Shown: positions 1-64,000 of the stretch, in pieces | How positions within the stretch are numbered: position 1 is the stretch's first letter | Layout: the number at the start of each line of letters is the position of its first letter | From: Pseudomonadota bacterium | GTDB lineage: Bacteria; Bdellovibrionota_F; JAHFAK01; JBDREC01 | Length of the DNA: 64,000 bases | Direction of reading: 5' to 3' | NCBI GenBank assembly: GCA_043820105.1 | Contig: JBDREC010000049.1 | Location: 1-64,000 of the forward strand | Notes under the pieces: generated by a model | Databases searched by the model: none | What the model saw: the letters and a program-made list of their open reading frames with translations, nothing else | What the model was told of the DNA's origin: nothing | Program-made: the position numbers and the translations under genes

Positions 1-91
1 AAATTTATTATAAATTTACTTCCCAAATATCCCTTTTATAAATACTTAATTTTGGCTTCCTTCAATATTTTATTATTTTTACTTTGGTAGG

Positions 92-141
92 TGGACCACT
101 TTTGCGTCCGATTACTGGACCAGTTTATCGTCCGATTTGCA
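92..141. mobile_element. IS21-family-like terminus; element probably extends left out of the window
   Basis: Two 22-bp imperfect direct repeats (TGGACCACTTTTGCGTCCGATT 92-113; TGGACCAGTTTATCGTCCGATT 116-137) ending in ...TTTGCA at 141. IS21 ends are TG...CA with reiterated subterminal motifs. It coincides with the point where the GIY-YIG ORF breaks off. Confidence 0.55.
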
Positions 142-313
142 CTTTTTCTTTGTCATCAAAGCAAATAGCAATTCTGATTTTCCATGGGATGAATTTGGAA
201 GTATGCGGGACTTTTCCTGCGTTGTGTACTTTTATTCTTTTTTTTATGTCTTGGGTTATGCCGATGTATTTTTGTTTGGGATTTGAGGTTGATTGGAGGA
301 GGTATACATACAT
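125..313 (-). pseudogene. GIY-YIG nuclease family protein, C-terminally truncated
   Basis: YVYLL...KYIGIT...RIKVHNAG...T..W pattern. The usual C-terminal helix with the catalytic Glu is missing, and the last codons come from the IS-like end. Confidence 0.65.
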
Positions 314-794
314 TCTATGTTCCTTGATAGTTCAATGTCCCTTGCTCTGCTTCGCTATTGCCAATTCAATGTTTATTGAATAAATGGCAGCCATGCGTAG
401 CTCGGAGTGTCTAGATAAGCACAACGAGCAAAGCATGGAGGCAAGTACACGCATATCGAACCTTTCTCCTTCAAAATGAGTTTGTAGAGTTCAATGATAT
501 TAAGAGGTTGATGGCTGCTTGATTTTCAAAGGGGAGGAAGAATATACATTTAGGGAGGAAAAGGGAGGAAAGATTTTTCCTCCCTAATGGTATTATATTT
601 ACCTACCTTGTATTCTACTTCTATACCTCAAGTTTCACCTGTTTTCGTTTATTTTCTTCTAAAATGACATAAAAAAATCTTTGTTTTACTGATTTAGAAT
701 GTTTATTTATAAATTGATATTTTGAATAAGATGATACAAGAAATAAATATTGTTTATTTAATGGAAAAAAGCATATAAAGTCGTTAATTTTACA

Positions 795-933
795 ATGATT
801 GAGGCTTACTGGCAGATTGGAAAAAGAATTGTCGAAAAAGAACAGGACGGTAAAGAAAGAGCTGATTATGGTTCTTATCTTATTAAAAATCTTTCAAAAG
901 AGCTTTTATCTGAATTTGGGAAAGGATTTTCAG
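795..933 (+). pseudogene. DUF1016/YhcG N-terminal fragment interrupted by IS66-like element
   Basis: AYWQIGKRIVEKEQDGKERADYGSYLIKNLSKELLSEFGKGFS is the DUF1016 N-terminal pattern. Similarity stops exactly at the inverted repeat starting at 934. Confidence 0.75.
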
Positions 934-964
934 GTAATTACTCAATAAAGTGGGGGAAAACGAA

Positions 965-1288
965 TTACTTAAGGCGGTATTTGACAATATCTCTTTGTAG
1001 ATCAGAGATTTCAATAATAAGACTTTTCAATTTTTTATAATTATCACTCCATAATTTAACATCTGCATGCATTGAAACAGGAACATATATAGATTTTGTT
1101 TTTTTATTTTCTTTCCAGCCTAAAAGCATTGAGGGATGTCGCTTTTCTGGATCTTTTTTACATATACAATATGGTTTACCACATACCCTTTTAACGACCG
1201 AAGTAGATCCAATAATAAAAGGTCCAATCTCTTTTAATTCATCAAGTAATTTTTTTTGTTTTTTTAGAATATTTTTCTTGCATTTCAT
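965..1288 (-). CDS. DUF6788-like small Zn-binding protein (transposase-associated)
   Basis: GS...RVCGKPYCIC...RHP....W...KTKSIYV pattern. Confidence 0.55.
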   Translation of the reverse strand: MKCKKNILKKQKKLLDELKEIGPFIIGSTSVVKRVCGKPYCICKKDPEKRHPSMLLGWKENKKTKSIYVPVSMHADVKLWSDNYKKLKSLIIEISDLQRDIVKYRLK

Positions 1289-1589
1289 GGTACTTAGCCA
1301 TGTAATCCTGGCTAGGAGTTGTCAAGTAAAAAAAGGTGAAAAGAAAAAGATATGGAGTAAATCAAAAAAGAAAAATAAAATTAAAATAACTCGAAGTGAA
1401 AAAATTGTACAAAGAAAAATAAGGAATTGTTATAGAAGTTTTCATGGAGCAAAATCGTCAGACATTTTTTTAAGTTTAATGGGGATTTGTAGGAAAAATT
1501 CTGTAAGCTTTTTTGAATATTTAAAAGATAGAATTTATAATATTTCCCAAATACCAAGCTTGGATATTATCGTCAAAACATCACCTTAA
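1278..1589 (+). pseudogene. IS66 transposase C-terminal remnant
   Basis: VQRKIRNCYRSFHGA....FLSLMGICRKNSVSFFEYL resembles the IS66 TnpC C-terminus and ends just inside the right inverted repeat. The N-terminal part of the ORF is probably not genuine. Confidence 0.6.
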
Positions 1590-1886
1590 TCTATCTTTGT
1601 TTTTCGCCACTTTATTGAGTAATTACGTTTGATTGTAATTTTATTTTTTAAAAAATTAGGATTATGTTTAATTTTTATGCAAATTAGGGGTATGAAGTAT
1701 GCATTTTGATTGTAGGGGCTAGGTATATTAAATTATAGCAAGTTAAAATTTGTCTGACTTGTTTAGTAAAATCCAATTTAAATGTATCAAGAGGTGACAA
1801 TTTTTGACAAATCCTTATTATAATATTGAAAAAGATTAAAAACTTATATATTCATAAATTAAGAAGATCTTTTTGGAGAAATACAT

Positions 1887-3233
1887 ATGGAATATATCAG
1901 CATCTTTATACTGGGAACTATTTTAGGCGGAGTTATTGCCTGGTTTTTAGCAAAATATAAACTGGCCACTTTAAAGAGGTTTTCTCAGGATGAAATAGAT
2001 AAAGACTTTGTATCAAAAGATCTTTTTCTGAGATGCGACGAAGATTTAAGTGCACTAAAAAAAGAAAATAGAATAAAAGATGAAAAAATATTGGAATTCA
2101 ATAAATCCTTATCAGCTAAAGAGCAAATAATTGACAATTTAAATGAAAAACACACAGGGCAAAAAGCTGAAATTGAAAAACTTAATGAAAAAATGACCTT
2201 GGCTTTTGAAAATGTTGCTAATAAGATTTTAACTGAAAAAGCTCAAATATTTATTAAAACTAATGAAACAAGTATTGGTCATATTTTAAATCCATTGAAA
2301 GATGAACTTAAAAATTTCAAAGATAAAGTTGAGCACACTTATGATGTTGAAAACAGAGAAAGGTCTACCTTAAAAGCTGAAATTAAACAGCTGTTGGAGC
2401 TTAACAGGCAGGTGAGTGATGATGCAAATAATCTGGCTAAGGCTTTAAAAGGTGAATCAAAGACACAGGGAAACTGGGGAGAGGTGCAGCTTGAATTGAT
2501 TCTGGAAAAAGTCGGTTTCGAAAAAAAGCTGCATTATGACATGCAGGTATCAGCAGTCAGTGAAGATAATAAGAGAATGCAGCCTGATTGTGTCATCTAT
2601 TTACCTGAAGATAAAAACCTTGTTATTGATTCAAAGGTTTCCTTAAATGCTTATGAAAAATATTTTAACGCTGAAAATGATCAGGAAAAGGCTGGGTTTT
2701 TAAAGCAGCATATTGAGTCGGTTTCCAAGCATATAAAAGAGTTATCTGAAAAAAAATATCAAAACCTTTATCAGATCAATCAGCCGGATTATGTGCTGAT
2801 GTTTGTGCCCATTGAATCTGCTCTTACCTGCGCCTGCAAAGAGGATTTATCTTTATTTGAAAGTGCCCTTAACAAAAATATTATTATTGTAACTGTATCC
2901 ACACTACTAGCAACCTTAAGAACAGTTTCATACATCTGGAAACAGGAAGACCAAAAGAAAAATGTCATTGAAATAGCCAGGCAGTCAGGCGCCCTTTATG
3001 ATAAATTTGTTTCTTTTTGTGAAGACCTGAATAAAATTGGTGCTTCTTTGGAGACAGCCCATGGAAGTTATGAAGAGGCAATGAATAAGCTAATTTCTTC
3101 CAAGAAAAGAGGAGATACAATCGTTGGAAGGATTGAAAATTTGAAAAATTTGGGCGCTAAAACAACAAAAAAATTGCCAAAGGAGTTTCTGGATAAGGCT
3201 GAATTAGAATCAGAGCTTGGTAAAATGTCCTAG
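1887..3233 (+). CDS. rmuC: DNA recombination protein RmuC
   Basis: N-terminal TM, coiled coil, KTQGNWGEVQLE, QPD..IYLP, IDSKV, DYVLMFVPIE, LYDKF motifs; GGAG RBS. Confidence 0.93.
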   Translation: MEYISIFILGTILGGVIAWFLAKYKLATLKRFSQDEIDKDFVSKDLFLRCDEDLSALKKENRIKDEKILEFNKSLSAKEQIIDNLNEKHTGQKAEIEKLNEKMTLAFENVANKILTEKAQIFIKTNETSIGHILNPLKDELKNFKDKVEHTYDVENRERSTLKAEIKQLLELNRQVSDDANNLAKALKGESKTQGNWGEVQLELILEKVGFEKKLHYDMQVSAVSEDNKRMQPDCVIYLPEDKNLVIDSKVSLNAYEKYFNAENDQEKAGFLKQHIESVSKHIKELSEKKYQNLYQINQPDYVLMFVPIESALTCACKEDLSLFESALNKNIIIVTVSTLLATLRTVSYIWKQEDQKKNVIEIARQSGALYDKFVSFCEDLNKIGASLETAHGSYEEAMNKLISSKKRGDTIVGRIENLKNLGAKTTKKLPKEFLDKAELESELGKMS

Positions 3234-3424
3234 TTTCATCTTTTATTTGTTGAGAATTGAAAATTGATTGTTGATTGTTCTTGGTTTGCGAGAGTAGTAA
3301 AATAATCAATAATCAATAATTAATAACTAATGGAGAGAGAACAGTGGGATAATATCATGGTCAAAACGAGCCCCACCAAAGATAAAATTTCAAAATTTGA
3401 TGATGTATATGAGAATATTGAATA

Positions 3425-3916
3425 TTATTTTAACCAGGAATAATAATCTGTTTCTAATAACTCTCTTCTTATTTCTTCATCTTCTATATAATCATTTACA
3501 AAAATCTTTTCATCAAATGCCTCATAATCACAAGCTGCTTCATCATCTAAAAGTTCTTTTATACTATCAATAATAGCACTTTTGTTTATATGATTAGGAT
3601 CCTTATTTAGTAAATCCGCTAAGTGCCGAAGTAAGACCCATTTTGTGTTTTGTGTTGGAGTATTCTCATCAACAGCTAAAAGGGCTTCAGCATCAATTTT
3701 AAATGGTGGGCTAGGTGAAGCTAGTTCATCAGGATAAGTATTTTGGTATACCTTTAAACTTTTTCTTACAAGAGAATCTAATTCATCTTGCAATATCTCA
3801 ACTGGAACTATTTCAAGTATCTCAAGAAGATCTCTTCCTTCATATTCTTGATTATTAAGTTCCGGATGATCTATCCAAAATTGTTTATAACTCACCAGAA
3901 TATGCCATAATTGCAA
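3425..3916 (-). CDS. hypothetical acidic protein (start uncertain)
   Basis: 163-aa ORF with protein-like composition; TTG start without an RBS. Confidence 0.5.
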   Translation of the reverse strand: MQLWHILVSYKQFWIDHPELNNQEYEGRDLLEILEIVPVEILQDELDSLVRKSLKVYQNTYPDELASPSPPFKIDAEALLAVDENTPTQNTKWVLLRHLADLLNKDPNHINKSAIIDSIKELLDDEAACDYEAFDEKIFVNDYIEDEEIRRELLETDYYSWLK

Positions 3917-4127
3917 GGCTTGCGCCAGGGATTATAGAGTGTTTTGTGCTATAATATTTAATACTTGTAGACCGGATTGCTTTTTGTGCGACAAAAAATG
4001 GACAAAAAAATGACAATATTGAAAAGAAAAAAGCAGACATAAAATAATTTATAAAATAAATTTTGTGCTTTTTGGATAATGTGATATAATTTTATTTATA
4101 GTAAAAAATATTAGAGTTGGAGAAAAA

Positions 4128-4400
4128 ATGGGAAGACGCAGGAGGAGGAAAAAGGATTATAAACAATACTTTTACGTCCTTATTGGCTCAATCGCTATAG
4201 CATCAGTTGTGGCAATTATAGATGCAAAAAAACCGCAAAATGCTTTGTTAAGTTCTTTTTCAGCGAGTTTTATTAGCTCACAATTAGGTGAAGATTTAAA
4301 TGAAGAAGAAAAGCAAGATTTAACAAAACAAGTTGTTTCAGCAATTAAAGGTGATGATAAAAAATTAGATGCATTAATTAAAAAATACACAAACAATTAA
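4128..4400 (+). CDS. small single-TM hypothetical protein
   Basis: GGAG RBS, poly-Arg N-terminus followed by one hydrophobic helix. Confidence 0.7.
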   Translation: MGRRRRRKKDYKQYFYVLIGSIAIASVVAIIDAKKPQNALLSSFSASFISSQLGEDLNEEEKQDLTKQVVSAIKGDDKKLDALIKKYTNN

Positions 4401-4610
4401 TATTCAATTCAATCCTTTCTTTAAAAGCTTTTCTATAGTCTAAATATTAATGATTTTTTAGTTGATATTGATATCTATAATATGCTAAAAATAATGCAGA
4501 CTGTAGTAATATTTTTAACATTTATTTGCTTTCTGTCCTAAAAAATGGGGGGTTATTTTTGTGATAGAGTTTTATCATTAAACAAATTGAATATTGTAAG
4601 GAGGATAATC

Positions 4611-6062
4611 ATGTCAAGACCAGCTAATACTCCCCAAAACCATTCTCAAACCACTTCTCACATAACTATTGATGACAATAGAGAACATTTCGTCAGGCAA
4701 GATCGCTATGAAGTTTTAGAAGAGGAGTATTTCCTCGAAATTGATAAGAATAAATATGAAATTGCAAATTATTCTAGTTTTGGCATTGCTGTGTATTCTT
4801 CTATTGAGCCAGATTCCTTTGGTGATGATCATCAATGTAAATTTTATTTAAATGATCAATTAATTGATGAAATGGTTTTAAAGAAGGTAAGAGATGAGAA
4901 ACTTCAAGAAGGAAATTACAAAATAGCTTTTGAGATAGTTGGAGGATTTTTATCAACAGAAAAAATAAGAGCTGTATCACTTGCGCAAGATTTAATTAAA
5001 AAGCAAAATCTTAAGAACCAGGAATTAAATAATGTACCACTTAATTTTAGAATTAAAGTTTTTGAAATAAAAAATCGCCTTGAGAATTTGAAAAATGAGC
5101 TGGAAGCTTTTCAGACAAATGAATCTTTTATAAATAAAGAACAACAGGGTAGGTTTGAAGATATTGTTATAGATCTAGTGGGCGATTATCTTTATGAATT
5201 TTTCCAAAATTTTTACAAGGAAACTGTAACTGATGTAGAAACCTGGGATGAAAAAACTTTAAAAGAAGGCATGTATTTTTTTAGAGCCCAATTATTTCCA
5301 TTAGTGCAAAAATCTCCATTTGCTTATCAGTGCTATTCAAAGCCAAGGGGTTACGCTGGTGATTATGAGATGATGAATTATCTATATTACAATGATTCTT
5401 TAGGAGATGATCTTTTTGCAAAGGTTATGCATCGATATTACATGAAGCATCCTAACGCTCAAGCTGTTAGAAATAGAGTTGAATATTTGAGCAAAAAGAT
5501 TTTTGAAGTTTTTAAAGAAAAGGAAGGGAAGCCAATTAGGATTTTATCAGTTGCTTCAGGCCCTGCTCAAGAAATTCAAACTTTATTTAGAAATAGCCCT
5601 GAGTTTTATAACTCTAATGTTGAAGTTCATTTAATTGATCAAGATGTGGATTCCCTGAAACATGCTCAACGTGGTATTAAAGAGCTAGCTAGAATAAACA
5701 AGTCAAATGTTACTGTGAAATATTTTAGAAAGGCCATTAGAAATATTATTAGAGATGGTATGGAAGGCTATACATATGATTTAGTCTATTCTTCAGGGCT
5801 TTTTGATTATTTCTCAGATCCAGTTGCTCAGGTGGCAGCCAATAAACTTTTTGATTGTCTAAATGAAAAGGGACGTCTCATTATTGGTAATTTTACATCA
5901 AAACCATATTTAGATATGTCCATGCATTTTTTGCTTGATTGGTATTTATTATATCGCAGTGAAAAAGATCTTGAAAAACTTTATTCTGTTGTTCCTGGAA
6001 AATTATCAATTGAAGCGGAACCAGAAGGAATTAACCTCTTTGTAGTTGTTGATAAGGACTAA
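4611..6062 (+). CDS. class I SAM-dependent methyltransferase, PhcB-like, copy 1
   Basis: KPRGYAGDYEMM, ILSVASGPA (motif I), LIDQD, YSSGLFDY, LIIGNF. Start moved to ATG 4611 after AAGGAGG. Confidence 0.8.
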   Translation: MSRPANTPQNHSQTTSHITIDDNREHFVRQDRYEVLEEEYFLEIDKNKYEIANYSSFGIAVYSSIEPDSFGDDHQCKFYLNDQLIDEMVLKKVRDEKLQEGNYKIAFEIVGGFLSTEKIRAVSLAQDLIKKQNLKNQELNNVPLNFRIKVFEIKNRLENLKNELEAFQTNESFINKEQQGRFEDIVIDLVGDYLYEFFQNFYKETVTDVETWDEKTLKEGMYFFRAQLFPLVQKSPFAYQCYSKPRGYAGDYEMMNYLYYNDSLGDDLFAKVMHRYYMKHPNAQAVRNRVEYLSKKIFEVFKEKEGKPIRILSVASGPAQEIQTLFRNSPEFYNSNVEVHLIDQDVDSLKHAQRGIKELARINKSNVTVKYFRKAIRNIIRDGMEGYTYDLVYSSGLFDYFSDPVAQVAANKLFDCLNEKGRLIIGNFTSKPYLDMSMHFLLDWYLLYRSEKDLEKLYSVVPGKLSIEAEPEGINLFVVVDKD

Positions 6063-6098
6063 GTTTTTTCTAATATTTAATAAAAGTTCAGGATCAGT

Positions 6099-7520
6099 AT
6101 GGCTAATGGTGTTATTTCCATTGAAAGAATAAGGGAAACAGAAAGGCTCAATGAATTTAGGGAATTTACTAGAGTTATAACAGGCTTTATGTCCTTTCCC
6201 TTATATCTTCTTTTTTGGCTTGCTGATCTTTTATATGCACCACACCTTAAATGGGAGTTTTTATTTCTTAGAGTATTAATTATTCCTGTTTGTATTTTTG
6301 TTTATTTTTCAATTAATAAAATAACTAAATTAAATCATGCTCAAATATTAGATACAATCTTATGTTTTGCAAATAGTATTTTAATTACTTTTATGATCTA
6401 TCTAACCGAAGGAGCCATTTCCCCTTATTACGCAGGTTTAAATCTAGTAGCAATACCAATTATAGCTTTTATTCCTTGGACCATGAAATTTTTGATTTTA
6501 AATATATCTTTGATTTATGGCCCCTTGATTTTAGGTATCTTCTTTTTTCCAAATGCAGTTACAGACTATGTTTTATTTATTTTAAATTTGTTTTTTATTT
6601 TTGGAACTATTGCTTTATCTTTAATAATTAGAGTTGATACAGAAAAACTTAGAAAAAAAGAAGTTGCAAGTAAGTTTTTACTAGAAAAGGATGTTAAATA
6701 TCGAGAAAAAATAATTGAAGAAAAAACAAATGAATCTTTAAAACTTAAAACTCTTACAAGGCAGTTTAGTCCTCAGGTTGTTCAGGCAATTTCAAGTGGA
6801 AAACTAGATATTATTAAATCAATTCACAGGGCTCAAATTTGCGCTATTTTTATTGATATTGTTGATTCAACTAAGCACATTGTGCACATTGATAAAGAAT
6901 CTGTTAATAAGGTGCTAACCCTTTTTATTGAAGATACAATGAAAGTTTTACTGAAATATGATATTACTTTAGATAAATTTTTAGGTGATGGAGTTTTAGC
7001 ATTTTCTAATGATCCAATCAAAAGAGTTGATTTTGTTGATAGGGTTATTTTAGCGGCAATGGAAATTAGAACCAGGATAAATAGGAGAAGTGAAGAGTAT
7101 AAAAAATCCTGGAAAGATGTCTTAGAAGTTCGCTTTGGAATTTCTTCTGGTTATGCTGATGTTGGTTTCTATGGCTCAGATAAAAGCTTTAAGTCCTATA
7201 CTGCAATTGGAAGAGTTATTGATTTAACAAAGTCTTTATCAGATGTTGGAGCGCCGGGACAGATAGTTGTGAGTCAAGATGTTACAAAGTTACTTTCAGA
7301 TTCTAAGTTTTTAATTAAAAAAATTGGTCATAAGAAGCTCAAGAGTTTTGAGTCAGATATTATTACTGTCTATGAAGTTGACAGTCTCAAGCTTGATTCA
7401 AGTATAGAAACAGCTGTTGAGAAATGTCCAAATGGTCATGGGATTTTACATTTAGAAATGAACATGAATGGTATATACATATTTAAATGTAGAACTTGCG
7501 GTTATGAATATTCTCTTTAA
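6099..7520 (+). CDS. membrane-bound class III nucleotidyl cyclase, copy 1, with C-terminal Zn-ribbon
   Basis: About 5-6 TM helices (SPYYAGLNLV), FIDIVDST, DKFLGDG, GISSG, YTAIG; CPNGHG...CRTC. Confidence 0.88.
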   Translation: MANGVISIERIRETERLNEFREFTRVITGFMSFPLYLLFWLADLLYAPHLKWEFLFLRVLIIPVCIFVYFSINKITKLNHAQILDTILCFANSILITFMIYLTEGAISPYYAGLNLVAIPIIAFIPWTMKFLILNISLIYGPLILGIFFFPNAVTDYVLFILNLFFIFGTIALSLIIRVDTEKLRKKEVASKFLLEKDVKYREKIIEEKTNESLKLKTLTRQFSPQVVQAISSGKLDIIKSIHRAQICAIFIDIVDSTKHIVHIDKESVNKVLTLFIEDTMKVLLKYDITLDKFLGDGVLAFSNDPIKRVDFVDRVILAAMEIRTRINRRSEEYKKSWKDVLEVRFGISSGYADVGFYGSDKSFKSYTAIGRVIDLTKSLSDVGAPGQIVVSQDVTKLLSDSKFLIKKIGHKKLKSFESDIITVYEVDSLKLDSSIETAVEKCPNGHGILHLEMNMNGIYIFKCRTCGYEYSL

Positions 7521-7587
7521 TTTTTTAAAGAATTATTAATATTTTAAATTTATCATTGCATTTTTATTATTAAGGAAATCTTCATTT

Positions 7588-9030
7588 ATGAGTGATAATA
7601 ATCAATCTTTAGATGAACTAAATGATAATGATACTTTGTTAGTTTCTAATTTTATTATAAGACAGGATCGCTTTGAAGTATTAAATGAAAACTACTTTCT
7701 TAAAATAGGCAATGACACATATGAAGTAATCAATTATTCAAGTTTTGGCTTAGCTATACTACATTCTGAAGTTTTTAGCGATAGCTTTGATCAAATTGAA
7801 GCTGAATTTTTAATGAATAATGTGCTTATTAATAAACCTCTAATAAAGTTGATTAGACAAGAAAAGTATAATGATGAGCGATATCTAATTGCCTTTGAGC
7901 TTTTGTCAGAAGCATTGTCAATTGAAAGAATCAGTTTTATGGGTGATGTTGAAAAGTTGATTAAAAAGAACTGCTTTGAAGACAATAAATGGAGGGAGCT
8001 TCCTTTAGAATATAAAATCAAAGTCTTTGAACTTAAGGATTATTTATATAAGCTAAAAAATGAAATTGATTTAGTGGAAGCAGAAAATAATTCGTCCGAT
8101 CGTCAGGAGTGCTTGTCAGAGTTTAATAAGTCCTTTGTTTCAGTTTTTTCAAAGTTATTGTATAATCAGATTTCTTATTTTTGTTCTGGCATTTTTCCAA
8201 TTCTTAATAAACTTGATGAGGAAAAAAATAAAGAGGCCTTTAGCTTTTTTCATGAACACTTGAAATCTTTCATTAATAAATCAAAGTTAGCTTCTAAGAG
8301 TTTTAAAAAATCATCAAATCATGTTGGAGATCATGAATTATTTAGTTTGATCTACTCTAAAGAACTTTTTAGCCAATCATTATTTGATCAATGCATTGAA
8401 AGTTTTTTTATAAATCTACCGGAAGCAGAAGGCTTTAGAGAAAGGATAGAATATTTTAATAATTGGCTCATAGATGTTTTTAATAAAAATGAAAAGCAGG
8501 ATTTAAAAATATTATCTGTTGTCTCTGGATCAGCTATTGAGCTTAATAATTTATTAAGATCTAAGCAATTAAAATTAAAATACCCATTGGAGATTCATTG
8601 TATTGACCAGGATTTAAATGCCCTTAAACAAGCACAAGCAACTTTTAAAGAATTGCAGCTTGGAAAAGAAGCAATGATCAAATTTATATTTATACAAAAA
8701 AACATTTCCTCTATAATTAGCGCGAAATTTACAGATGATAATTATGATTACATTTATTCTGTAGGTCTTTTTGATTATCTTTCAGATCCTGTTGCTTCAT
8801 TAGCTGCTGTTAATCTGCTTAAGTATTTAAAAGAAGATGGAGAATTAGTAATTGGAAACTCTTCCTATGAAGCAAATAGAAAGCTTGAAATGATTTTTTT
8901 GCTCAAGTGGTATATTGTCCATAGGACTGAAAAGGATCTTTTAAAATTATTTAAGAAAATAACAAAAAAACTTCATATAGAACCATCAAAAGATAGTAAA
9001 AATAATTTTGTCTTTTTAAAAAGAAAGTGA
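7588..9030 (+). CDS. class I SAM-dependent methyltransferase, PhcB-like, copy 2 (divergent)
   Basis: Colinear paralog of 4611-6062 (RQDRFEVL, INYSSFG, IDQD, GLFDYLSDPVA); KPRGYAGD is replaced by KSSNHVGD. Confidence 0.78.
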   Translation: MSDNNQSLDELNDNDTLLVSNFIIRQDRFEVLNENYFLKIGNDTYEVINYSSFGLAILHSEVFSDSFDQIEAEFLMNNVLINKPLIKLIRQEKYNDERYLIAFELLSEALSIERISFMGDVEKLIKKNCFEDNKWRELPLEYKIKVFELKDYLYKLKNEIDLVEAENNSSDRQECLSEFNKSFVSVFSKLLYNQISYFCSGIFPILNKLDEEKNKEAFSFFHEHLKSFINKSKLASKSFKKSSNHVGDHELFSLIYSKELFSQSLFDQCIESFFINLPEAEGFRERIEYFNNWLIDVFNKNEKQDLKILSVVSGSAIELNNLLRSKQLKLKYPLEIHCIDQDLNALKQAQATFKELQLGKEAMIKFIFIQKNISSIISAKFTDDNYDYIYSVGLFDYLSDPVASLAAVNLLKYLKEDGELVIGNSSYEANRKLEMIFLLKWYIVHRTEKDLLKLFKKITKKLHIEPSKDSKNNFVFLKRK

Positions 9031-9045
9031 ATTAAAAAACCAAAT

Positions 9046-10470
9046 ATGAGTGCAGAAGTAAGTTCCATAGAAAAGCTAAGAGAAAAGGATCGTTTTGAAG
9101 AAATATTACGATTCATAAAGCTAAGTGTTTTTAAAATTGCACCTGCAATATTTTTAGCCTTTTGGTTTATTGATTGGCTTTTTGTTCCTCAAAAAAAGTG
9201 GGAATTGCTGGTTCTTAGATTTATGCTTATTCCATATTCTTTAATCTTTTCAGTTTTTTTAAATAAAGTTAAAACTATAGTAGAGGCTCAGATTCTTGGA
9301 ACTGCCTTGGTTTTATTCTATTCAATTAATTTAACACTGTGTATTTTTGTGTCTGGGGATGTTAGTTCCCCTTATTACGCCAGTCTTAATTTTATTACCA
9401 TAATTGCAATTGCCTTTGTTCCGTGGAGTAAAAAATTTCTAGTCTTTAATATTCTAATAATTTATGGTCCCTTTTATTTTGTTGCATTGGTTTTTTATAA
9501 TTATTTCTTTGGATACGTTCCCTTAATAATTAATTCATTTTTTATTGTTGGGACTGTTGTTATAAGCACCTTGATTCGATATTTTACTGAGAAGCTCAGG
9601 AAAAGTGAGGTTGTGGCCAAATATGTTTTAGAAAAAGAACTTAAATATAGAGAAAAAATAATTCAGCAAAAAACACAGGAAGCTTTAAAACTTGAAAATT
9701 TGACAAAACAATTTAGTCCACAAGTTGCTCATTACATTCTTAAGGAAGATAAACTTAAAATTGTTAACCAAGTTCACAGAGCCCAAATTTGTGCTATTTT
9801 TATAGACATTGTAGATTTCGCTGAAAGAATAGTTAGAGTTGATAAGGACGATGCAAATAAAGTTATTACAATGTTTTTAGATGAATCAATGGAAATTCTT
9901 TTAAAATATGATATTACTTTAGATAAATTTTTAGGCAGTGGAATTTTAGCATTTTCAAATGATCCCGTTGCTCATGATGATTATGTAGAAAGAGTTTTGC
10001 AGGCAGCAATTGAAATTAAAGAAAAAATAAGGCAAAATGAAGAAACTTATATTGAAAATTGGCTAAATGTTTTGCAGATACGAATTGGTATTTCTAGTGG
10101 CATTGCAGATGTTGGTTTCTATGGAACTGATGAAACATTCCAATCATACACTGCAATTGGTCAGGTTGTAAATTTAGCAGCAAGACTTTGCTATGCAGCA
10201 GAACCCGATCAAATTGTTATAAGTGAAGATATTAAAGAAAACTTACCTGTTAACAAATACGAATTTGAAAGAATTGGAGAAAAACCTCTAAAAGGTTTTG
10301 AAGGAAAATCCATATCCATCTATGGTCTTATTGGATACAAAGAAGAAACTTTTATTGATACTAATGTTAGAGAATGCCCAAATGGACATGGAATTTTACA
10401 TCTTGATTCAAATGAAAAGGGCATCTATGTTTTTAAGTGTCGAACCTGCAACTATCAGCAATCTCTTTGA
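9046..10470 (+). CDS. membrane-bound class III nucleotidyl cyclase, copy 2, with C-terminal Zn-ribbon
   Basis: Paralog of 6099-7520; FIDIVDF, DKFLGSG, YTAIGQVVNLAARL; CPNGHG...CRTC. Confidence 0.88.
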   Translation: MSAEVSSIEKLREKDRFEEILRFIKLSVFKIAPAIFLAFWFIDWLFVPQKKWELLVLRFMLIPYSLIFSVFLNKVKTIVEAQILGTALVLFYSINLTLCIFVSGDVSSPYYASLNFITIIAIAFVPWSKKFLVFNILIIYGPFYFVALVFYNYFFGYVPLIINSFFIVGTVVISTLIRYFTEKLRKSEVVAKYVLEKELKYREKIIQQKTQEALKLENLTKQFSPQVAHYILKEDKLKIVNQVHRAQICAIFIDIVDFAERIVRVDKDDANKVITMFLDESMEILLKYDITLDKFLGSGILAFSNDPVAHDDYVERVLQAAIEIKEKIRQNEETYIENWLNVLQIRIGISSGIADVGFYGTDETFQSYTAIGQVVNLAARLCYAAEPDQIVISEDIKENLPVNKYEFERIGEKPLKGFEGKSISIYGLIGYKEETFIDTNVRECPNGHGILHLDSNEKGIYVFKCRTCNYQQSL

Positions 10471-10589
10471 AAATTTAAATTGTTTCCTTTTAATACTTTT
10501 TGAATAATTAAGTGTCATATTGTCACCAACTAAATTAGAAGTCTAAGAGAATATTCTTATAAATACATTGGCTTATCTTTGAAGGTTTT

Positions 10590-10605
10590 TGGCCTGCCTT
10601 TTGCT
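10590..10605 (+). promoter_or_regulatory. putative sigma-54 promoter
   Basis: TGGCCTGCCTTTTGCT, GG-N10-GC, intergenic and about 60 nt upstream of the next gene. Confidence 0.6.
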
Positions 10606-10667
10606 TATAGAATAATTAATAATTAATAATAAATAATTAATAATTAATTGAAAGATTGGAGGGACGT

Positions 10668-11225
10668 ATGTCTAGAAAAGTATTAATGGTACTATTTGTA
10701 GTAGGTGCACTCATGCTTATCAGCTCAATGTCTTATGCTAGAAACTGCAGGACACTAAAATGTGGACCTAATGCCCATAAGGTTCATTCAAGACCTGGAC
10801 CAAATGGTTGTGAATGTAGAGCTAATAATCCTCTTCCTCCACATCCTCCAGTGCCTGGGCCAGGACCATCACACCCTAGAGACGGCAGACTTGTTTGGTT
10901 GGATTCTGAAATAGTTAGCTATCAGGGGGATTGGGATTCATTTATGGAAGGCTTTAAAAGAGGCTACTTTGAACAAATTCAGGTCTCTGTGTCAAGGTAT
11001 CCGGTTGATATTGATATTATAGAGATATATTTTTGTGCAGACCCCAGGCCACAATTAATTTATCCAAATGGAATTTTTAGGGCTGGTGATGATAGAAGGT
11101 ATGACCTTGAAGGAAGAGGCTTAAATGAAAGATGTATTGAAAAAGTTGATATGAAATATAGAAATGTTAGTGCAAGAAAAGGCGAAGTAACATTATGGGG
11201 TGTTGAATTCAATGATCGTTGGTAA
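10668..11225 (+). CDS. secreted protein: Cys-rich module, Pro-rich linker, beta-sandwich (DUF2541-like)
   Basis: GGAGG RBS before ATG 10668, signal peptide ending SYA, four Cys, PLPPHPPVPGPGP linker. Confidence 0.7.
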   Translation: MSRKVLMVLFVVGALMLISSMSYARNCRTLKCGPNAHKVHSRPGPNGCECRANNPLPPHPPVPGPGPSHPRDGRLVWLDSEIVSYQGDWDSFMEGFKRGYFEQIQVSVSRYPVDIDIIEIYFCADPRPQLIYPNGIFRAGDDRRYDLEGRGLNERCIEKVDMKYRNVSARKGEVTLWGVEFNDRW

Positions 11226-11270
11226 ACAAGGGAACAAGGGGACAAGGGAACAAGGGAACAGGGGAACAAG
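11225..11270. repeat. octamer tandem repeat (ACAAGGGA)n
   Basis: About 5.5 near-identical units; the same unit occurs at 47178-47200. Confidence 0.85.
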
Positions 11271-11356
11271 AATTTGAATAGACACTAGAATTTGATTTGC
11301 ATTTTTCTTCTAATAATATAAAATTCTATTAATTTTAATAATTATTTGGATATTTT

Positions 11357-12253
11357 TTGAAACCTAAGCTTTATTTCTTTTTATTAATTTCATTATTTAT
11401 ATTTATTTCATCAAATGTTTTTGCTGATTCAAAAAAAGTTGTTAAGCAATCAGCAAGGTCAGATGATGGGACACTTGTGGTTGATCCTGATTTCCCGAAT
11501 TGTCCAACAGGTGAGGATCCATTACCCTTTCCAGAAAAATTAGATTATAATATAATTGTTGACTTAATTAATAGTATTGAATCAGTGCAGGGACAGAAGT
11601 TATATGATCTTAATAAGGACCAGAAAGATGAGCTTGAAAAGATTTTTGATCAAAAATTTACTCAAACTCGCTTAGCTCAGTTTTTTTCTTTATTATATTT
11701 CCTGGTAGCTGTTTATAAATTTGAAAACGAAAACCAGTTTATATCTGTTAAGCTTGAGGAGGTTAGAGATATTTTATCTAAATCAGGTATTGTTGATGAT
11801 GAAATGTTTCTAAATGCAATTTCTTCAGTTAAAGCAAAAAAAGAAAACTCTGGATATTATTATAGGGTTAATTTTAATCAACCTCTTGTTAAGCTTCATG
11901 TCAACAGGGGGCTTGGACATTATATGTTACGTGATGGCAAATGTCAGTATATGAAGCGAATTGAATTTTTAGGTAGCTTTATATTTAAAATTAAAAAAGA
12001 AAGCACTGGTAATATTGTTGTTTATAATATGAAGAATATAGATATTGTTGGGGATTTTGGGCAACGTGGATGGATTGATGTTGATTTAAATTATGTAACT
12101 GTAGAGAAAATTGAGTTTTTTTCAAAATCACAACTTGGAGATGTAACAGGTAGAGTATCAAAAAGAGAATTAAAGTATAATGAACACAATATACTTTTTA
12201 GAACATTTTCAAGAATGGTTTCTGCAACTTCAGAGCAACCAATAGCCTGGTAG
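11357..12253 (+). CDS. secreted hypothetical protein
   Basis: 298-aa ORF with signal peptide ending VFA. Confidence 0.75.
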   Translation: MKPKLYFFLLISLFIFISSNVFADSKKVVKQSARSDDGTLVVDPDFPNCPTGEDPLPFPEKLDYNIIVDLINSIESVQGQKLYDLNKDQKDELEKIFDQKFTQTRLAQFFSLLYFLVAVYKFENENQFISVKLEEVRDILSKSGIVDDEMFLNAISSVKAKKENSGYYYRVNFNQPLVKLHVNRGLGHYMLRDGKCQYMKRIEFLGSFIFKIKKESTGNIVVYNMKNIDIVGDFGQRGWIDVDLNYVTVEKIEFFSKSQLGDVTGRVSKRELKYNEHNILFRTFSRMVSATSEQPIAW

Positions 12254-12322
12254 AAGACTATCATAAAATAATAGTTCTTTGTAATGGTAGAAATGAGATT
12301 ATTGTTAAAAGAATATTTTATA

Positions 12323-14938
12323 TTAAAAACTTATTAGATAGGAAACTGTTTCAGCATCAAATACTTTGCAAATATTTTCTTCCATTGGGTTAAATATTTT
12401 ATCGTAAGTTTCGATTGTGCCATCAAATCTAATATCAGTAGCAACTTCATATCTTGCTTGAAATAGATCTTCATTGTTGCAAAGGGTATTGTATATATCT
12501 GTGCCTGAAGCATATACAAATTGATTTAGTTCAGGCATCCAGAGACGTGGCCTATCATTTGCTATAAGGTTTCCAAAGAGAATACATTCTATCCTCAATT
12601 CTTCTCTTAATTTATTCTTTTCATCTTCATCGTAATAACCATGCTGGGTGCTGGGTACTACAAATACAGCAGATAAGATTTCTGCCCATGCACTAGCATA
12701 ATTGGCGGGTGAAATTAGTAAGTTTGTTTTCCAACTAACCAATTCAATATAGTTTTCAAACAAAGATTTATCTAGTGAAAGATCTGGAAAAATGTGTCCC
12801 CAGTAACGGCTTATGGATTTCCAATAATCAACTTTTCCATAAATGTTCACAAGTGTTTGTACCATAGAAGAAACAAGGGGTTTTAGGATTAGGTTTTGAA
12901 GAGGAGCTTGCAATTTGCCAAGAATATCAAGAGTTGCAGCTGGACTGTAGTTAAGTTCTCTTATTTCAGAATAATAATCATGTTTAATTAAATAGGTTAA
13001 AATTGCTATCTTCTGATCTTTAAACACAGTATCAATATCTTCAATTGAAAGTGAATGTTTGTTTTCAAGGAAATCAAGAGTGGATAGGAAGGTTATTAAA
13101 CCTATATGGATTACAGAGAATTCCTTGTCTTTAAAAAGTTCTAAAAAGTTTAATAATAATGGTTCTATTGTAACATTAAAATAATCTTGTATTATTTGAG
13201 AACTTTCTTGAACAGGTTCATAAAAAACATCATTTATATCTTCCCATGTAATTTCTACTGGCATATGAACATATAATCTTTCTGTTTGAGAAATAAAGTC
13301 ATCTTTATTAGAGCTATCCATATATATTTCAAAAAGAAGGTCAAAAAAGTTTCTTGCATTAAGTTCTGTTTGAATTGAGTTTGGAACCTCTATTGTTTGG
13401 CTACAATCTTCCTGGCCTGTATCTTTATCTTCAACACACCGCATTTCCATATCAGCTGGGTTGGAAACCATTGGATTAGATTCATATTCAATTAAGAGAA
13501 AAATTGCATCATTATCAATTTTAGCTGTGATTTTATCACTAAACTTTTGAGTTCTAATTTGTCGTTCAAAGTTCGCTACCTTATTTTCATTAAAGCTTAG
13601 AATTGTATTAACAAGGTTTAATGCATGCTGAATTAATGAATATTCATAACTATAATTTTCCAGAGCAGGAAATTTGAAGTTTTTTAAATTTTCGTATAAT
13701 TCATTGTAATTTTCAAAATAACTCTTAGCTTCAATAAAGTCTAGTTCTTCTTCTCTTAATAAAAATCCGTTTAAGCTGTTTTGTGATTGGGTTTCAATTC
13801 TTTGAGAAATAAGAGCAACATTTTGCAAAGTTTTTTCCATTAAAGTCCAATATTCAGTCATGTGCTCTTTTATTTCATTCTTGTCATAAATATAATCTGC
13901 CATTCTATAAATAGCGTTATCTTTTAAAAGCTGTTCCTCTTTTCGTAAAGAGCAGTGAATTTGTTCAAAATTCCAGTAAATACATTCAAATGATTTGAAG
14001 GCTATGATTTCCTCTATTTCAGAAATCGCATTATTAGTTATTAAAAAATCTATATTACTAATTAAGTTTGTTACAGCCGTTGAAATTACTTGGGCTATAC
14101 TTGCTACTGCACCAACCTTTCCTGGGATTGTTGACAGAAGCATGGAAGATTGAGAGACAAGATTTCCTATAGATTTTGCTATTGATGTTTGTTTTAAACA
14201 GACTTTAGGTGTTGAATTTACTTTTGTTGATACTACAGATAAATATAGAATGAGTTGAGATAATAGATGGCTTTTTGATTTTCTGGAGTTTTGCGCTTCT
14301 TCTATATCTAAAATTTTGCTAAAATATTCATCTTCAGTGGTTTTTGATAGACTTAATCTTTCGATATCGGAAAAATTTTTATCAACGTAAGTTATGATTG
14401 AACTATTAAAGAAATCAACTAAGTTAGCTATTTCAGATAAATTAGTTCCCTCAGTTTTTAGTTGGGCTATCATTTTCAAAAATTCTGTTTCATAAGTGTT
14501 AATTTCTGATAAACGACTTTCGAAATAAGGGTTACCTCTGCTGACCTCTTCATGTATATTGTTTCCCGGGCTTTCCATTTCAATGATACTATCAATAGTA
14601 GTAATGATCTTATTTTCTTCTTCTGTATTAAAGTTTTTATCAACTTTTTGCCCACAGTTTTCATAATCATTAACTAAGCTTTCTACTGATGCCTTTAGCT
14701 GTTCAGCTAGCTTTACGAAATTTTTCTCAAGTGCAAAAGGACAGACTTCTTTGGATGACATTGTAAAATTTTGATGATTAAGTTCACTAAAGGCCGAATC
14801 TTTGGCTGCAGCTAAAACTGTTCTCTTTGTGTGAATAAGATGTGTAAATGAAGGAATCTCGATAGCTTCTTCAGTTAATGCAAAGCTTGTGGTGAAAAAG
14901 AAGCTTACAAGTAAAAAAATAAATTTAAATTTAGTCAT
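12323..14938 (-). CDS. large secreted helical hypothetical protein
   Basis: Long ORF; GGAGG RBS before ATG 14938; signal peptide ending SFA. Confidence 0.75.
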   Translation of the reverse strand: MTKFKFIFLLVSFFFTTSFALTEEAIEIPSFTHLIHTKRTVLAAAKDSAFSELNHQNFTMSSKEVCPFALEKNFVKLAEQLKASVESLVNDYENCGQKVDKNFNTEEENKIITTIDSIIEMESPGNNIHEEVSRGNPYFESRLSEINTYETEFLKMIAQLKTEGTNLSEIANLVDFFNSSIITYVDKNFSDIERLSLSKTTEDEYFSKILDIEEAQNSRKSKSHLLSQLILYLSVVSTKVNSTPKVCLKQTSIAKSIGNLVSQSSMLLSTIPGKVGAVASIAQVISTAVTNLISNIDFLITNNAISEIEEIIAFKSFECIYWNFEQIHCSLRKEEQLLKDNAIYRMADYIYDKNEIKEHMTEYWTLMEKTLQNVALISQRIETQSQNSLNGFLLREEELDFIEAKSYFENYNELYENLKNFKFPALENYSYEYSLIQHALNLVNTILSFNENKVANFERQIRTQKFSDKITAKIDNDAIFLLIEYESNPMVSNPADMEMRCVEDKDTGQEDCSQTIEVPNSIQTELNARNFFDLLFEIYMDSSNKDDFISQTERLYVHMPVEITWEDINDVFYEPVQESSQIIQDYFNVTIEPLLLNFLELFKDKEFSVIHIGLITFLSTLDFLENKHSLSIEDIDTVFKDQKIAILTYLIKHDYYSEIRELNYSPAATLDILGKLQAPLQNLILKPLVSSMVQTLVNIYGKVDYWKSISRYWGHIFPDLSLDKSLFENYIELVSWKTNLLISPANYASAWAEILSAVFVVPSTQHGYYDEDEKNKLREELRIECILFGNLIANDRPRLWMPELNQFVYASGTDIYNTLCNNEDLFQARYEVATDIRFDGTIETYDKIFNPMEENICKVFDAETVSYLISF

Positions 14939-15189
14939 AAATCCTCCCAAAAGTTAAATTCCCCAAACTAACTCTAAAAACACAAATGTATACAAATGTG
15001 TTAAACCAATAACGAAATTAGTATGTCTCACTTTTTTAAAATCCGTAAGAATTAATGACATTCAAAACTGCGCTAAAATCCTATTTAAGCATGTGCTTGC
15101 TGTTTAGTATCTCCCTAAATTTGGACTTAACCGGCAGCTTAGAAAATATTGACGTGTGTATAAGATTAAGAAAATCTACCATTCTCCCC

Positions 15190-15226
15190 AAAAAAAAAGC
15201 CCTGTATTGCTTATACAAAACCGGGC
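15190..15226 (-). terminator. intrinsic terminator closing the rSAM-peptidase-MFS operon
   Basis: Minus strand GCCC-GGTTT-TGTAT-AAGCA-ATACA-GGGC followed by a T9 tract, about 80 nt after the MFS stop. Confidence 0.6.
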
Positions 15227-15306
15227 AACACTCATATAACACAGATCTTTTGCTATTGCAAGTAAAAAATCATAAGATCATGTAATGAAAACGCAAATAA
15301 GAATGG

Positions 15307-16587
15307 CTATAGCTCAAGAGCTATGTTTAAGGAGCTTTGCGCTAGTGTTGCTGTTTTATGCTTTGTGTGGAAGTAGGTAATAAAGAGCAATGATATAAGA
15401 ACAATTGGATAGTGACATAAAAAGACTGTTGTTGAAATAGGAAGAGCTTTCATGATTATTGGAACAATAATAAAACCAATTCCAAATCCTGTTCTTAATA
15501 CAAGGCTTGTTAAAGCAAACAGCTTGCCTCTAACTGCATCTTCGGATTTTTGAATATAACTGGTATAAAAGGTTTGGTATATACCATCTCCAAAACCTGC
15601 AATTAAAGCGGCTATAATAATTATTGGAATAAAGTTTGTTTGAAAAATTAATATCATGCCTGCTGACATAATTGCAGTAAAGCATAGATATAGGTTTTCT
15701 GCTTTTAGGCTTTTTAAGAATTTAGCCTTATTTAAAAACATAATACCTATAATATTACCTAGTCCCCAAAACATTAAAATTAAGCCATAAAAAAACATAG
15801 GTTTTTGAGGATCAAGATCTTTTGAAAATACTGGGAAACCAATGTTGTGCGATGCAGATGCAATGGCATCAAGAAATAGTATTGAAAGACAAATTATAAT
15901 TATATTAAAATTGTTTAAATTCGGAAGTTTTGAATAGTCATTTTTTAATTTATTAAATAGTGAGCAAGTCTTCTGGTTTTCCAGGACTTGACTACTTTTG
16001 ATTTGTGGTCTGGTGCTGAGTTTAATAAAAAAAAGTATAATTCCACTTATAAAATATGTAATTGAATCAAGAAAGAATATTGGATAATAATTCTTAAATA
16101 AATAATAAGCAAATACAGCTGCTAAGCCACTAAGGGCAAATGTTAAGTTCATGCCTCCCATTAATAAAGAGTTAGCCTTCATAGTATCTTTTTGATTTAA
16201 TATTGATGGAATGGATGCTCTCAAATTAATCTCAAATAAATTTGAAAAAACACCTATAAAAATCATCAAAAATAAAACATAGTATTTTATAACACTCTCA
16301 GGTACTATAAGTAAAAATGCTACTGCTACAGCCAAAACAAGATCTGAAGTTATCATTAGTTTTTTTCTATCAACTTTGTCTGATATATATCCTGAATAGG
16401 GCGCAGCTATAATTCCTGAAATTACTCTTGTTCCCATGGCGTATGCGATCCATAAGGGATCTTTTGTAAGTTCCAAAAGGAAAATATTAATCGCCATCAT
16501 ATTGAGAAATGAACCAAAGGTAGATCCAAGTCTAGAAATTAGTAGGATATAAAAATTTAGTGGCAGTTTATTATCTTTAGCTGTCAT
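15307..16587 (-). CDS. MFS transporter (efflux-type)
   Basis: About 12 TM helices, motif A GYISDKVDRKKLM. Confidence 0.9.
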   Translation of the reverse strand: MTAKDNKLPLNFYILLISRLGSTFGSFLNMMAINIFLLELTKDPLWIAYAMGTRVISGIIAAPYSGYISDKVDRKKLMITSDLVLAVAVAFLLIVPESVIKYYVLFLMIFIGVFSNLFEINLRASIPSILNQKDTMKANSLLMGGMNLTFALSGLAAVFAYYLFKNYYPIFFLDSITYFISGIILFFIKLSTRPQIKSSQVLENQKTCSLFNKLKNDYSKLPNLNNFNIIIICLSILFLDAIASASHNIGFPVFSKDLDPQKPMFFYGLILMFWGLGNIIGIMFLNKAKFLKSLKAENLYLCFTAIMSAGMILIFQTNFIPIIIIAALIAGFGDGIYQTFYTSYIQKSEDAVRGKLFALTSLVLRTGFGIGFIIVPIIMKALPISTTVFLCHYPIVLISLLFITYFHTKHKTATLAQSSLNIALEL

Positions 16588-16608
16588 AGATTCTCCATAA
16601 AAAAATAT

Positions 16609-17775
16609 TCAGTTCGTCAAATGCAATATACTGTCTAATGAATGTTGATAATAAAGATATGGTAAGATATTTAAACCATGTTTTTTAATTAAATTTTCAA
16701 CGTAATAGCTGCCAATAGGATAACTTGGTGTATAAAATTTATCATCTTCTGTAAAGTAGTCAGTTCTTTGCTTTATCAAAGCATCAGAAAATAACATATC
16801 GTTTTTTAATATGTCAAAATATTTTCTGGAAATTTCTTTTTCTTCAATGTTTTTACTGTACCACATATTATAAAATAATTTATGTAAGAATTTTTCAATT
16901 TTTTGTGTTATTAAAACTCTTGATCCAAGCAGGTCTCCAAATATTAAATCTGAATTGACAGCTAAGCCTTCATTAATCATATTTTCTGGAGAATAAAAGG
17001 TATCTATAGAGCCTACTAAATCAATTTGGCTATTATCAATTTGATATTGTTTTATTAAATAGTATAAATGGTGTCCAGGGATAACCTCATGACAAATAAA
17101 AGCCTTAATAAATTCATCTGATAGATTGGACTTTATACAAATGCCAAGTGTTCCCTGATAGTTTCCGTCATAGTGGTAATAACAAGTTGGATCTTCTGGC
17201 CCACTTTCTATGATTTTAATTTTTGAATTAGATAAAATCTTTTCAAGGTCTAATTTGAAAAGAGCTGAATATTTCTGACTTGTTATTTCATAATATTTAC
17301 TTATTACTTTAGAAACATAGTTGCCTAAGTCATTTTTGTTTTTGAATAAAACTATTCGGTTTTCATTTTTAAATTCTTCTAAATTTTTATACCCTAAGTT
17401 ATATAGGTGAGAATTTAATTTATTTAATTCTTGTTCAATATTAAATTTAGGAATTAATTTAATTCCATGTAATTTTTCGACCGTGTCTTTAAAACTCGTG
17501 TTTTTGTAGTCATTAACAAAATAATCCGCTTGAGTTAGAATAGAGGTTAGGAGATCTTTAAAGTATGTTTCTCGGTGCTTTAAGTTAACAACAGTTGTTG
17601 ATTGATTGATTTCATATAGAATAGAGGATAGATTCCTGTAAGCATTTTTAAATGATATTTTGCTGGCATTATGTTCGATGTTTTTTGGGCCTATGTAGCT
17701 ATGAATAAATTCATAGTCTTCAAAAGAGCTTGAAAGTGCCAGAATGTTTTTAGTAATATCTTTGTAAATATCCAT
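16609..17775 (-). CDS. DUF885-like putative zinc metallopeptidase
   Basis: CHEVIPGHH motif followed by NEGLA and a C-terminal SYPIG; no signal peptide. Confidence 0.65.
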   Translation of the reverse strand: MDIYKDITKNILALSSSFEDYEFIHSYIGPKNIEHNASKISFKNAYRNLSSILYEINQSTTVVNLKHRETYFKDLLTSILTQADYFVNDYKNTSFKDTVEKLHGIKLIPKFNIEQELNKLNSHLYNLGYKNLEEFKNENRIVLFKNKNDLGNYVSKVISKYYEITSQKYSALFKLDLEKILSNSKIKIIESGPEDPTCYYHYDGNYQGTLGICIKSNLSDEFIKAFICHEVIPGHHLYYLIKQYQIDNSQIDLVGSIDTFYSPENMINEGLAVNSDLIFGDLLGSRVLITQKIEKFLHKLFYNMWYSKNIEEKEISRKYFDILKNDMLFSDALIKQRTDYFTEDDKFYTPSYPIGSYYVENLIKKHGLNILPYLYYQHSLDSILHLTN

Positions 17776-17791
17776 ATGTCTCTTCCTTTGT

Positions 17792-18856
17792 CTAAAGTGT
17801 AGATTCTACAATGTGCTTGTAGCAATATTCATTTTTATATATTGATTTATGCAAAGAATAGGCCATGGATAGGCATCCGGCTTTACATTCTTCGTGTGAG
17901 CTACAGTTTTGACAGTTGCCTTCCATTTGTTTTGGATCATAATTTCTTGTATATGCAAAGCAATTATCATCATACCAAATATCTTTTAATGATCTATTTC
18001 TAACATTTCCAGCAGAGAACTTATCATCTTGCAGTGAAAGACAACCCTTAACATTTCCATTTGACTCAATTCCTAATACATATTTTCCAGCACTACAGCC
18101 ATCCCAGGTAGCGCCATCTAAGAGCTTGTCAATTTTATCATGGCAATAACCCATCGAGTCTGCTATTGTTATCTTAATTTTATCTCCATACTCTTCTTTC
18201 CATTTTAATATATCATTTGTTAATTCTACTAATTGATTTTTTTCAACAATTAGACTCTCAGCGTTTTTGCCCGCTCTACCAAAGGAGTTAACGATTTGTA
18301 CCTGCCAGATATCAACACCTTTATCCATGAGAATCTTTAATATATCCGCTCTTTGTGCAAAGTTTAATTTATTAAAGGAGGTGACGATACCAACTCTGTA
18401 ATTATTTTCTTGGCACATATCTATAACATTCATGACATTATTATACGCACCTTTATACTGTCTAATATAATCATGAGTATTTTCATTTCCATCAAGGCTG
18501 ATTGCAATATGTGTTGATTTTTTGCTTTTTAAGAATCTGATGTCATCTTCAGTGATTTGAGCTCCATTGCTAATTATGCTGATTTCAGAATAATCATCAT
18601 TTTCTGATTTAATATAATTTACTAATTCTCTCCAATGAGGATACATGAAGGGTTCTCCCCCTGAAAGAGTAAAGTATTTGGCTTTAAGGGATTTTAATTC
18701 ATCTATTACTTTTTTCCATTCATTTAAATTTAAGCTATTTGCACGATTTTGTCCATTAGCATAAGATCCACAATGGATACATCTCATATTACAGGCAAGA
18801 GTTACCTCTAGGGCAACAGCATATGGAAAGAATTTATCATCTACATATAGAGGCAT
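17792..18856 (-). CDS. radical SAM/SPASM peptide maturase
   Basis: CNMRCIHC, SGGEP, ISLDG; SPASM domain CSAG...GNVKGC...CQNC.....CKAGC...YC; AAGGAG RBS. Confidence 0.92.
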   Translation of the reverse strand: MPLYVDDKFFPYAVALEVTLACNMRCIHCGSYANGQNRANSLNLNEWKKVIDELKSLKAKYFTLSGGEPFMYPHWRELVNYIKSENDDYSEISIISNGAQITEDDIRFLKSKKSTHIAISLDGNENTHDYIRQYKGAYNNVMNVIDMCQENNYRVGIVTSFNKLNFAQRADILKILMDKGVDIWQVQIVNSFGRAGKNAESLIVEKNQLVELTNDILKWKEEYGDKIKITIADSMGYCHDKIDKLLDGATWDGCSAGKYVLGIESNGNVKGCLSLQDDKFSAGNVRNRSLKDIWYDDNCFAYTRNYDPKQMEGNCQNCSSHEECKAGCLSMAYSLHKSIYKNEYCYKHIVESTL

Positions 18857-18893
18857 GTTAATCTCCTTTGAAGTTTAAATCAAATTTAGCAAG

Positions 18894-18926
18894 AGGCAAA
18901 GCCGCTTTTAAAAAGCAGCTTTGCCT
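18894..18926 (-). promoter_or_regulatory. stem-loop between precursor P1 and the rSAM gene
   Basis: AGGCAAAGCTGCTTTT/AAAAGCGGCTTTGCCT with one G-U on the minus strand; no following U-tract. Confidence 0.65.
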
Positions 18927-18937
18927 TTTGAAAAAAC

Positions 18938-19009
18938 CTAGAAATCAGCAAGAATGACATAAGTTGGTCTTAGTGCCTTTTTCTTACTTTTCTTATTTGA
19001 TTTTTTCAT
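18938..19009 (-). CDS. putative RiPP precursor P1, MKKSNKKSKKKALRPTYVILADF (23 aa; not in ORF track)
   Basis: Translated by hand; GGAGGGAG RBS; shares the motif with P2 and P3. Confidence 0.85.
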   Translation of the reverse strand: MKKSNKKSKKKALRPTYVILADF

Positions 19010-19038
19010 GTCTCCCTCCAAAATTTCGTTTGGGAAAT

Positions 19039-19075
19039 AAAAAAAGGTGCTTCTTTAATAAATAAAGAAACACCT
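19039..19075 (-). terminator. intrinsic terminator/attenuator after precursor P2
   Basis: AGGTGTTTCTTTA-TTTAT-TAAAGAAGCACCT followed by a T-tract on the minus strand. Confidence 0.7.
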
Positions 19076-19082
19076 AAAAAGC

Positions 19083-19163
19083 TTAATCTGTTAACATCAG
19101 GTAAAAAGGTCTTAAAGCTTTCTTGACTGCTTTTTTCTTGGCCTTTTTTGTCGCTTTTTTCAT
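19083..19163 (-). CDS. putative RiPP precursor P2, MKKATKKAKKKAVKKALRPFYLMLTD (26 aa; not in ORF track)
   Basis: Translated by hand; AAGGAG RBS; shared motif. Confidence 0.85.
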   Translation of the reverse strand: MKKATKKAKKKAVKKALRPFYLMLTD

Positions 19164-19269
19164 AATGGACTCCTTTTAATAAAGGGTTACTAAAAACTTG
19201 CTTTTATACGGAAGAACCTTAGCTTGTTTTGACCAAAGTGTTTTCCAAAAGCCTTGAGAATGAGCATTT

Positions 19270-19285
19270 TGCAAGTAATATGCCA
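19270..19285 (-). promoter_or_regulatory. sigma-54 promoter upstream of P2-P1-rSAM
   Basis: TGGCATATTACTTGCA, near-consensus -24/-12 with exact GG-N10-GC spacing. Confidence 0.75.
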
Positions 19286-19415
19286 TAGCAAAAGAGACCA
19301 TTGGTTTTCGTATAAGCGTTTAAATTTAAAGGCAAAACTCTATTGTATTCGTGTTTGGGTTATATTTGATTCGAAAGATAAGGTGTCGTTATGATACTTT
19401 AGGAGCAGAAATTTG

Positions 19416-19499
19416 CTACCAGTCAAGTAAGATATATTCAGGTCTTATTGCTCTTTTTTTTAATGATTTGTTTTTCTTGGATTGCTTATTGTTTTCCAT
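19416..19499 (-). CDS. putative RiPP precursor P3, MENNKQSKKNKSLKKRAIRPEYILLDW (27 aa; not in ORF track)
   Basis: Translated by hand; GGAGGG RBS; shared motif. Confidence 0.83.
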   Translation of the reverse strand: MENNKQSKKNKSLKKRAIRPEYILLDW

Positions 19500-19580
19500 T
19501 TGATTCCCTCCGAGTTTATTGATTATAAAAATACGAAAGCTAAATTACAAAGAAAAAATTAAATTGCAAGAATAAATATT

Positions 19581-22500
19581 TTATTTGTTAACTTTGATAT
19601 CATACTTTATTATTTTTGAACTCAGTGTTTTTTTATCAATTGCCAGTATCTTAGCCGCTTGAGATTTATTCCCATCTGTTTCTTTTAATACATTTTCAAT
19701 TGCTAATTTTTCAACATCACATAATCTTTTTCCCTTAAATACTATTTGATTACTAATGTTATATTTAGTGCTATCAATGAGAGAAGTATCTATGACATTT
19801 GAATTAGAAAGATAGATTAGTTTTTTAATTTCATTTTCAAGTTCTCGAATATTTCCAGGCCAGCTGTAGCTTTTAAAATTATCAATTAATTTTTTATCAA
19901 AAACTTTCGCTTGTTTTAGACTGTGTTTATTTAGAAAATGTTCTATTAATAAAGGAATGTCTTCTGGACGCTCTCTTAATGAAGGGAGCTTTATATGGAT
20001 TACATTCAGTCTAAAATATAAATCTTGCCTAAAGGTTTCTGTTTTTGTCATTTCTAAAAGATCTCTATGTGTAGCTGAAATTATTCTTACATCCACGTTA
20101 TATATTTTATTTCCACCAACACGGCGTATCTTTTTTTCCTGAATCGCTCTTAAAAGCTTTTTTTGCATTGAAATAGGCATATCGCCGACTTCATCTAAAA
20201 ACAAAGACCCCTCATGAGCAAGCTCAAAGAGGCCACGTTTGTCTATATTCGCATCTGTATACGCTCCTTTAACATAACCAAAAAGTTCAGTTTCAAGAAT
20301 TGATTCTGTAAGAGCGGAACAGTTTTCAGCAAAAAAAGGTTTCTCAGTTCTGTTTCCATTATAGTGAATTGCTCTTGCTATTAATTCTTTTCCTGTACCA
20401 CTTTCTCCTGTAATTAAGACTGAAATGTCTGAATCTTTTACTTTATCAATAGTTTCAAATATTTTAAACATGCTTGTGCTTTGAGTAATTATATTTCTAT
20501 AATCATAGTCCTGGATTTCATTTCGTTTACTTAGTTCCAGGGCTTCTTTGGTTTTTTCATAGTTTTCTTCTGTGACTATAAGCCTCTCTTTTACAGCGCT
20601 TGCTTCAGTATTAATTTTAATGTTTTCCTGAGCTAGTTGTTTTAAGTGTTTTGTGTTTGAAATTGCGATTGAAACTTGGCTGGCAAAAGTTAACATAAGT
20701 TCTTTGTCAATATTATCAAAAGCCGCTATTTTTGTAGGGTCATCTAAATAAATTAAACCAGCTACTTTATTATTTTCAACAATCGGTAGAGATAAAACGC
20801 TTTTTAGATTTGAAGCCTGTATGCTGTGAGCTTCTGTAAAATTTTCAATTGCATTTGAAATTTTCAATACGTTTTCTTTTAAAAAGGTATTTTGGATGAT
20901 TGTGTTACTAATTTGATCAGTGTATTGTTTAATATCTTCTTTGTGAATGTTTCTTGCAGCTAAGACTTGAAAGCTTGTAAGGGTAGATAGATCTATTGTT
21001 TCAGTTGGTACAGCTTCTTTGAGTATTATAAATCCACGTTTGGCATCTGAAAATAGGATTGCGTTGTCTAGAATAAGATTTAATAAACGATTTAAATCTT
21101 TTTCCTGTGAGAGGCTTAAATTAATTTCAAAAATCTTGTGTAATTTATTTATGTCAGAAAAGCCATCACGATCAAGTTTTATCATTGATAGAAGTTCTTT
21201 AGCAGAAGAAACTTTCGGTAAGAGATTAAAGTTTGATAAATTTGTAACTAGAATATGTTCTTCTATGCTTGCTATTGTGTTTTGCAAGAGCTTGCTATAT
21301 TCTTCAAGTTTTAAAACATTTTTAGTGAAAAAATACAGTCTTGTAAAAGCTTCGTAATATGATATTTTCATTAATGGATAAAGTTCATCAGCATTTATTG
21401 ATTCAATTTGATCTAAAAAATCTTTAGCTTTTAATGGACTTTCTTTATCAAGCTCTATATTTGCTTTTATTATATTTGTTTCAATGTTGATAATTACATT
21501 CTTGTCTAAAAGCTCAGTTGCTTTTTTTAATAAAGAATATGTTTTATCAATGTTTCCTTGCTTCTTTTCTAATAAGGCTAGGTTTGTGTAGATATCCGCC
21601 ATTCCACTTTTATTGTTTGTTTCCTTAAAAAGTTCAAGGGCTTTATCATAATTTTCCTTACAGCGTTCTATATCATTTTTATTGAATGCGAGGTCAGCCA
21701 GCAAGGAATAGTTGGATGCTAATAATAGTTTGTTATTTCGTTTCTTTGATAAGGCCAATGATTCATTTGCATAATAGCTTGAGTTATCAATATCTCCCAT
21801 CATTGAATAAATTAATGCTATGTTGAAAGTTGCAGTTTCTGTTTCCCTTGGTTTGTCAAGGTTTTCAAGAATATCAAAAGATTCTTTATAAGATTCTAAT
21901 GCTTCTTGTAAAAGCCCCATTCTTAATTGGTTTGAACCAATATTCAAACATTGCTGCGCCTTTTTCCTTATTTGATGAAATTCTTCAGAAATATTGAGCG
22001 CTTCTTTATGCCAATTTATTGCATCTTCTAAGTGGCCAAGCATAGTTGAACTTAAGCCCATGTTGTTTAAAGATGCAATGATGCCACTTTGTTCCTTCAG
22101 TAAACATGCAAAGTCATATGAAAGTTTGAACTCTTCGATACTTTTCTCGAAATTTCCTGAATAATAATTTAGCAGTCCAGAAAGGTTATATAATTTGATT
22201 TTATGAAAATCTTCTAGGATTTCTTTTGCTTTTAATTCATTTAGAATTAATTTGCAGGCTTCGAATTGAGATTGTCCCATTAAAGCTGAAACCTTGAGCA
22301 ATAGAAGCTCTGTTTTTTTGTTATCATTTTGATTTTCACAGGCTTTTAGAATTGCCATATCATAAATTGAAATTCCTTCTGAATATATACCTTTATTTGT
22401 TTTAATTTGTCCCTTGAGTTTCAAAAGATCAAGCTCTTGGTTTGGGTTTAGCTCAAATAAACTCAAACCATTTGCATGTGTTTCTGCGGTATTATAATCA

Positions 22501-25466
22501 CCTGTAAATAATGTAATTTTGACCAATTCAAAAAGAGTGTTGATTTTTAGAGCTTCCTTTTCTTTTGTGTCAATTGCTCCAAGGGAGTTTATGATGATAT
22601 TGTAATAATTAGTTGCTCCTAACAAAAAACCTTTTGAAAAATTGCTCTGGGCCAGTTTGTTATATATTCGCAATGCCTCCATGTTATCTTTTGCAAGTAG
22701 TAGGTGATTCGCTATCTTTTCTTCTTGCTTTTCAGTGCTATAATCAAAGGATTCTAACTCTTGTGCTATTGCTTTATGAATAAGGCTAGCTTCTTTAGAT
22801 GGAATTAAATCACTAATGATTTGCTTTGAAAACTCATCGCTAATGGAGAATAGTTTGTTTGCTTTTGTTAAAATAATTTCATTATCAGATTTTATTTCAT
22901 ATGAAGTGCTTAGAAAGTTTTTTGAATATAAATAATCCAGTTTTAATAAAAGCTCTGGTTTTGATAAAGGATAATTAATTTTAATTAAGATTGTTGAGAT
23001 TGACTCAATTGTTAAGGGTAAATCAAATAGGGTGCTTATAAAAAGAATTTTTTGACCTTCCTTGTCTAATGACTTTACTCTTAAGCTTATAGCTTCTGCA
23101 ATGTCCTTTGGGTAACCTGTTGGAATTCGATGCAATGCAATTGATTCATTTTTAATTAAAATTTGAGCTTTTGAAATTAAATATGGAATTAGTGTTGTAA
23201 TATAAGCAGGGTTTCCGCCTGATGCTTTGAAGACATAATCAAGAAAATCATTTGATATACTTTTATTGAAAATATCCTCAAGCAATGAATTAGTTTCTTT
23301 TCTTGAGAGCCTTTCAAGTTCAAATGATTCCACTTTAATGTGTCTGGAAGCTTTAGATAAAAAAGTATCAAGCAAAATATGCTTTTTAGCTAGATCACTG
23401 TTCAGTGAAAAGAAAAACAAAATATTTGATTTATGTTCTTTAATTGAATCAAATAAGAACCTCAAAAAAATTATTGCAATTTTATTAATGTTTTCACATT
23501 TATCAAAATAAATTAGCGTATCACTATTTCCAATCCTTGATATAAATGTATCAGAGAGCTTTTTAATGAAAGTTGTTGTGTCAGTTAGTTTTACATCGCC
23601 TGATTGCTCATCATTTTCTATTTCTAAGGTTATTGAACATGAACAAAAATCTATAATATCTTGTAAGGAATAGAATTTGATAAAGCTAAAGCTTTTAGAA
23701 TTAATCTCACTTAAATTTGCTTGGTTTATAAATTCATTAATTATTCTGGTTTTGCCAGAACCAGTTTCTCCAACAATAGTTATTATTACCTTGTCAGATT
23801 TGGTTTTTATTTTAGAAAAAACAATATCAAAGTTATTTTGAATTTTTCTTAAAAGCTCATGATTGCCAGTTAAAGATGCCTGTTTTATTGTTAACTTTCC
23901 ACTTAATTCTTGTTTGCTTAAAAGGGAATTCTCAAAAAAATTATTAAGTTCCTTAAGTATTTCACCTTCATTCTGATATCTATCTTTTGAATTATAGGCC
24001 GTCATTTTTGAAATAATGTTACAAAATTCTAGAGGCAAATCCTTTTTTACATAATTTAATTTTATATATTCATTATTTTTTATATCATTTAAATATTCAT
24101 CAAAGGTGCTTGTTGAAAATGGAAAGCTTTTTGTTATTATATGGTAAATGCTCATACCAAAGGAGTAAAGGTCTGATGATGCACTTTCCTTTTTTTGAAG
24201 CAAAATTTCTGGATCAATAAAAAAATTAGTTCCCTTTATTTTAGCTTCTGAGTCCTTGACTAAACCAAAATCTATCAACCTCAGCTCAATAAAACCTTCT
24301 TTGCTTTTTGAAAAGAGAATGTTTGAAGGATTAATGTCGTGATGCTTTATGTTTTTATCTTTCATCACTACAAGTAAAGCTAGGATGTTTGACATAATAG
24401 CATAAATATCCTTTGGTTTTAGTTTGCCAGCATAATGACTTAAGTTTGGAGTTTCAAAATATTCCATTGTAAAGTAATAGCTTTTATTTTCACCATAGAA
24501 AGCAAAATCATAAACCTGAGGAAGCAAGGGATGTTTAAGTTCTTTAAGTAAAATAAATTCATCTTTGAAGGCTTTAATATTTTCTCTAGTATTATTTTCT
24601 TCTTTTAATAGTTTTAGTGCAATAAAAGTTTTCTTGCTTAAATCAAAAGCTAAATAAATATTGCTACTCAGACCTTTTCCTATAAGCTTTTCGATTCTAT
24701 ATCTTTGTCCAATATATTTGATAAGTTTATAATCAACATTGATTTCTTTTTGAAGTTGCAGGTCCTGCGATTTCAGTTTTAGTATAGAATTACATTCAGC
24801 TGGCATGTATTCTTTAAATTTATTAAAAATATATTTAAAATGAGGTCTTGTTAAACCCTTTTTTGAAGAGGTTTCAAATAAAAATCCCCTTTTTGTGCTT
24901 TGCAAAGCCTTTATTCCACGTTTCAGGCTGTTTTCATATTTATTTTCATTGAAAAAGAAATATTCAAATTCTTTTTTAGGAGGGATTTTTATGCCAATTT
25001 TATCATCTGTAATTAATATATCTTGTTTCTTTAGTTTAGAGATCTTATCTGTGTTAAGTCCACAAAGAACATATAATAAAAAAATTGTCTTTCTATTGTC
25101 ATCAACATGCTCAATTTTATCCAAAAATCCTTCAATTTTATCTTTTGGTAGGTAAACAAGAGCTTGCTTTTGCTTGTTTTTAAGACTTTTCCCCAAATCT
25201 TTTAATTCAAAAGCTTGCGACAAGTATTTGAAAAATAATTTTAATGAGGATATATAAAGGTTATATGTATGAGCAGAATACCCTTTTTTTTCAACATCAT
25301 CTAAAAACAATTTAAGATTTTCAAGAGTCAATTCACCAGGATCCTTGAAGCCTGAAAAAAACTTTTCAAGGTCATTGAGTTTCTTTTTATATAGCTCAAT
25401 AGTACCCTTATTGCATTTCTTCCTTTTTTCAAGGCTTAAAATAAACTCAGCAATTACTTTTTTCAT
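19581..25466 (-). CDS. multidomain sigma-54 activator: degenerate XerC/D-like domain, Ser/Thr kinase, AAA NTPase, TPR, GAF, bEBP AAA+, Fis HTH
   Basis: Integrase core-binding pattern (GYSAHTYNLYISSLKLFFKYL); kinase IGKG, ALK, HHDINPSN, DFG; GETGSGKT; TPRs; GAF; GESGTGKE, GAYTDA, LFLDEV, FRQDLYFRL, WPGNIRELEN; GNKSQAAKIL. ATG 25466 preferred over TTG 25541. Confidence 0.88.
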   Translation of the reverse strand: MKKVIAEFILSLEKRKKCNKGTIELYKKKLNDLEKFFSGFKDPGELTLENLKLFLDDVEKKGYSAHTYNLYISSLKLFFKYLSQAFELKDLGKSLKNKQKQALVYLPKDKIEGFLDKIEHVDDNRKTIFLLYVLCGLNTDKISKLKKQDILITDDKIGIKIPPKKEFEYFFFNENKYENSLKRGIKALQSTKRGFLFETSSKKGLTRPHFKYIFNKFKEYMPAECNSILKLKSQDLQLQKEINVDYKLIKYIGQRYRIEKLIGKGLSSNIYLAFDLSKKTFIALKLLKEENNTRENIKAFKDEFILLKELKHPLLPQVYDFAFYGENKSYYFTMEYFETPNLSHYAGKLKPKDIYAIMSNILALLVVMKDKNIKHHDINPSNILFSKSKEGFIELRLIDFGLVKDSEAKIKGTNFFIDPEILLQKKESASSDLYSFGMSIYHIITKSFPFSTSTFDEYLNDIKNNEYIKLNYVKKDLPLEFCNIISKMTAYNSKDRYQNEGEILKELNNFFENSLLSKQELSGKLTIKQASLTGNHELLRKIQNNFDIVFSKIKTKSDKVIITIVGETGSGKTRIINEFINQANLSEINSKSFSFIKFYSLQDIIDFCSCSITLEIENDEQSGDVKLTDTTTFIKKLSDTFISRIGNSDTLIYFDKCENINKIAIIFLRFLFDSIKEHKSNILFFFSLNSDLAKKHILLDTFLSKASRHIKVESFELERLSRKETNSLLEDIFNKSISNDFLDYVFKASGGNPAYITTLIPYLISKAQILIKNESIALHRIPTGYPKDIAEAISLRVKSLDKEGQKILFISTLFDLPLTIESISTILIKINYPLSKPELLLKLDYLYSKNFLSTSYEIKSDNEIILTKANKLFSISDEFSKQIISDLIPSKEASLIHKAIAQELESFDYSTEKQEEKIANHLLLAKDNMEALRIYNKLAQSNFSKGFLLGATNYYNIIINSLGAIDTKEKEALKINTLFELVKITLFTGDYNTAETHANGLSLFELNPNQELDLLKLKGQIKTNKGIYSEGISIYDMAILKACENQNDNKKTELLLLKVSALMGQSQFEACKLILNELKAKEILEDFHKIKLYNLSGLLNYYSGNFEKSIEEFKLSYDFACLLKEQSGIIASLNNMGLSSTMLGHLEDAINWHKEALNISEEFHQIRKKAQQCLNIGSNQLRMGLLQEALESYKESFDILENLDKPRETETATFNIALIYSMMGDIDNSSYYANESLALSKKRNNKLLLASNYSLLADLAFNKNDIERCKENYDKALELFKETNNKSGMADIYTNLALLEKKQGNIDKTYSLLKKATELLDKNVIINIETNIIKANIELDKESPLKAKDFLDQIESINADELYPLMKISYYEAFTRLYFFTKNVLKLEEYSKLLQNTIASIEEHILVTNLSNFNLLPKVSSAKELLSMIKLDRDGFSDINKLHKIFEINLSLSQEKDLNRLLNLILDNAILFSDAKRGFIILKEAVPTETIDLSTLTSFQVLAARNIHKEDIKQYTDQISNTIIQNTFLKENVLKISNAIENFTEAHSIQASNLKSVLSLPIVENNKVAGLIYLDDPTKIAAFDNIDKELMLTFASQVSIAISNTKHLKQLAQENIKINTEASAVKERLIVTEENYEKTKEALELSKRNEIQDYDYRNIITQSTSMFKIFETIDKVKDSDISVLITGESGTGKELIARAIHYNGNRTEKPFFAENCSALTESILETELFGYVKGAYTDANIDKRGLFELAHEGSLFLDEVGDMPISMQKKLLRAIQEKKIRRVGGNKIYNVDVRIISATHRDLLEMTKTETFRQDLYFRLNVIHIKLPSLRERPEDIPLLIEHFLNKHSLKQAKVFDKKLIDNFKSYSWPGNIRELENEIKKLIYLSNSNVIDTSLIDSTKYNISNQIVFKGKRLCDVEKLAIENVLKETDGNKSQAAKILAIDKKTLSSKIIKYDIKVNK

Positions 25467-25556
25467 ATATGGAACTTTTGGATAGTTTAACAAAATATAT
25501 CGTATATGATAGTAAAATAATTGATGAAAAGCAAGTGGCAACTTGTTTGGAATCCG

Positions 25557-25729
25557 TTCGGTTTAGGTTACGAGGCCAGTATCGTAGGTGGGTTAAGGTG
25601 ACGAGTCGGTATAGGTATTGAAACGGTGATGGTTTGGGTAACGATCGATAAACCACCAAGCGATGCGATGCCCAAACCGTGACGTCACCTAAACCTTTGG
25701 ACGATACGGGCTTCGTCACCGAAACCGAA
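25557..25729. repeat. 173-bp GC-rich nested imperfect inverted repeat
   Basis: Outer arms 25557-25585 and 25701-25729 match at 25/29; further inner arms are built from GGTTTAGGTGACG-like units. Confidence 0.85.
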
Positions 25730-25740
25730 ATTATAGCAAT

Positions 25741-25772
25741 AAAAAAGGGAAGCCAAACGTCGTTGACTTCCC
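25741..25772 (-). terminator. intrinsic terminator
   Basis: GGGAAGTCAA-CGACGT-TTGGCTTCCC-TTTTTT on the minus strand. Confidence 0.75.
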
Positions 25773-25805
25773 AGCATCCTAAACTATGGGAACATGAAAC
25801 TTATT
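25741..25805 (-). ncRNA. candidate ~65-nt sigma-54-dependent small RNA
   Basis: Interval bounded by a sigma-54-like promoter (25816-25831) and a strong terminator; no RBS-supported ORF. Confidence 0.4.
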
Positions 25806-25815
25806 TATATGTAAT

Positions 25816-25831
25816 AGCGAAGGGTGTGCCA
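25816..25831 (-). promoter_or_regulatory. putative sigma-54 promoter
   Basis: TGGCACACCCTTCGCT: perfect TGGCAC, GG-N10-GC spacing, -12 element TCGC. Confidence 0.55.
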
Positions 25832-26291
25832 TTTTAGGTGCCCAATACAAAAGACAATAAAAACAAGCATGTATGGCCTTTTATGTGCCTATTATTTTGT
25901 TAAAGTAAATAGGAATAATTACCTTGTTGTAAATTTTGTAAACATATTTGACATTTTTTTTCTTAATACTTACAGCTTACCACCTACCACTTAATATTGT
26001 ACTTGGTTTGGTGGAAAATGCTGCTTGCAAAGAAGCTATGTTTGATGAGTTCCTTAATATGGGAGATGAAGAGGCAAAAACAATTCAGCATCTTGGAGGA
26101 AATAAATTTATTTACCCCTCTGATGAAATAATATAAAAACCAAAAAAATTAAAAAAAATCATCTCACCTGTTTTCTTTTTAAAAAAAATCTGCTATAATT
26201 AAAAATTAGTAGAGTTGAGTAAGAGTGTATGTAAAGTTATTGCTTACCACTTACCACTTATAACTTATCACATATTTCAAGGAGGGGTGCT

Positions 26292-27899
26292 ATGAGTTCC
26301 AAAAACACCAAACACAAGCTGCCTAAAGAGGCTTTATTAGGCTTGGTTCTAATCGTCGTGCTAATTATCGCTTCATTTGGTATTGTTGGCAAAGGTTGCG
26401 GTGGAGATGATTCAGCTGATACGAAATCTGCTGACTGGCTAGAATCTTCATCTGATATGAGTAGTGTTTCAATAAAAGCTTTTGAGCTTATTGAGGATAT
26501 TATTACTATTAATAGTTCCTCTCTTAGTATTTTTGCCTATGATGCAGATGACGCTACTGCTGCAAGTTGTGAAAATTTGAGCTTTGAAGATGGCTCTGCT
26601 GAATGTCCAATGGAACTTCCAATAAATATAAAATATCGTTTTGTAGCTAACTATCAATATACTGAAAATTTTATTACAAAAGAGGTCTCAGGTGAAGCAA
26701 CTGAAATGATTGATCAACTTGAAGAAACCGTTCAAATTACACTAAATATAGGTGACAATGAAGGATCTTTATCCTTTTCATTTAATTCAGATGTTACAGT
26801 TGAAGTTGGAACAAATCAGTATCCAGAATATGCAGTTGATGAAAGTAAAATAAAGGTTGATATAGCACAGGGTATTTTAAGTATAATGTTAGATGGAGCC
26901 TTTGCTTTTAATGATCCAGATAGTTCACAAGATCTTTGCTATGTGGAAGGAGCAATTGATATAAAAGTTTATAAAAAAGCAACTCTATCAAAAATGGGTG
27001 ACCAGGCTATCTATTCAGAAGTCGAGCTTGATGGAATAGCTGCTCCAAGTAGTGCAGCGGAAATGTCTTGTGCTGATGGTGATTATTGCTGCGCCAGGAT
27101 TGGTGTTTTAACTTCCAACGTGACTTGTGGGGATGAAGTGAAACTTCTTGTTTCAGCAACAGATGATCATGACGCTAAAACTTCTTATTCAGTTTTCTTT
27201 GAAGTTCCAAATGACCCTGATTGTGATGCGGATGCAGGAGACGGTGATGGCGATGGTGACGGTGATGGCGACTTAACTCCAATTCCAGTTCGACTTGATT
27301 CAGATGGTGATGGAGTTATAGATGTTTTTGACAATTGTCCAAATGATGTAAATGCAGATCAGGCTGATGAAGATAATGATGGATTAGGCGATGAATGTGA
27401 TCCTCTGACACTAGGAGAAGGTGACTTAATACTGCCTGATAGAGATAGTGATGGTATTCATGACGACTTTGATAATTGTCCAGATATAGCAAATAACGAT
27501 CAAAAAGATGCTGATGGTGATGGTCTGGGAGATGAGTGTGATCCTGATACACTAACAATACTACCAATAGATCAAGATCCTGATAATGATGGTGTTACAA
27601 CTCTTGGTGGTGATAATTGTCCTTATGTCGCCAATAACAATCAGGCTGATGAAGATGCAGATGGTGTTGGGGATGTTTGTGATAACTGTTTAAGTGTTGC
27701 TAATGCTGATCAAGCAGATAGTGATGAAGATGGAAGAGGAGATGCCTGTGAATTTAATCATGCTATACCAAGAGATCCTGAACTTGGATTAGATGAACCT
27801 GGTGATTTTGAAAAGTATGAGCCTCTTGAAAAATTCGAACCTGAAAGAGCAATAGATCTAGATAGGTTGAACTCTAGAATTAATGTGCCTAAATTATAA
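26292..27899 (+). CDS. membrane-anchored surface protein with (GD)n linker and thrombospondin type-3 Ca-binding repeats
   Basis: AAGGAGG RBS; N-terminal TM; repeated DxDxDGxxDxxDNCP...N.DQ.D.D.DG.GD.CD. Confidence 0.85.
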
Positions 27900-27948
27900 T
27901 TGGCTTATATGCAATAATTCTTCACATTTCTTTAATTAATAAATTCCA

Positions 27949-29232
27949 TTAAAATAGATTTAAACAAAATTTAAGATTCCAATTTACTTCTGGCAATAAA
28001 GCATTCCTCAAAATGATTTGTGTTCCAGCTTTGCTTTTTTCTAACAACTGGCTTTTAATAAGATCAATTGTAAGCATTGATTTAGCCAAATTATCATAGT
28101 CTATAAAAGTTTCTAATCGATCTATAATAAATCGAGCATATTGGGCCTGGGTTTCCACTATTTTTATTAACTTGAGAATTGCTTCATCAATTACTTTTTT
28201 ACTTATGTGTGGAAAGGTGGTGGAATTTTCAAAGATTCTTTTTATGATCGTTAAAACGGCAATTTCTTGAAGATATTTTTTTGAAGGCCCAGCTAATTTT
28301 GCATCATTTGCTTTACTAAAGATTAAATATAAAAGCTCGAGTTCAACAAATATCGGTGGATTATCTGAGCTTCTGTACCTATGCAAAAATGCTTCTTGAA
28401 TTAATGCAAAATAATCATTTGATTTAATAGCCAGGTCAGCAAGAGCATTGCCTGCAAACTTTGGCAAATCGGGAATACCTCGTTGCATTTCATTTATTAA
28501 AATTGATACAATTTCATCTTTAAAAAATAGCCTTGATGAAGCTATTAAGCCTTCATGAGCTATCATTATTTTGATTCCCAGTTTCTTATGTCTTATATTT
28601 TCCTCTTCTATTAATGCTTCAATCATTTCTTTTGTATTACCAGCCGGATTAAACTCAAGGAAAAGTGCAAATTTTTCAATGGCTCTTTTTTCAGTATCGA
28701 TTATTAGAGAAGCTGAAAATAAGACATCTATTATTTTTAAATATGAATCTCGAATTGTTTTTATGGTTTCACTGGCTTCCAGGATCTCAATGTCATTTGT
28801 TGTGCTTGAAATATGATGGAAATAGGCAGATAGACTGATTCCAAAGCTTGCCAGAAAATCAATTGCAAAAAAGGATGCTCGTGATCCAGCATATTTTCTA
28901 ATAACGTCATTAAAAGTATTAATGCTATCTTGGCATGACCCTGAATGTTTTAAGTTTAAAATAATCACACTTGCTTTTGGAGAGATGTCTGTAAGATATT
29001 CAGCCAAAAGCATCTCTTCTTCAGAAGAAAGCCTATAAAGTTGCGGAAGTACACTATCTGGATTGAGATGTGCTGCCAGGGTTCCGATATTTTGTGATAT
29101 AAGACCATCATGATCTGTTAATCTATTAAGAATCAAATTATCTAAAGCATTTTTTTCTGTTTCATTGGCAAAAATATTTAAGGAAAGACTAAAAAATATT
29201 ATTATACTATAAGAAAAAGCCAGCAGTTTCAT
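27949..29232 (-). CDS. secreted helical hypothetical protein
   Basis: Long ORF; likely start MKLLAF with signal peptide ending IFA. Confidence 0.7.
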   Translation of the reverse strand: MKLLAFSYSIIIFFSLSLNIFANETEKNALDNLILNRLTDHDGLISQNIGTLAAHLNPDSVLPQLYRLSSEEEMLLAEYLTDISPKASVIILNLKHSGSCQDSINTFNDVIRKYAGSRASFFAIDFLASFGISLSAYFHHISSTTNDIEILEASETIKTIRDSYLKIIDVLFSASLIIDTEKRAIEKFALFLEFNPAGNTKEMIEALIEEENIRHKKLGIKIMIAHEGLIASSRLFFKDEIVSILINEMQRGIPDLPKFAGNALADLAIKSNDYFALIQEAFLHRYRSSDNPPIFVELELLYLIFSKANDAKLAGPSKKYLQEIAVLTIIKRIFENSTTFPHISKKVIDEAILKLIKIVETQAQYARFIIDRLETFIDYDNLAKSMLTIDLIKSQLLEKSKAGTQIILRNALLPEVNWNLKFCLNLF

Positions 29233-29337
29233 TGTTGGGTCCCCGCTTTTTGAGTTTAATAATATACTATCTTGTTTCATATAGCATGGGAATAGTATTT
29301 AAGTCAATTAAATATTGCACCGCGGCAATTGCGTTGT

Positions 29338-29841
29338 TTAGGTAATGTTTTTAAGAAACTCAATAGCTTCATCAAAATTTGGTTCATCGGTTACTTCATT
29401 AACAAGCTGAAAATAAATAATAGAATTATCTTTATCTAATATCATTATGGATCTTGCCAAAAGTCCAAGTTCCTTAATCAAGAGGCCATAAGCCTGGCCA
29501 AAATTATTATCCCTGTAATCAGAGCCAGTAATAACACCTTTTATTCCATTTGTTTCACAAAAGCGAGCGTGAGCAAAGGGCAAATCTTTACTAACACCTA
29601 ATACAATAATATTTTCTGACAATTCAGATGCAATTTTATTAAAACGTCTAACTTGAGCATCGCATACCGGTGTATCTAGTGATGGAAAAGTTGTTATAAT
29701 CTTAATTTTATCTGAAAAATCACTTAGCTTGATTTCTTCAAGTGATTGTGAATGCAAAATAAAGTCAGGGGCCTTATCTCCAACGCTTATTTCATTTCCC
29801 TCTAAGTTCATTGTATTTCCTTTAAATTTAACTTCTTTCAT
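29338..29841 (-). CDS. tpx: thiol peroxidase (atypical 2-Cys peroxiredoxin)
   Basis: FPSLDTPVC, SKDLPFA..RFC, LLAR; AGGAG RBS before ATG 29841. Confidence 0.93.
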   Translation of the reverse strand: MKEVKFKGNTMNLEGNEISVGDKAPDFILHSQSLEEIKLSDFSDKIKIITTFPSLDTPVCDAQVRRFNKIASELSENIIVLGVSKDLPFAHARFCETNGIKGVITGSDYRDNNFGQAYGLLIKELGLLARSIMILDKDNSIIYFQLVNEVTDEPNFDEAIEFLKNIT

Positions 29842-29890
29842 TTTGTATCTCCTTTTTTTAAGTCGTAAGTCGTAAGTGGTAAGTTTAATT

Positions 29891-29906
29891 TGCAAGCTTT
29901 ATGCCA
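29891..29906 (-). promoter_or_regulatory. putative sigma-54 promoter of tpx
   Basis: TGGCATAAAGCTTGCA, near consensus, 50 nt upstream of the start. Confidence 0.65.
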
Positions 29907-30119
29907 AATTTATTAACATAGATGTTATGATTGTAAGCTAATGAATATCAAGAGAAATAAATTAGGTTTTATTTGTTGATTGTTTATTCATATAGTTTTT
30001 TTTGTTCCAATACTGTTTCACTTCTGTTTCAAAATTCTGGGTTATAAATTAATCAATTGTTATTTTCCATTATTTTTTTTATCATAATTCAACTTTTATT
30101 CAACAAAAGGAGAATTAAA

Positions 30120-31139
30120 TTGGTAGCTAGTAAAAAGGTGGGGTTTACTATTGAACAGTTTATTATTAATCAACAAAGCTGTCATCCTGGAGCTTCAGGA
30201 ACTTTATCATTAATTCTGTATGATATTGCTTTGGCTGCAAAAATTATTTCACGCGAAGTAAATAAGGCGGGTCTTGTTTCCATTCTGGGTTACACTGGAG
30301 AAGACAATGTGCATGGAGAAGCTGTTAAGAATGTTGATGCTTTTTCAAACAATGTGATGATTAAATCAATGGAAAATACTGGCAGACTTTGTGGAATGGT
30401 TTCAGAAGAAAGCGAAGAGATAATTCCTATTCCCCTGGAATATGATCTCGGTCCTTATGTGATTGTTTTTGATCCGCTTGATGGTTCTTCGAATATGGAT
30501 GTAAATGTTTCCATTGGAACAATTTTTTCAATTTACAGGAAAATTGATTTAGATGGAAAAAAGGCTTGTGAAAAGGACTTTTTGCAGCCTGGTAATAAAT
30601 TGGTTGCAGCTGGTTATGTAATTTATGGATCTTCAACAATGCTTGTTTATTCTACTGGCAATGGAGTGCATGGTTTTACTCTTGATCCTAGCATTGGCGA
30701 ATTTTTACTTTCTCATGAAAAGATTCAAATACCTAAGCATTGTAAATATTATAGTGTAAATGAATCATATTTTGAACTTTTCCCCAAACCTATTAAAGAT
30801 TATATTTCTTGTTTAAAGCCCAAGAATGCTTCTGAGTTGGGAACAAAAGCATCATTAAGATACATTGGTTCCCTGGTTTCAGATTTTCATAGAAATCTGC
30901 TTGATGGCGGAATTTATCTTTATCCACCAACTGACAATAGTCCTCAGGGAAAGCTCCGGCTTTTATATGAATGTATTCCACTTGCTTTTATTGCTAAAAG
31001 TGCAGGTGGTTATGCAAGTAATGGTTATCAGGATTTGCTGACAATAGAAGCAGATAATATTCATCAAAGGTCGCCACTTTATATAGGAAATGAAAAAGAA
31101 GTTAGAGAGCTTGAAAACATATTAAGAGAACATACCTAG
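30120..31139 (+). CDS. fbp: class 1 fructose-1,6-bisphosphatase
   Basis: SEE, FDPLDGSSN, RYIGSLVSDFHR, GKLRLLYE; TTG 30120 after AGGAG. Confidence 0.95.
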   Translation: MVASKKVGFTIEQFIINQQSCHPGASGTLSLILYDIALAAKIISREVNKAGLVSILGYTGEDNVHGEAVKNVDAFSNNVMIKSMENTGRLCGMVSEESEEIIPIPLEYDLGPYVIVFDPLDGSSNMDVNVSIGTIFSIYRKIDLDGKKACEKDFLQPGNKLVAAGYVIYGSSTMLVYSTGNGVHGFTLDPSIGEFLLSHEKIQIPKHCKYYSVNESYFELFPKPIKDYISCLKPKNASELGTKASLRYIGSLVSDFHRNLLDGGIYLYPPTDNSPQGKLRLLYECIPLAFIAKSAGGYASNGYQDLLTIEADNIHQRSPLYIGNEKEVRELENILREHT

Positions 31140-31159
31140 TTATTTGGAGTTCTTCATAA

Positions 31160-31948
31160 ATGCAAATATTTGATAGCCATATACATCTACAGGATCAAAG
31201 GATTTATCCACAGATAAATAACTTACTATTAAAAGCAAAAGCAAAAGGAATCATGCGATTTTTATGCTGTGGCACATCAGAAAAAGATTGGAAGAAGGTT
31301 TCATTCTTAGCCAAAAAATATAATGAGCTAATTCCTTCTTATGGTTTGCACCCTTGGTTTATTGAGCAAAGAACTGATAATTGGTTTGCTACTTTATGTA
31401 AATATATTGATGAAAATAATTCCTTGGTATGTATTGGCGAAATTGGTTTAGATCATGGGCTAATCAAAAGAGATGATGCTTTACAAGAAGAAGTTTTTAT
31501 AAAACAACTCTTGCATGCAAAAGAAAATAAGCTGCCAGTATCTATTCATTGTAGACGTGCCTGGGATAGGGTGATTTATTTTCTCCAAAAGTACGGCCCT
31601 TTTGAAAAAGGCTTACTTATTCATTCATATTCTGGATCAGAAGAATTGATTGAGAAACTAGTTTCCTTAAATGTATATTTTAGTTTTTCAGGAACCCTTA
31701 CTTTTTCTGGCAATAAAAGAGCTCATAAAGCTATTGTGAAGGTGCCATCAGATAGACTGTTCCTTGAAACAGATGCTCCTGATATGCTGCCTGTTATTAA
31801 AGGTGTATACAATAAAGATGTTTCTAATATTCCTGAAAATATTATTTATGTTTACGAAAAAGCTGCAATGCTTTTGGGTATTACTGTTTCTGAACTCGCT
31901 AGAATTACTTGGGAAAATTCTGAAAGGCTTTTTACACATGTCAGATAG
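31160..31948 (+). CDS. tatD: TatD family hydrolase
   Basis: DSHIH, GLHP, IGEIGLD, SIHCR, ETDAP. Confidence 0.9.
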   Translation: MQIFDSHIHLQDQRIYPQINNLLLKAKAKGIMRFLCCGTSEKDWKKVSFLAKKYNELIPSYGLHPWFIEQRTDNWFATLCKYIDENNSLVCIGEIGLDHGLIKRDDALQEEVFIKQLLHAKENKLPVSIHCRRAWDRVIYFLQKYGPFEKGLLIHSYSGSEELIEKLVSLNVYFSFSGTLTFSGNKRAHKAIVKVPSDRLFLETDAPDMLPVIKGVYNKDVSNIPENIIYVYEKAAMLLGITVSELARITWENSERLFTHVR

Positions 31949-32678
31949 ATTTTTAAGAACAGAAATGCTGCTTGGAAAAAAGAATCTTGATAAATTGAAA
32001 GGGGCGAGCATTACTGTTGTTGGTTTAGGAGCAGTTGGATCCTTCGCCACCGAAGCCCTTGCACGCATGGGAATTGGTTCATTGAATTTAATTGATTTTG
32101 ATATAGTTAATGAAAGTAATATAAACAGGCAGCTTTATGCCCTTGACTCAACTGTTGGAAAAAAGAAAGTAAAGCTTGCAGGAAAAAGAGTTTTAGATAT
32201 TAATCCAAACTGTAATGTTCAAGCGTATGATATCTTTTTAGATGAAGCAAACTGTTATAAAGTTCTAAGTTCTTGCAAAAGTGATTTGATAGTTGATGCA
32301 ATTGATAGCTTATCATCAAAAATTCACTTAATAAAAACCTGTGTTGAGAATTCTTTTCCTTTAATTTCATCAATGGGAGCTGCCAGGAAAACAGACCCAT
32401 CTTTAATTAGAACTGGCGACCTTTCTGAAACTAAAAATTGCAGGCTCGCATTTTACTTAAGAAAAAAACTAAGAAAATATGGTATTGAAAAGGGAGTAAA
32501 ATGTGTTTACTCCCTTGAACTGACACAAGAACATTTTTTTGAGCCTCCTAAAGATTCTTATTATGTAAATGATAAATATAGAAAGGATAATCCAAAGGGA
32601 AGCCTGCCATATATTACAGGGATTTTTGGTTTAATGATCGCTAATGAGGTTGTTAAGAAGATAATTGAAAAATATTAA
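31938..32678 (+). CDS. tcdA: tRNA threonylcarbamoyladenosine dehydratase (ThiF family)
   Basis: GLGAVGS, SNINRQ, VDAID, ISSMGA; start MSDRF overlapping the tatD stop. Confidence 0.85.
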   Translation: MSDRFLRTEMLLGKKNLDKLKGASITVVGLGAVGSFATEALARMGIGSLNLIDFDIVNESNINRQLYALDSTVGKKKVKLAGKRVLDINPNCNVQAYDIFLDEANCYKVLSSCKSDLIVDAIDSLSSKIHLIKTCVENSFPLISSMGAARKTDPSLIRTGDLSETKNCRLAFYLRKKLRKYGIEKGVKCVYSLELTQEHFFEPPKDSYYVNDKYRKDNPKGSLPYITGIFGLMIANEVVKKIIEKY

Positions 32679-33114
32679 ACTTTATTAAAGTGAATTGAAA
32701 TTTCAATATTTCTGATTTTATATCTAAAAAGGATTTATAATCATTTGCAATTTCAGGACCATATTTCAATGCAAGGGTGTCAATTTTTTCTTTCAGCTCA
32801 TCTTCAATATAATGTTTTATTTTTGAGGCCATATCTAGTTGACAAGCGGTGTCTTGAATAACTTCACTGTGCTTAAAAAAATTATCAAAAGCCTGATTTA
32901 ATTTGTACTTCATTTCAATAATAGTTTTTTGTGCAGGTAAAAATGTGAAAATTTTGTGGAGATTAATCTGCGGCTCATTTAAAAAGAGTTCCTCCCCGCA
33001 TGAGATGGCTTTTAATGCTAATTCAGTATTATCCTTTGGTTCTTGTGCAAAAGATATATTTACAGTATTAAAAAATATTAGAATGATTGATATTATAAAT
33101 GCCTTTGTTTTCAC
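32653..33114 (-). CDS. secreted hypothetical protein
   Basis: Signal peptide ending SFA; upstream sigma-54-like site. Confidence 0.65.
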   Translation of the reverse strand: MKTKAFIISIILIFFNTVNISFAQEPKDNTELALKAISCGEELFLNEPQINLHKIFTFLPAQKTIIEMKYKLNQAFDNFFKHSEVIQDTACQLDMASKIKHYIEDELKEKIDTLALKYGPEIANDYKSFLDIKSEILKFQFTLIKFNIFQLSS

Positions 33115-33156
33115 TTATAGTCTTTGTTCTTATAAATTTAGAATAAAGAATTCAAA

Positions 33157-33172
33157 TGCAAGGATTGTGCCT
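33157..33172 (-). promoter_or_regulatory. putative sigma-54 promoter
   Basis: AGGCACAATCCTTGCA, GG-N10-GC, 43 nt upstream of the 33114 start. Confidence 0.6.
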
Positions 33173-33376
33173 GTTTGTTATTATCCAAAGAACCGAATCA
33201 TATTAAATTGTTATTGTTTTGGGGGATTTTTAGTTGTGTTCAAAATTTGCTTAATTTCCTTTTTATTGCTTAAAAAAAGCACATATATTTAATTTAAATA
33301 GCTCATGTTTTTTGTTTGAAATATAGAGTTTCAATTCATACAATAGTTTTTTTTATTAAATAAAAAAGATGGGTAT

Positions 33377-36163
33377 ATGATTTTAATTAAAAAGATTAAT
33401 ATAATATTAATTGTTTTTCTTTTGTTTTTTTATTCAAATTTATTTTCGCTTGATCAGCTTGATATTTTCTATACTGGTGAAACGGGACATAAAATATCAT
33501 TTTCCTTATCTTCATTAGTTGAGTCTTATATAGAAAGTAATGATACAATTCAGGTTGAATCAGTGCATCTTAAGCCAATAATATTTGAAAATAATAGATA
33601 TCTTGCTAAACTCCCAGCAGATATGGATTTAAATTCAGTTTTAGGAAAGGAAATCGCCTGGAAGAAAGTATCAAATGTAAACATTTTACAAACAAATGAT
33701 TCTTTCATTATTCCAATCAATATTAATGGTATTTATTTTCTAGATAAAATTTATGATTATTTCCAAAATAATCGTGGTGAAAGCACAAAATATCCAACCC
33801 TAACACGTATTGAATCATCTTTTGATCGAGCTTCTAACAGTCCAATCACATCTATTAACATCGGACAAAAAGGCCTTGCGTCTAAAACAAAAGCAGGCAT
33901 TTCAAAATGGCAGTTCAGTATGGTATATTTATATAATTTAAAGATAAATAAGGAGCAGGTTACAATAGCTGTAATTGGTAGACCTTATGGTGGAATTGCT
34001 AAAGTCATGAATCGCATGCTACAAGAGCGTTTAATATCATCGTCTTCGTTATACTTTGAGCTTGGTAATAGTTTAAGTTTAAACTCCTATCCAGAATTCA
34101 AACAAAAACTATCATTTTATGAAGATTTAGATCTTGATGCTTATTTTATTGCAAGAGATGAGATGAGAACTTATTATCATTTTTTTACTACTTATAAAAA
34201 GAATAAAGGCAAAATACCCTTTATCGCCTCAAATGTTTTTAAAGATGATACTCCCCTATTTGATCAGTACAAAATCATTAAACGAAGAGGAATCAAAATT
34301 GGATTGCTTGGTCTTGTTTCAGATGTTGGTTTTACTCAAAAAGGTAAAAAAGGTGATGTGGAAATTGATATTAAAGATCCAATTGAAGTGTTAAATGCTT
34401 TAATGCCAGTTGTTGAACCATATTGTGATGCTATTATTGTTTTAACTGATTTGGATGAACCTGAAATTTATGATATTAATCAAAAAATAGAGGGAATAGA
34501 TATTTTCATTGGTACAAGGAAATCAGAGCTTCCACCGTATGAAAATAAGATAATCACAATTAAAAATACAAATCAAAATGTAACTCAAGACTCTTCATTT
34601 TTATCTACTATTTATACTGAGTTTATTGGAAAGCTTGAGTTGATGTTTGAGCAAAAAAGTAAGAAGAAAAATATTCTTACTCAAGTTACAGAGAAAAAAT
34701 ATCCTCTTGATGATGAGATCGAAGCTGAAACAACAATGCAAGTGTCTGAGCTTATTCAGTATTATAAATATTTTTCAAATGAAGAATATATAATGCCTGA
34801 TCCAAGAAAAATATGGCCTGATTCAAAAAAGAAGATGCTTGATAATAATGACTTAACCAACTTAATAGCATCTGTTATTTTGAAAAAAACAAATGCTGAA
34901 GTTGTTGTGATGCCATATCTAAAAGAGCTTGATATGCATATAATGGGAAATGTTTCAAAAAATATTTTTGAAAATTGGATATCTGGAACAGGACAGTTAA
35001 TTAGTTTTTTCATTGATGGTAATACTTTAAGTTCACTTTATGATTCATATAATGGCCATGATGTTAAAATGCTAAACATTGATGATGACTATAGGGTTAA
35101 TGGAACTATCTTAGATAATGATGAAAAGTATCTTGTTTATACTTCATCATTAATATTTGATAATCCTGCCTGGGACGATATTCGTGATAAAGTAGAAGAT
35201 CAGAATAGTGACTTTTTAGAAAAAAATGACAAATATTTTCCAGAAGAAAAAGGTAAAAATATTAATATTTCTGATATAACAACGGAATTTGTTAGTAAAC
35301 ATGATTTTTTTGCTTCAAATGAGGAGTCTTTGGATATTTTGAGAAAATCTTTTAATGGTAGTTATAAAAGAATTACTCCAGTTTGGAGAATAAATATTGA
35401 TGAACTAAGTTTTGATTTTTCTGGAAATCACAACGTAAATAATGAAAATTATACAGATATTAGAAATGCCAGAGTTAATTCCTATACTGAAGCAAGTATA
35501 TCTGCCTTTTTATCTGCGAATTTATCTCATGACTCAGAATATGTTTTGTTTTCAGTAGGACCTGAGCTTGAATATTCCTTTACTGGAACTGATTATGGTG
35601 ATTATAATATTGATAGTACTACATATAATGAATGGCAAGTTGGAGGTGATTTATATTTTAAGGTTTTAGAATTTGAAAGTTTAGATAGAGCTAGTTTTGG
35701 TCCATACATAAGAGGAGCTTATATTTCAGAGTTTGATAGTTATACTGAAGATGAAGATTTGCTTCGTCAAGTAGAAACAGTTTATGGTTTAAGACTTTAT
35801 GATAATTCACTTTTTCCAACAATTGAAGCAGGATATCTTGTAATGTGGGATATTACTTCAGATCTTACTCAATTAAGATATGGTGTTGATTTTTTATTAG
35901 AAGCTGAACATGAATTTGCTTCAGGTCATTATTGGTATGCGTTTTTAGAGGGACAGTATTTTATTCCAAGTGAGCTTGATAGTACAGATGATTTAGCTTT
36001 TACTGTAAATCTAAATAATGAATTTGAATTTGCCTTTATAGATGAGATCGCTTTTTCCTTTTATTTAGATATGTTACTTTATAAAGGGGCGACTATAGAT
36101 GATTTAGGTCTTAATATAATTAGTGGTTTATCCTTGAGTTTCGCTAGAATATTCAAACCATAG
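33377..36163 (+). CDS. secreted degenerate 5'-nucleotidase-like protein fused to a probable C-terminal outer-membrane beta-barrel
   Basis: GGIAKV, IPFIASNV, YKIIKRRGIKIGLLGL scaffold motifs; C-terminal ~260 aa of aromatic-rich alternating strands. Confidence 0.65.
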   Translation: MILIKKINIILIVFLLFFYSNLFSLDQLDIFYTGETGHKISFSLSSLVESYIESNDTIQVESVHLKPIIFENNRYLAKLPADMDLNSVLGKEIAWKKVSNVNILQTNDSFIIPININGIYFLDKIYDYFQNNRGESTKYPTLTRIESSFDRASNSPITSINIGQKGLASKTKAGISKWQFSMVYLYNLKINKEQVTIAVIGRPYGGIAKVMNRMLQERLISSSSLYFELGNSLSLNSYPEFKQKLSFYEDLDLDAYFIARDEMRTYYHFFTTYKKNKGKIPFIASNVFKDDTPLFDQYKIIKRRGIKIGLLGLVSDVGFTQKGKKGDVEIDIKDPIEVLNALMPVVEPYCDAIIVLTDLDEPEIYDINQKIEGIDIFIGTRKSELPPYENKIITIKNTNQNVTQDSSFLSTIYTEFIGKLELMFEQKSKKKNILTQVTEKKYPLDDEIEAETTMQVSELIQYYKYFSNEEYIMPDPRKIWPDSKKKMLDNNDLTNLIASVILKKTNAEVVVMPYLKELDMHIMGNVSKNIFENWISGTGQLISFFIDGNTLSSLYDSYNGHDVKMLNIDDDYRVNGTILDNDEKYLVYTSSLIFDNPAWDDIRDKVEDQNSDFLEKNDKYFPEEKGKNINISDITTEFVSKHDFFASNEESLDILRKSFNGSYKRITPVWRINIDELSFDFSGNHNVNNENYTDIRNARVNSYTEASISAFLSANLSHDSEYVLFSVGPELEYSFTGTDYGDYNIDSTTYNEWQVGGDLYFKVLEFESLDRASFGPYIRGAYISEFDSYTEDEDLLRQVETVYGLRLYDNSLFPTIEAGYLVMWDITSDLTQLRYGVDFLLEAEHEFASGHYWYAFLEGQYFIPSELDSTDDLAFTVNLNNEFEFAFIDEIAFSFYLDMLLYKGATIDDLGLNIISGLSLSFARIFKP

Positions 36164-36243
36164 CTTGCATAAATCCCAGATTTTTGATATAATATATAAA
36201 TAAGATAAAAATAAATAAAATTGATGAGTTATGGGAGGGAGAA

Positions 36244-36357
36244 ATGGCCAAAAAATCAAGAATACCACAAATGAGGTTGCCAGATTTTATCAAAAAAACC
36301 GAGAAACCTAAGTCAAGATTAGCTGCTGCTAATAATTTTCCAATAAAGGCTCAATAA
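36244..36357 (+). CDS. small basic peptide MAKKSRIPQMRLPDFIKKTEKPKSRLAAANNFPIKAQ (37 aa; not in ORF track)
   Basis: Strong GGGAGGGAG RBS; fills the gap up to the convergent stop at 36361. Confidence 0.55.
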   Translation: MAKKSRIPQMRLPDFIKKTEKPKSRLAAANNFPIKAQ

Positions 36358-36360
36358 TAA

Positions 36361-36849
36361 TTATAATATAATATCATCAGAACGTCTTGATTCAAAGAAT
36401 AGGTCAATATATTTTTTTTTGATTACCAAAATGCTCAAATTGATTTTTGCTCCTGGCTTAAATTCAAACAGGTTCCCTGTAGACAATTCAAAAATTAAAT
36501 AAAGATCATTATCTTTTCTTTTCATGGAAAGGATTTTAAATTTCCCACAAATTCCTTTTTCTTCAAGGCATATTTCAATTAAATTTTTAGTGTTGAAGTC
36601 AGAAACCCTTGGCTCTTTTATCAATACCTTAATAGCTTCTATTTTTGCTTCACTTATAAGAGGCTCATTAAGTTCCACAATATTGCCTTCATAATTTACA
36701 ACAATCTGGATTTCTCTGGTAATACAATAAGCTGCGATCACTATTACTATGACTAAGATAAAGAGGCTGAAAATTGTGAAAAATTTAACTCTTTTGGGTA
36801 AGGTTTCAAAATTTATTAAATCCTTTGAAGATTTAGTTCTGGGGGTCAT
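36361..36849 (-). CDS. single-TM accessory protein, possibly a truncated HlyD-like adaptor
   Basis: ATGA overlap with the ABC gene; one TM; C-terminal FKPGAKINLSILVIKKKYIDLFF resembles HlyD C-termini. Confidence 0.5.
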   Translation of the reverse strand: MTPRTKSSKDLINFETLPKRVKFFTIFSLFILVIVIVIAAYCITREIQIVVNYEGNIVELNEPLISEAKIEAIKVLIKEPRVSDFNTKNLIEICLEEKGICGKFKILSMKRKDNDLYLIFELSTGNLFEFKPGAKINLSILVIKKKYIDLFFESRRSDDIIL

Positions 36850-39032
36850 GTTATAATTTCCTTTATTTTAAATTCCCATGCAGATAGACCTTCTAGGTTT
36901 GTTAGTGCCTGATCCATAAGGTCTTCTGAGACTTTTAAAGATTTAGAATTATAGTGAATGCATGATGTTGCGAATTCTATAGTCTTTTCTCTGTCTTGAA
37001 AATGGAAGGTACAATCTTTAAATGTGGTTTTAAATCTAGCTAAAAACTGCTTTGTTTGATCACTTGATATTTCAGGTAAAGTAACAAAGTAAGTGTTTTT
37101 CTCAAAGTGGGAGCCGAAGTCTGTTAACCTAATAAATCCTTGAATTTTGAAATCTAAATTTCTTATAACTGATTCAGTGAAGTCTTCTCCAAAGTCATTT
37201 ATAAACTCGTCAAAGTTTATTAATGATATTGCGATTAAAGTAATTGGTCTTCCATATCTTCCAACTCTTTCAAACTCAATATCCAGTCTGTTTTTAAAGT
37301 TTTCAAATCCACCAAATTGTCTTAAATAAAATCTGTAAAATTTATCTTTCTTTTTTAGAAGCTCATTAAAGGTTCCATGCTCTGCAATGGTTCCCTTATC
37401 AAGATAAAGAATCTGATCAGCCTTTTTAATGGTCGCTAAATTGTGGGAAATCATGAATATTAATTTGGTTTTTCTGAGTTCATTGATCGTTTGTTGAATA
37501 TGAAAGTCACTTTCTGGGTCTAAGGCACTCGTAGCCTCATCAAAAATGATTATTTTAGGATCTTTGATTATAACTCTGGCAATAGCCACTCTTTGTCTTT
37601 GTCCTCCAGATAAGTTGCAGCCATTGGCACCTATATCATAGTGAATGCCACCAGTAAGCTTCTGAACAAAGTGATAGGCTCCAGCAAGTTTCAACGCCCG
37701 TTCAATATCTTCATCACTTGCATTTTCATTTCCATAAAGAAGATTTTCTTTTATGGAACCTCCAAATAGAGAATATTCCTGCAATACAAGTCCAATTTCT
37801 TCTCTAAGTTCTAAAAGTTTAATCTCTTTAATATTTTGTTTTCCAAAAATGATGCTTCCATCAAAGTCATCATAGAATCTAAATAAGAGATCCATTAATG
37901 TTGATTTTCCTGAGCCAGATTCGCCAACAAGTGCGATCATAGAATTAGAAGGCATGTTAAACATAATATTTTGAATAATCTTTAGATTATCTTCATATCC
38001 AAAAGAAACATTATGAAATTCTATGCCAGATTTGTTATCTATTATTTTATTGCCTTCATCAATTTTTTCATCATCAATTTTAAAAATATCATCAACCCTT
38101 TTAAAAGCAACAAGTGATATTTTAAAAGACGTGTAAAGCCCACTAAGATTTGAAATTGGAATTGATAAACCAAATAGATATGCATTCAGTGCCACAACTT
38201 CTCCAACTGTCAAACCGCCATTTAAGACTAGAAAAGCCATGTACCAATTAATAAAAACAGTCCAAAGTTTTAAGGTAATGGAATTTGCAAAAACGGAAAC
38301 AACTGTAATTAATTTTTCTTTTAAGGATAATGTGAACTTTCTTTTTAAGTGTTTTTGTACTTTTTCTGTTTCTGTTTTCTCTTTAATAAAGGATTTAATT
38401 GTTTTTATGTTTCTAAGCTTTTCCTGGAAATTTTCATAGATAACAGCATTTGTTTCAACAACATCTTGTTCAACTTTTTGTAGTTTTCCTGAAAAAAACT
38501 TGGTTTCAATAATATAAAAAGGAATAGAACAAAGAGCCAAAATGGTAATTTTAGAGTTCATGGAAAAAGTAATTACCAATAAAGCTATAAGCTTAAAAAT
38601 GTTTAAAATAAGTTCTGGGCCCATGGAGGTGATTTTGCTAACCACCTTATCAACATCACTTGTTAAGCGAACAAGCAAATCTCCTGATTTCATTTCTTGG
38701 TGAAATTTTAAGGGAATGTGTTGAATTTTATTAAAAAGATCTGAAACAAGGTTATAATTTAATTTTTGATCGACATAAATATCAGAATAATCAGCTACCA
38801 CAGCAAAATAAAATTCGATAAAATATAATATAATCGTTGTTAAAATTACGACATTTAATAGATACAAATCTCTAAAAGGGTACACGTAATCAAATGTTAT
38901 TTTTGTCAGAAGTGGCAGGAAGAGGTCTTTAACAGCTAAAAATCCATCAATTATAAGGGCAAAAGATAAATAAAAATATAAACCCTTTAGGCGTTTCATA
39001 TATTTCAAATAAAGTTTAATATTATCTATCAT
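36846..39032 (-). CDS. ABC exporter (TMD+NBD) with C-terminal degenerate GGDEF domain
   Basis: GESGSGKS, LSGGQ, IIIFDE, H-loop; tail EFERVGRYGRPITLIAI...RLTD. Confidence 0.85.
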   Translation of the reverse strand: MIDNIKLYLKYMKRLKGLYFYLSFALIIDGFLAVKDLFLPLLTKITFDYVYPFRDLYLLNVVILTTIILYFIEFYFAVVADYSDIYVDQKLNYNLVSDLFNKIQHIPLKFHQEMKSGDLLVRLTSDVDKVVSKITSMGPELILNIFKLIALLVITFSMNSKITILALCSIPFYIIETKFFSGKLQKVEQDVVETNAVIYENFQEKLRNIKTIKSFIKEKTETEKVQKHLKRKFTLSLKEKLITVVSVFANSITLKLWTVFINWYMAFLVLNGGLTVGEVVALNAYLFGLSIPISNLSGLYTSFKISLVAFKRVDDIFKIDDEKIDEGNKIIDNKSGIEFHNVSFGYEDNLKIIQNIMFNMPSNSMIALVGESGSGKSTLMDLLFRFYDDFDGSIIFGKQNIKEIKLLELREEIGLVLQEYSLFGGSIKENLLYGNENASDEDIERALKLAGAYHFVQKLTGGIHYDIGANGCNLSGGQRQRVAIARVIIKDPKIIIFDEATSALDPESDFHIQQTINELRKTKLIFMISHNLATIKKADQILYLDKGTIAEHGTFNELLKKKDKFYRFYLRQFGGFENFKNRLDIEFERVGRYGRPITLIAISLINFDEFINDFGEDFTESVIRNLDFKIQGFIRLTDFGSHFEKNTYFVTLPEISSDQTKQFLARFKTTFKDCTFHFQDREKTIEFATSCIHYNSKSLKVSEDLMDQALTNLEGLSAWEFKIKEIIT

Positions 39033-39172
39033 TATTTTCCTTTTATGCTTAATAAATCGAAAATATTATAAAGATATTAATTGAAATATTCAATGTTTTT
39101 TATCGAGCGATTTATTTTTTTTTAATAATTTCAATTTTCTATATTGATTTTGCTAATTTTAATTGATAATTT

Positions 39173-40049
39173 ATGTTCTGTTTTTACACTCAATTTTCAG
39201 GAAGATTTGTGATAGGACTGAAAAAGCTTAACATACACTCTGATAAACTCTTTTCCAGGGAACTTGTACCTGAAAATCCTTTGGCATATCTTTTTATTAT
39301 CCATGGCTATGCTGAGCATTCAGGGCGATATATTGAATTAATGAAGGCTATGCATGAAAAGCAGATTGCTTGCTTTGTCTCAGATCAACTCGGACATGGT
39401 CAATCAAGTGGGAAAAAAGGCTTTATAGAGTCTTTTGATGATTATGCTGATACTTTTTTTGAGTATTTTAAAAAAAAAATCAAAGAATATTAAAGACAAA
39501 CCAATTTTTTTCTTAGGTCATAGTATGGGGGGGCTAATTCTTTTTGATTTTATTTTTAGATATTACAAGGACTTTAAAAACAAAGACAATATTAAGGGTT
39601 TTTGTTTTTCATCTCCTTTCCTTGCTTTAAGAAATAATTCCAAGCTTAAAGAATATGCAGCACATTTGGGAGCTCAACTAAATGCATCATTTAATATTCC
39701 TGGACAAATTGATCCATACAGCCTTTCTCATGATAGATTGAAGGTTAAAGAATACATTGAAGATCCCTTGATTTTTAAATATGTAAACATTCGCTGGATT
39801 TCGCAAACTGTATTAAAACAAAAGGAAATATTAAAAAACGAAGCTAAAATTGAAAAGGCCAGCCTTTTTTTATTAGCAGAAGACGACAAACTTTGTGATA
39901 ATGATATTACTGAAGCTATATATTCTTCGATTTCCTTTCGCGATAAAACAAAGAAAGTTTACAAAGCTTTGTATCATGAAATTTTTAATGAAACTTCAAG
40001 GGACGAAATATTTGATGATTTTTCTAATTGGATAATAAAAAGGATATGA
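39173..40049 (+). pseudogene. lysophospholipase-like alpha/beta hydrolase split by a frameshift in an A10 run
   Basis: HGYAEHSGRY and GHGQS in the first ORF; GHSMGG and YHEIFNE in the second. Deleting one A at 39470-39479 fuses them. Confidence 0.8.
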
Positions 40050-40056
40050 GAAAAAT

Positions 40057-40695
40057 ATGAAAAAAACATTAATATTCCTTCCGATAATTTTAATAGTAAT
40101 AACAGTCTTATTGAATTCTTGTATGAAAAAAGTTCCAGAGTACGAATTTAAGCTAGACCCTCAATTAGTGAATTCTAGCAACTATTTTAGTGAATTCGAA
40201 AAATGGACAATAGAAAAGAAAATTTATAAAAATTTTAAAGCCTCATTGTTTATCACTGTAACCTATTTATCTTGGCCTTATAGAAAGGCTTATGTTAAAG
40301 AATTAGCTTCAAAAAAACAAATGCCTTTAAATGACCAGGCAAGACTCATAGAAGATGAATTAAGCACAGTTGAAAACTATATGGAATTTTTTATTGTTGT
40401 TTATACTCATGAGTCAAATAAGTCAGATTTCAATAAAAAAGAGTCAATGTGGTCAATATTTTTAGTTAATAGTAGAGGTGAAAGAATTGATCCTATTCAA
40501 ATTGATATGATTTCCTTTAATACTCCTATGGAAAAGTACTTTTATCCTAATATTGATCGATGGAGTAAAGTGTACAAAATTAGATTTGAAAATTTACTAA
40601 ATAATGAAAAGTTTTTCAAACCAACTGATCAAAACTTTAAACTTTATATTACTGGTTTAGAAGCTAAAGCCGAGTTTTTATGGGATCTTCAATAA
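40057..40695 (+). CDS. hypothetical lipoprotein
   Basis: Lipobox LNSC after a hydrophobic signal. Confidence 0.75.
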   Translation: MKKTLIFLPIILIVITVLLNSCMKKVPEYEFKLDPQLVNSSNYFSEFEKWTIEKKIYKNFKASLFITVTYLSWPYRKAYVKELASKKQMPLNDQARLIEDELSTVENYMEFFIVVYTHESNKSDFNKKESMWSIFLVNSRGERIDPIQIDMISFNTPMEKYFYPNIDRWSKVYKIRFENLLNNEKFFKPTDQNFKLYITGLEAKAEFLWDLQ

Positions 40696-40994
40696 TAATG
40701 AAAATTGTTTTAATTTTATTTTTTAATTTTTTAGGAATATTTTTTTTGGTTATTTTAAAAAAGAGCAAAAAGCAAAAAAACAAACTCGCTTTAGATTTTG
40801 ATTCACAGATGTTTGTTTTAAAGGATATTTTGTCACATATTAGACAAATTTTAGGATTTTTAGCTTTTTGTCTTTCTTTTTTAGGTGCTTTATCATTAAT
40901 TATAAATGATAGTTTGTTTGTAGGGCTTTTATTGTTAATATTGCTTGTTTTTACTGCAGTCATGAGTAAAGTATATCTTATTTTAAATGGCTAG
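40680..40994 (+). CDS. small membrane protein
   Basis: Three hydrophobic segments; operonic position; start probably a few codons downstream. Confidence 0.55.
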   Translation: MGSSIIMKIVLILFFNFLGIFFLVILKKSKKQKNKLALDFDSQMFVLKDILSHIRQILGFLAFCLSFLGALSLIINDSLFVGLLLLILLVFTAVMSKVYLILNG

Positions 40995-41037
40995 ATGCAA
41001 TATTAGGAAAATAAGAGAATTTAATTTAACAAAATAA

Positions 41038-42093
<1,056 letters not shown>

Positions 42094-42155
42094 CACTTAA
42101 AAAGCGATAGACTAAAAGGATAAATTATCCGGAAGCTTGGATCTGACTATTTATA

Positions 42156-42977
42156 ATGATAAATTTTATAAACAGAAACAAAAAATATATAATCTCTCTT
42201 GTTCTTTTTATTCTATTTTTGCATTTTCTTTCTAATAGAATTTCAAAGAATAACTCAACAGGTATGATTGGCCAGGTAATTGTTTTTTTTGAAGCTCCAA
42301 TCCAGTCTGCTTTCAGTCATTCAAAAAGAAGTTTCTTTGGGGGAATTGATTCCTACGTTTTTTTATTTAATCTTAAAGAAAAAATTAAAGAGCTAAAACA
42401 TAAAAACCAGCTTCTTGAAAAAGACCTTACGATGATGAAAGTATATAAAGATGAAAATGAAATCTTAAAAAATGATTTAAATTATTTAAATGAGTCGGAT
42501 TTCAAACCACTGATGGTTGATGTAATTGGTTTAGGTGGAACTTCTTATAGTAAGGTTGTTCGTATTAATAAGGGCTCAAGGCATGGGATAAAGCAAAACA
42601 TGGGGGTCTATACTCCAATAGGTTGTATTGGCAAAGTTGTTTCGGTTTTTTTTAAAGCAAGTGATGTTCTGTTAATTACTGATTCTAATAGCTCAGTTGA
42701 TGTTAGAAATGCACGTAATAGAGCTAGAGCGATAATGAAGGGCATGGGAGAGGATGATAGACTAAGACTTGACTATGTCGATAAAAAATATGATTTTTCA
42801 ATTGGAGATACGATTGTCACATCTGGCATTGTTGGTATTTGGCCCAAGGATATTATTGTTGGAAGTGTTGAATCAATTGATAAAAATGCAGACTACCTTT
42901 TTCAAACAGTCTATATTAAGCCTACGGAAGATTTCAAACACTTAGACCATTTGCTTATTTATTTGGGTTTGAAATGA
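42156..42977 (+). CDS. mreC: rod shape-determining protein MreC
   Basis: TM plus coiled coil, INKGSRHGIK, GDTIVTSG..GIWP; follows mreB. Confidence 0.92.
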   Translation: MINFINRNKKYIISLVLFILFLHFLSNRISKNNSTGMIGQVIVFFEAPIQSAFSHSKRSFFGGIDSYVFLFNLKEKIKELKHKNQLLEKDLTMMKVYKDENEILKNDLNYLNESDFKPLMVDVIGLGGTSYSKVVRINKGSRHGIKQNMGVYTPIGCIGKVVSVFFKASDVLLITDSNSSVDVRNARNRARAIMKGMGEDDRLRLDYVDKKYDFSIGDTIVTSGIVGIWPKDIIVGSVESIDKNADYLFQTVYIKPTEDFKHLDHLLIYLGLK

Positions 42978-43510
42978 AGAACATTATAATTTATATTTTT
43001 ATAATACTTTTTTTAACTGCATTCCAGGCTTCATTTTTAAATGAACTTTTAAGTGACCTATTTTCCCAGCTTGGATATTTTAATTTTGTAGATGTTAAGA
43101 TAAATATATTAATTTTAATAATACTATATTTCGGTGTTGTAACAAGTTTGAATGCTGGTTTTTTATTATCAGTTTTTGCTGGAATCTGCTTTGATTTGCT
43201 TTGTCCTTCTATGTATGGAACTTTTCTTTTCATTTATCCAGCATTATTTCTTTTGCTTTATTGGATTACAGATAAATTTCATTTTACACAGTTGATTCCT
43301 GTAATTATCCTTATGATATTAGTTACTGTTTTTGAAGAAATAATTTTATTTATTCTTAATTATAATGAGGGTTTTAGTTTGCCAGTTTGGCTGAATCTTT
43401 TTTTCACAATTCCTATAAAAATAACATTCAACTTGTTATTTGTTTTAATATTTTTTCCTGTCTTGAAATTTGTTGATTTGAAAACTCTTGAGAAAAAAGG
43501 AGTTTATTAG
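42974..43510 (+). CDS. mreD: rod shape-determining protein MreD
   Basis: Hydrophobic 178 aa, G...DL motif, overlaps the mreC stop. Confidence 0.75.
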   Translation: MKNIIIYIFIILFLTAFQASFLNELLSDLFSQLGYFNFVDVKINILILIILYFGVVTSLNAGFLLSVFAGICFDLLCPSMYGTFLFIYPALFLLLYWITDKFHFTQLIPVIILMILVTVFEEIILFILNYNEGFSLPVWLNLFFTIPIKITFNLLFVLIFFPVLKFVDLKTLEKKGVY

Positions 43511-43512
43511 CT

Positions 43513-44484
43513 TTAATAAACATTTTTAAATTCTTTTTTAATTTCTTTTATGATTTTATTTACATTTAAATATCTTTTTGAAATATGAAAGGGAATGAGT
43601 TTTTTTGCTCCCAGCATGGTTGCCAGTTGCCCACTTTGCTTTGCTGTTAAATGATAAGCAAACTTTGCTTTTTCCCTATCCTCATCAAGAAAAAAGGACT
43701 CACAATATAAATGATGTACATCTTTAAATATTCTTAAAGCTTCTTTAATATTTTCAGCACTAAATGCAATATCTGTAATATATCCTAATCGAAAACCTTC
43801 TTTTCTTATGAACAATTCTTCAATTAAAGCCTTTGCCTTGTATTTTACTCCTTCAATTTCAATTGATTTGTTTTCATAATTACCCTGTGCTGCCATTTCC
43901 TTAAGCAAGCCAAGCCAGGCCTGTGGCAATATGTTCATTTGTTCAAGCACATCTTTTTTAACGTTAAAATATTGTTTTTCTTCTAAAAGGTACGAAAAGC
44001 AAGTTGTTCTATGGTCCATTCTTGCGAATTTAACTTTTATCATCTTGTCATCAAGCAGAGTTTCACCATCAAAGTCTATTGTCTCTGTCTTGATGATTTT
44101 AAAGCCTGAGTTTGCGTCAAATGTAGTTGTTTTAATTTTCTTTTTTAAAACTTCCCACACCTTAATTTTTAAAAATAGCTTTTCAGTAATATTCCAGCAA
44201 TAGCCATCAAGCTTGCCTCTAACGTTTTTTGTAATTCCTGGCGGGCCATATACATTGACTGTATGTGCTTCAATTATATTGAGTCTTAAATATTTTTCAA
44301 AGCCAATAAAGTGATCAATGTGGGTGTGTGAGATGAATATATCTGTTACTCTTCTTAGTTGAGATGTGGTAAATCGGTTGTTGCCAAGATCAAATAACAG
44401 GGCTCTTTTTCTACCTAATAAATCACAAAACAAAAGAGGGTCGCCTTTTTTATCTGAACCAAGACTTGCTTTTATTCCTAGCAT
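43513..44484 (-). CDS. ribonuclease Z-like metallo-beta-lactamase
   Basis: LFDLG, SHTHIDH, YITD, HLTA, PFHIS.RY. Confidence 0.8.
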   Translation of the reverse strand: MLGIKASLGSDKKGDPLLFCDLLGRKRALLFDLGNNRFTTSQLRRVTDIFISHTHIDHFIGFEKYLRLNIIEAHTVNVYGPPGITKNVRGKLDGYCWNITEKLFLKIKVWEVLKKKIKTTTFDANSGFKIIKTETIDFDGETLLDDKMIKVKFARMDHRTTCFSYLLEEKQYFNVKKDVLEQMNILPQAWLGLLKEMAAQGNYENKSIEIEGVKYKAKALIEELFIRKEGFRLGYITDIAFSAENIKEALRIFKDVHHLYCESFFLDEDREKAKFAYHLTAKQSGQLATMLGAKKLIPFHISKRYLNVNKIIKEIKKEFKNVY

Positions 44485-44517
44485 ATTTGTACCTGTATTT
44501 TCCTTTTTTTTAAAAAT

Positions 44518-46362
44518 CTAATTAATATCCTTTGGAAGTTTAATAAAAAACTGAGTTCCATCTGTTGGATTACTTTCAAATGATAGTTTGCCATGATGCA
44601 GTTCAATAAAATACTTTGTAAGGTATAGACCAATTCCACTTCCTTTTGCTAGTTTACTTCTTTCATCGTCTATTCTAAAAAACTTTTCAAAAATTTTATT
44701 TTTCATTTCGCCTGGAATTCCATAGCCCTGGTCTTTTATTGAGATAATTAAATAAGCTCCATCTTCAATTACCTTTATTTCAATCTCTGTATTAGGAGGA
44801 GAATATTTTATTCCATTCTCAATTAAATTTGAAACAACTTCTTTTATTAATTCTCTGTCAACACGAATTGGAAAAATTGGTGCTTTAATTAGCTTTATTG
44901 ATATTCCCTTGGTGGAGGAATGATAATCAAGTTGTAATATTGCTTCTTCAATGATTTTTGTAATATCTGCAGATTCCTTGTTTATTTTTACTTTTTCTGA
45001 TTCAATTTTTGTGAGGTTTATTAATTTAGTAACATAATTTGATAAATTTTCTGAGCTTTGAATAATTTTTTTAGCCAGGCTCGAGTATTCCGTGCTATCA
45101 TTAGATTTCTGAATGATTTCATAAGAAATAGATTGTATTCTCGATATTGGAGATTTTAAGTCGTGCGAAATTAAAGATAGAAAATTCTTTCTTAGAACCT
45201 CAATTTCATCATTGCTCTGGATTGTTAATTTTAAATTAAAGCTCTTTTTATATTCCTTATAAAAGCGGCAAAAAAGACCCAGGAAACTTATTGTTATAAA
45301 TGAAATAATAATACTTAAAGGGTCAAAATACATATTAAAATGATAAGAAATAATAAAGAAAATTAAACATAATATAATGAAGAGCGATAATGTTAAAATA
45401 AGGATAAAAAGTGGTGATAGAAAATATGTTATTGTTATTAAAGCCACAGAAGAAAGAATGGAGAGAAGAATTGGCAATTGATAATTACCTAAAAAGAAGA
45501 TTTCTGTTTTACCTAATATTGTATTTACAATATTTGCAACGATTTCAACTCTTGACATCCAGCTTGTACTGTCTTGAATATCATTAAATGGAGTGCAGTA
45601 AAAGTGTTCTACATCCTTTGAGTCAGTTCTTCCAATTATTAATATTTTTCCAGTAACAAGGGTTGAGTCAAACTCTTGACTTAGAATTTCAGTGAAATTT
45701 ATTGATGGGAAACTTCCAGGTGCCAAATAATTAATGTGATAATCACCAGTAAAGCGATTTTCAAAAATAAGGTCTTTGCCTAGAAATACATTGGTTATTT
45801 CCAGGGGCAAAGAAGTGAATTCTCTGTTATTTGTTTCAATTTTTCCAATAATTTTTCTTAAATAATTACATTTGCCTGGGCTAGTATTATCAAAAACAGC
45901 AAACTTATTTACAACTTCATTATCATATGATGAGAGTTGAAGATCGGATTGTTGATAGTAAACACCTCTTAATTCACCAGGTACAATAATATTTGGGAAA
46001 TTGCTTCCTAAATTTTTTATTACAAATAAAGCATCCTTATCATCCTGGGAGTTTGCGAGAATGGGAAAATCAAAAGCAATTATTTTAGGTTTAAATTTCA
46101 AAAGATTTTCCAAAAACATACGAATATAGCGAAGTTCTATGGGCCATTTTTGGTTTTCAGCTTGTTTGAAAAAATTATCTGAAATGCCTACAATTGTGAT
46201 GTCTGGATATAGCTGTTTTTGTGCTACATCTCTAACATATTTATCATAGATTTGAGTTTTAGCTTGGGATAGTTTAATAATTGGTATTAAGCTAGCTATT
46301 ATTATAGCAACAATTAAAATGACCAGGAACTGAATGTGTTTCTTTAATAAGTATTTCATCAA
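44518..46362 (-). CDS. CHASE2-domain sensor histidine kinase
   Basis: CHASE2 motifs (WP, IAFDF, GKILIIG, TP), three TMs, SHDLKSP, NLIENGIKYS, DQGYGI, GSGIGL. Confidence 0.9.
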   Translation of the reverse strand: MMKYLLKKHIQFLVILIVAIIIASLIPIIKLSQAKTQIYDKYVRDVAQKQLYPDITIVGISDNFFKQAENQKWPIELRYIRMFLENLLKFKPKIIAFDFPILANSQDDKDALFVIKNLGSNFPNIIVPGELRGVYYQQSDLQLSSYDNEVVNKFAVFDNTSPGKCNYLRKIIGKIETNNREFTSLPLEITNVFLGKDLIFENRFTGDYHINYLAPGSFPSINFTEILSQEFDSTLVTGKILIIGRTDSKDVEHFYCTPFNDIQDSTSWMSRVEIVANIVNTILGKTEIFFLGNYQLPILLSILSSVALITITYFLSPLFILILTLSLFIILCLIFFIISYHFNMYFDPLSIIISFITISFLGLFCRFYKEYKKSFNLKLTIQSNDEIEVLRKNFLSLISHDLKSPISRIQSISYEIIQKSNDSTEYSSLAKKIIQSSENLSNYVTKLINLTKIESEKVKINKESADITKIIEEAILQLDYHSSTKGISIKLIKAPIFPIRVDRELIKEVVSNLIENGIKYSPPNTEIEIKVIEDGAYLIISIKDQGYGIPGEMKNKIFEKFFRIDDERSKLAKGSGIGLYLTKYFIELHHGKLSFESNPTDGTQFFIKLPKDIN

Positions 46363-46472
46363 TATGTTTAGGTAGTTAAAAAATAGATATTTGTAAAGAA
46401 CTATTTTGATTTGACCTTTTGAAGCTAAAAAGATTTAAGATCTGATAAAGCAGAAACAAGAGGAAATGATAA

Positions 46473-47072
46473 ATGAACTATAAGGTTAAGGACACATACT
46501 TTAAACAAGCCAAAAAGGATAATTTTGTAGCTAGATCTGTTTATAAACTCCAGGAAATAGATGAAAAATATGATTTAATAAAAAAGGGAACAGTTGTTTT
46601 AGACCTTGGTTATTATCCAGGTTCATGGGCTCAATATGCTAGTCGTAAAGTTGGGTCTTTAGGGCATGTTTATGGAGTAGATATTCAAGGAGTCAATGAA
46701 AAGATAAGGTGTGAAAATTTGACTTTGTTTGAAGGTTCTGTTTTTGAATTAGATTCTATTATGGAATTAAGAAATATTGCCTTTGATTTAGTAATTAGCG
46801 ACATGGCCCCAAAAACAACAGGAATAAAGCACGTTGATCAGGACAGATCCTATGGTCTAACTGAATCAGCTATTTATATTGCCATTGAAAGATTAAAAGA
46901 AAATGGAAATTTTTGTGCAAAGGTATTTGAGTCAGCGGAAGTTCAAGAGCTAGTAAAAAAGCTAAGAGAAAATTTTAATAAAGCATCCCTGATAAGACCA
47001 AAGGGTACCAGGAAGGGGAGTAAAGAGATATTTTTAGTTGGAATAGGATTAAGAATTAAGATTAAGAATTAA
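46473..47072 (+). CDS. rlmE: 23S rRNA Um2552 methyltransferase
   Basis: ARSVYKL, LDLG..PGSW.Q, ISDMAP, KVF, S.E. Confidence 0.92.
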   Translation: MNYKVKDTYFKQAKKDNFVARSVYKLQEIDEKYDLIKKGTVVLDLGYYPGSWAQYASRKVGSLGHVYGVDIQGVNEKIRCENLTLFEGSVFELDSIMELRNIAFDLVISDMAPKTTGIKHVDQDRSYGLTESAIYIAIERLKENGNFCAKVFESAEVQELVKKLRENFNKASLIRPKGTRKGSKEIFLVGIGLRIKIKN

Positions 47073-47133
47073 GATTAAGAAATATGAATCTAGAAAAATC
47101 CAGAATCTTAATCCTAATCATAATCTTCATCTT
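47046..47133. repeat. hexa/heptamer repeat array with inverted copy (GATTAA... / ...TAATCT)
   Basis: ATTAAGAATTAAGATTAAG tract followed by a CTTAATCCTAATCATAATCTT tract. Confidence 0.7.
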
Positions 47134-47213
47134 AAAGTACAAAACCGTTGACTTTTATGGGCTTTTTTCATTAAAGAGAACAAGGGAACAAGGGAACAAG
47201 AAAAGGATAATAA

Positions 47214-49136
47214 ATGAGTAATATGAATATTGAAATTAAAGATCTTGGCAAATATGAATTGAATGCTGATGCTAATTTTATTGAGGCATTGAAGAGTATT
47301 GATAAGAATTTGTTAAAAGAAAACGTGGCTGTTAAGAGGGATGAAAAGCTTTTTGATATGACTTCACCTGTTTCTAATTTTTTAAAAGAAAATGACCAGG
47401 TTGAATTAGTTGGAATCGAAAGTGAAGAGGGGCTTGATATCCTCAGGCATTCAACTGCCCATATTATGGCTTGTGCTGTGAAAAGAATTTTTAATGATGT
47501 TGAAATAGCAATTGGTCCAACAATTCAAAATGGATTTTACTATGATTTTGATATTGATACCACTTTTACTCCTGATGATTTGAAAAAAATTGAAAAGGAA
47601 ATGAAAAAGATAATTGGTCAAAATCTAGCTTTTGAAAGACAAGTTATTTCAAAAGATGAGGCAAAAAAGCTTTTTGAAAATGAAAAATATAAACTTGAGC
47701 TAATTGACGATGTAGAAGACGAAGTTGTTAGTATCTATAGACTTGGTGAATTTACTGATCTTTGTAGAGGTCCTCATCTTCCAAGTTCTGGTAAAGTAAA
47801 AGCCTATAAGCTTTTAAATTCAGCAGGAGCTTATTGGCGCGGAGATGAAAAAAACAAGATGCTGCAAAGAATTTATGGGACATCTTTTTCAGCGAAAGAA
47901 GCTTTAGATGAATATTTGCAAATGCTAAAAGAGGCAAAGAAAAGGGACCACAGAAAACTTGGAAAGGAATTAGAACTTTTTAGCATTAATGAAGAAGTTG
48001 GACCAGGTCTTGTGCTTTGGCATCCTAAAGGCGGCTTAGTTAGAACTTTGATCGAGGATTTTTGGAGAAAAGAACATCTTAAAAATGGTTATGATATCGT
48101 TTATACTCCTCATATTGCTCAAAACCATTTGTGGCACACTTCAGGGCACTATGGGTTTTATGCAGAAAACATGTATTCAACAATGGAAGTTGATGAAAGG
48201 CAATATCAGATCAAGCCTATGAACTGCCCTTATCATATGGAAATTTATAATAGTAAAATTCATTCTTATAGAGACCTTCCTTATAGATGGGCAGAGCTTG
48301 GTACAGTTTATCGCTATGAGCGCTCAGGAGTGCTACATGGTTTAATGCGTGTTCGTGGTTTTACTCAGGATGATGCTCATATTATTACTACAGAAGAACA
48401 ATTTCCAGAAGAAGTGGAAAGAACTGTAAGATTTTGCCTTCATATTCTAAATTCTTTTGGTTTTGATAAATTTGTCGTTTATTTAAGTACAAAGCCAGAA
48501 AAGGCTGTGGGAACAGATGAGTCCTGGGAAAGAGCAACTTCTACCTTGAAAAGTGTGCTTGAAAAAGTTGGGCTTGAATATAAGTTAGACCCTGGAGAAG
48601 GCGTTTTCTATGGTCCCAAAATTGATATTAAGATAAAAGATGCCTTAAATAGAGAATGGCAGTGCTCCACAATACAACTAGACTTTAATTTGCCTGAGCG
48701 CTTTGATATGAAATATGTTGATACTAATGGCAATTCTGTTAGACCAACAATGATTCACAGGGCACTGCTTGGTTCAATTGAACGCTTCTTTGGTGTTATG
48801 ATTGAACACTATGCAGGGGCCTTTCCAGTATGGTTGTCTCCAGTGCAAGTTTCCTTGCTCTCCATTACAGATCGAGCTGTACCATTTCTTGAAGAAGTAG
48901 CAAAGAAATTAGAAGAAAATGATATTAGGGTTGAGCGTGATTTTAGAAGCGAAAAATTGGGATTTAAAATTAGAGAAGCAAGGCTTAAAAGAACCCCATT
49001 CATGGTTATTGCAGGCGACCAAGAAGTTGAAGATAGAAATGTTTCACTCAGAACTAGATGGCAAGAGGATATTAAAGGAATGGATGTTGACAAATTAATT
49101 CAAAGAGTTAATAAGGATATTGAAAAAAAGTCGTAA
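47214..49136 (+). CDS. thrS: threonine--tRNA ligase
   Basis: LRHSTAH, DLCRGPH, RDHRKLG, KPMNCP, RVRGFTQDDAH, FYGPKID. Confidence 0.98.
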   Translation: MSNMNIEIKDLGKYELNADANFIEALKSIDKNLLKENVAVKRDEKLFDMTSPVSNFLKENDQVELVGIESEEGLDILRHSTAHIMACAVKRIFNDVEIAIGPTIQNGFYYDFDIDTTFTPDDLKKIEKEMKKIIGQNLAFERQVISKDEAKKLFENEKYKLELIDDVEDEVVSIYRLGEFTDLCRGPHLPSSGKVKAYKLLNSAGAYWRGDEKNKMLQRIYGTSFSAKEALDEYLQMLKEAKKRDHRKLGKELELFSINEEVGPGLVLWHPKGGLVRTLIEDFWRKEHLKNGYDIVYTPHIAQNHLWHTSGHYGFYAENMYSTMEVDERQYQIKPMNCPYHMEIYNSKIHSYRDLPYRWAELGTVYRYERSGVLHGLMRVRGFTQDDAHIITTEEQFPEEVERTVRFCLHILNSFGFDKFVVYLSTKPEKAVGTDESWERATSTLKSVLEKVGLEYKLDPGEGVFYGPKIDIKIKDALNREWQCSTIQLDFNLPERFDMKYVDTNGNSVRPTMIHRALLGSIERFFGVMIEHYAGAFPVWLSPVQVSLLSITDRAVPFLEEVAKKLEENDIRVERDFRSEKLGFKIREARLKRTPFMVIAGDQEVEDRNVSLRTRWQEDIKGMDVDKLIQRVNKDIEKKS

Positions 49137-49222
49137 GCTATATGTCGTAAGTCATAAGAAATTTTAATTGAAATAGCTTCTTATAAAACTTACCACTTAC
49201 CACTTTATAAGGAGATACGGTC

Positions 49223-49735
49223 ATAAGTAAAGAAAAGATTAAAGTTAACAGGGATATTAAAGTTCCTAATGTTAGACTGATTGGTGCAACAGGTGAGCAG
49301 CTCGGTATTGTTAGTACTTTGGAAGCTATTAAAATCGCTAAAGATAATGGAATGGATCTCTTAGAGGTTGCTCCAAACGCCGAACCCCCTGTTTGCAGGA
49401 TCATGGATTTTGGAAAATATAAATACGAAAAAAAGAAAAAATCCAAAGAAGCCAAAAAACATCAAAATGTGGTTCAAATTAAGGAAATTCAACTAAGTCC
49501 TACGACTGAAGAGCATGACATTAATTATAAAATAAATCATATTAAAAGATTTTTGGCTGATGGAAATAAAGCAAAAGTGACAATTCGATTTAAAGGACGA
49601 GAAGTTAACCACGCTGGAATTGGTAAAGCCCTTTTAACCAGGGTTATTGACAAAGTAGCAGATATAGCGACAGTTGAACAGGAAGCCAGGCTTGAAGGTA
49701 AAAGAATGTCAATAATTCTTATTGCAAAGCCATAA
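49223..49735 (+). CDS. infC: translation initiation factor IF-3 (non-canonical ATA start)
   Basis: AAGGAG RBS 8 nt before an in-frame ATA at 49223; extension gives VNRDI...VRLIG..GEQLGI; PPVCRIMDFGKYKYE. Confidence 0.93.
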   Translation: MSKEKIKVNRDIKVPNVRLIGATGEQLGIVSTLEAIKIAKDNGMDLLEVAPNAEPPVCRIMDFGKYKYEKKKKSKEAKKHQNVVQIKEIQLSPTTEEHDINYKINHIKRFLADGNKAKVTIRFKGREVNHAGIGKALLTRVIDKVADIATVEQEARLEGKRMSIILIAKP

Positions 49736-49858
49736 AAAGTTTCAAATAAATGTAAGTTTTTTCTTGAAAATTAAATCCATTGTGATAAAGACACCTGACA
49801 TTCAGCGTGCAGGTATATCATTTTCGTGAAAATAGTATGCCTAAAAAAGGAGAAAAAT

Positions 49859-50059
49859 ATGCCAAAGATTAAAACACATAGAGCGGCAGCAAAGAGATTT
49901 AAGATTACTGGATCCGGGAAAATCAAAAGATCAAAAGCTTATTCTGCCCATATTTTAACTAAAAAGACAACAAAGAGAAAAAGAAATCTTCGTAAAGCAA
50001 CAGAAGTAAGCAAAGAAGATAAGGCAAGAATCAAAAGATTGCTGCCTAATTCATTATAA
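49859..50059 (+). CDS. rpmI: 50S ribosomal protein L35
   Basis: [23 protein letters not shown]. Confidence 0.96.
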
Positions 50060-50081
50060 ATAAAGGATTTTGAGGTAAATT

Positions 50082-50441
50082 ATGCCAAGAGCAAAAGGTG
50101 GATTTTCAACACGTAGAAGAAGAAAAAAGATATTAAAATTAGCCAAAGGTAATCAAGGAGCAAGAAGCAAGCTTTTTAAATCAGCCAAGGAGGCTGTCCA
50201 TAGGGCACTGGCTTATGCTTATAGAGATAGAAGAAATAGAAAAAGAGAATTTAGGAACTTATGGGTTATTAGAATTGGTGCAGCTGCAAAAGAATGTGGT
50301 ATTAGCTACTCAAGATTAATTCATGCCCTAAAACTTTCTAATATTACAATGAACAGAAAGAATCTTGCTGCAATCGCTGTTTCAGATAAAGAAGGTTTTG
50401 CAAAGATCGTTGAAACTGCAAGACAAGCCGTTCAAGCTTAA
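50082..50441 (+). CDS. rplT: 50S ribosomal protein L20
   Basis: MPRAKGG, YAYRDRRNRKREFRNLW. Confidence 0.97.
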   Translation: MPRAKGGFSTRRRRKKILKLAKGNQGARSKLFKSAKEAVHRALAYAYRDRRNRKREFRNLWVIRIGAAAKECGISYSRLIHALKLSNITMNRKNLAAIAVSDKEGFAKIVETARQAVQA

Positions 50442-50470
50442 AATATTTGTTCCATAAATTATTAATTAAT

Positions 50471-52645
50471 TTAATCACCAATATCAATATATTGTAAGGC
50501 TTCCATTTCTCCATCTTCATCCCCAATATTTTCGGTATTTCCTTGTCCAAGTTGACCCGATGAATTACCACCCCAACATTTAATAGCATTATTATCTAAA
50601 AGAGCGCAGGTAAATATTGATCCAGCGACTAAATAAACAGCACTTCTTCCTTCTCCAAGATCAACATAATCCTGATCTGCAACTTCGCGAAATGTACTAT
50701 CTCCAATGTCACTTGTATGTCCATATCCTAATTGACCAAAGGTATTTTTTCCCCAACATTTAACCTGATTATTATCTAAAATTGCGCAAGTATGATTATA
50801 TCCTGCTTCAACTTGCAAGGCTGAACGGTTATCACCAAGATCAATAGTCCCAAAACTATCCATTGGATTTGACCAACCTCCGCGTGATGTGGTGTCTCCA
50901 TAACCAAGGCGACCGTCACTTCCATTCCCCCAGCATTTTATCTGGGTATTGTCTAAAAGAGCACATGAATGGGATTCACCAAGACTTAGGTCAATGGCAT
51001 ATCTTCCATCACCCATTGAAGTAGCTGCAACAGCACTTGGATCCGATTCTGCATTTGGTAAACCATCTTGTCCAAGTTGAAGATTAGTATTTTGCCCCCA
51101 GCACCTAACACTGTTATCATTTAGTATTGCACAAGTATGTTCTTTGCCAGTTGCTACTTTTAAAACAGTTTCAGAATTCCCAAAATCAATAGCCAAAAGA
51201 TTATCACCCATTTCATTGGGTTCATCGCCTCTGTCATTGACATCACCATAACCAAGTTCTCCTCGCAAATTATCACCCCAGCATTTCAATGAGTCATCAT
51301 TTAAAATGGCACATGTATGATTATAAAGTGTTGCAAAATCTTTTACAGTTACACCTGAGCCTAAATCAACATAATCCAAAGTTTCCATTTCTGAAATAGA
51401 ATCACCAATTATACTATGTGTAGTCCAATCTCCAATTCCTAGACTTCCTTCTTCATCCAAGCCCCAGCATTTGATTTTTGAATTACTTAATAAAACACAA
51501 GTATGTCCATATCCGCCTTTTACATTCAATACTGTTAGGCCTTCAGCTGGATTTGTTTCAATTAAATACTCTCCCATTTCATCTGCATTATCACCAATAT
51601 TATTTATACTTCCAATTCCAAGCTGAGCATTTGTGTTCGAACCCCACCCTTTCAAGACGCTAGTATCATTTATGATCCAAACATTATTTAACCCTTTGAA
51701 TAAACTTGAGACATTGCCCTCATAAGTGTCATCATCGCCATCGCCGTCACCATCTCCATCACCATCTCCATCACCATCTCCATCACCGTCTCCATCACCA
51801 TCTCCATCACCATCTCCATCACCGTCTCCATCACCATCTCCATCACCGTCTCCATCACCGTCTCCATCGCCATCACCATTACCATCAACTGAAACTTCTT
51901 CCTCCACTTCATCAATATTTTCATAGCTTGTTAATTCTATTTCAGGACTTGCATAAAAGCTGTTATCTTCACTTAACTCAAGCACAAGCTCGCCAATTTC
52001 AATTTCCAGGGATAAACTTGAATTTATTGTGACTGCTATGTTCTGACCTTCTTTAGCATTTACAGGAATTTGCAAATCATCATCAATGATATGGCAGGAA
52101 AACTCAAAAATATCTGTGCATGTTGGAAAGAATATCATTAGTTTAAAATTAACACCATTAATTATTGGCAAAGAAAAACTACCATCTGTCTCAATTAAAG
52201 CATATGCAAAAAGTGTTTCCAATGAATTTGAACTCGTTTCAATATCTTCATAAGCACCTATCATAGCAGCAAAGTTAAGATAAGTAGCAGTGCTTGCTTT
52301 ATTAAAACTTTTATATGTTGGAACAGGTACATTAACAGGACTGGTTATGCCGTAGGCTTCTGTGGAACTTGGAACTGGTATGTTTATTGGGCTTGTAATT
52401 CCTTCTTTTGATACAACATCATTTCTAGTGATAATATCTGTGCGTGTAATAATGTCTGTTCTTGTAATTATGTCTTCAAGATCAACACTACCACTTATTC
52501 TTGAAATAGTCATATCTTCATAAGTTTCATTTGAGCTTGATTTATCATCATTGAGAAGGTCATCAGACTCGGATTTACTGCAGCCCAGGCAATAAAATAT
52601 AAGTAAAAGGAAGAGAAAATAATTTTTAATATTTGCAATGCTCAT
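50471..52645 (-). CDS. lipoprotein: shared N-terminal domain, (GD)n linker, RCC1-like beta-propeller
   Basis: Lipobox LGC; repeated HTCA.L.....KCWG.N..GQLG. Confidence 0.85.
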   Translation of the reverse strand: MSIANIKNYFLFLLLIFYCLGCSKSESDDLLNDDKSSSNETYEDMTISRISGSVDLEDIITRTDIITRTDIITRNDVVSKEGITSPINIPVPSSTEAYGITSPVNVPVPTYKSFNKASTATYLNFAAMIGAYEDIETSSNSLETLFAYALIETDGSFSLPIINGVNFKLMIFFPTCTDIFEFSCHIIDDDLQIPVNAKEGQNIAVTINSSLSLEIEIGELVLELSEDNSFYASPEIELTSYENIDEVEEEVSVDGNGDGDGDGDGDGDGDGDGDGDGDGDGDGDGDGDGDGDGDGDGDGDGDGDDDTYEGNVSSLFKGLNNVWIINDTSVLKGWGSNTNAQLGIGSINNIGDNADEMGEYLIETNPAEGLTVLNVKGGYGHTCVLLSNSKIKCWGLDEEGSLGIGDWTTHSIIGDSISEMETLDYVDLGSGVTVKDFATLYNHTCAILNDDSLKCWGDNLRGELGYGDVNDRGDEPNEMGDNLLAIDFGNSETVLKVATGKEHTCAILNDNSVRCWGQNTNLQLGQDGLPNAESDPSAVAATSMGDGRYAIDLSLGESHSCALLDNTQIKCWGNGSDGRLGYGDTTSRGGWSNPMDSFGTIDLGDNRSALQVEAGYNHTCAILDNNQVKCWGKNTFGQLGYGHTSDIGDSTFREVADQDYVDLGEGRSAVYLVAGSIFTCALLDNNAIKCWGGNSSGQLGQGNTENIGDEDGEMEALQYIDIGD
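51728..51886 (-). repeat. coding hexanucleotide repeat encoding about 25 Gly-Asp units
   Basis: (GAY GGN)n tract; similar tracts at about 54068-54195, 56218-56283 and 27231-27273. Confidence 0.9.
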
Positions 52646-52661
52646 TAATGAAGTCTCCACA

Positions 52662-54965
52662 TTATTTTTCAAGTGTCATAAAAAATATATCATTTTCCCC
52701 ATTGGATGTTCGTTCTGATGTTGATGGTAAAAAGTCAAAATCAGTAGTACCTTCAAAGGAACCGCTTACATAAAGTGTGTTATTAAGATTTGTTATAGAA
52801 AGATTATAAGCATTTTCCAGGCTTGTGTGCTCGGGTCTTACTGTCCAGCCATAGCTTCTGTCACTATTAATTTTTGTGATAAAATGGCCATATGTTGTTT
52901 CGCTTGTCTGATTGTCCTGGGCTGCATCAGTAAAATCAAAATCAACTTCGTCCTGGAAATAGCCAACAATAAAAACATCTTCATTTGCATCAACAGCTAT
53001 ACTTGTAGGAACATCATCTCCCGTCCCACCAAATGCCTCTGCCCAAGAAAAGAATCCATCACTGTCAAACTTTGAAACAAAAATATCATTTCCACCTTCA
53101 GATGTTTTATTTGTTGAGCCATCCGTTGGATCTAAATCAGTAGTCAGTGTAAATATTCCCGTGACATAAATATAGTCATTATAGAAAATTATATCTTTTC
53201 CTACATCATTTCCTTCACTTAGATTACCAGTTGCTCCAAAGGAGCGAACCCAGGTAAATGCACCAGCATTTGTATATTTTACTATAAAAACATCTGTTGT
53301 CGTTGTGTCTCCAGCTACCGTTTTTTCGGCGTCTTCCAGTTCATCCGGGTAACTGAAATCACAGGTCGCTGTGAAGTGTCCTGTTGCATATACATTTGCA
53401 CCGTCATCAACAGTTATTTCTATTTCAGTCTCATTAAATCCACCTCCAAAAGTTCTGGTCCATTCATAATTTCCACTATTACCATATTTTGAAATAAAAA
53501 GATCGCTTGAGCCAGTAGGATTTTGTAGGTCTTCTCCTGCTCCTGGATCAAAATCTACTTCAGCATCAAAATTGCCAGCCACATAGACAGTAGTACCAAT
53601 AACTTCAATATCTTTTCCAGCATCTGCTGAGCCAGCACCTATTTGTTTTACCCATTGAAAGGTTCCCTCGCTGTCAGCTTTATAGATGAATATATCGGGA
53701 GAATTCGGTGTAAGGATTTCAGGAGTTCCATTTGGGTTGAAATCCATTTCATCCTGAAAAGTTCCCGTTACATAGACATTTCCAGCTGCGTCAAGTGCCA
53801 TGGCAAAAGCTTCATCTGTGCCATCTGATTGAAGCACATTAACCCAGACTGGAAAACCAGCAGGAGAATATTTTGCAATGAATATATCTTTTGTGCCACT
53901 TTCTGAAGTATAGCTTCTTTCATTTTCACCAGGATCAAAATCCACGGTTCCAGTAAAGGAACCACAAATATATATATTTCTATCTGCATCAACGGTACTG
54001 TCATAAACAGTATCGTATGATGATCCTCCAAATGCTTTAACTAAATCAAAATCTGGAGAAACAAGTTCGCCATCGCCATCACCGTCGCCATCACCGTCTC
54101 CATCACCGTCTCCATCCCCATCGCCGTCGCCATCACCGTCGCCATCACCGTCACCATCACCGTCACCGTCACCATCACCATCGCCATCACCATCTGCTAT
54201 TACTTCTTCATATAATAGCACTTCTTCAAAACTACTTGGAAGGTTTTCAGGTATTGCACTAAATGTTCCATCTTCCTTTTCTTTAATAGCTATTTCACCT
54301 AAATCCAATGTTATCGAAGAGTCTTCATTCAAGACAATTATGCCTTCTGAATCTTCATCATTATCACCTTCTAGTGGAATAGAGATTTCTTTTGCTGCAT
54401 TTGCTTTTCGACATTCATCATCAAATAAATCTAAACATTGATTTGTTGGAATAAATAAGACTATTTTAGATGGCAAACCATTAAATATTGGAAGACTAAT
54501 TTCTCCATCTGAGCCCACAAATGAATATGTTACCATATTTTCAATTAAATATTCCTTGTCAATAACATCTGATTCATCTAGAATTTCAACACTAGCTGCA
54601 ATTATAACAATATCACTAGAACTGACATTTTTGATTAATTGAGATTTGAATCCCGCTTGTAATAAGTCAAGAGTTGCTTGTGGGATTGGAACGTTGACAG
54701 GGCTTGTTATTCCTTCAGTATCAATTGCATCAGTTCTTGTAATAATATCAGTTCTTGTTAAAATATCAGTCCTTGTAATAATATCATCAAGGTCAACTGT
54801 ACCTGTAATTCTTGAAAGGATATTTTCTTCATATGTTTCATTTGTTGTAGTGGAAATAGGATCATCTTCATTTGTTTTTACGTTGTTTGATTGACTGCAG
54901 GAGAATGCAAATATAGCTAGAAGTATTATCAAAAAGACGAGCTTTTTAAGATTTGACTTTTGCAT
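52662..54965 (-). CDS. lipoprotein: shared N-terminal domain, (GD)n linker, SBBP-like beta-propeller
   Basis: Lipobox FSC; repeated D..GNVYVTG.F....DFDP...DIFI.K....G...W. Confidence 0.85.
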   Translation of the reverse strand: MQKSNLKKLVFLIILLAIFAFSCSQSNNVKTNEDDPISTTTNETYEENILSRITGTVDLDDIITRTDILTRTDIITRTDAIDTEGITSPVNVPIPQATLDLLQAGFKSQLIKNVSSSDIVIIAASVEILDESDVIDKEYLIENMVTYSFVGSDGEISLPIFNGLPSKIVLFIPTNQCLDLFDDECRKANAAKEISIPLEGDNDEDSEGIIVLNEDSSITLDLGEIAIKEKEDGTFSAIPENLPSSFEEVLLYEEVIADGDGDGDGDGDGDGDGDGDGDGDGDGDGDGDGDGDGDGDGDGELVSPDFDLVKAFGGSSYDTVYDSTVDADRNIYICGSFTGTVDFDPGENERSYTSESGTKDIFIAKYSPAGFPVWVNVLQSDGTDEAFAMALDAAGNVYVTGTFQDEMDFNPNGTPEILTPNSPDIFIYKADSEGTFQWVKQIGAGSADAGKDIEVIGTTVYVAGNFDAEVDFDPGAGEDLQNPTGSSDLFISKYGNSGNYEWTRTFGGGFNETEIEITVDDGANVYATGHFTATCDFSYPDELEDAEKTVAGDTTTTDVFIVKYTNAGAFTWVRSFGATGNLSEGNDVGKDIIFYNDYIYVTGIFTLTTDLDPTDGSTNKTSEGGNDIFVSKFDSDGFFSWAEAFGGTGDDVPTSIAVDANEDVFIVGYFQDEVDFDFTDAAQDNQTSETTYGHFITKINSDRSYGWTVRPEHTSLENAYNLSITNLNNTLYVSGSFEGTTDFDFLPSTSERTSNGENDIFFMTLEK

Positions 54966-55145
54966 ATATCCCCAACATAGCGTACAGTGTACAGCGTACG
55001 GCGTATAGTGTACTGTTGTTTTTTACCCTTCTATATTATTATAACATAAATATGTAGAATTTGTCAAAAAAAGTGAGCTAAATTTCATTGGCAATTAGTG
55101 AATGAATACATGGCGTTATTGGTAGGGGTTTGGTTTTTTTTATGT

Positions 55146-57053
55146 TTAATTGATTATTATTGCAAAGTCATGGTCAAGGCTTATTGTTGTATTGTACCAA
55201 CATACTAGATCACTGTTTTCAGTTAATGCGCAGTAATTATTGGCAATTCTGTCTTCAAAGAGATAAATGGAGTCAATTTCTGCTAGTGCATCTGGAGGTC
55301 TCAGATTATCTCCCATTTCTGATGTTAATAGGCTTGAATCTTTTCCTATAAACCCACCTGCTTTTGTAAAGCCAGCTTCTCCATTTCCAACAGCCCCCCA
55401 GCAGCCAATTTCGCCTGTATCAAATAATGCACATGTGCTTGAGGCACTTGTGGCAAGTTTTATTACTGTTCTATTTGAGCCTAGGCTCAGGGCTTGTAAG
55501 TTATTTCCCATTTCAGAGGGCTCATCTCCAATATATCCTGAGCTGACACCAATTCCCAATGTTACTCCAACTCCCCAGCATTTTACTGAATCATTATCAA
55601 GTAAAGCACAGGTGTGATCATCTCCAGCTACAATTTGTTGTGCTGTACGACCATCTCCAAGATCTATTGCACTCATAGTCAAAGCATATGAATCTGTATT
55701 ATTACCTTGTCCGAGTTCTCCCCAGGCATTATCTCCAACGCATAGGGCTTCGCCATTTGTGAAAATAAAACATGCGTTACTCCAAGACAAGGAAATAGAA
55801 CTGACATTTTTAGTTCCAAAGTTTAAAAAGGAAACTGCACTTAAATTTTCATTATCACCTATCGATTCACCATAAAGCCCCAAAATGACATCAGTGCTTC
55901 CCCAGCACTTAACTCTTCCAAGGCTTGTTACCATGCAATTTCCAGCTCCACGGCCTTCTATGTCAGCCACTGTTTCTCCTTCAGATAAACCAAAATCAAT
56001 AATATTGTCGTTACTAGGAATTCTTGAAAAGTTTTGAACAGAAGTGTCTGTTTCAGGACAATCATGTCTAGCAGTATCACCAAGGCCAAGGGCAGCACCA
56101 TAGTTATTTTCATCGCCACAACATTTTACCTGGCCAGCACTTGTCAAACCACATAAGGTTGAAAATTTAGTCATCCCTTCAAAAACATTTCCAGAAGGCA
56201 AGCTGATTGTAATTATATCATCGCCATCGCCATCGCCATCGCCATCACCATCACCATCACCATCACCAGCTACATCACCATCGGTTTCTTCCTCTGCAGA
56301 TTCTTCATCATAGTCAATAACATCATCAAAACTAGTTAGAAAATTATCAGGGATAGCTCTAAATGATCCATCTTCATTTTCTTCAATAGCAATATTGCCA
56401 AGGTCTAAACTTAACGATGAATCATCATTTAAGATTATTGTATTTGATGAATCTTCACTGGTATTTATTTCAATCGAGATTTCCTTTGATGAATTTTCCT
56501 TTCTGCAGCTTTCATCCACAAGATCCTTACACAAATTTGTAGGAATTAAAATAGCTATTTTTGTTGGCAGGCCATTAAAAACCGGAAGTGAAAAATCACC
56601 ATTTTCATCTATTAAAGAATATGTAACCATATTTTCAATTAAATAATCAGCATCTATTATACTGTTTTCATCAAGTATTTCAATGCTTATAAGAAAGATT
56701 GCTGGCTCACTTGAGTCAGAGTTTTTGAAAGACTTAAGCTTGATATGTTTTTTAAGTGTTTCAGATGTTGCTAAAGGGATTGGCACATTAACTGGTAATA
56801 TTATTCCTTCTTTATCTACGACATCTGATCGTTGAATTAAATCTGTTCTTCGGGAAATATCGGCCCTTGAGATAATATCATCAATATTCAAACTTCCAGA
56901 AATTCTTGAAATTACATTGTTTTCATATGTTTCATTTATTATCTCTGGACTTTTATCATCTGCTTTTATTTCATCTGATTTTTGACAAGAAAATAGCAAT
57001 ATACAGTGGAAAATGCTAAGAATGATGATTACTTTTTTTAATAATTGTAGCAT
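55146..57053 (-). CDS. lipoprotein: shared N-terminal domain, (GD)n linker, RCC1-like beta-propeller
   Basis: Lipobox FSC; HTCALLDNDSVKCWG repeats. Confidence 0.85.
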   Translation of the reverse strand: MLQLLKKVIIILSIFHCILLFSCQKSDEIKADDKSPEIINETYENNVISRISGSLNIDDIISRADISRRTDLIQRSDVVDKEGIILPVNVPIPLATSETLKKHIKLKSFKNSDSSEPAIFLISIEILDENSIIDADYLIENMVTYSLIDENGDFSLPVFNGLPTKIAILIPTNLCKDLVDESCRKENSSKEISIEINTSEDSSNTIILNDDSSLSLDLGNIAIEENEDGSFRAIPDNFLTSFDDVIDYDEESAEEETDGDVAGDGDGDGDGDGDGDGDDIITISLPSGNVFEGMTKFSTLCGLTSAGQVKCCGDENNYGAALGLGDTARHDCPETDTSVQNFSRIPSNDNIIDFGLSEGETVADIEGRGAGNCMVTSLGRVKCWGSTDVILGLYGESIGDNENLSAVSFLNFGTKNVSSISLSWSNACFIFTNGEALCVGDNAWGELGQGNNTDSYALTMSAIDLGDGRTAQQIVAGDDHTCALLDNDSVKCWGVGVTLGIGVSSGYIGDEPSEMGNNLQALSLGSNRTVIKLATSASSTCALFDTGEIGCWGAVGNGEAGFTKAGGFIGKDSSLLTSEMGDNLRPPDALAEIDSIYLFEDRIANNYCALTENSDLVCWYNTTISLDHDFAIIIN

Positions 57054-57210
57054 TAAGCCCCAAACTCTTGATAAAAATATGCTTTTCAAACAATTATATC
57101 ATAAGAACACCAGATATCCAAAAAAAAATATAGTGGTAAAATATAGATTTTTTTTGTAAATTTAATTAAAAAAAAGTAGAATCTTAATTCATTCCCTAAA
57201 AAAGAGGCTA

Positions 57211-58143
57211 TTGTTGAAGACGAAATTTATAATAAATTCTCTTAAGCATAAAGAAACTAATAAAATAATATCTAAAATTTCCAATTTAAAAGATCAAAAT
57301 ATTTCAAGTTCCTATACAAAACAAGCCGGGGATGCAATTAAACTTACTCAAGAAGCAATAGAAGATGGTTTCAAAAAAATAATATCTTTTGGCGGCGATG
57401 GGACTCACTCTGAAGTTGTTAATGGGTTTTTCAAAAACGAGAAACTAATAGGCAAAGATGTTTGCTTTGGTTTTGTAAGCCTAGGTTCAGGAAATGATTT
57501 CCAAAAAAATTTCAAACCTAAAAGCCTAAAAGAACTTTTAGAAGAAAAAAACTATCAAAATATAGACTTAGGTAAAATCACATTTCGCCAACAGCGCAAG
57601 ACGGACTTAACAAATTTCAAGACGGAGGTTCGTTATTTTTTAAATATTGCTGAGTTTGGATTTATTCCAAGGATCGTGAAAGAATTTAATGAAACTTCAC
57701 AAAAAAAGAGCATTATTAAGGGAAAAGCACGGTATATTAGCTGTTTTTTGAAAAAAATGAAGGAATTTGAGGAATTTGATCTAGAAATCACCCGAGAGGA
57801 TTCAAAAAAACTTAATAATACTGTAACAAATGTAAATATTGCAAATGGATCATTTTATGGTGGGGGATATAAGATTGCACCAAGTGCTAAAATTAATGAT
57901 GGCTTTTTTGATATTGTGGTTTTTGGAAAAATGGGAAGAACAAAATTTTCATCTTTAATGTTAGCTTCACTAAAAGGACTCCATAAATTTAATAAAGCTG
58001 TTGCAATTTTTCAAACAAAATACATTGAGTTTAAACCCTTGTCTGAAAGTTCAAAAGTTTTCATTGAAGCTGATGGAGATTTTATTGGATATTTGCCAGC
58101 CACCTTTGAAGTTTTACCGAAGGCACTTAAAATTATTAACTAA
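57211..58143 (+). CDS. diacylglycerol/lipid kinase family protein
   Basis: GGDGT, GSGNDF, NGSFYGGG, DGFFD, EADGD. Confidence 0.88.
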   Translation: MLKTKFIINSLKHKETNKIISKISNLKDQNISSSYTKQAGDAIKLTQEAIEDGFKKIISFGGDGTHSEVVNGFFKNEKLIGKDVCFGFVSLGSGNDFQKNFKPKSLKELLEEKNYQNIDLGKITFRQQRKTDLTNFKTEVRYFLNIAEFGFIPRIVKEFNETSQKKSIIKGKARYISCFLKKMKEFEEFDLEITREDSKKLNNTVTNVNIANGSFYGGGYKIAPSAKINDGFFDIVVFGKMGRTKFSSLMLASLKGLHKFNKAVAIFQTKYIEFKPLSESSKVFIEADGDFIGYLPATFEVLPKALKIIN

Positions 58144-58211
58144 AGATCATTTGACTATCAAAAATTCTTAATATAGCTTTTTTCCAATTCCTCATAATAA
58201 GGAGAATAGCG

Positions 58212-59273
58212 TTGCAAAGGCAAGGTGTAATTGAAAGATACAAATCCTATCTTCCTGTTTCAGAAGAAACTCCAATTATAAGTCTTTTAGAAGGTTCAAC
58301 ACCTTTAATTTATGCAAAAAACATTTCAGAAATTCTAGGGAATGGAATAAGACTTTATTTAAAATATGAAGGCCTTAATCCTTCTGGATCTTTTAAGGAT
58401 AGAGGAATGACAATGGCCATTTCAAAGGCTTGTGAAGCCGGAAGTGTGGCAACAATTTGTGCTTCAACTGGAAACACATCAGCTTCTGCGGCTGCTTATT
58501 GTGCTTCCGCCAAGATTAAATCTTATGTGATAATTCCTAAAGGCTCCATTGCTATGGGAAAACTTGCTCAGGCTATCATTCATGGGGCAAAGGTTTTTGC
58601 AGTTAAAGGAAATTTTGATGATGCCTTGAATTTGGTTAAAAAAATTGCAGGTGAATATCCAGTCACATTAGTTAATTCATTAAATCCATATAGAATTGAA
58701 GGTCAGAAATCAGGAGCTTTTGAAATTTGTGATGAGCTTGAAGGAAGTCCTGATATTCATGTGATTCCAGTTGGAAACGCTGGAAATATAACTGCTTACT
58801 GGAAGGGCTATAAAGAGTATTTAGAAAAAGGAAAAATTCATAAACTACCCAGGATGTTTGGATTTCAAGCCAAGGGCGCTTCCCCGATTGTTGAAGATAG
58901 AATTTTTGAAAAACCTGAAACCATTGCAACAGCTATAAGAATCGGAAACCCAGCTTCGTGGAAACAGGCAGTTGCAGCCAGAGATGAATCCGGTGGCTTA
59001 ATTGAAGCTTGTAGTGACGAAGAAATCCTTGAAGCTTATAAGCTTTTAACCCAAAAAGAGGGGGTATTTGCAGAACCTGCTTCAGCCATTACAATAGCCG
59101 GGCTTTTAAAATTAAAACGAGAAAACAGGCTTCCCAAGGATGTTACAATATCAGCTACCTTAACTGGTCACGGCTTAAAAGATCCTGATTGTGCTATTAA
59201 TAATTCTTTAAAACCTGAGATTATTGAAAACGATTATGAACAATTAAAAAGGATCATTGATGCAGACATTTAA
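58212..59273 (+). CDS. thrC: threonine synthase
   Basis: NPSGSFKDRG, CASTGNTS, PVGNAGN, AEPASA, TGHGLKD. Confidence 0.95.
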   Translation: MQRQGVIERYKSYLPVSEETPIISLLEGSTPLIYAKNISEILGNGIRLYLKYEGLNPSGSFKDRGMTMAISKACEAGSVATICASTGNTSASAAAYCASAKIKSYVIIPKGSIAMGKLAQAIIHGAKVFAVKGNFDDALNLVKKIAGEYPVTLVNSLNPYRIEGQKSGAFEICDELEGSPDIHVIPVGNAGNITAYWKGYKEYLEKGKIHKLPRMFGFQAKGASPIVEDRIFEKPETIATAIRIGNPASWKQAVAARDESGGLIEACSDEEILEAYKLLTQKEGVFAEPASAITIAGLLKLKRENRLPKDVTISATLTGHGLKDPDCAINNSLKPEIIENDYEQLKRIIDADI

Positions 59274-60162
59274 AATTAAGGTTCCAGGATCTTCAGCTAA
59301 CATTGGTCCTGGCTTTGATTGTGTGGGTCTTGCTATTTCTGTTTATTTAGAAGTTGAATGCATTCTCAATGACAATCAGGATTTATTTGCTTTTAATCTT
59401 AAAGGTGAGGGCTCAGATATTGTTAAGGATTTAGAATGTAATTTTATTTATAAATCTTTATACCATTCTTTGGCAGACAAGTCTCTGATTAACAAAATAA
59501 CCATAAATGCTAAAAATGAGATTCCCTTACAAGCTGGAATGGGTAGCTCTGGAGCTGCAATCGTAGCTGGTGTTGCTTTAGCCTTTTTACTTGAGTCAAA
59601 GGCATTTGATAAAAATTTTATTTTTAAAAAGGCCCTAGAAATTGAAACCCATCCTGATAATATTATAGCTTCGATTTTTGGTGGTTTTAATATTGTTACA
59701 GACCCTGAAAACATTAAATTTAAAAAATTAGTTTTAGATGATGACCTTTATTTAACATGTATAATTCCACAACTTCAAACATCCACAAAAGCAGCTAGAG
59801 AAGTGCTTCCAAGTCAATTTTCAATGAAGGAAACAGTTCTAAACACAAGTCACATGGCTTATTTGACAGCCTCACTTCTTACGAAAGATTACAATTCAAT
59901 TAAAGAAGGACTGAAATATAATTTTCATGAAGAAGCACGCGCAAAATTAATTCCAAATTATTTTGAGATTTTGCAGGAATTACGACAAAGCAAGGAGGCT
60001 TATGGTGTTTATATTAGTGGCTCAGGTCCTGTTATCGCCGCTTTTTGCAATAAAAAGTCAAGAATAGGTGAGTTAGGAGTTTCCTTGTTTTATGACAAAA
60101 ATATAAATGCAAGGTTTGAATTAATAAGCCCAGATAATGAGGGTTTAATTATAAATAATTAA
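59257..60162 (+). CDS. thrB: homoserine kinase
   Basis: VPGSSANIGPGFD, GMGSSGAA, HPDN, ISGSGP. Confidence 0.93.
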   Translation: MMQTFKIKVPGSSANIGPGFDCVGLAISVYLEVECILNDNQDLFAFNLKGEGSDIVKDLECNFIYKSLYHSLADKSLINKITINAKNEIPLQAGMGSSGAAIVAGVALAFLLESKAFDKNFIFKKALEIETHPDNIIASIFGGFNIVTDPENIKFKKLVLDDDLYLTCIIPQLQTSTKAAREVLPSQFSMKETVLNTSHMAYLTASLLTKDYNSIKEGLKYNFHEEARAKLIPNYFEILQELRQSKEAYGVYISGSGPVIAAFCNKKSRIGELGVSLFYDKNINARFELISPDNEGLIINN

Positions 60163-60174
60163 AGGAGTAAAGCA

Positions 60175-61416
60175 ATGGATTCAAAACTATTTATTCCAAC
60201 AAAGAAATTGGATGAAGTAAATCTATTATTTAAAGATGAAAAAAATCCAATTCTTTGCAAATTACAAGCTCTTGTTGATAAATATGGTGGTCCTGAAAAA
60301 ATAAACTCTGATGCACTCAATGCTTCTAAGCTTGAAGTGCGCCTTGAAAAACTTAGAGAAATGAATTCTCCTTATTTAAAAGATCTTGAATGGTTGATTA
60401 ATGAACGTGAAAAATCTTCATTTATTTCTATGAAAGCTTATTTGGAAAAACATAATCAAGGACCCATGATTAATGAAAATCCAGTTACTTTGGAAATTAG
60501 CGCCTTACAGTACTTTCCCTGGATTATCTCTCAGGCAAAAAAAGCTATAGCAAATAATGAATTAATGCCAGGTCGGTTTATCCGTGTTAGAAATATGAAG
60601 GAACAAGAAAATGATCTGGGTGACTTGATAGCAACTCATGCCGCAGTTTCAGTTGTTGGGGCTTCTATTGTCGAAACCTTGGATACAAAAGGTGTGGATG
60701 GATCCAACGTTCATCTCGGAGGACCTGCAACAATTACTGGTTACTTTGGTGGCCCTGGTCAACCAAATCATTATCCTTTAAAGTGGGCTGATGAATTTTT
60801 GTATTATTATACGAATTATGGTGTGCAGCAAGTGCTTAACATTAATCCAGGAACTGTACTTCTTGGGTATATGCTTCATAAGCTTGGTGTTGATATTGAA
60901 TTCAAAATTTCAGTGTTCATGGGAAATGATAATCCTTTTTCAGTTCTTTGGACACTTTTGACAGCTAAGCTTTTTTCAAGAGAAGATGGGACCACACCCT
61001 TAATTGGCTTTAATTTTTCAAACTCTGTTAATAATGAAACTATTGAGCTTAGCTCTTATTTAAGGAAGTTACTTGTCTTTGAAGATAATATACGTTTTGA
61101 ACACCATATTACAGAAACACAAAAAAGCATTGTAAGGCAACCCTATGATAGGACTGCTGAGTTACTTGAGATTGCCAAAATTGTACCAAACATAAGTGCA
61201 AAACATGAGGGTGGAATAGTTGAAATTGATTCAGAAAGAGAACATCCTTCTGATATTCTGGATTATTTTAGAACAAAGGAAGATATTATTTCGTCTAATG
61301 AAATGGGAAAATTAGAACTTAATTACTTAGATAAACATGATGCTTTGAACAGGTCAGCTCGTGAACTTATTAAAAGTGGCACTCCTGTAATAGCAGCATG
61401 GAATTTACATAAGTAA
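60175..61416 (+). CDS. conserved hypothetical protein
   Basis: 413-aa ORF with AAGGAG RBS; enzyme-like composition; family not recognised. Confidence 0.75.
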   Translation: MDSKLFIPTKKLDEVNLLFKDEKNPILCKLQALVDKYGGPEKINSDALNASKLEVRLEKLREMNSPYLKDLEWLINEREKSSFISMKAYLEKHNQGPMINENPVTLEISALQYFPWIISQAKKAIANNELMPGRFIRVRNMKEQENDLGDLIATHAAVSVVGASIVETLDTKGVDGSNVHLGGPATITGYFGGPGQPNHYPLKWADEFLYYYTNYGVQQVLNINPGTVLLGYMLHKLGVDIEFKISVFMGNDNPFSVLWTLLTAKLFSREDGTTPLIGFNFSNSVNNETIELSSYLRKLLVFEDNIRFEHHITETQKSIVRQPYDRTAELLEIAKIVPNISAKHEGGIVEIDSEREHPSDILDYFRTKEDIISSNEMGKLELNYLDKHDALNRSARELIKSGTPVIAAWNLHK

Positions 61417-61425
61417 AATCAAAAT

Positions 61426-61599
61426 TTATTCTTCAGAAATTGCGTCATCTGGGCATTCATCAGCACAAACACCACAATCTGTACATAGATCAGCGTCAAT
61501 CAATCTTTTTGCATCTTTTTCTGTAATTGCTTCAACAGGACATGCTGGTTCACAATCACCACAATTATTACATTTTTCTTTATCAATTACATAAGCCAT
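61426..61599 (-). CDS. 2[4Fe-4S] ferredoxin, 57 aa (not in ORF track)
   Basis: Hand translation MAYVIDKEKCNNCGDCEPACPVEAI...CTDCGLCADECPDDAISEE; AAGGAG RBS. Confidence 0.93.
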   Translation of the reverse strand: MAYVIDKEKCNNCGDCEPACPVEAITEKDAKRLIDADLCTDCGVCADECPDDAISEE

Positions 61600-61775
61600 G
61601 ATATTCTCCTTGTTTTAAGGTTTTAATTAATGAAAATATTGAAAACTATATTGAAAAATTAAGCAAATAAGTCAAGAAAGATTAGGTTTTGAAAATTAAA
61701 TAAATATTATTCTTTACAGAACATTTTTTTTTATTTATTAACATTCATAAGTAAAGGTTTTTATGAGGTATTATA

Positions 61776-62009
61776 ATGGCAGACAAAAGTGCTAGAGTAC
61801 CAGACAATGTTGGTGGCAAGTATTACGTTGATGAACATTGCATAGTATGTGATGCTTGTGTAACCGTTGCTCCAAATAACTTTAAACTGGATGAAGATAA
61901 AGGCTATGCCTATGTCATAAAGCAACCTGAAGACAGCGGTGAACAATCCCGCTGCAAAGAAGCTATGGATGGTTGCCCAGTGGAAGCAATAGGAGATGAT
62001 GGTAGTTGA
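61776..62009 (+). CDS. single-cluster ferredoxin
   Basis: YYVDEHCIVCDAC...AP...CPVEAIG. Confidence 0.9.
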   Translation: MADKSARVPDNVGGKYYVDEHCIVCDACVTVAPNNFKLDEDKGYAYVIKQPEDSGEQSRCKEAMDGCPVEAIGDDGS

Positions 62010-62018
62010 GGAGATTAA

Positions 62019-62942
62019 ATGGTTCATAAGGTTATTATTCTTGGTTCAGGTCCAGCGGGTTTAACTGCTTCTATTTATTGCGGAAGAGCAAGATTAGAAC
62101 CCATCTGTATTGCCGGGTCAATGCCTGGTGGACAATTAATGTTTACAACAAAAGTTGAAAATTTTCCTGGTTATCCTGATGGAATAATGGGTCAGGATTT
62201 GATGGAGAATATGGAAAAGCATGCAACCAATTTTGGGACAAAGTTTATCAAGAAAAATGCAACAAAATTAGATTTGTCCAAGCGTCCATATAAGGTTTTT
62301 GTTAGTGATGAAGAATATGAAACTGACAGTATAATTATTGCCACAGGAGCTTTTTCAAAAATGCTAGGTCTTCCCAATGAAAAAGATTTAATTGGAAAGG
62401 GTTTATCAACTTGCGCTGTTTGTGATGGTTTCTTTTTTAGAGGCAAAGACGTTGCAATCGTGGGCGGTGGAGATTCAGCTCTTGAAGAAGCACTATTTTT
62501 ATCTAGATTTGCTAATAAAGTTACCATTATCCATAGAAGAGATGCCTTTAGAGCTTCAAAGGCAATGCAAGAAAGAATAAAAAGAGACTCAAAAATTGAA
62601 GTATTATGGAATAGTACTATTTCTGGGTATTTGGGAGACGAATACCTGGAAGGTCTAAAAATAAAAAATGTAAAAACAAGCGAAGAAAAAGACCATAATT
62701 TTGATGGTGTCTTTTTGGCAATTGGTCATATTCCTAACACTGATGTTTTTAAAGATTCGCTGGAAACTGATGATGAAGGTTATATAAAGGTTAATAATGT
62801 TACAAAAACTAATGTGTTAGGTGTTTTTGTAGCTGGAGATGTTAAAGACAGACATTATAAGCAAGCAATAACTGCAGCCGGCTCAGGTTGCCAAGCGGCC
62901 CTTGATTGCGAGCGTTGGCTTGAAGAAGAATGCCTTTGTTAG
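62019..62942 (+). CDS. trxB: thioredoxin-disulfide reductase
   Basis: GSGPAG, VENFPG, CAVC, GGGDSA.EEA, HRR, QAITAAGSG. Confidence 0.96.
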   Translation: MVHKVIILGSGPAGLTASIYCGRARLEPICIAGSMPGGQLMFTTKVENFPGYPDGIMGQDLMENMEKHATNFGTKFIKKNATKLDLSKRPYKVFVSDEEYETDSIIIATGAFSKMLGLPNEKDLIGKGLSTCAVCDGFFFRGKDVAIVGGGDSALEEALFLSRFANKVTIIHRRDAFRASKAMQERIKRDSKIEVLWNSTISGYLGDEYLEGLKIKNVKTSEEKDHNFDGVFLAIGHIPNTDVFKDSLETDDEGYIKVNNVTKTNVLGVFVAGDVKDRHYKQAITAAGSGCQAALDCERWLEEECLC

Positions 62943-63013
62943 TTTTGATTTAAAATTTAGTTACTTTTTCTTGACACTTTTTGAAAAAAATAGATATTCA
63001 ACACACAAAATAT

Positions 63014-63088
63014 GGTGGGTGTAGCTCAGCTGGTTAGAGCATCAGATTGTGGTTCTGAGGGCCGGGGGTTCGAATCCCCTCACTCACC
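63014..63088 (+). tRNA. tRNA-His(GUG)
   Basis: Cloverleaf with G-1:C73 identity, anticodon arm TCAGA-TTGTGGT-TCTGA, TTCGAAT T-loop; CCA not encoded. Confidence 0.96.
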
Positions 63089-63092
63089 TTAT

Positions 63093-63134
63093 AAAACAAA
63101 AGCCCTGAAGTGGAAACTTTAGGGCTTTTGTTTT
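63093..63134 (+). terminator. intrinsic terminator after tRNA-His
   Basis: AAAACAAAAGCCCTGAAG-TGGAAA-CTTTAGGGCTTTTGTTTT. Confidence 0.85.
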
Positions 63135-63284
63135 ATCGTTCAATACTAAAAACCCAAACTCAATACTTCCCTTTCCTATTGAACTTGATTTATAAACTCG
63201 ATCTAAGATTTTGATTTTTATGTGTATTTTTTGAAAGTTATTATTTAAATTTGATAAATAGGCTGTATTTTAAAAAAATACTAT

Positions 63285-63719
63285 TTGGAAAAAGTCTTTA
63301 CGATTTTCAAATTATTTAGTATAGATTGTATTAGAGATGAAAATATTGCAAAAACAATTGTAAAGCTATTCAAAGAACATAATCGCATTTTAATTGTCTA
63401 TGGGGCAGGGCATTTAATTGAGCTGGATAGACTACTTGTTAAAATGCTTGCTAAACCGGTGCTTGAAGTTGCAAATCAATCTAAATTTAACCCAGTAAGT
63501 GATAAAGATTTTAGAAATAATAAAATACATAATAAGAACTACAAAAACAGTTTAATAATCCAAATAAAACAATCTAGCCTAGATATCTTCATCATAAAAA
63601 ACGAGAATAAATATTTTGTTAGGCACTATAAATACTATGATTTATTGGGAAAGAAACTCAATGAGTTTGAATTTGAATCGCTTCGAGAATTAAATGAGGA
63701 TTTGAAAAAGTGGTATTAA
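63285..63719 (+). pseudogene. TraB/GumN-like C-terminal fragment
   Basis: RDENIA...ILIVYGAGHL motif near the N-terminus with no upstream domain; no RBS. Confidence 0.4.
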
Positions 63720-64000
63720 TAAGCTAATTATTTAAGCAGCTAACAATTCAAGCACCTTCCCAATTTCATTATAAACCTCATATCTCAAAAAGTTGCGATA
63801 TTCGTCAACAAGGGGACCTTTTTCGTGGTTCTAGGTCTAGTTGCTAGGTCTAGAGCTTATTTCAAATACTTTTCATTATTATTTTAATTTATCTAGAAAT
63901 TAAAAAGTAATTTTATATTTTGTTTGAGGGCCTATTCCTAATTTTTGAATGAAAGATTGTTCAAGAAGAATGTTGATTGTATGAATTATTGTTCTTCTAG

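Follow-up and report, generated by a model that had tools for sequence, protein, structure and literature searches.

Tandem membrane class III cyclases with complementary active-site losses: a candidate two-gene adenylate cyclase from Bdellovibrionota_F

A tandem two-gene module

The DNA analyzed here, referred to as the window, comprises positions 1 to 64,000 of the forward strand of contig JBDREC010000049.1, from the assembly GCA_043820105.1 of a Pseudomonadota bacterium (GTDB lineage Bacteria; Bdellovibrionota_F; JAHFAK01; JBDREC01). Between positions 4545 and 10470 of the + strand, four genes form a two-gene module that is present twice in tandem (Table 1), where each unit consists of a PilZ-like/SAM-methyltransferase gene (MT1 or MT2) and, downstream of it, a gene (CYC1 or CYC2) whose product is a 6TM class III cyclase carrying a zinc ribbon at its C terminus. 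The spacers between the four co-directional genes measure 36, 67, and 15 bases, and no terminator-like sites were found between them on the + strand. This type of module is conserved in related loci of Bdellovibrionota. The original prediction, which concerned the two cyclases within positions 6099 to 10470, was silent both on the third gene, MT2, that lies inside this span and on the extent of the duplication, which covers the entire two-gene module and not the cyclase alone.

Table 1. Genes and active-site features of the duplicated module (window coordinates).
Feature	Coordinates	Strand	Description and basis
MT1	4545..6062	+	ORF, 505 aa; partner protein in module 1
CYC1	6099..7520	+	Intact ORF, 473 aa; ~6 TM helices, helical linker, class III cyclase domain, zinc ribbon
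CYC1 D253	6855..6857	+	First metal Asp, in FIDIV; phosphate-loop S257/T258 next, retained (alignment)
CYC1 G296-D297-G298	6984..6992	+	Second metal Asp retained; K293 just upstream (alignment)
CYC1 D375-L-T-K-S379	7221..7235	+	Replaces family N-L-A-S-R; D375 is GAT at 7221, S379 is TCT at 7233 (alignment)
CYC1 C443 ... C464, C467	7425..7517	+	Zinc-ribbon-like tail; Cys invariant in family alignment, Zn-ribbon Pfam matches weak
MT2	7588..9030	+	ORF, 480 aa; diverged MT1 paralogue
CYC2	9046..10470	+	Intact ORF, 474 aa; CYC1 paralogue
CYC2 F258-A259	9817..9822	+	S258F and T259A, after first metal Asp; family Ser-Thr is 99-100% conserved
CYC2 S298	9937..9939	+	D298S (AGT), in GSG; replaces second metal Asp (alignment)
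CYC2 N376-L-A-A-R380	10171..10185	+	Transition-state motif intact (alignment)

In a full-length pairwise protein alignment, the two cyclases share 50% identity; their nucleotide sequences are 60% identical. Purifying selection acts on both: taken overall, dN/dS between them is ~0.24 (0.25 for the catalytic domain), and this ratio, combined with a dS of about 1.8, therefore indicates that both copies have long been maintained. A tree in which CYC1 and CYC2 were constrained to be sisters was not rejected by the AU test (p-AU 0.574) and exceeded the free search by 2.1 log-likelihood units. The duplication is apparently lineage-specific and independent of the one in mammalian membrane adenylyl cyclases (tmACs).

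In the partner protein MT1, a PilZ-like beta-barrel in the N-terminal part (about residues 55-135) is followed by a helical region and, toward the C terminus, by a fold of the class I SAM-methyltransferase type. Its Pfam methyltransferase matches are weak and below the cut-off, whereas its AlphaFold2 model (pLDDT 83) retrieved mostly SAM methyltransferases among the top Foldseek matches listed. The PilZ assignment is based on Atlas leads and on a PF07238 match at E 0.007 in one of 22 orthologue N-termini. MT1 and MT2 are 36% identical, and the gene immediately preceding the cyclase was an MT1 orthologue in 27 of 31 and in 11 of 12 related loci.

Complementary losses in the catalytic domains

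Both catalytic domains scored above the gathering cut-off of PF00211 (47.3 bits for CYC1 and 55.7 bits for CYC2, against 21.9), and the best solved match was Pseudomonas aeruginosa CyaB (3r5g, E 9e-18). For the membrane domains, precomputed annotation lists MASE8 (PF20968) for both window cyclases and many homologues, and we obtained no PF20968 match when the two N-termini were scanned locally (E up to 10) or at the locus in a genome search.

CYC1 had been predicted to keep both metal-binding Asp, in FIDIV and GDG, and to carry DLTKS in place of NxAAR, and every one of these residues was recovered. D253 and D297 are present together with S257/T258 and R345, i.e., the metal/phosphate side is kept, as is the base-recognition pair K293/T368, while four changes (N375D, A377T, S378K, and R379S; context VIDLTKSL) have altered the N-L-A-S-R motif. 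CYC1 would thus represent a “C1-like” partner, with metal and phosphate elements kept and the transition-state Asn and Arg gone.

The prediction that CYC2 retains NLAAR and the ATP-selecting Lys and Thr, and has GSG in place of GDG, was equally borne out. When aligned to the solved CyaB (3r5g) and Spirulina CyaC (1wc0), the Ser of the CYC2 GSG falls on the Asp of the GD motif, and its NLAAR on the NLA(s/a)R of both enzymes. The first metal Asp (D254) is present, and K294, T369, N376, R380, and K416 are kept. CYC2 can be viewed as a putative “C2-like” partner, in which base and transition-state residues are kept, the second metal Asp is gone, and the phosphate loop is altered. The positions of the Lys/Thr pair (K293/T368 in CYC1, K294/T369 in CYC2) are invariant across 25 aligned family sequences; such a pair is a mark of ATP specificity, and the Lys/Thr form, which CyaB shares, is typical of class IIIb as opposed to the class IIIa of tmACs.

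Neither protomer has the complete catalytic set of two metal Asp, Lys, Asp/Thr, Asn, and Arg: the metal Asp pair is complete in CYC1 only, the transition-state Asn and Arg occur in CYC2 only, and the full set is assembled only across CYC1 and CYC2. The reciprocal pair is known from one draft genome, which is fragmented into 113 contigs (92.9% complete, 2.2% contamination), a state that would be in keeping with an artefact such as a chimeric contig or base-call errors. An artefact of assembly or sequencing is nevertheless extremely improbable. At 60% nucleotide identity, the copies cannot stem from a single gene that was collapsed or duplicated during assembly. Reaching the Ser codon of either copy (TCT in CYC1, AGT in CYC2) from its counterpart in the paralogue (AGA for Arg and GAT for Asp, respectively) takes two or more base changes, and further substitutions lie nearby, so that a single base-call error is no explanation. 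In addition, parts of the region are matched without differences by short contigs of low depth from two studies of groundwater, possibly the source sample.

Rarity of the losses and competing explanations

Only one of the 120 best homologues, CYC2, is without the second metal Asp, and only one, CYC1, is without the Arg, so that each residue is kept in 119. Because each residue is this constant, the reciprocal pattern of loss appears to be more than chance for this cyclase family. A broader set of 110 further representatives at 50% identity, all with a complete domain, contained three without the Asp and four without the Arg. The full canonical residue set occurs in 66 of the 120 best homologues. 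In 29, Pro replaces the Asn (26 of these display the state DKDRTPRK, including named Bdellovibrio proteins); the Asn is therefore possibly non-essential in the family, and N375D alone means little. No second family copy was found in 43 related loci, nor was the duplication present in any other genome sampled, and nine loci with two cyclase-domain ORFs were canonical in all 18 domains examined. The family was absent from 40 relatives searched, and its nearest homologues are about 50% identical.

These counts bear on the possibility that one or both proteins are usefully active as homodimers, such that heterodimerization is optional or absent and the two modules act as independent receptors for different inputs. 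The tolerance of Pro at the Asn position would allow for this, each cyclase has an upstream partner gene of its own just as the single-copy orthologues do, and the membrane domains have diverged. The near-invariance of the Arg and of the second Asp among the homologues argues against it, as do the missing phosphate-loop Ser-Thr of CYC2 and the corresponding point mutants of Rv1625c, which are described as inactive (PMC4821796). We consider independent homodimers quite unlikely.

The two composite sites that a CYC1/CYC2 pair could form differ in their conservation. In the site built from the metal side of CYC1 and the Asn/Arg side of CYC2, one of 27 conserved motif positions was changed (an S to A substitution, yielding NLAAR), versus 8 of 27 in the reciprocal site (Fisher p 0.024, with motif windows drawn after the data had been seen). 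At a 70% conservation threshold, the contrast weakened to 3 of 35 versus 10 of 35 (p 0.062). Outside the motif windows, the changed conserved columns numbered 1 of 35 and 2 of 35.

This contrast is informative about a different scenario, in which both copies are catalytically dead and their complementarity is coincidental: the pair or the single proteins would then have a sensory, scaffolding, or regulatory role, for instance toward the neighboring methyltransferase-like proteins or other cyclases, or module 2 would be slowly decaying. Each copy indeed lacks a residue found in all the rest of the 120 best homologues, and given one essential residue lost per copy, losses on opposite half-sites have roughly even odds of arising by chance. 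Degenerate relatives exist: P0169 and P0218 are fully degenerate (state ER[YH][RK]SEQP), and the source genome itself has a degenerate cyclase-like domain on another contig (C50). It also encodes three more class III cyclases of canonical type, and the supply of cAMP may therefore not need the pair. Module 2 furthermore looks generally relaxed, with 25 of 70 family-conserved columns altered in MT2 (7 of 70 in MT1) and deviations at eight conserved positions in the CYC2 membrane domain, which fits slow decay. However, dispensable catalysis predicts drift at both composite sites over a dS of about 1.8, whereas one site has stayed intact at 26 of 27 positions and the other has not, and both genes are intact with a dN/dS that signals constraint. 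We regard the loss of catalysis in both copies as unlikely.

A predicted heterodimer and its relation to known cyclases

Active sites of class III cyclases form across a dimer interface. We propose that this lineage underwent a tandem duplication of an ancestral operon, in which a PilZ-like/methyltransferase gene preceded one for a 6TM class III adenylate cyclase that acted as a homodimer. Of the active site shared between protomers, each cyclase copy would then have lost the half that the other retained, with the transition-state Asn and Arg disappearing from CYC1 and the phosphate-loop Ser-Thr, along with the second metal Asp, disappearing from CYC2. Because the sites span the interface, a homodimer of either protein would lack a complete site, while the heterodimer would contain one complete ATP-to-cAMP site, made of the Asp pair of CYC1 and the Lys, Thr, Asn, Arg, and Lys of CYC2, as well as one degenerate pocket. 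That CYC1 and CYC2 form an obligate heterodimer with one active site, as was originally predicted, is in our assessment fairly probable, and no computational check run here weakened this reading. Heterodimerization, homodimer inactivity, and the cAMP product are what we infer from these data, as is any role of the degenerate pocket or of MT1 and MT2. With Lys, Thr, and one Asp left, the degenerate pocket could be a regulatory nucleotide-binding site; the allosteric role suggested for it earlier is speculation.

Modeling of the heterodimer, which had been put forward as a check, delivered a canonical interface. We modeled CYC1 185-473 together with CYC2 186-474, ATP, and 2 Mg, and obtained an ipSAE of 0.75 versus 0.33 for the best control, a pass that may reflect likeness to solved cyclase homodimers; the ipSAE mark is one that 58 of 80 solved complexes and 2 of 110 mismatched pairs attain. 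Runs of the model shared at least 94% of contacts, with a partner pLDDT of at least 81. The interface is of the canonical head-to-tail type, where the lowest-error contacts join S257/T258 of CYC1 with N376, R380, and K416-F418 of CYC2. The model thus supports head-to-tail binding of CYC1 and CYC2, and it cannot separate a heterodimer from a homodimer preference.

The proposed arrangement is akin to the C1/C2 pseudoheterodimer of mammalian tmACs, where two 6TM-plus-cyclase units are combined and the metal Asp come from one domain and the Lys, Asp/Thr, Asn, and Arg from the other (PMC4174876, PMC4821796); the former paper describes the metal Asp as provided by C1 and the substrate and transition-state residues by C2, yielding one active site and one pseudo-site. 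A tmAC, however, is a single 12TM polypeptide, whereas CYC1 and CYC2 are two ORFs with a 480-aa gene between them, have no G-protein or forskolin context, and carry a zinc ribbon at the C terminus, each with a PilZ-like/methyltransferase partner of its own encoded upstream. A duplication of a bacterial 6TM cyclase has been proposed as the origin of tmACs (PMC9552081).

The single-copy orthologues of Bdellovibrionota share the domain order, the zinc ribbon, and the upstream partner gene with the CYC pair (40-53% identity) but are single-copy in the loci examined and keep both Asp and Arg, and for that reason they presumably act as homodimers. Within bacteria, the closest parallel for the pair is an engineered one. 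Positions D300 and R376 of Rv1625c, the Mycobacterium tuberculosis Cya, are ones that we take to be equivalent to the positions lost in the CYC pair. The D300A and R376A variants of this 6TM class III cyclase, one without a catalytic Asp and the other without a catalytic Arg, are inactive singly and active as a mixed dimer (PMC4821796). Both variants were made in the laboratory by point mutation of a single gene, whereas CYC1 and CYC2 are natural paralogues at 50% identity with extra substitutions in the same half-sites. Class III heterodimers encoded by separate genes are known from soluble guanylate cyclase alpha/beta and from chytrid RGC/NeoR (PMC8815786), both of which are eukaryotic; chytrid RGC1 and RGC2, moreover, retain all catalytic residues, and their heterodimerization is attributed to other regions (PMC8815786). 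Reciprocal states also occur in P0233 (1415 aa), where domain 1 has both Asp and a Trp at the Arg position, and in domain 2 the two Asp are replaced by Asn and Ser, with Asn, Arg, and Lys kept; in P0222 (883 aa), the second of two membrane-plus-cyclase units has Ser and His for Asn and Arg. Both of these, unlike the CYC pair, are single polypeptides, and P0233 has no membrane domain.

Bacterial class III cyclases are described as requiring homodimerization, and the asymmetric one-site design is treated as eukaryotic, its bacterial examples being engineered mutants only (PMC4821796, PMC8815786). In a search of a collection of open-access literature, we found no description of a natural bacterial two-gene complementary cyclase pair. 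Tentatively, CYC1 and CYC2 may represent a natural, unfused bacterial C1/C2 membrane adenylate cyclase, in which two membrane sensors and their PilZ-like/methyltransferase partners integrate two inputs at one catalytic site. With the same reserve, the pair might be a living example of duplication followed by complementary degeneration, the step that is thought to precede fusion in eukaryotic tmACs. If true, the one-site design can arise through ordinary duplication and complementary loss, without fusion, and the two small genes would provide a simple system in which to ask what purpose a degenerate second site serves, whether one catalytic site can be under the joint control of two different 6TM domains, and which role the conserved PilZ-like/methyltransferase partner plays.

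The duplicated two-gene module

ORF calling identified four consecutive open reading frames on the + strand of the window (4545-10470), separated by spacers of 36, 67 and 15 bases: two class III cyclases with about six transmembrane helices each (CYC1 and CYC2) and, upstream of each, a gene for a PilZ-like/SAM-methyltransferase partner protein (MT1 and MT2). Over their full length, CYC1 and CYC2 share 50% identity (pairwise alignment), and the MT1-MT2 pair shares 36%. Since both pairs are paralogous, the duplicated unit is the two-gene module; the original prediction had recognized the pair of cyclases at 6099-10470 but had missed this wider duplication. No terminator-like site was found on the + strand of the four-gene stretch, and a single transcript for all four genes is plausible from this layout. 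The neighbors are ordinary chromosomal genes: the four-gene stretch is preceded by RmuC and followed by genes for an MFS transporter and a radical SAM/SPASM enzyme. On the minus strand, the MFS transporter, a 388-aa ORF without family and the radical SAM/SPASM enzyme lie in a row (15307-18856), adjoined by an 875-aa ORF without a Pfam match (12323-14950), and this group may be a peptide-modification cluster.

Genes of the duplicated modules, in window coordinates
Gene	Position	Strand	Description
MT1	4545-6062	+	ORF, 505 aa
CYC1	6099-7520	+	ORF, 473 aa
MT2	7588-9030	+	ORF, 480 aa
CYC2	9046-10470	+	ORF, 474 aa

Both cyclases exceed the Pfam PF00211 cut-off of 21.9 bits (CYC1, 47.3; CYC2, 55.7). 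About six hydrophobic helices fall within residues 20-180 of each protein; a helical linker leads on to the catalytic domain, and the C-terminus is a Cys-rich tail, of which C443, C464 and C467 are invariant across the family of CYC1/CYC2 homologues.

The association with the partner gene is widespread: an MT orthologue lay directly upstream of the cyclase in 27 of 31 family loci from species genomes, the exceptions being three more distant loci without it and one at a contig end, and in 11 of 12 metagenome loci, of which the twelfth is cut and some duplicate genome loci. Both ORFs could be called in 25 loci, and there the MT-cyclase spacing lay between -20 and +63 bases, with starts taken as the most upstream start codons. 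In the MT set (loci L001-L030 and L081-L092 plus the two window copies), the protein of ~480-510 aa combines a PilZ-like beta-barrel, in which R..R and N.S.FG motifs are invariant, with a class I SAM-methyltransferase fold. The PilZ assignment of the N-terminus draws on Atlas leads and on a weak Pfam match (E = 0.0072) in 1 of 22 orthologues; Pfam and NCBIfam scans of the cyclase membrane domains and MT N-termini gave nothing usable beyond that match, and a profile of the MT N-terminus found no match among PDB sequences. The MT protein may couple c-di-GMP or methylation to cAMP synthesis. At columns conserved in 20 MT orthologues, MT2 deviates in 25 of 70 and MT1 in 7 of 70, the MT2 changes covering most of the near-invariant KPRGYAGDYEMMN block, so that MT2 appears to be either relaxed or altered in function.

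Reciprocal losses at the catalytic site

The complementary catalytic losses that had been noted in the two cyclases were borne out, as pairwise alignment and a codon check recovered every motif at its stated position. CYC1 retains the metal side, with D253 in FIDIV and G296-D297-G298 at 6984-6992, and has D375 (7221) and S379 (7233) on the other side, while CYC2 has S298 (9937) replacing the Asp of GDG and retains N376-L-A-A-R380 (10171-10185). In HMMER alignments with CyaB of P. aeruginosa (3r5g, E = 9e-18) and Spirulina CyaC, the GSG of CYC2 aligns with their GD and its NLAAR with their NLA(s/a)R. An assembly or sequencing artefact is very unlikely as the source of these states: each Ser codon (TCT, AGT) would need two or more base changes to become the Arg or Asp codon of the other copy, and single base-call errors are therefore no explanation. 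Among sequencing runs, no RNA data set was listed as containing the sequence, and two groundwater DNA studies have small shares (0.21 and 0.15). Their short, low-depth contigs are identical to parts of the region and leave 7221-7235 uncovered; they may represent the source sample and thus lend no independent support.

The lost residues are rarely missing elsewhere. We aligned the best 120 homologues, mostly Bdellovibrionota as judged from the few source names given, and scored eight catalytic columns, at which 66 of the 120 carry the complete canonical set. The Asn is replaced by Pro in 29 (among P0054-P0103 and others), 26 of them with the single eight-residue state DKDRTPRK, a group to which the named Bdellovibrio proteins belong. 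Either the family can do without this Asn or activity has changed in that clade. Lys replaces the first Arg in 14 of the 120, and the remaining states are minor variants. Of the 120, only CYC2 is without the second metal Asp and only CYC1 without the transition-state Arg, each residue being kept in the other 119. With CYC2 as query, HMMER was run exhaustively against 1.84 billion cluster representatives and yielded 110 further proteins with a complete domain, of which 3 lack the Asp (P0169, P0218 and P0233) and 4 lack the Arg (P0169, P0199, P0218 and P0245).

The two positions have reportedly been mutated in Rv1625c, with D300 as the second metal Asp and R376 as the transition-state Arg, an assignment attributed to Guo et al. 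in 2001. According to PMC4821796, the Rv1625c mutants D300A and R376A are each inactive and complement one another to form an active dimer. That the CYC1 and CYC2 homodimers retain residual activity is, we think, improbable, given the inactivity of these engineered mutants and the invariance in the family of the residues that were lost.

Three of the homologues deserve mention in their own right. P0199 (474 aa), a single-unit, C1-like family member, has both Asp residues and carries Gln, Glu and Pro in place of the Asn, the Arg and the last Lys, and may likewise pair with a partner. P0233 (1415 aa) holds two adjacent cyclase domains in reciprocal states, the first with both Asp residues and Trp for Arg, the second with its two Asp replaced by Asn and Ser but with Asn, Arg and Lys present, and so resembles a fused soluble C1-C2 enzyme. 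P0222 (883 aa) appears to be two membrane-plus-cyclase units fused in tandem, a mammalian-like topology: its hydrophobic clusters span 4-189 and 469-653 and its cyclase domains 233-423 and 695-883, with Ser for Asn and His for Arg in the second domain.

We then compared the two copies across columns for which conservation among the remaining 118 sequences is 85% or higher. Within the catalytic domain, CYC1 alone carries A377T, R379S, A384G and G416S (as well as N375D, where conservation is lower), S258F, T259A, D298S and D421K are confined to CYC2, and both are changed at I291L and at S378 (K in CYC1, A in CYC2). At conserved membrane-domain positions, eight changes occur in CYC2 and none in CYC1 alone, with column G120 changed in both. 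Motif windows were sorted by known class III cyclase roles into a metal/phosphate side (the loop past the first Asp, the GD motif and the first Arg) and a base/transition-state side (the Lys, the Thr-to-Asn-x-x-x-Arg helix stretch and the Lys-Gly loop). The composite site built from the metal side of CYC1 and the other side of CYC2 has 1 of 27 conserved positions changed, an S to A that yields NLAAR, compared with 8 of 27 in the reciprocal site (Fisher p = 0.024; 3 of 35 versus 10 of 35 at a 70% threshold, p = 0.062); these p-values are descriptive only, because the windows were picked after the data had been seen. Changes outside the motif windows affect 1 of 35 conserved columns for the first composite site and 2 of 35 for the reciprocal one. 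The main competing account, that both copies are catalytically dead and complementary by luck, draws on the roughly even odds that one lost residue per copy would fall on opposite sides; we nevertheless consider it unlikely, as one entire composite site has stayed intact over a long divergence. The dN/dS between CYC1 and CYC2 is 0.24 (catalytic domain, 0.25) at a dS of ~1.8, which indicates that both genes have been maintained under selection.

Origin of the pair

No second family copy was found in the 43 related loci (31 genome and 12 metagenome loci, up to 7 kb on each side), nor were other copies found elsewhere in this genome. The genome also encodes three canonical class III cyclases (contigs C10, C90 and C86) and, inside a 1349-aa open frame on contig C50 (14100-15000, locus L164), one fully degenerate cyclase-homology domain with essentially all catalytic residues gone. 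Two cyclase-domain ORFs occur in 9 of the 160 loci scanned, and the two Asp, the Asn and the Arg are present in all 18 of their domains; adjoining cyclases are thus not rare, whereas reciprocal loss is. Forty genome-collection relatives (2 from the same order and 1 from the same class, the rest sharing only the taxonomic domain) contained no family member at E <= 1e-30, and scans of genome and metagenome contigs gave no match above 51% identity. The lineage of this genome is sparsely sampled, yet the operon homologues are Bdellovibrionota-like.

In trees, CYC1, CYC2 and the long-branch homologue P0046 share one side of a branch (SH-like support 94 and 88). P0046 grouped with CYC1 in two trees with weak support (79); the constraint of CYC1 and CYC2 as sisters was not rejected by the AU test (p-AU = 0.574) and had a slightly better likelihood. 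An older duplication is conceivable. The window copies sit on long end branches (0.52 and 0.77; median, 0.31).

A predicted one-site heterodimer

We modeled the complex from CYC1 185-473 and CYC2 186-474, with a 25-row alignment for each, ATP and two Mg. The heterodimer, the one pairing modeled, scored 0.75 versus 0.33 for the best control; of 80 solved complexes, 58 attained the mark, as did 2 among 110 mismatched pairs. Contact agreement between runs was at least 94%, and partner pLDDT at least 81. The lowest-error contacts place S257/T258 of CYC1 opposite N376, R380 and K416-F418 of CYC2; this is the composite site that stayed intact, and the modeled dimer is head-to-tail in the canonical way, although the pass may reflect likeness to the cyclase dimers already solved.

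The best explanation of these data, and in our judgment a probable one, is that the operon was tandemly duplicated and that the two cyclase copies then degenerated in complementary fashion, which would yield a CYC1/CYC2 heterodimer whose adenylate cyclase activity resides in a single complete site, the other pocket being degenerate. Bacterial class III cyclases need homodimerization, and the mammalian enzymes are pseudoheterodimers of complementary domains, according to PMC4821796; cyclase heterodimers are mainly a feature of higher eukaryotes (PMC8815786). A search limited to an open-access library found no description of a natural bacterial two-gene heterodimer pair. In the mammalian case, PMC4174876 assigns the metal Asp residues to C1 and the substrate and transition-state residues to C2, giving one active site and a forskolin-binding pseudo-site, and the tmACs have been traced to a bacterial 6TM progenitor via duplication and fusion (PMC9552081). 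The pair stands outside the tmAC family, because its halves are separate genes, its closest solved relative is CyaB and its duplication was independent; the CYC1/CYC2 arrangement would nonetheless work like mammalian C1/C2.

Follow-up and report, generated by a model that had tools for sequence, protein, structure and literature searches.

A candidate new RiPP system with three Lys-rich precursor peptides, a radical SAM/SPASM enzyme, a DUF885-like protein and an MFS transporter

The available text of PMC9389541 describes ryptide (RrrA/RrrB), from the RRR subfamily of streptococcal RaS-RiPPs, in which a radical SAM enzyme closes a macrocycle through an Arg-Tyr C-C crosslink, located towards the C-terminal end of a short precursor. 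The three candidate precursors described here (P1-P3) resemble it in their invariant Arg and invariant Tyr, three residues apart and near the C-terminus; this is a necessary feature only, and a crosslink in P1-P3 is a guess. As far as that text goes, RrrA is a 41-mer in a streptococcal shp/rgg quorum-sensing context, whereas our locus has three poly-Lys precursors of 23-27 aa and also encodes a DUF885-like enzyme, an MFS pump and, next to these, a sigma-54 activator. In the WprA/WprB system, according to the accessible part of PMC11851443, the radical SAM enzyme joins Trp-C5 to Arg-C-gamma at WPR motifs. There, as in the R-P-x-Y of P1-P3, an aromatic residue and an Arg are separated by Pro, but in P1-P3 the residue order is reversed, Tyr takes the place of Trp, and each peptide carries one motif instead of three.

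PqqE and MftC, SPASM enzymes that act on Tyr of PqqA and MftA, were among the top-scoring curated families and solved relatives of our radical SAM enzyme (rSAM), and in both systems the modified Tyr lies in a very short precursor and the pathway has a dedicated peptidase. Unlike in these systems, the operon here showed no gene for a PqqD/MftB-type chaperone, and it includes an exporter. The PQQ precursor has a conserved Glu-x3-Tyr. Glu occurs in P3 only, immediately before Tyr, and with no such element conserved in P1-P3 a PQQ-type precursor was ruled out; a mycofactocin-type precursor was ruled out by the lack of a C-terminal Val-Tyr, and sactipeptides and ranthipeptides by the lack of any core Cys, since P1-P3 contain no Cys at all. 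The epipeptides (YydF/YydG, EpeX/EpeE) likewise start from a short precursor, in which aliphatic residues are epimerised by the radical SAM enzyme before a metalloprotease cuts it. In the available text of PMC10885120 this protease is a membrane M50 enzyme, whereas the protein here is DUF885-like.

We analysed a window of 64,000 nucleotides (the whole stretch of DNA), in which P1-P3 lie 82-640 nt upstream of the rSAM gene on the same strand (Table 1). The first-pass annotation had placed a radical SAM/SPASM gene, an HExxPGHH protein gene and an MFS gene co-directionally after the three peptides, and this is the order that we found, with intergenic gaps of 16 and 21 nt. It had also read the locus as a RiPP system, and peptide-level conservation, a full SPASM enzyme outside the listed equivalogs, a peptidase fold, gene pairing and docking all speak for that reading, as does every line that could be checked here; overall we regard it as partly supported. 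We put the probability that the cluster represents a new radical-SAM RiPP family at about 0.7.

Table 1 Features of the peptide cluster and its surroundings in the window
Feature	Coordinates	Strand	Details
P3, candidate precursor peptide, 27 aa	19416-19499	-	Full translation MENNKQSKKNKSLKKRAIRPEYILLDW; C-terminal end RAIRPEYILLDW
P2, candidate precursor peptide, 26 aa	19083-19163	-	Full translation MKKATKKAKKKAVKKALRPFYLMLTD; C-terminal end KALRPFYLMLTD
P1, candidate precursor peptide, 23 aa	18938-19009	-	Full translation MKKSNKKSKKKALRPTYVILADF; C-terminal end KALRPTYVILADF
Radical SAM/SPASM enzyme, 354 aa, candidate peptide maturase, without N-terminal RRE domain	17792-18856	-	Pfam Radical_SAM, SPASM, Fer4_12
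HExxPGHH protein, 388 aa, compact DUF885-like gluzincin fold, candidate processing peptidase	16609-17775	-	AF2 model and motif
MFS transporter, 426 aa, candidate exporter	15307-16587	-	MFS_1 102 bits, MFS_3 48.6 bits
Terminator-like hairpin and U-run straight after P2	19045-19075	-	13-pair stem and T-run (consensus scan)
Strong hairpin without U-run, P1 to rSAM interval	18894-18926	-	-26.8 kcal/mol, z -4.7, 0/200 shuffles as stable
Weak hairpin and U9 run past the MFS gene	15190-15226	-	-11.8 kcal/mol, z -0.2
Sigma-70-like promoter TTGTAA-17-TATAAT, upstream of P3	19522-19550	-	10-of-12 consensus match
Sigma-54-type promoter-like site	19270-19285	-	TGGCATATTACTTGCA; one mismatch to TGGCAC-N5-TTGCW
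Regulator, 1986 aa, directly upstream of the cluster and co-directional	19581-25541	-	Pfam domains

The three minus-strand ORFs were present with the positions and translations that the first-pass annotation had given them, and the strong ribosome-binding sites attributed to them were also there, as GGAGG or AAGGAG 5-8 nt ahead of each ATG (GGAGG 7 nt before that of P3, AAGGAG before that of P2 and GGAGGGAG before that of P1, for which the ORF listing also gives an alternative TTG start at 19021). The ALRPxY-type ending with one invariant Tyr, claimed as common to the peptides, was borne out: all three end in [KR]A[LI]RPxYxxL(x)D, R-P-x-Y is invariant, and Tyr stands 5-6 residues from the C-terminus. 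The full motif is confined to P1-P3 within the 3.8-Mb genome. When the genome was translated in all six frames (7.6 million residues), A[LI]RP.Y had five matches, three of them in P1-P3, and requiring a D and then a stop codon after the motif left three, all at P1-P3. In the 10-residue core, P2 and P1 have seven identical residues, six of which are encoded by different codons, and their differences at codon positions 1/2/3 were 4/1/7, so the likeness lies in the protein and does not stem from repeated DNA. Conserved motif residues in differing codons indicate selection on the peptide. Lys makes up 12/26 residues of P2, 10/23 of P1 and 8/27 of P3, which is partly expected from a genome GC of 32%. 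Profile searches of NCBIfam and Pfam matched P1-P3 to no curated precursor family, in line with the first-pass annotation, which did not recognise the motif as belonging to a described RiPP class; this and the absence of Cys mean that the chemistry is not fixed by the peptide sequence.

These data also bear on whether the ORFs are simply unexpressed and the motif is left over from a local intergenic duplication. In favour of this, among 41 candidates with words in common with P1-P3 there was no annotated homologous peptide. However, such a leftover is very improbable, because a genome-unique motif occurs three times inside 560 nt, all three frames are intact, the codon differences point to selection on the peptide, and each of the three strong Shine-Dalgarno sites is a 2.1% event (a strong 5-mer stands ahead of 2868 of 136666 ATGs genome-wide).

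The rSAM scored 81 bits against PF04055 and 37.9 bits against PF13186. Its C22-X3-C26-X2-C29, which has the CX3CX2C spacing, was invariant across 34 family members, as were C254-X12-G267-X4-C272, C315-X2-C318-X5-C324-X3-C328 and C345. The SPASM seven-Cys pattern is CX9-15GX4C ... CX2CX5CX3C ... C, and since the rSAM has all of it, it is a complete SPASM enzyme. The closest curated families were peptide maturases (GDL-motif, Nif11 maturase 3, MftC, PqqE, WgkB, SkfB and DynA), all matched below cut-off, and the same held for all of the best 25 NCBIfam families listed. The scores were 181 bits for TIGR03913 GDL-motif maturase (cut-off 592), 164 for TIGR04103 Nif11-3 (725), 142 for TIGR03962 MftC (265), 113 for TIGR02109 PqqE (381), 109 for NF050035 WgkB (650) and 96 for NF041298 DynA (450), which rules out membership in these listed peptide-maturase equivalogs; the MftC and PqqE scores are far below their cut-offs. 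The solved structures nearest by sequence were SkfB, PqqE (E 8.5e-22), anSME and the radical SAM protein 5wgg, which we take to be CteB.

No Pfam family matched the HExxPGHH protein at E <= 1, and no NCBIfam family matched it. Its AF2 model (pLDDT 92) aligned with the DUF885 structure 3iuk over 356 residues (Z 26.2, rmsd 4.2 A), with the further DUF885 structures 3u24 and 3o0y at Z 20.0 and 19.7, and with M32/M3 gluzincin peptidases at Z ~12. HExxPGHH and the downstream NEGxA aligned with a true DUF885 protein encoded in the same genome; the PF05960 profile itself reached 10.2 bits against a gathering score of 32.4, in the motif region 17041-17106 only, and sub-threshold DUF885 matches were found in 5 of 10 distant representatives of the family. 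The protein belongs to a small family of its own: a search of 1.84 billion proteins gave 33 representatives at E <= 1e-30. It shares fold and motif with DUF885 (PF05960; 3iuk, 3u24, 3o0y), but it has 388 aa versus about 550 and, unlike that comparison family, has an rSAM gene as its partner. The RiPP metalloprotease families named in the accessible part of PMC10885120 are M1, M16, M61, M103 and M50, among which the DUF885-like type does not appear, and the literature searched, as far as its text was available, showed no demonstrated peptidase activity of DUF885. The name metallopeptidase from the first-pass annotation therefore stays a fold-level label, although the modelled DUF885/gluzincin peptidase fold agrees with it.

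We then modelled the rSAM with three [4Fe-4S] clusters, SAM and the P3 frame, the partner being the 42-aa stop-to-stop frame. The scores were 0.92, 0.93 and 0.59 (median 0.92) and the best control had 0.02; for this type of model, 58 of 80 solved complexes come up to that mark, against 2 of 110 mismatched pairs. The runs agreed in at least 81% of their contacts, and the partner had a pLDDT of 46-60. The fold of the partner itself is uncertain, and the pass may mirror a likeness to solved SPASM-peptide complexes. In this model, with its controls, the conserved peptide tail docks in the rSAM: the interface takes in only residues 12-27 of P3 (the last 16), among them [KR]A[LI]RP, whereas the poly-Lys stretch lies outside the confident interface. 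The proposed division into a poly-Lys leader and a ~10-aa core thus needs revision. Ile23 and Leu24 of P3 came closest to the barrel interior in the model, which would be an epipeptide-like point, and YydG matched the rSAM only weakly (E 1.9e-10, N-terminal core only). At the interface, D233 and W251 do not vary among the close rSAM homologs (71/71), and Q185 is kept in 70/71. Positions 61, 246 and 259 carry an aromatic or aliphatic residue in the close family and mostly Arg in an outgroup of 36-41% identity, and 53 of 71 close homologs have Asp at position 248 and Glu at position 250; this conservation fits a basic substrate.

The docking also has a bearing on a different role for P1-P3, as regulatory leader peptides that act by Lys-codon-sensing attenuation or ribosome arrest, with the real substrate of the rSAM operon elsewhere. 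High Lys content would suit this role, and R-P-containing C-terminal motifs are known from arrest peptides. The terminator-like hairpin with its U-run begins 8 nt past the P2 stop (-16.8 kcal/mol, z -6.6, 0/200 shuffles as stable), and the strong hairpin after P1 is possibly an attenuator or a transcript-stabilising element. But attenuation has no need of three differing peptides in which one 10-residue motif is kept through synonymous changes, each ORF has its own strong Shine-Dalgarno site, no alternative anti-terminator pairing was seen, and the rSAM model docks precisely the ALRPxY-type motif, far above the controls, so we consider leader peptides unlikely. A terminator had also been claimed after the MFS gene. 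The hairpin and U9 run found there are probably the operon end, but the hairpin is weak and the consensus terminator scan did not flag it.

The MFS transporter is EntS-like (106 bits against TIGR00900, below cut-off). It might export P1-P3 unmodified, as pheromone-like or cationic antimicrobial peptides, the rSAM and the HExxPGHH protein being otherwise employed or processing being by the peptidase only. SHP-type pheromone precursors are alike in size and layout, with a basic N-terminus and a hydrophobic C-terminus plus Asp, and a TPR-containing regulator is adjacent to the cluster. We regard export of unmodified peptides as quite unlikely, however, because the rSAM gene lies at most 82 nt downstream and its product is modelled as a binder of the conserved tail, and because a purely hydrophobic signal explains the invariant Arg, Pro and Tyr poorly; an Rgg-type partner was also not noticed.

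In the RiPP reading, which we prefer, the small operon would yield ribosomally made, enzyme-modified and exported peptides from P3, P2 and P1, translated as 23-27-aa precursors. The RRE-less rSAM would directly bind their conserved C-terminal block, with [KR]A[LI]RP along the SPASM beta-strand, the invariant peptide Arg facing the invariant Asp233, and the Y-x-x-L part extending into the SAM barrel. Hydrogen abstraction would then lead to one modification, at the invariant Tyr or at neighbouring residues. As a first guess, this would be a C-C cyclophane crosslink, which could join Arg to Tyr, as RrrB does, or Tyr to the aliphatic residue two on; the alternative would be epimerisation of aliphatic residues. 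The DUF885-like zinc enzyme may then trim the peptide by taking off either its poly-Lys N-terminal part or its tail at the C-terminus, and the MFS pump would export the finished product. Transcription would probably be partly sigma-54-dependent, through the adjacent giant activator, and the hairpins after P2 and P1 may hold the precursor mRNA in excess.

The sigma-70-like site upstream of P3 is a consensus match only; it belongs to the best class in a scan of 14900-19700 that gave 31 sites against 26 expected. The sigma-54 promoter consensus is TGGCAC-N5-TTGCW, and five sites with one mismatch to it were found in the window against 1.6 expected, all five on the minus strand. Four of them precede a minus-strand ORF or coincide with its start. 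The site near the peptides lies within the 250-nt spacer, about 105 nt ahead of P2, and the fifth, at 25816, precedes the regulator gene by 275 nt. The regulator has Ser/Thr kinase, STAND-type AAA, TPR, GAF, sigma-54 activator AAA+ and HTH_8 domains, and an RpoN gene is present in the genome. From its adjacency and the sigma-54-like site ahead of P2, the regulator possibly controls the peptide cluster.

Apart from the window's own, no close rSAM homolog (43-62% identity) was found in 1,041 sampled genomes, covering 400 relatives, 401 genomes from a single other phylum and 238 from a class within it, the latter two sets probably overlapping. Two genomes, G882 and G682, were above the cut-off, yet they bear other cluster types. 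Scans of large collections returned relatives of 25-38% identity only, and 160 such rSAM loci had no such peptides and no HExxPGHH gene. The HExxPGHH gene is absent from the three other genomes of the phylum, which means that the cluster is patchy. Homologs of the rSAM and of the HExxPGHH protein have consecutive protein accessions in three other MAG lineages, where the two genes are thus neighbours, and for 7 of 18 HExxPGHH homologs the longest contig was equal in size to that of an rSAM homolog.

The three minus-strand small ORFs P1, P2 and P3 (23, 26 and 27 aa), which the first-pass annotation had proposed as precursor peptides, were found with the coordinates and translations it had given, and the strong ribosome-binding site it had described for each was also there, with GGAGG or AAGGAG at normal spacing before every ATG. 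A strong Shine-Dalgarno (SD) 5-mer precedes 2868 of 136666 genomic ATGs (2.1%). When P1-P3 were aligned, nine positions were invariant: three Lys residues of the basic part, followed by A, R, P, Y, L and D. In a six-frame translation of the whole 3.81-Mb, 32% GC assembly (7.6 million residues), A[LI]RP.Y occurred 5 times, three of them inside the 560 nt of P1-P3; an Asp and then a stop come after the motif in 3 cases, all in P1-P3. The ten-residue cores of P2 and P1 have seven residues in common, six of which use differing codons, and the differences between them fall 4/1/7 at codon positions 1/2/3, so the likeness among the peptides is not a DNA repeat. An Rfam search of 18700-19700 returned 11 matches at E <= 1, every one far under its gathering score. 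Comparison of P1-P3 with the protein collection gave 41 word-sharing candidates and none at E <= 10, which is uninformative because genes this short are rarely called. The sequencing-run search found no RNA run containing the stretch; one DNA run contained 7% of its words, as short identical fragments only and without variants.

Features of the peptide cluster and its surroundings in the window
Feature	Coordinates	Strand	Description
Sigma-54-like site	3912-3927	-	
Tandem genes	4545-10470	+	four genes, 473-505 aa
875-aa protein gene	12323-14950	-	N-terminal signal-like hydrophobic stretch; no Pfam family
Weak hairpin, then U-run (U9)	15190-15226	-	follows MFS gene
MFS exporter candidate	15307-16587	-	
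HExxPGHH protein gene	16609-17775	-	388 aa
Radical SAM/SPASM gene (rSAM)	17792-18856	-	354 aa; Radical_SAM, SPASM, Fer4_12
P1	18938-19009	-	23 aa
P2	19083-19163	-	26 aa
Candidate sigma-54 site	19270-19285	-	TGGCATATTACTTGCA; 250-nt P3-P2 spacer; one mismatch to consensus
P3	19416-19499	-	27 aa
Sigma-70-like promoter	19522-19550	-	5' of P3; consensus match
Regulator gene	19581-25541	-	1986 aa; directly upstream; integrase-type SAM-like N-terminal domain, Ser/Thr kinase, STAND/AAA ATPase, TPR, GAF, sigma-54 activator AAA+, HTH_8
Sigma-54-like site	25816-25831	-	275 nt 5' of regulator gene
535-aa protein gene	26292-27899	+	thrombospondin type 3 repeats
Sigma-54-like site	29891-29906	-	
Sigma-54-like site	33157-33172	-	

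Of the roughly 72 close homologs of the rSAM, 34 were aligned, and all keep its CX3CX2C motif and the complete set of SPASM cysteines. The radical-SAM core of the enzyme begins at residue 22, too early for an RRE domain to fit in front of it. The best-scoring NCBIfam families were peptide maturases, and the rSAM was under the cut-off in all of the best 25 families listed, for example the GDL-motif maturase (181 bits, cut-off 592), Nif11 maturase 3 (164 bits, cut-off 725), MftC (142 bits, cut-off 265) and PqqE (113 bits, cut-off 381). Its nearest solved relatives in a profile search were SkfB, PqqE, the radical SAM protein 5wgg and anSME. In a collection of 5.8 billion proteins the close family formed a distinct set of about 72 clusters at 43-62% identity, followed by a drop to about 40%, and its named members came from MAGs that carry the labels Elusimicrobiota, Deltaproteobacteria, Oligoflexales or simply 'bacterium'. 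Accessions for the close homologs include MBU1916557.1, MBF0106063.1, MCX5797058.1, MBI2342649.1, MBF0443707.1 and MDR1123365.1. Searching the window's own genome, G000, with the rSAM gave 12 or more rSAM/SPASM-like matches. Two adjoining rSAM/SPASM genes, of 449 and 368 aa, with an ABC transporter after them were also seen in an unrelated genome (L191, G882 contig C9), and they look like another, different peptide-maturation cluster.

A complex was modelled from the rSAM, supplied together with its alignment, SAM, three [4Fe-4S] clusters and the stop-to-stop frame of 42 aa that contains P3. Against 0.02 for the best control, the runs scored 0.92, 0.93 and 0.59 (median 0.92). Among solved complexes, 58 of 80 attain this mark, and among mismatched pairs 2 of 110, a calibration that is only roughly valid here; likeness to solved SPASM-peptide complexes can also yield a pass. 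At least 81% of contacts were common between runs, and the pLDDT of the partner was 46-60. The model supports the idea that the rSAM would take the P3 peptide. Only P3 residues 12-27 made a confident modelled interface, in which K15-I18 lay on rSAM residues 246-260 beside the invariant W251, R19 on I231-D233 and Q185, and I23 and L24 on T63, A118 and Q185 within the barrel. We compared this interface in 71 close homologs (one of 72 dropped for length) and 43 outgroup rSAMs of 36-41% identity (three of 46 dropped for length). D233, like W251, was invariant in the close homologs and Q185 was present in 70 of the 71; positions 61, 246 and 259 were aromatic or aliphatic in the close homologs and mostly Arg in the outgroup, and positions 248 and 250 were Asp and Glu in 53 of the 71. 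This modelled pattern is consistent with a preference for basic peptides throughout the family, and it predicts that the substrates of close rSAM homologs also carry the Arg.

The HExxPGHH protein belonged to no Pfam or NCBIfam family, and a word search found only 18 homologs. When 1.84 billion representatives were searched exhaustively with its profile, 155 matched at E <= 1e-3, of which 33 reached E <= 1e-30; almost all are about 400 aa long. Its AlphaFold model, built from an alignment of 18 of 19 sequences (one partial sequence left out), was confident (pLDDT 92.1, pTM 0.91). With this model, Foldseek ranked three DUF885 structures first, and a second structural aligner scored them as 3iuk (Z 26.2, rmsd 4.2 Å, 356 residues aligned), 3u24 (Z 20.0) and 3o0y (Z 19.7), well above a next tier at Z 11-12.5 of M32 carboxypeptidases, M3 oligopeptidases and the tyrosine carboxypeptidase MATCAP. 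The fold of an alpha-ketoglutarate-dependent HExxH oxygenase (8s5f) was rejected: it gave TM 0.24 (probability 0.66), compared with the Z 26 reached by DUF885. At the sequence level the Pfam DUF885 model gave 10 bits in the motif region only, and the best E value among PDB sequences for the HExxPGHH profile was only 0.26. HEVIPGHHLYY...NEGLAVN of the protein aligned with HEAFPGHHLQ...NEGWAVY of the true DUF885 protein of G000, and 5 of 10 distant family representatives had sub-threshold DUF885 matches. The structure scores, the shared motif and these sub-threshold matches together mean that the HExxPGHH protein is a shortened and divergent DUF885-type gluzincin, and its modelled fold and its motif suggest that it acts as a peptidase. 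Elsewhere in G000, contig C64 encodes a 482-aa distant relative with an HE..PGH motif (L182:589-2037, hhalign probability 95%) and contig C90 a bona fide DUF885 protein of 545 aa (L193:1486-3123, 332 bits).

Homologs of the rSAM and the HExxPGHH protein had consecutive NCBI protein accessions in five assemblies from three differently labelled MAG lineages, and for 7 of the 18 HExxPGHH homologs the longest contig was of the same size as for an rSAM homolog. Thus, the pair is a conserved unit with a patchy distribution. The window's phylum has four species-level genomes in the searched collection, and the HExxPGHH gene was present in G000 and absent from the other three. Genome and metagenome contigs were scanned with the generic rSAM patterns CNMxCxHCG and T[LF]SGGEPF (at least 80 + 80 loci), and the rSAMs of the loci listed were distant relatives of only 25-38% identity. 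Among 180 loci, an [AGS][LIVM]RP.[YFW] tail after a K/R-rich stretch occurred only at the window's own locus, the five other matches not being K/R-rich; a looser scan found K/R-rich small ORFs with an SD site 5' of the rSAM in 20 loci, none of them like P1-P3. HExxPGHH tblastn over 184 loci returned nothing besides the gene in the window and a single distant paralog, and among 61 relatives the best rSAM outside G000 was 33% identical. Across 401 genomes from the phylum of genome G061, the HExxPGHH profile had two weak 19-bit matches and the rSAM profile none at 1e-90. At 1e-60, 4 of 238 genomes from the class of G061 matched, and these are not members of the close family, since the best scored 279 bits and the gene in the window 571. 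Three of 401 'relatives' matched, one being the window's own genome; the remaining two genomes (313-321 bits) carry other cluster types without P1-P3-like peptides. Altogether, no close rSAM homolog beyond the window's own was found in 1,041 sampled genomes, which include the probably overlapping phylum and class samples of G061, and viral contigs gave no match.

The cluster genes are separated by gaps of 16 and 21 nt. A terminator-like hairpin with a U-run lies 3' of P2 (z -6.6) and a strong hairpin 3' of P1 (z -4.7), which would favour an excess of precursor mRNA. A search of the window with the consensus TGGCAC-N5-TTGCW gave five sigma-54-like sites with at most one mismatch, where chance would give 1.6. 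In four cases a minus-strand ORF begins at the site or downstream of it, and the remaining site, 25816-25831, is the one 5' of the regulator gene. Judged from these sequence matches, this region may hold a sizeable sigma-54 regulon, and an RpoN gene is present in G000. The regulator is a fusion of unusual size for an enhancer-binding protein, and it may be tied to the peptide cluster.

In the predicted roles of its genes (short precursor, SPASM maturase, peptidase and exporter), the cluster resembles known radical-SAM RiPP pathways, and by membership criteria it falls outside mycofactocin, PQQ, sactipeptide/ranthipeptide and the curated maturase families. We put the probability that it represents a new radical-SAM RiPP family of familiar pathway logic at about 70%. 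According to excerpts of the respective reports, RrrB forms an Arg-Tyr crosslink (PMC9389541) and WprB forms Trp-Pro-Arg crosslinks (PMC11851443); the invariant R-P-x-Y of P1-P3 recalls both, and each likeness may serve as a lead only. Excerpts of a review of RiPP proteases name the metalloprotease families M1, M16, M61, M103 and M50 (PMC10885120), none of which is DUF885-like, unlike the HExxPGHH protein. In the literature consulted, mostly as listings and abstracts, no description was found of the A[LI]RPxY motif, of this gene combination, of rSAM precursors rich in Lys or of DUF885 in a RiPP context. A bolder reading, which we consider unlikely, is a new RiPP class in which the RRE-less SPASM enzyme would read the C-terminal A[LI]RPxY tag directly and form a new type of cyclophane, Arg-Pro-x-Tyr or Tyr-aliphatic, on poly-cationic precursors that would be the shortest of any known rSAM RiPP, the miniature DUF885-type enzyme would be the processing peptidase and give the DUF885 superfamily its first function, and the exported product would feed back as a signal through the adjoining TPR/GAF sigma-54 activator.

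If the reading as a new radical-SAM RiPP family is correct, radical-SAM peptide chemistry would gain a precursor family and, probably, a previously undescribed crosslink or stereochemical edit, substrate recognition by a SPASM enzyme without an RRE domain would be shown, and the widespread DUF885-like fold would receive its first biochemical role, in peptide processing. To our knowledge, no natural products are known from the host's phylum. The surprise is limited because the cluster is one of very many uncharacterised rSAM-peptide clusters, and with precursors of only 23-27 aa and three enzyme or transport genes, the system could be rebuilt in E. coli.

Several other genes of the window were also noted. 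The four tandem genes form two alternating paralog pairs, the first and third being 36% identical and the second and fourth 50%, and the fourth carries a class III adenylate/guanylate cyclase domain. The gene of the 875-aa protein is just downstream of the cluster, past the U-run, and the 535-aa protein with thrombospondin type 3 repeats is encoded on the plus strand.
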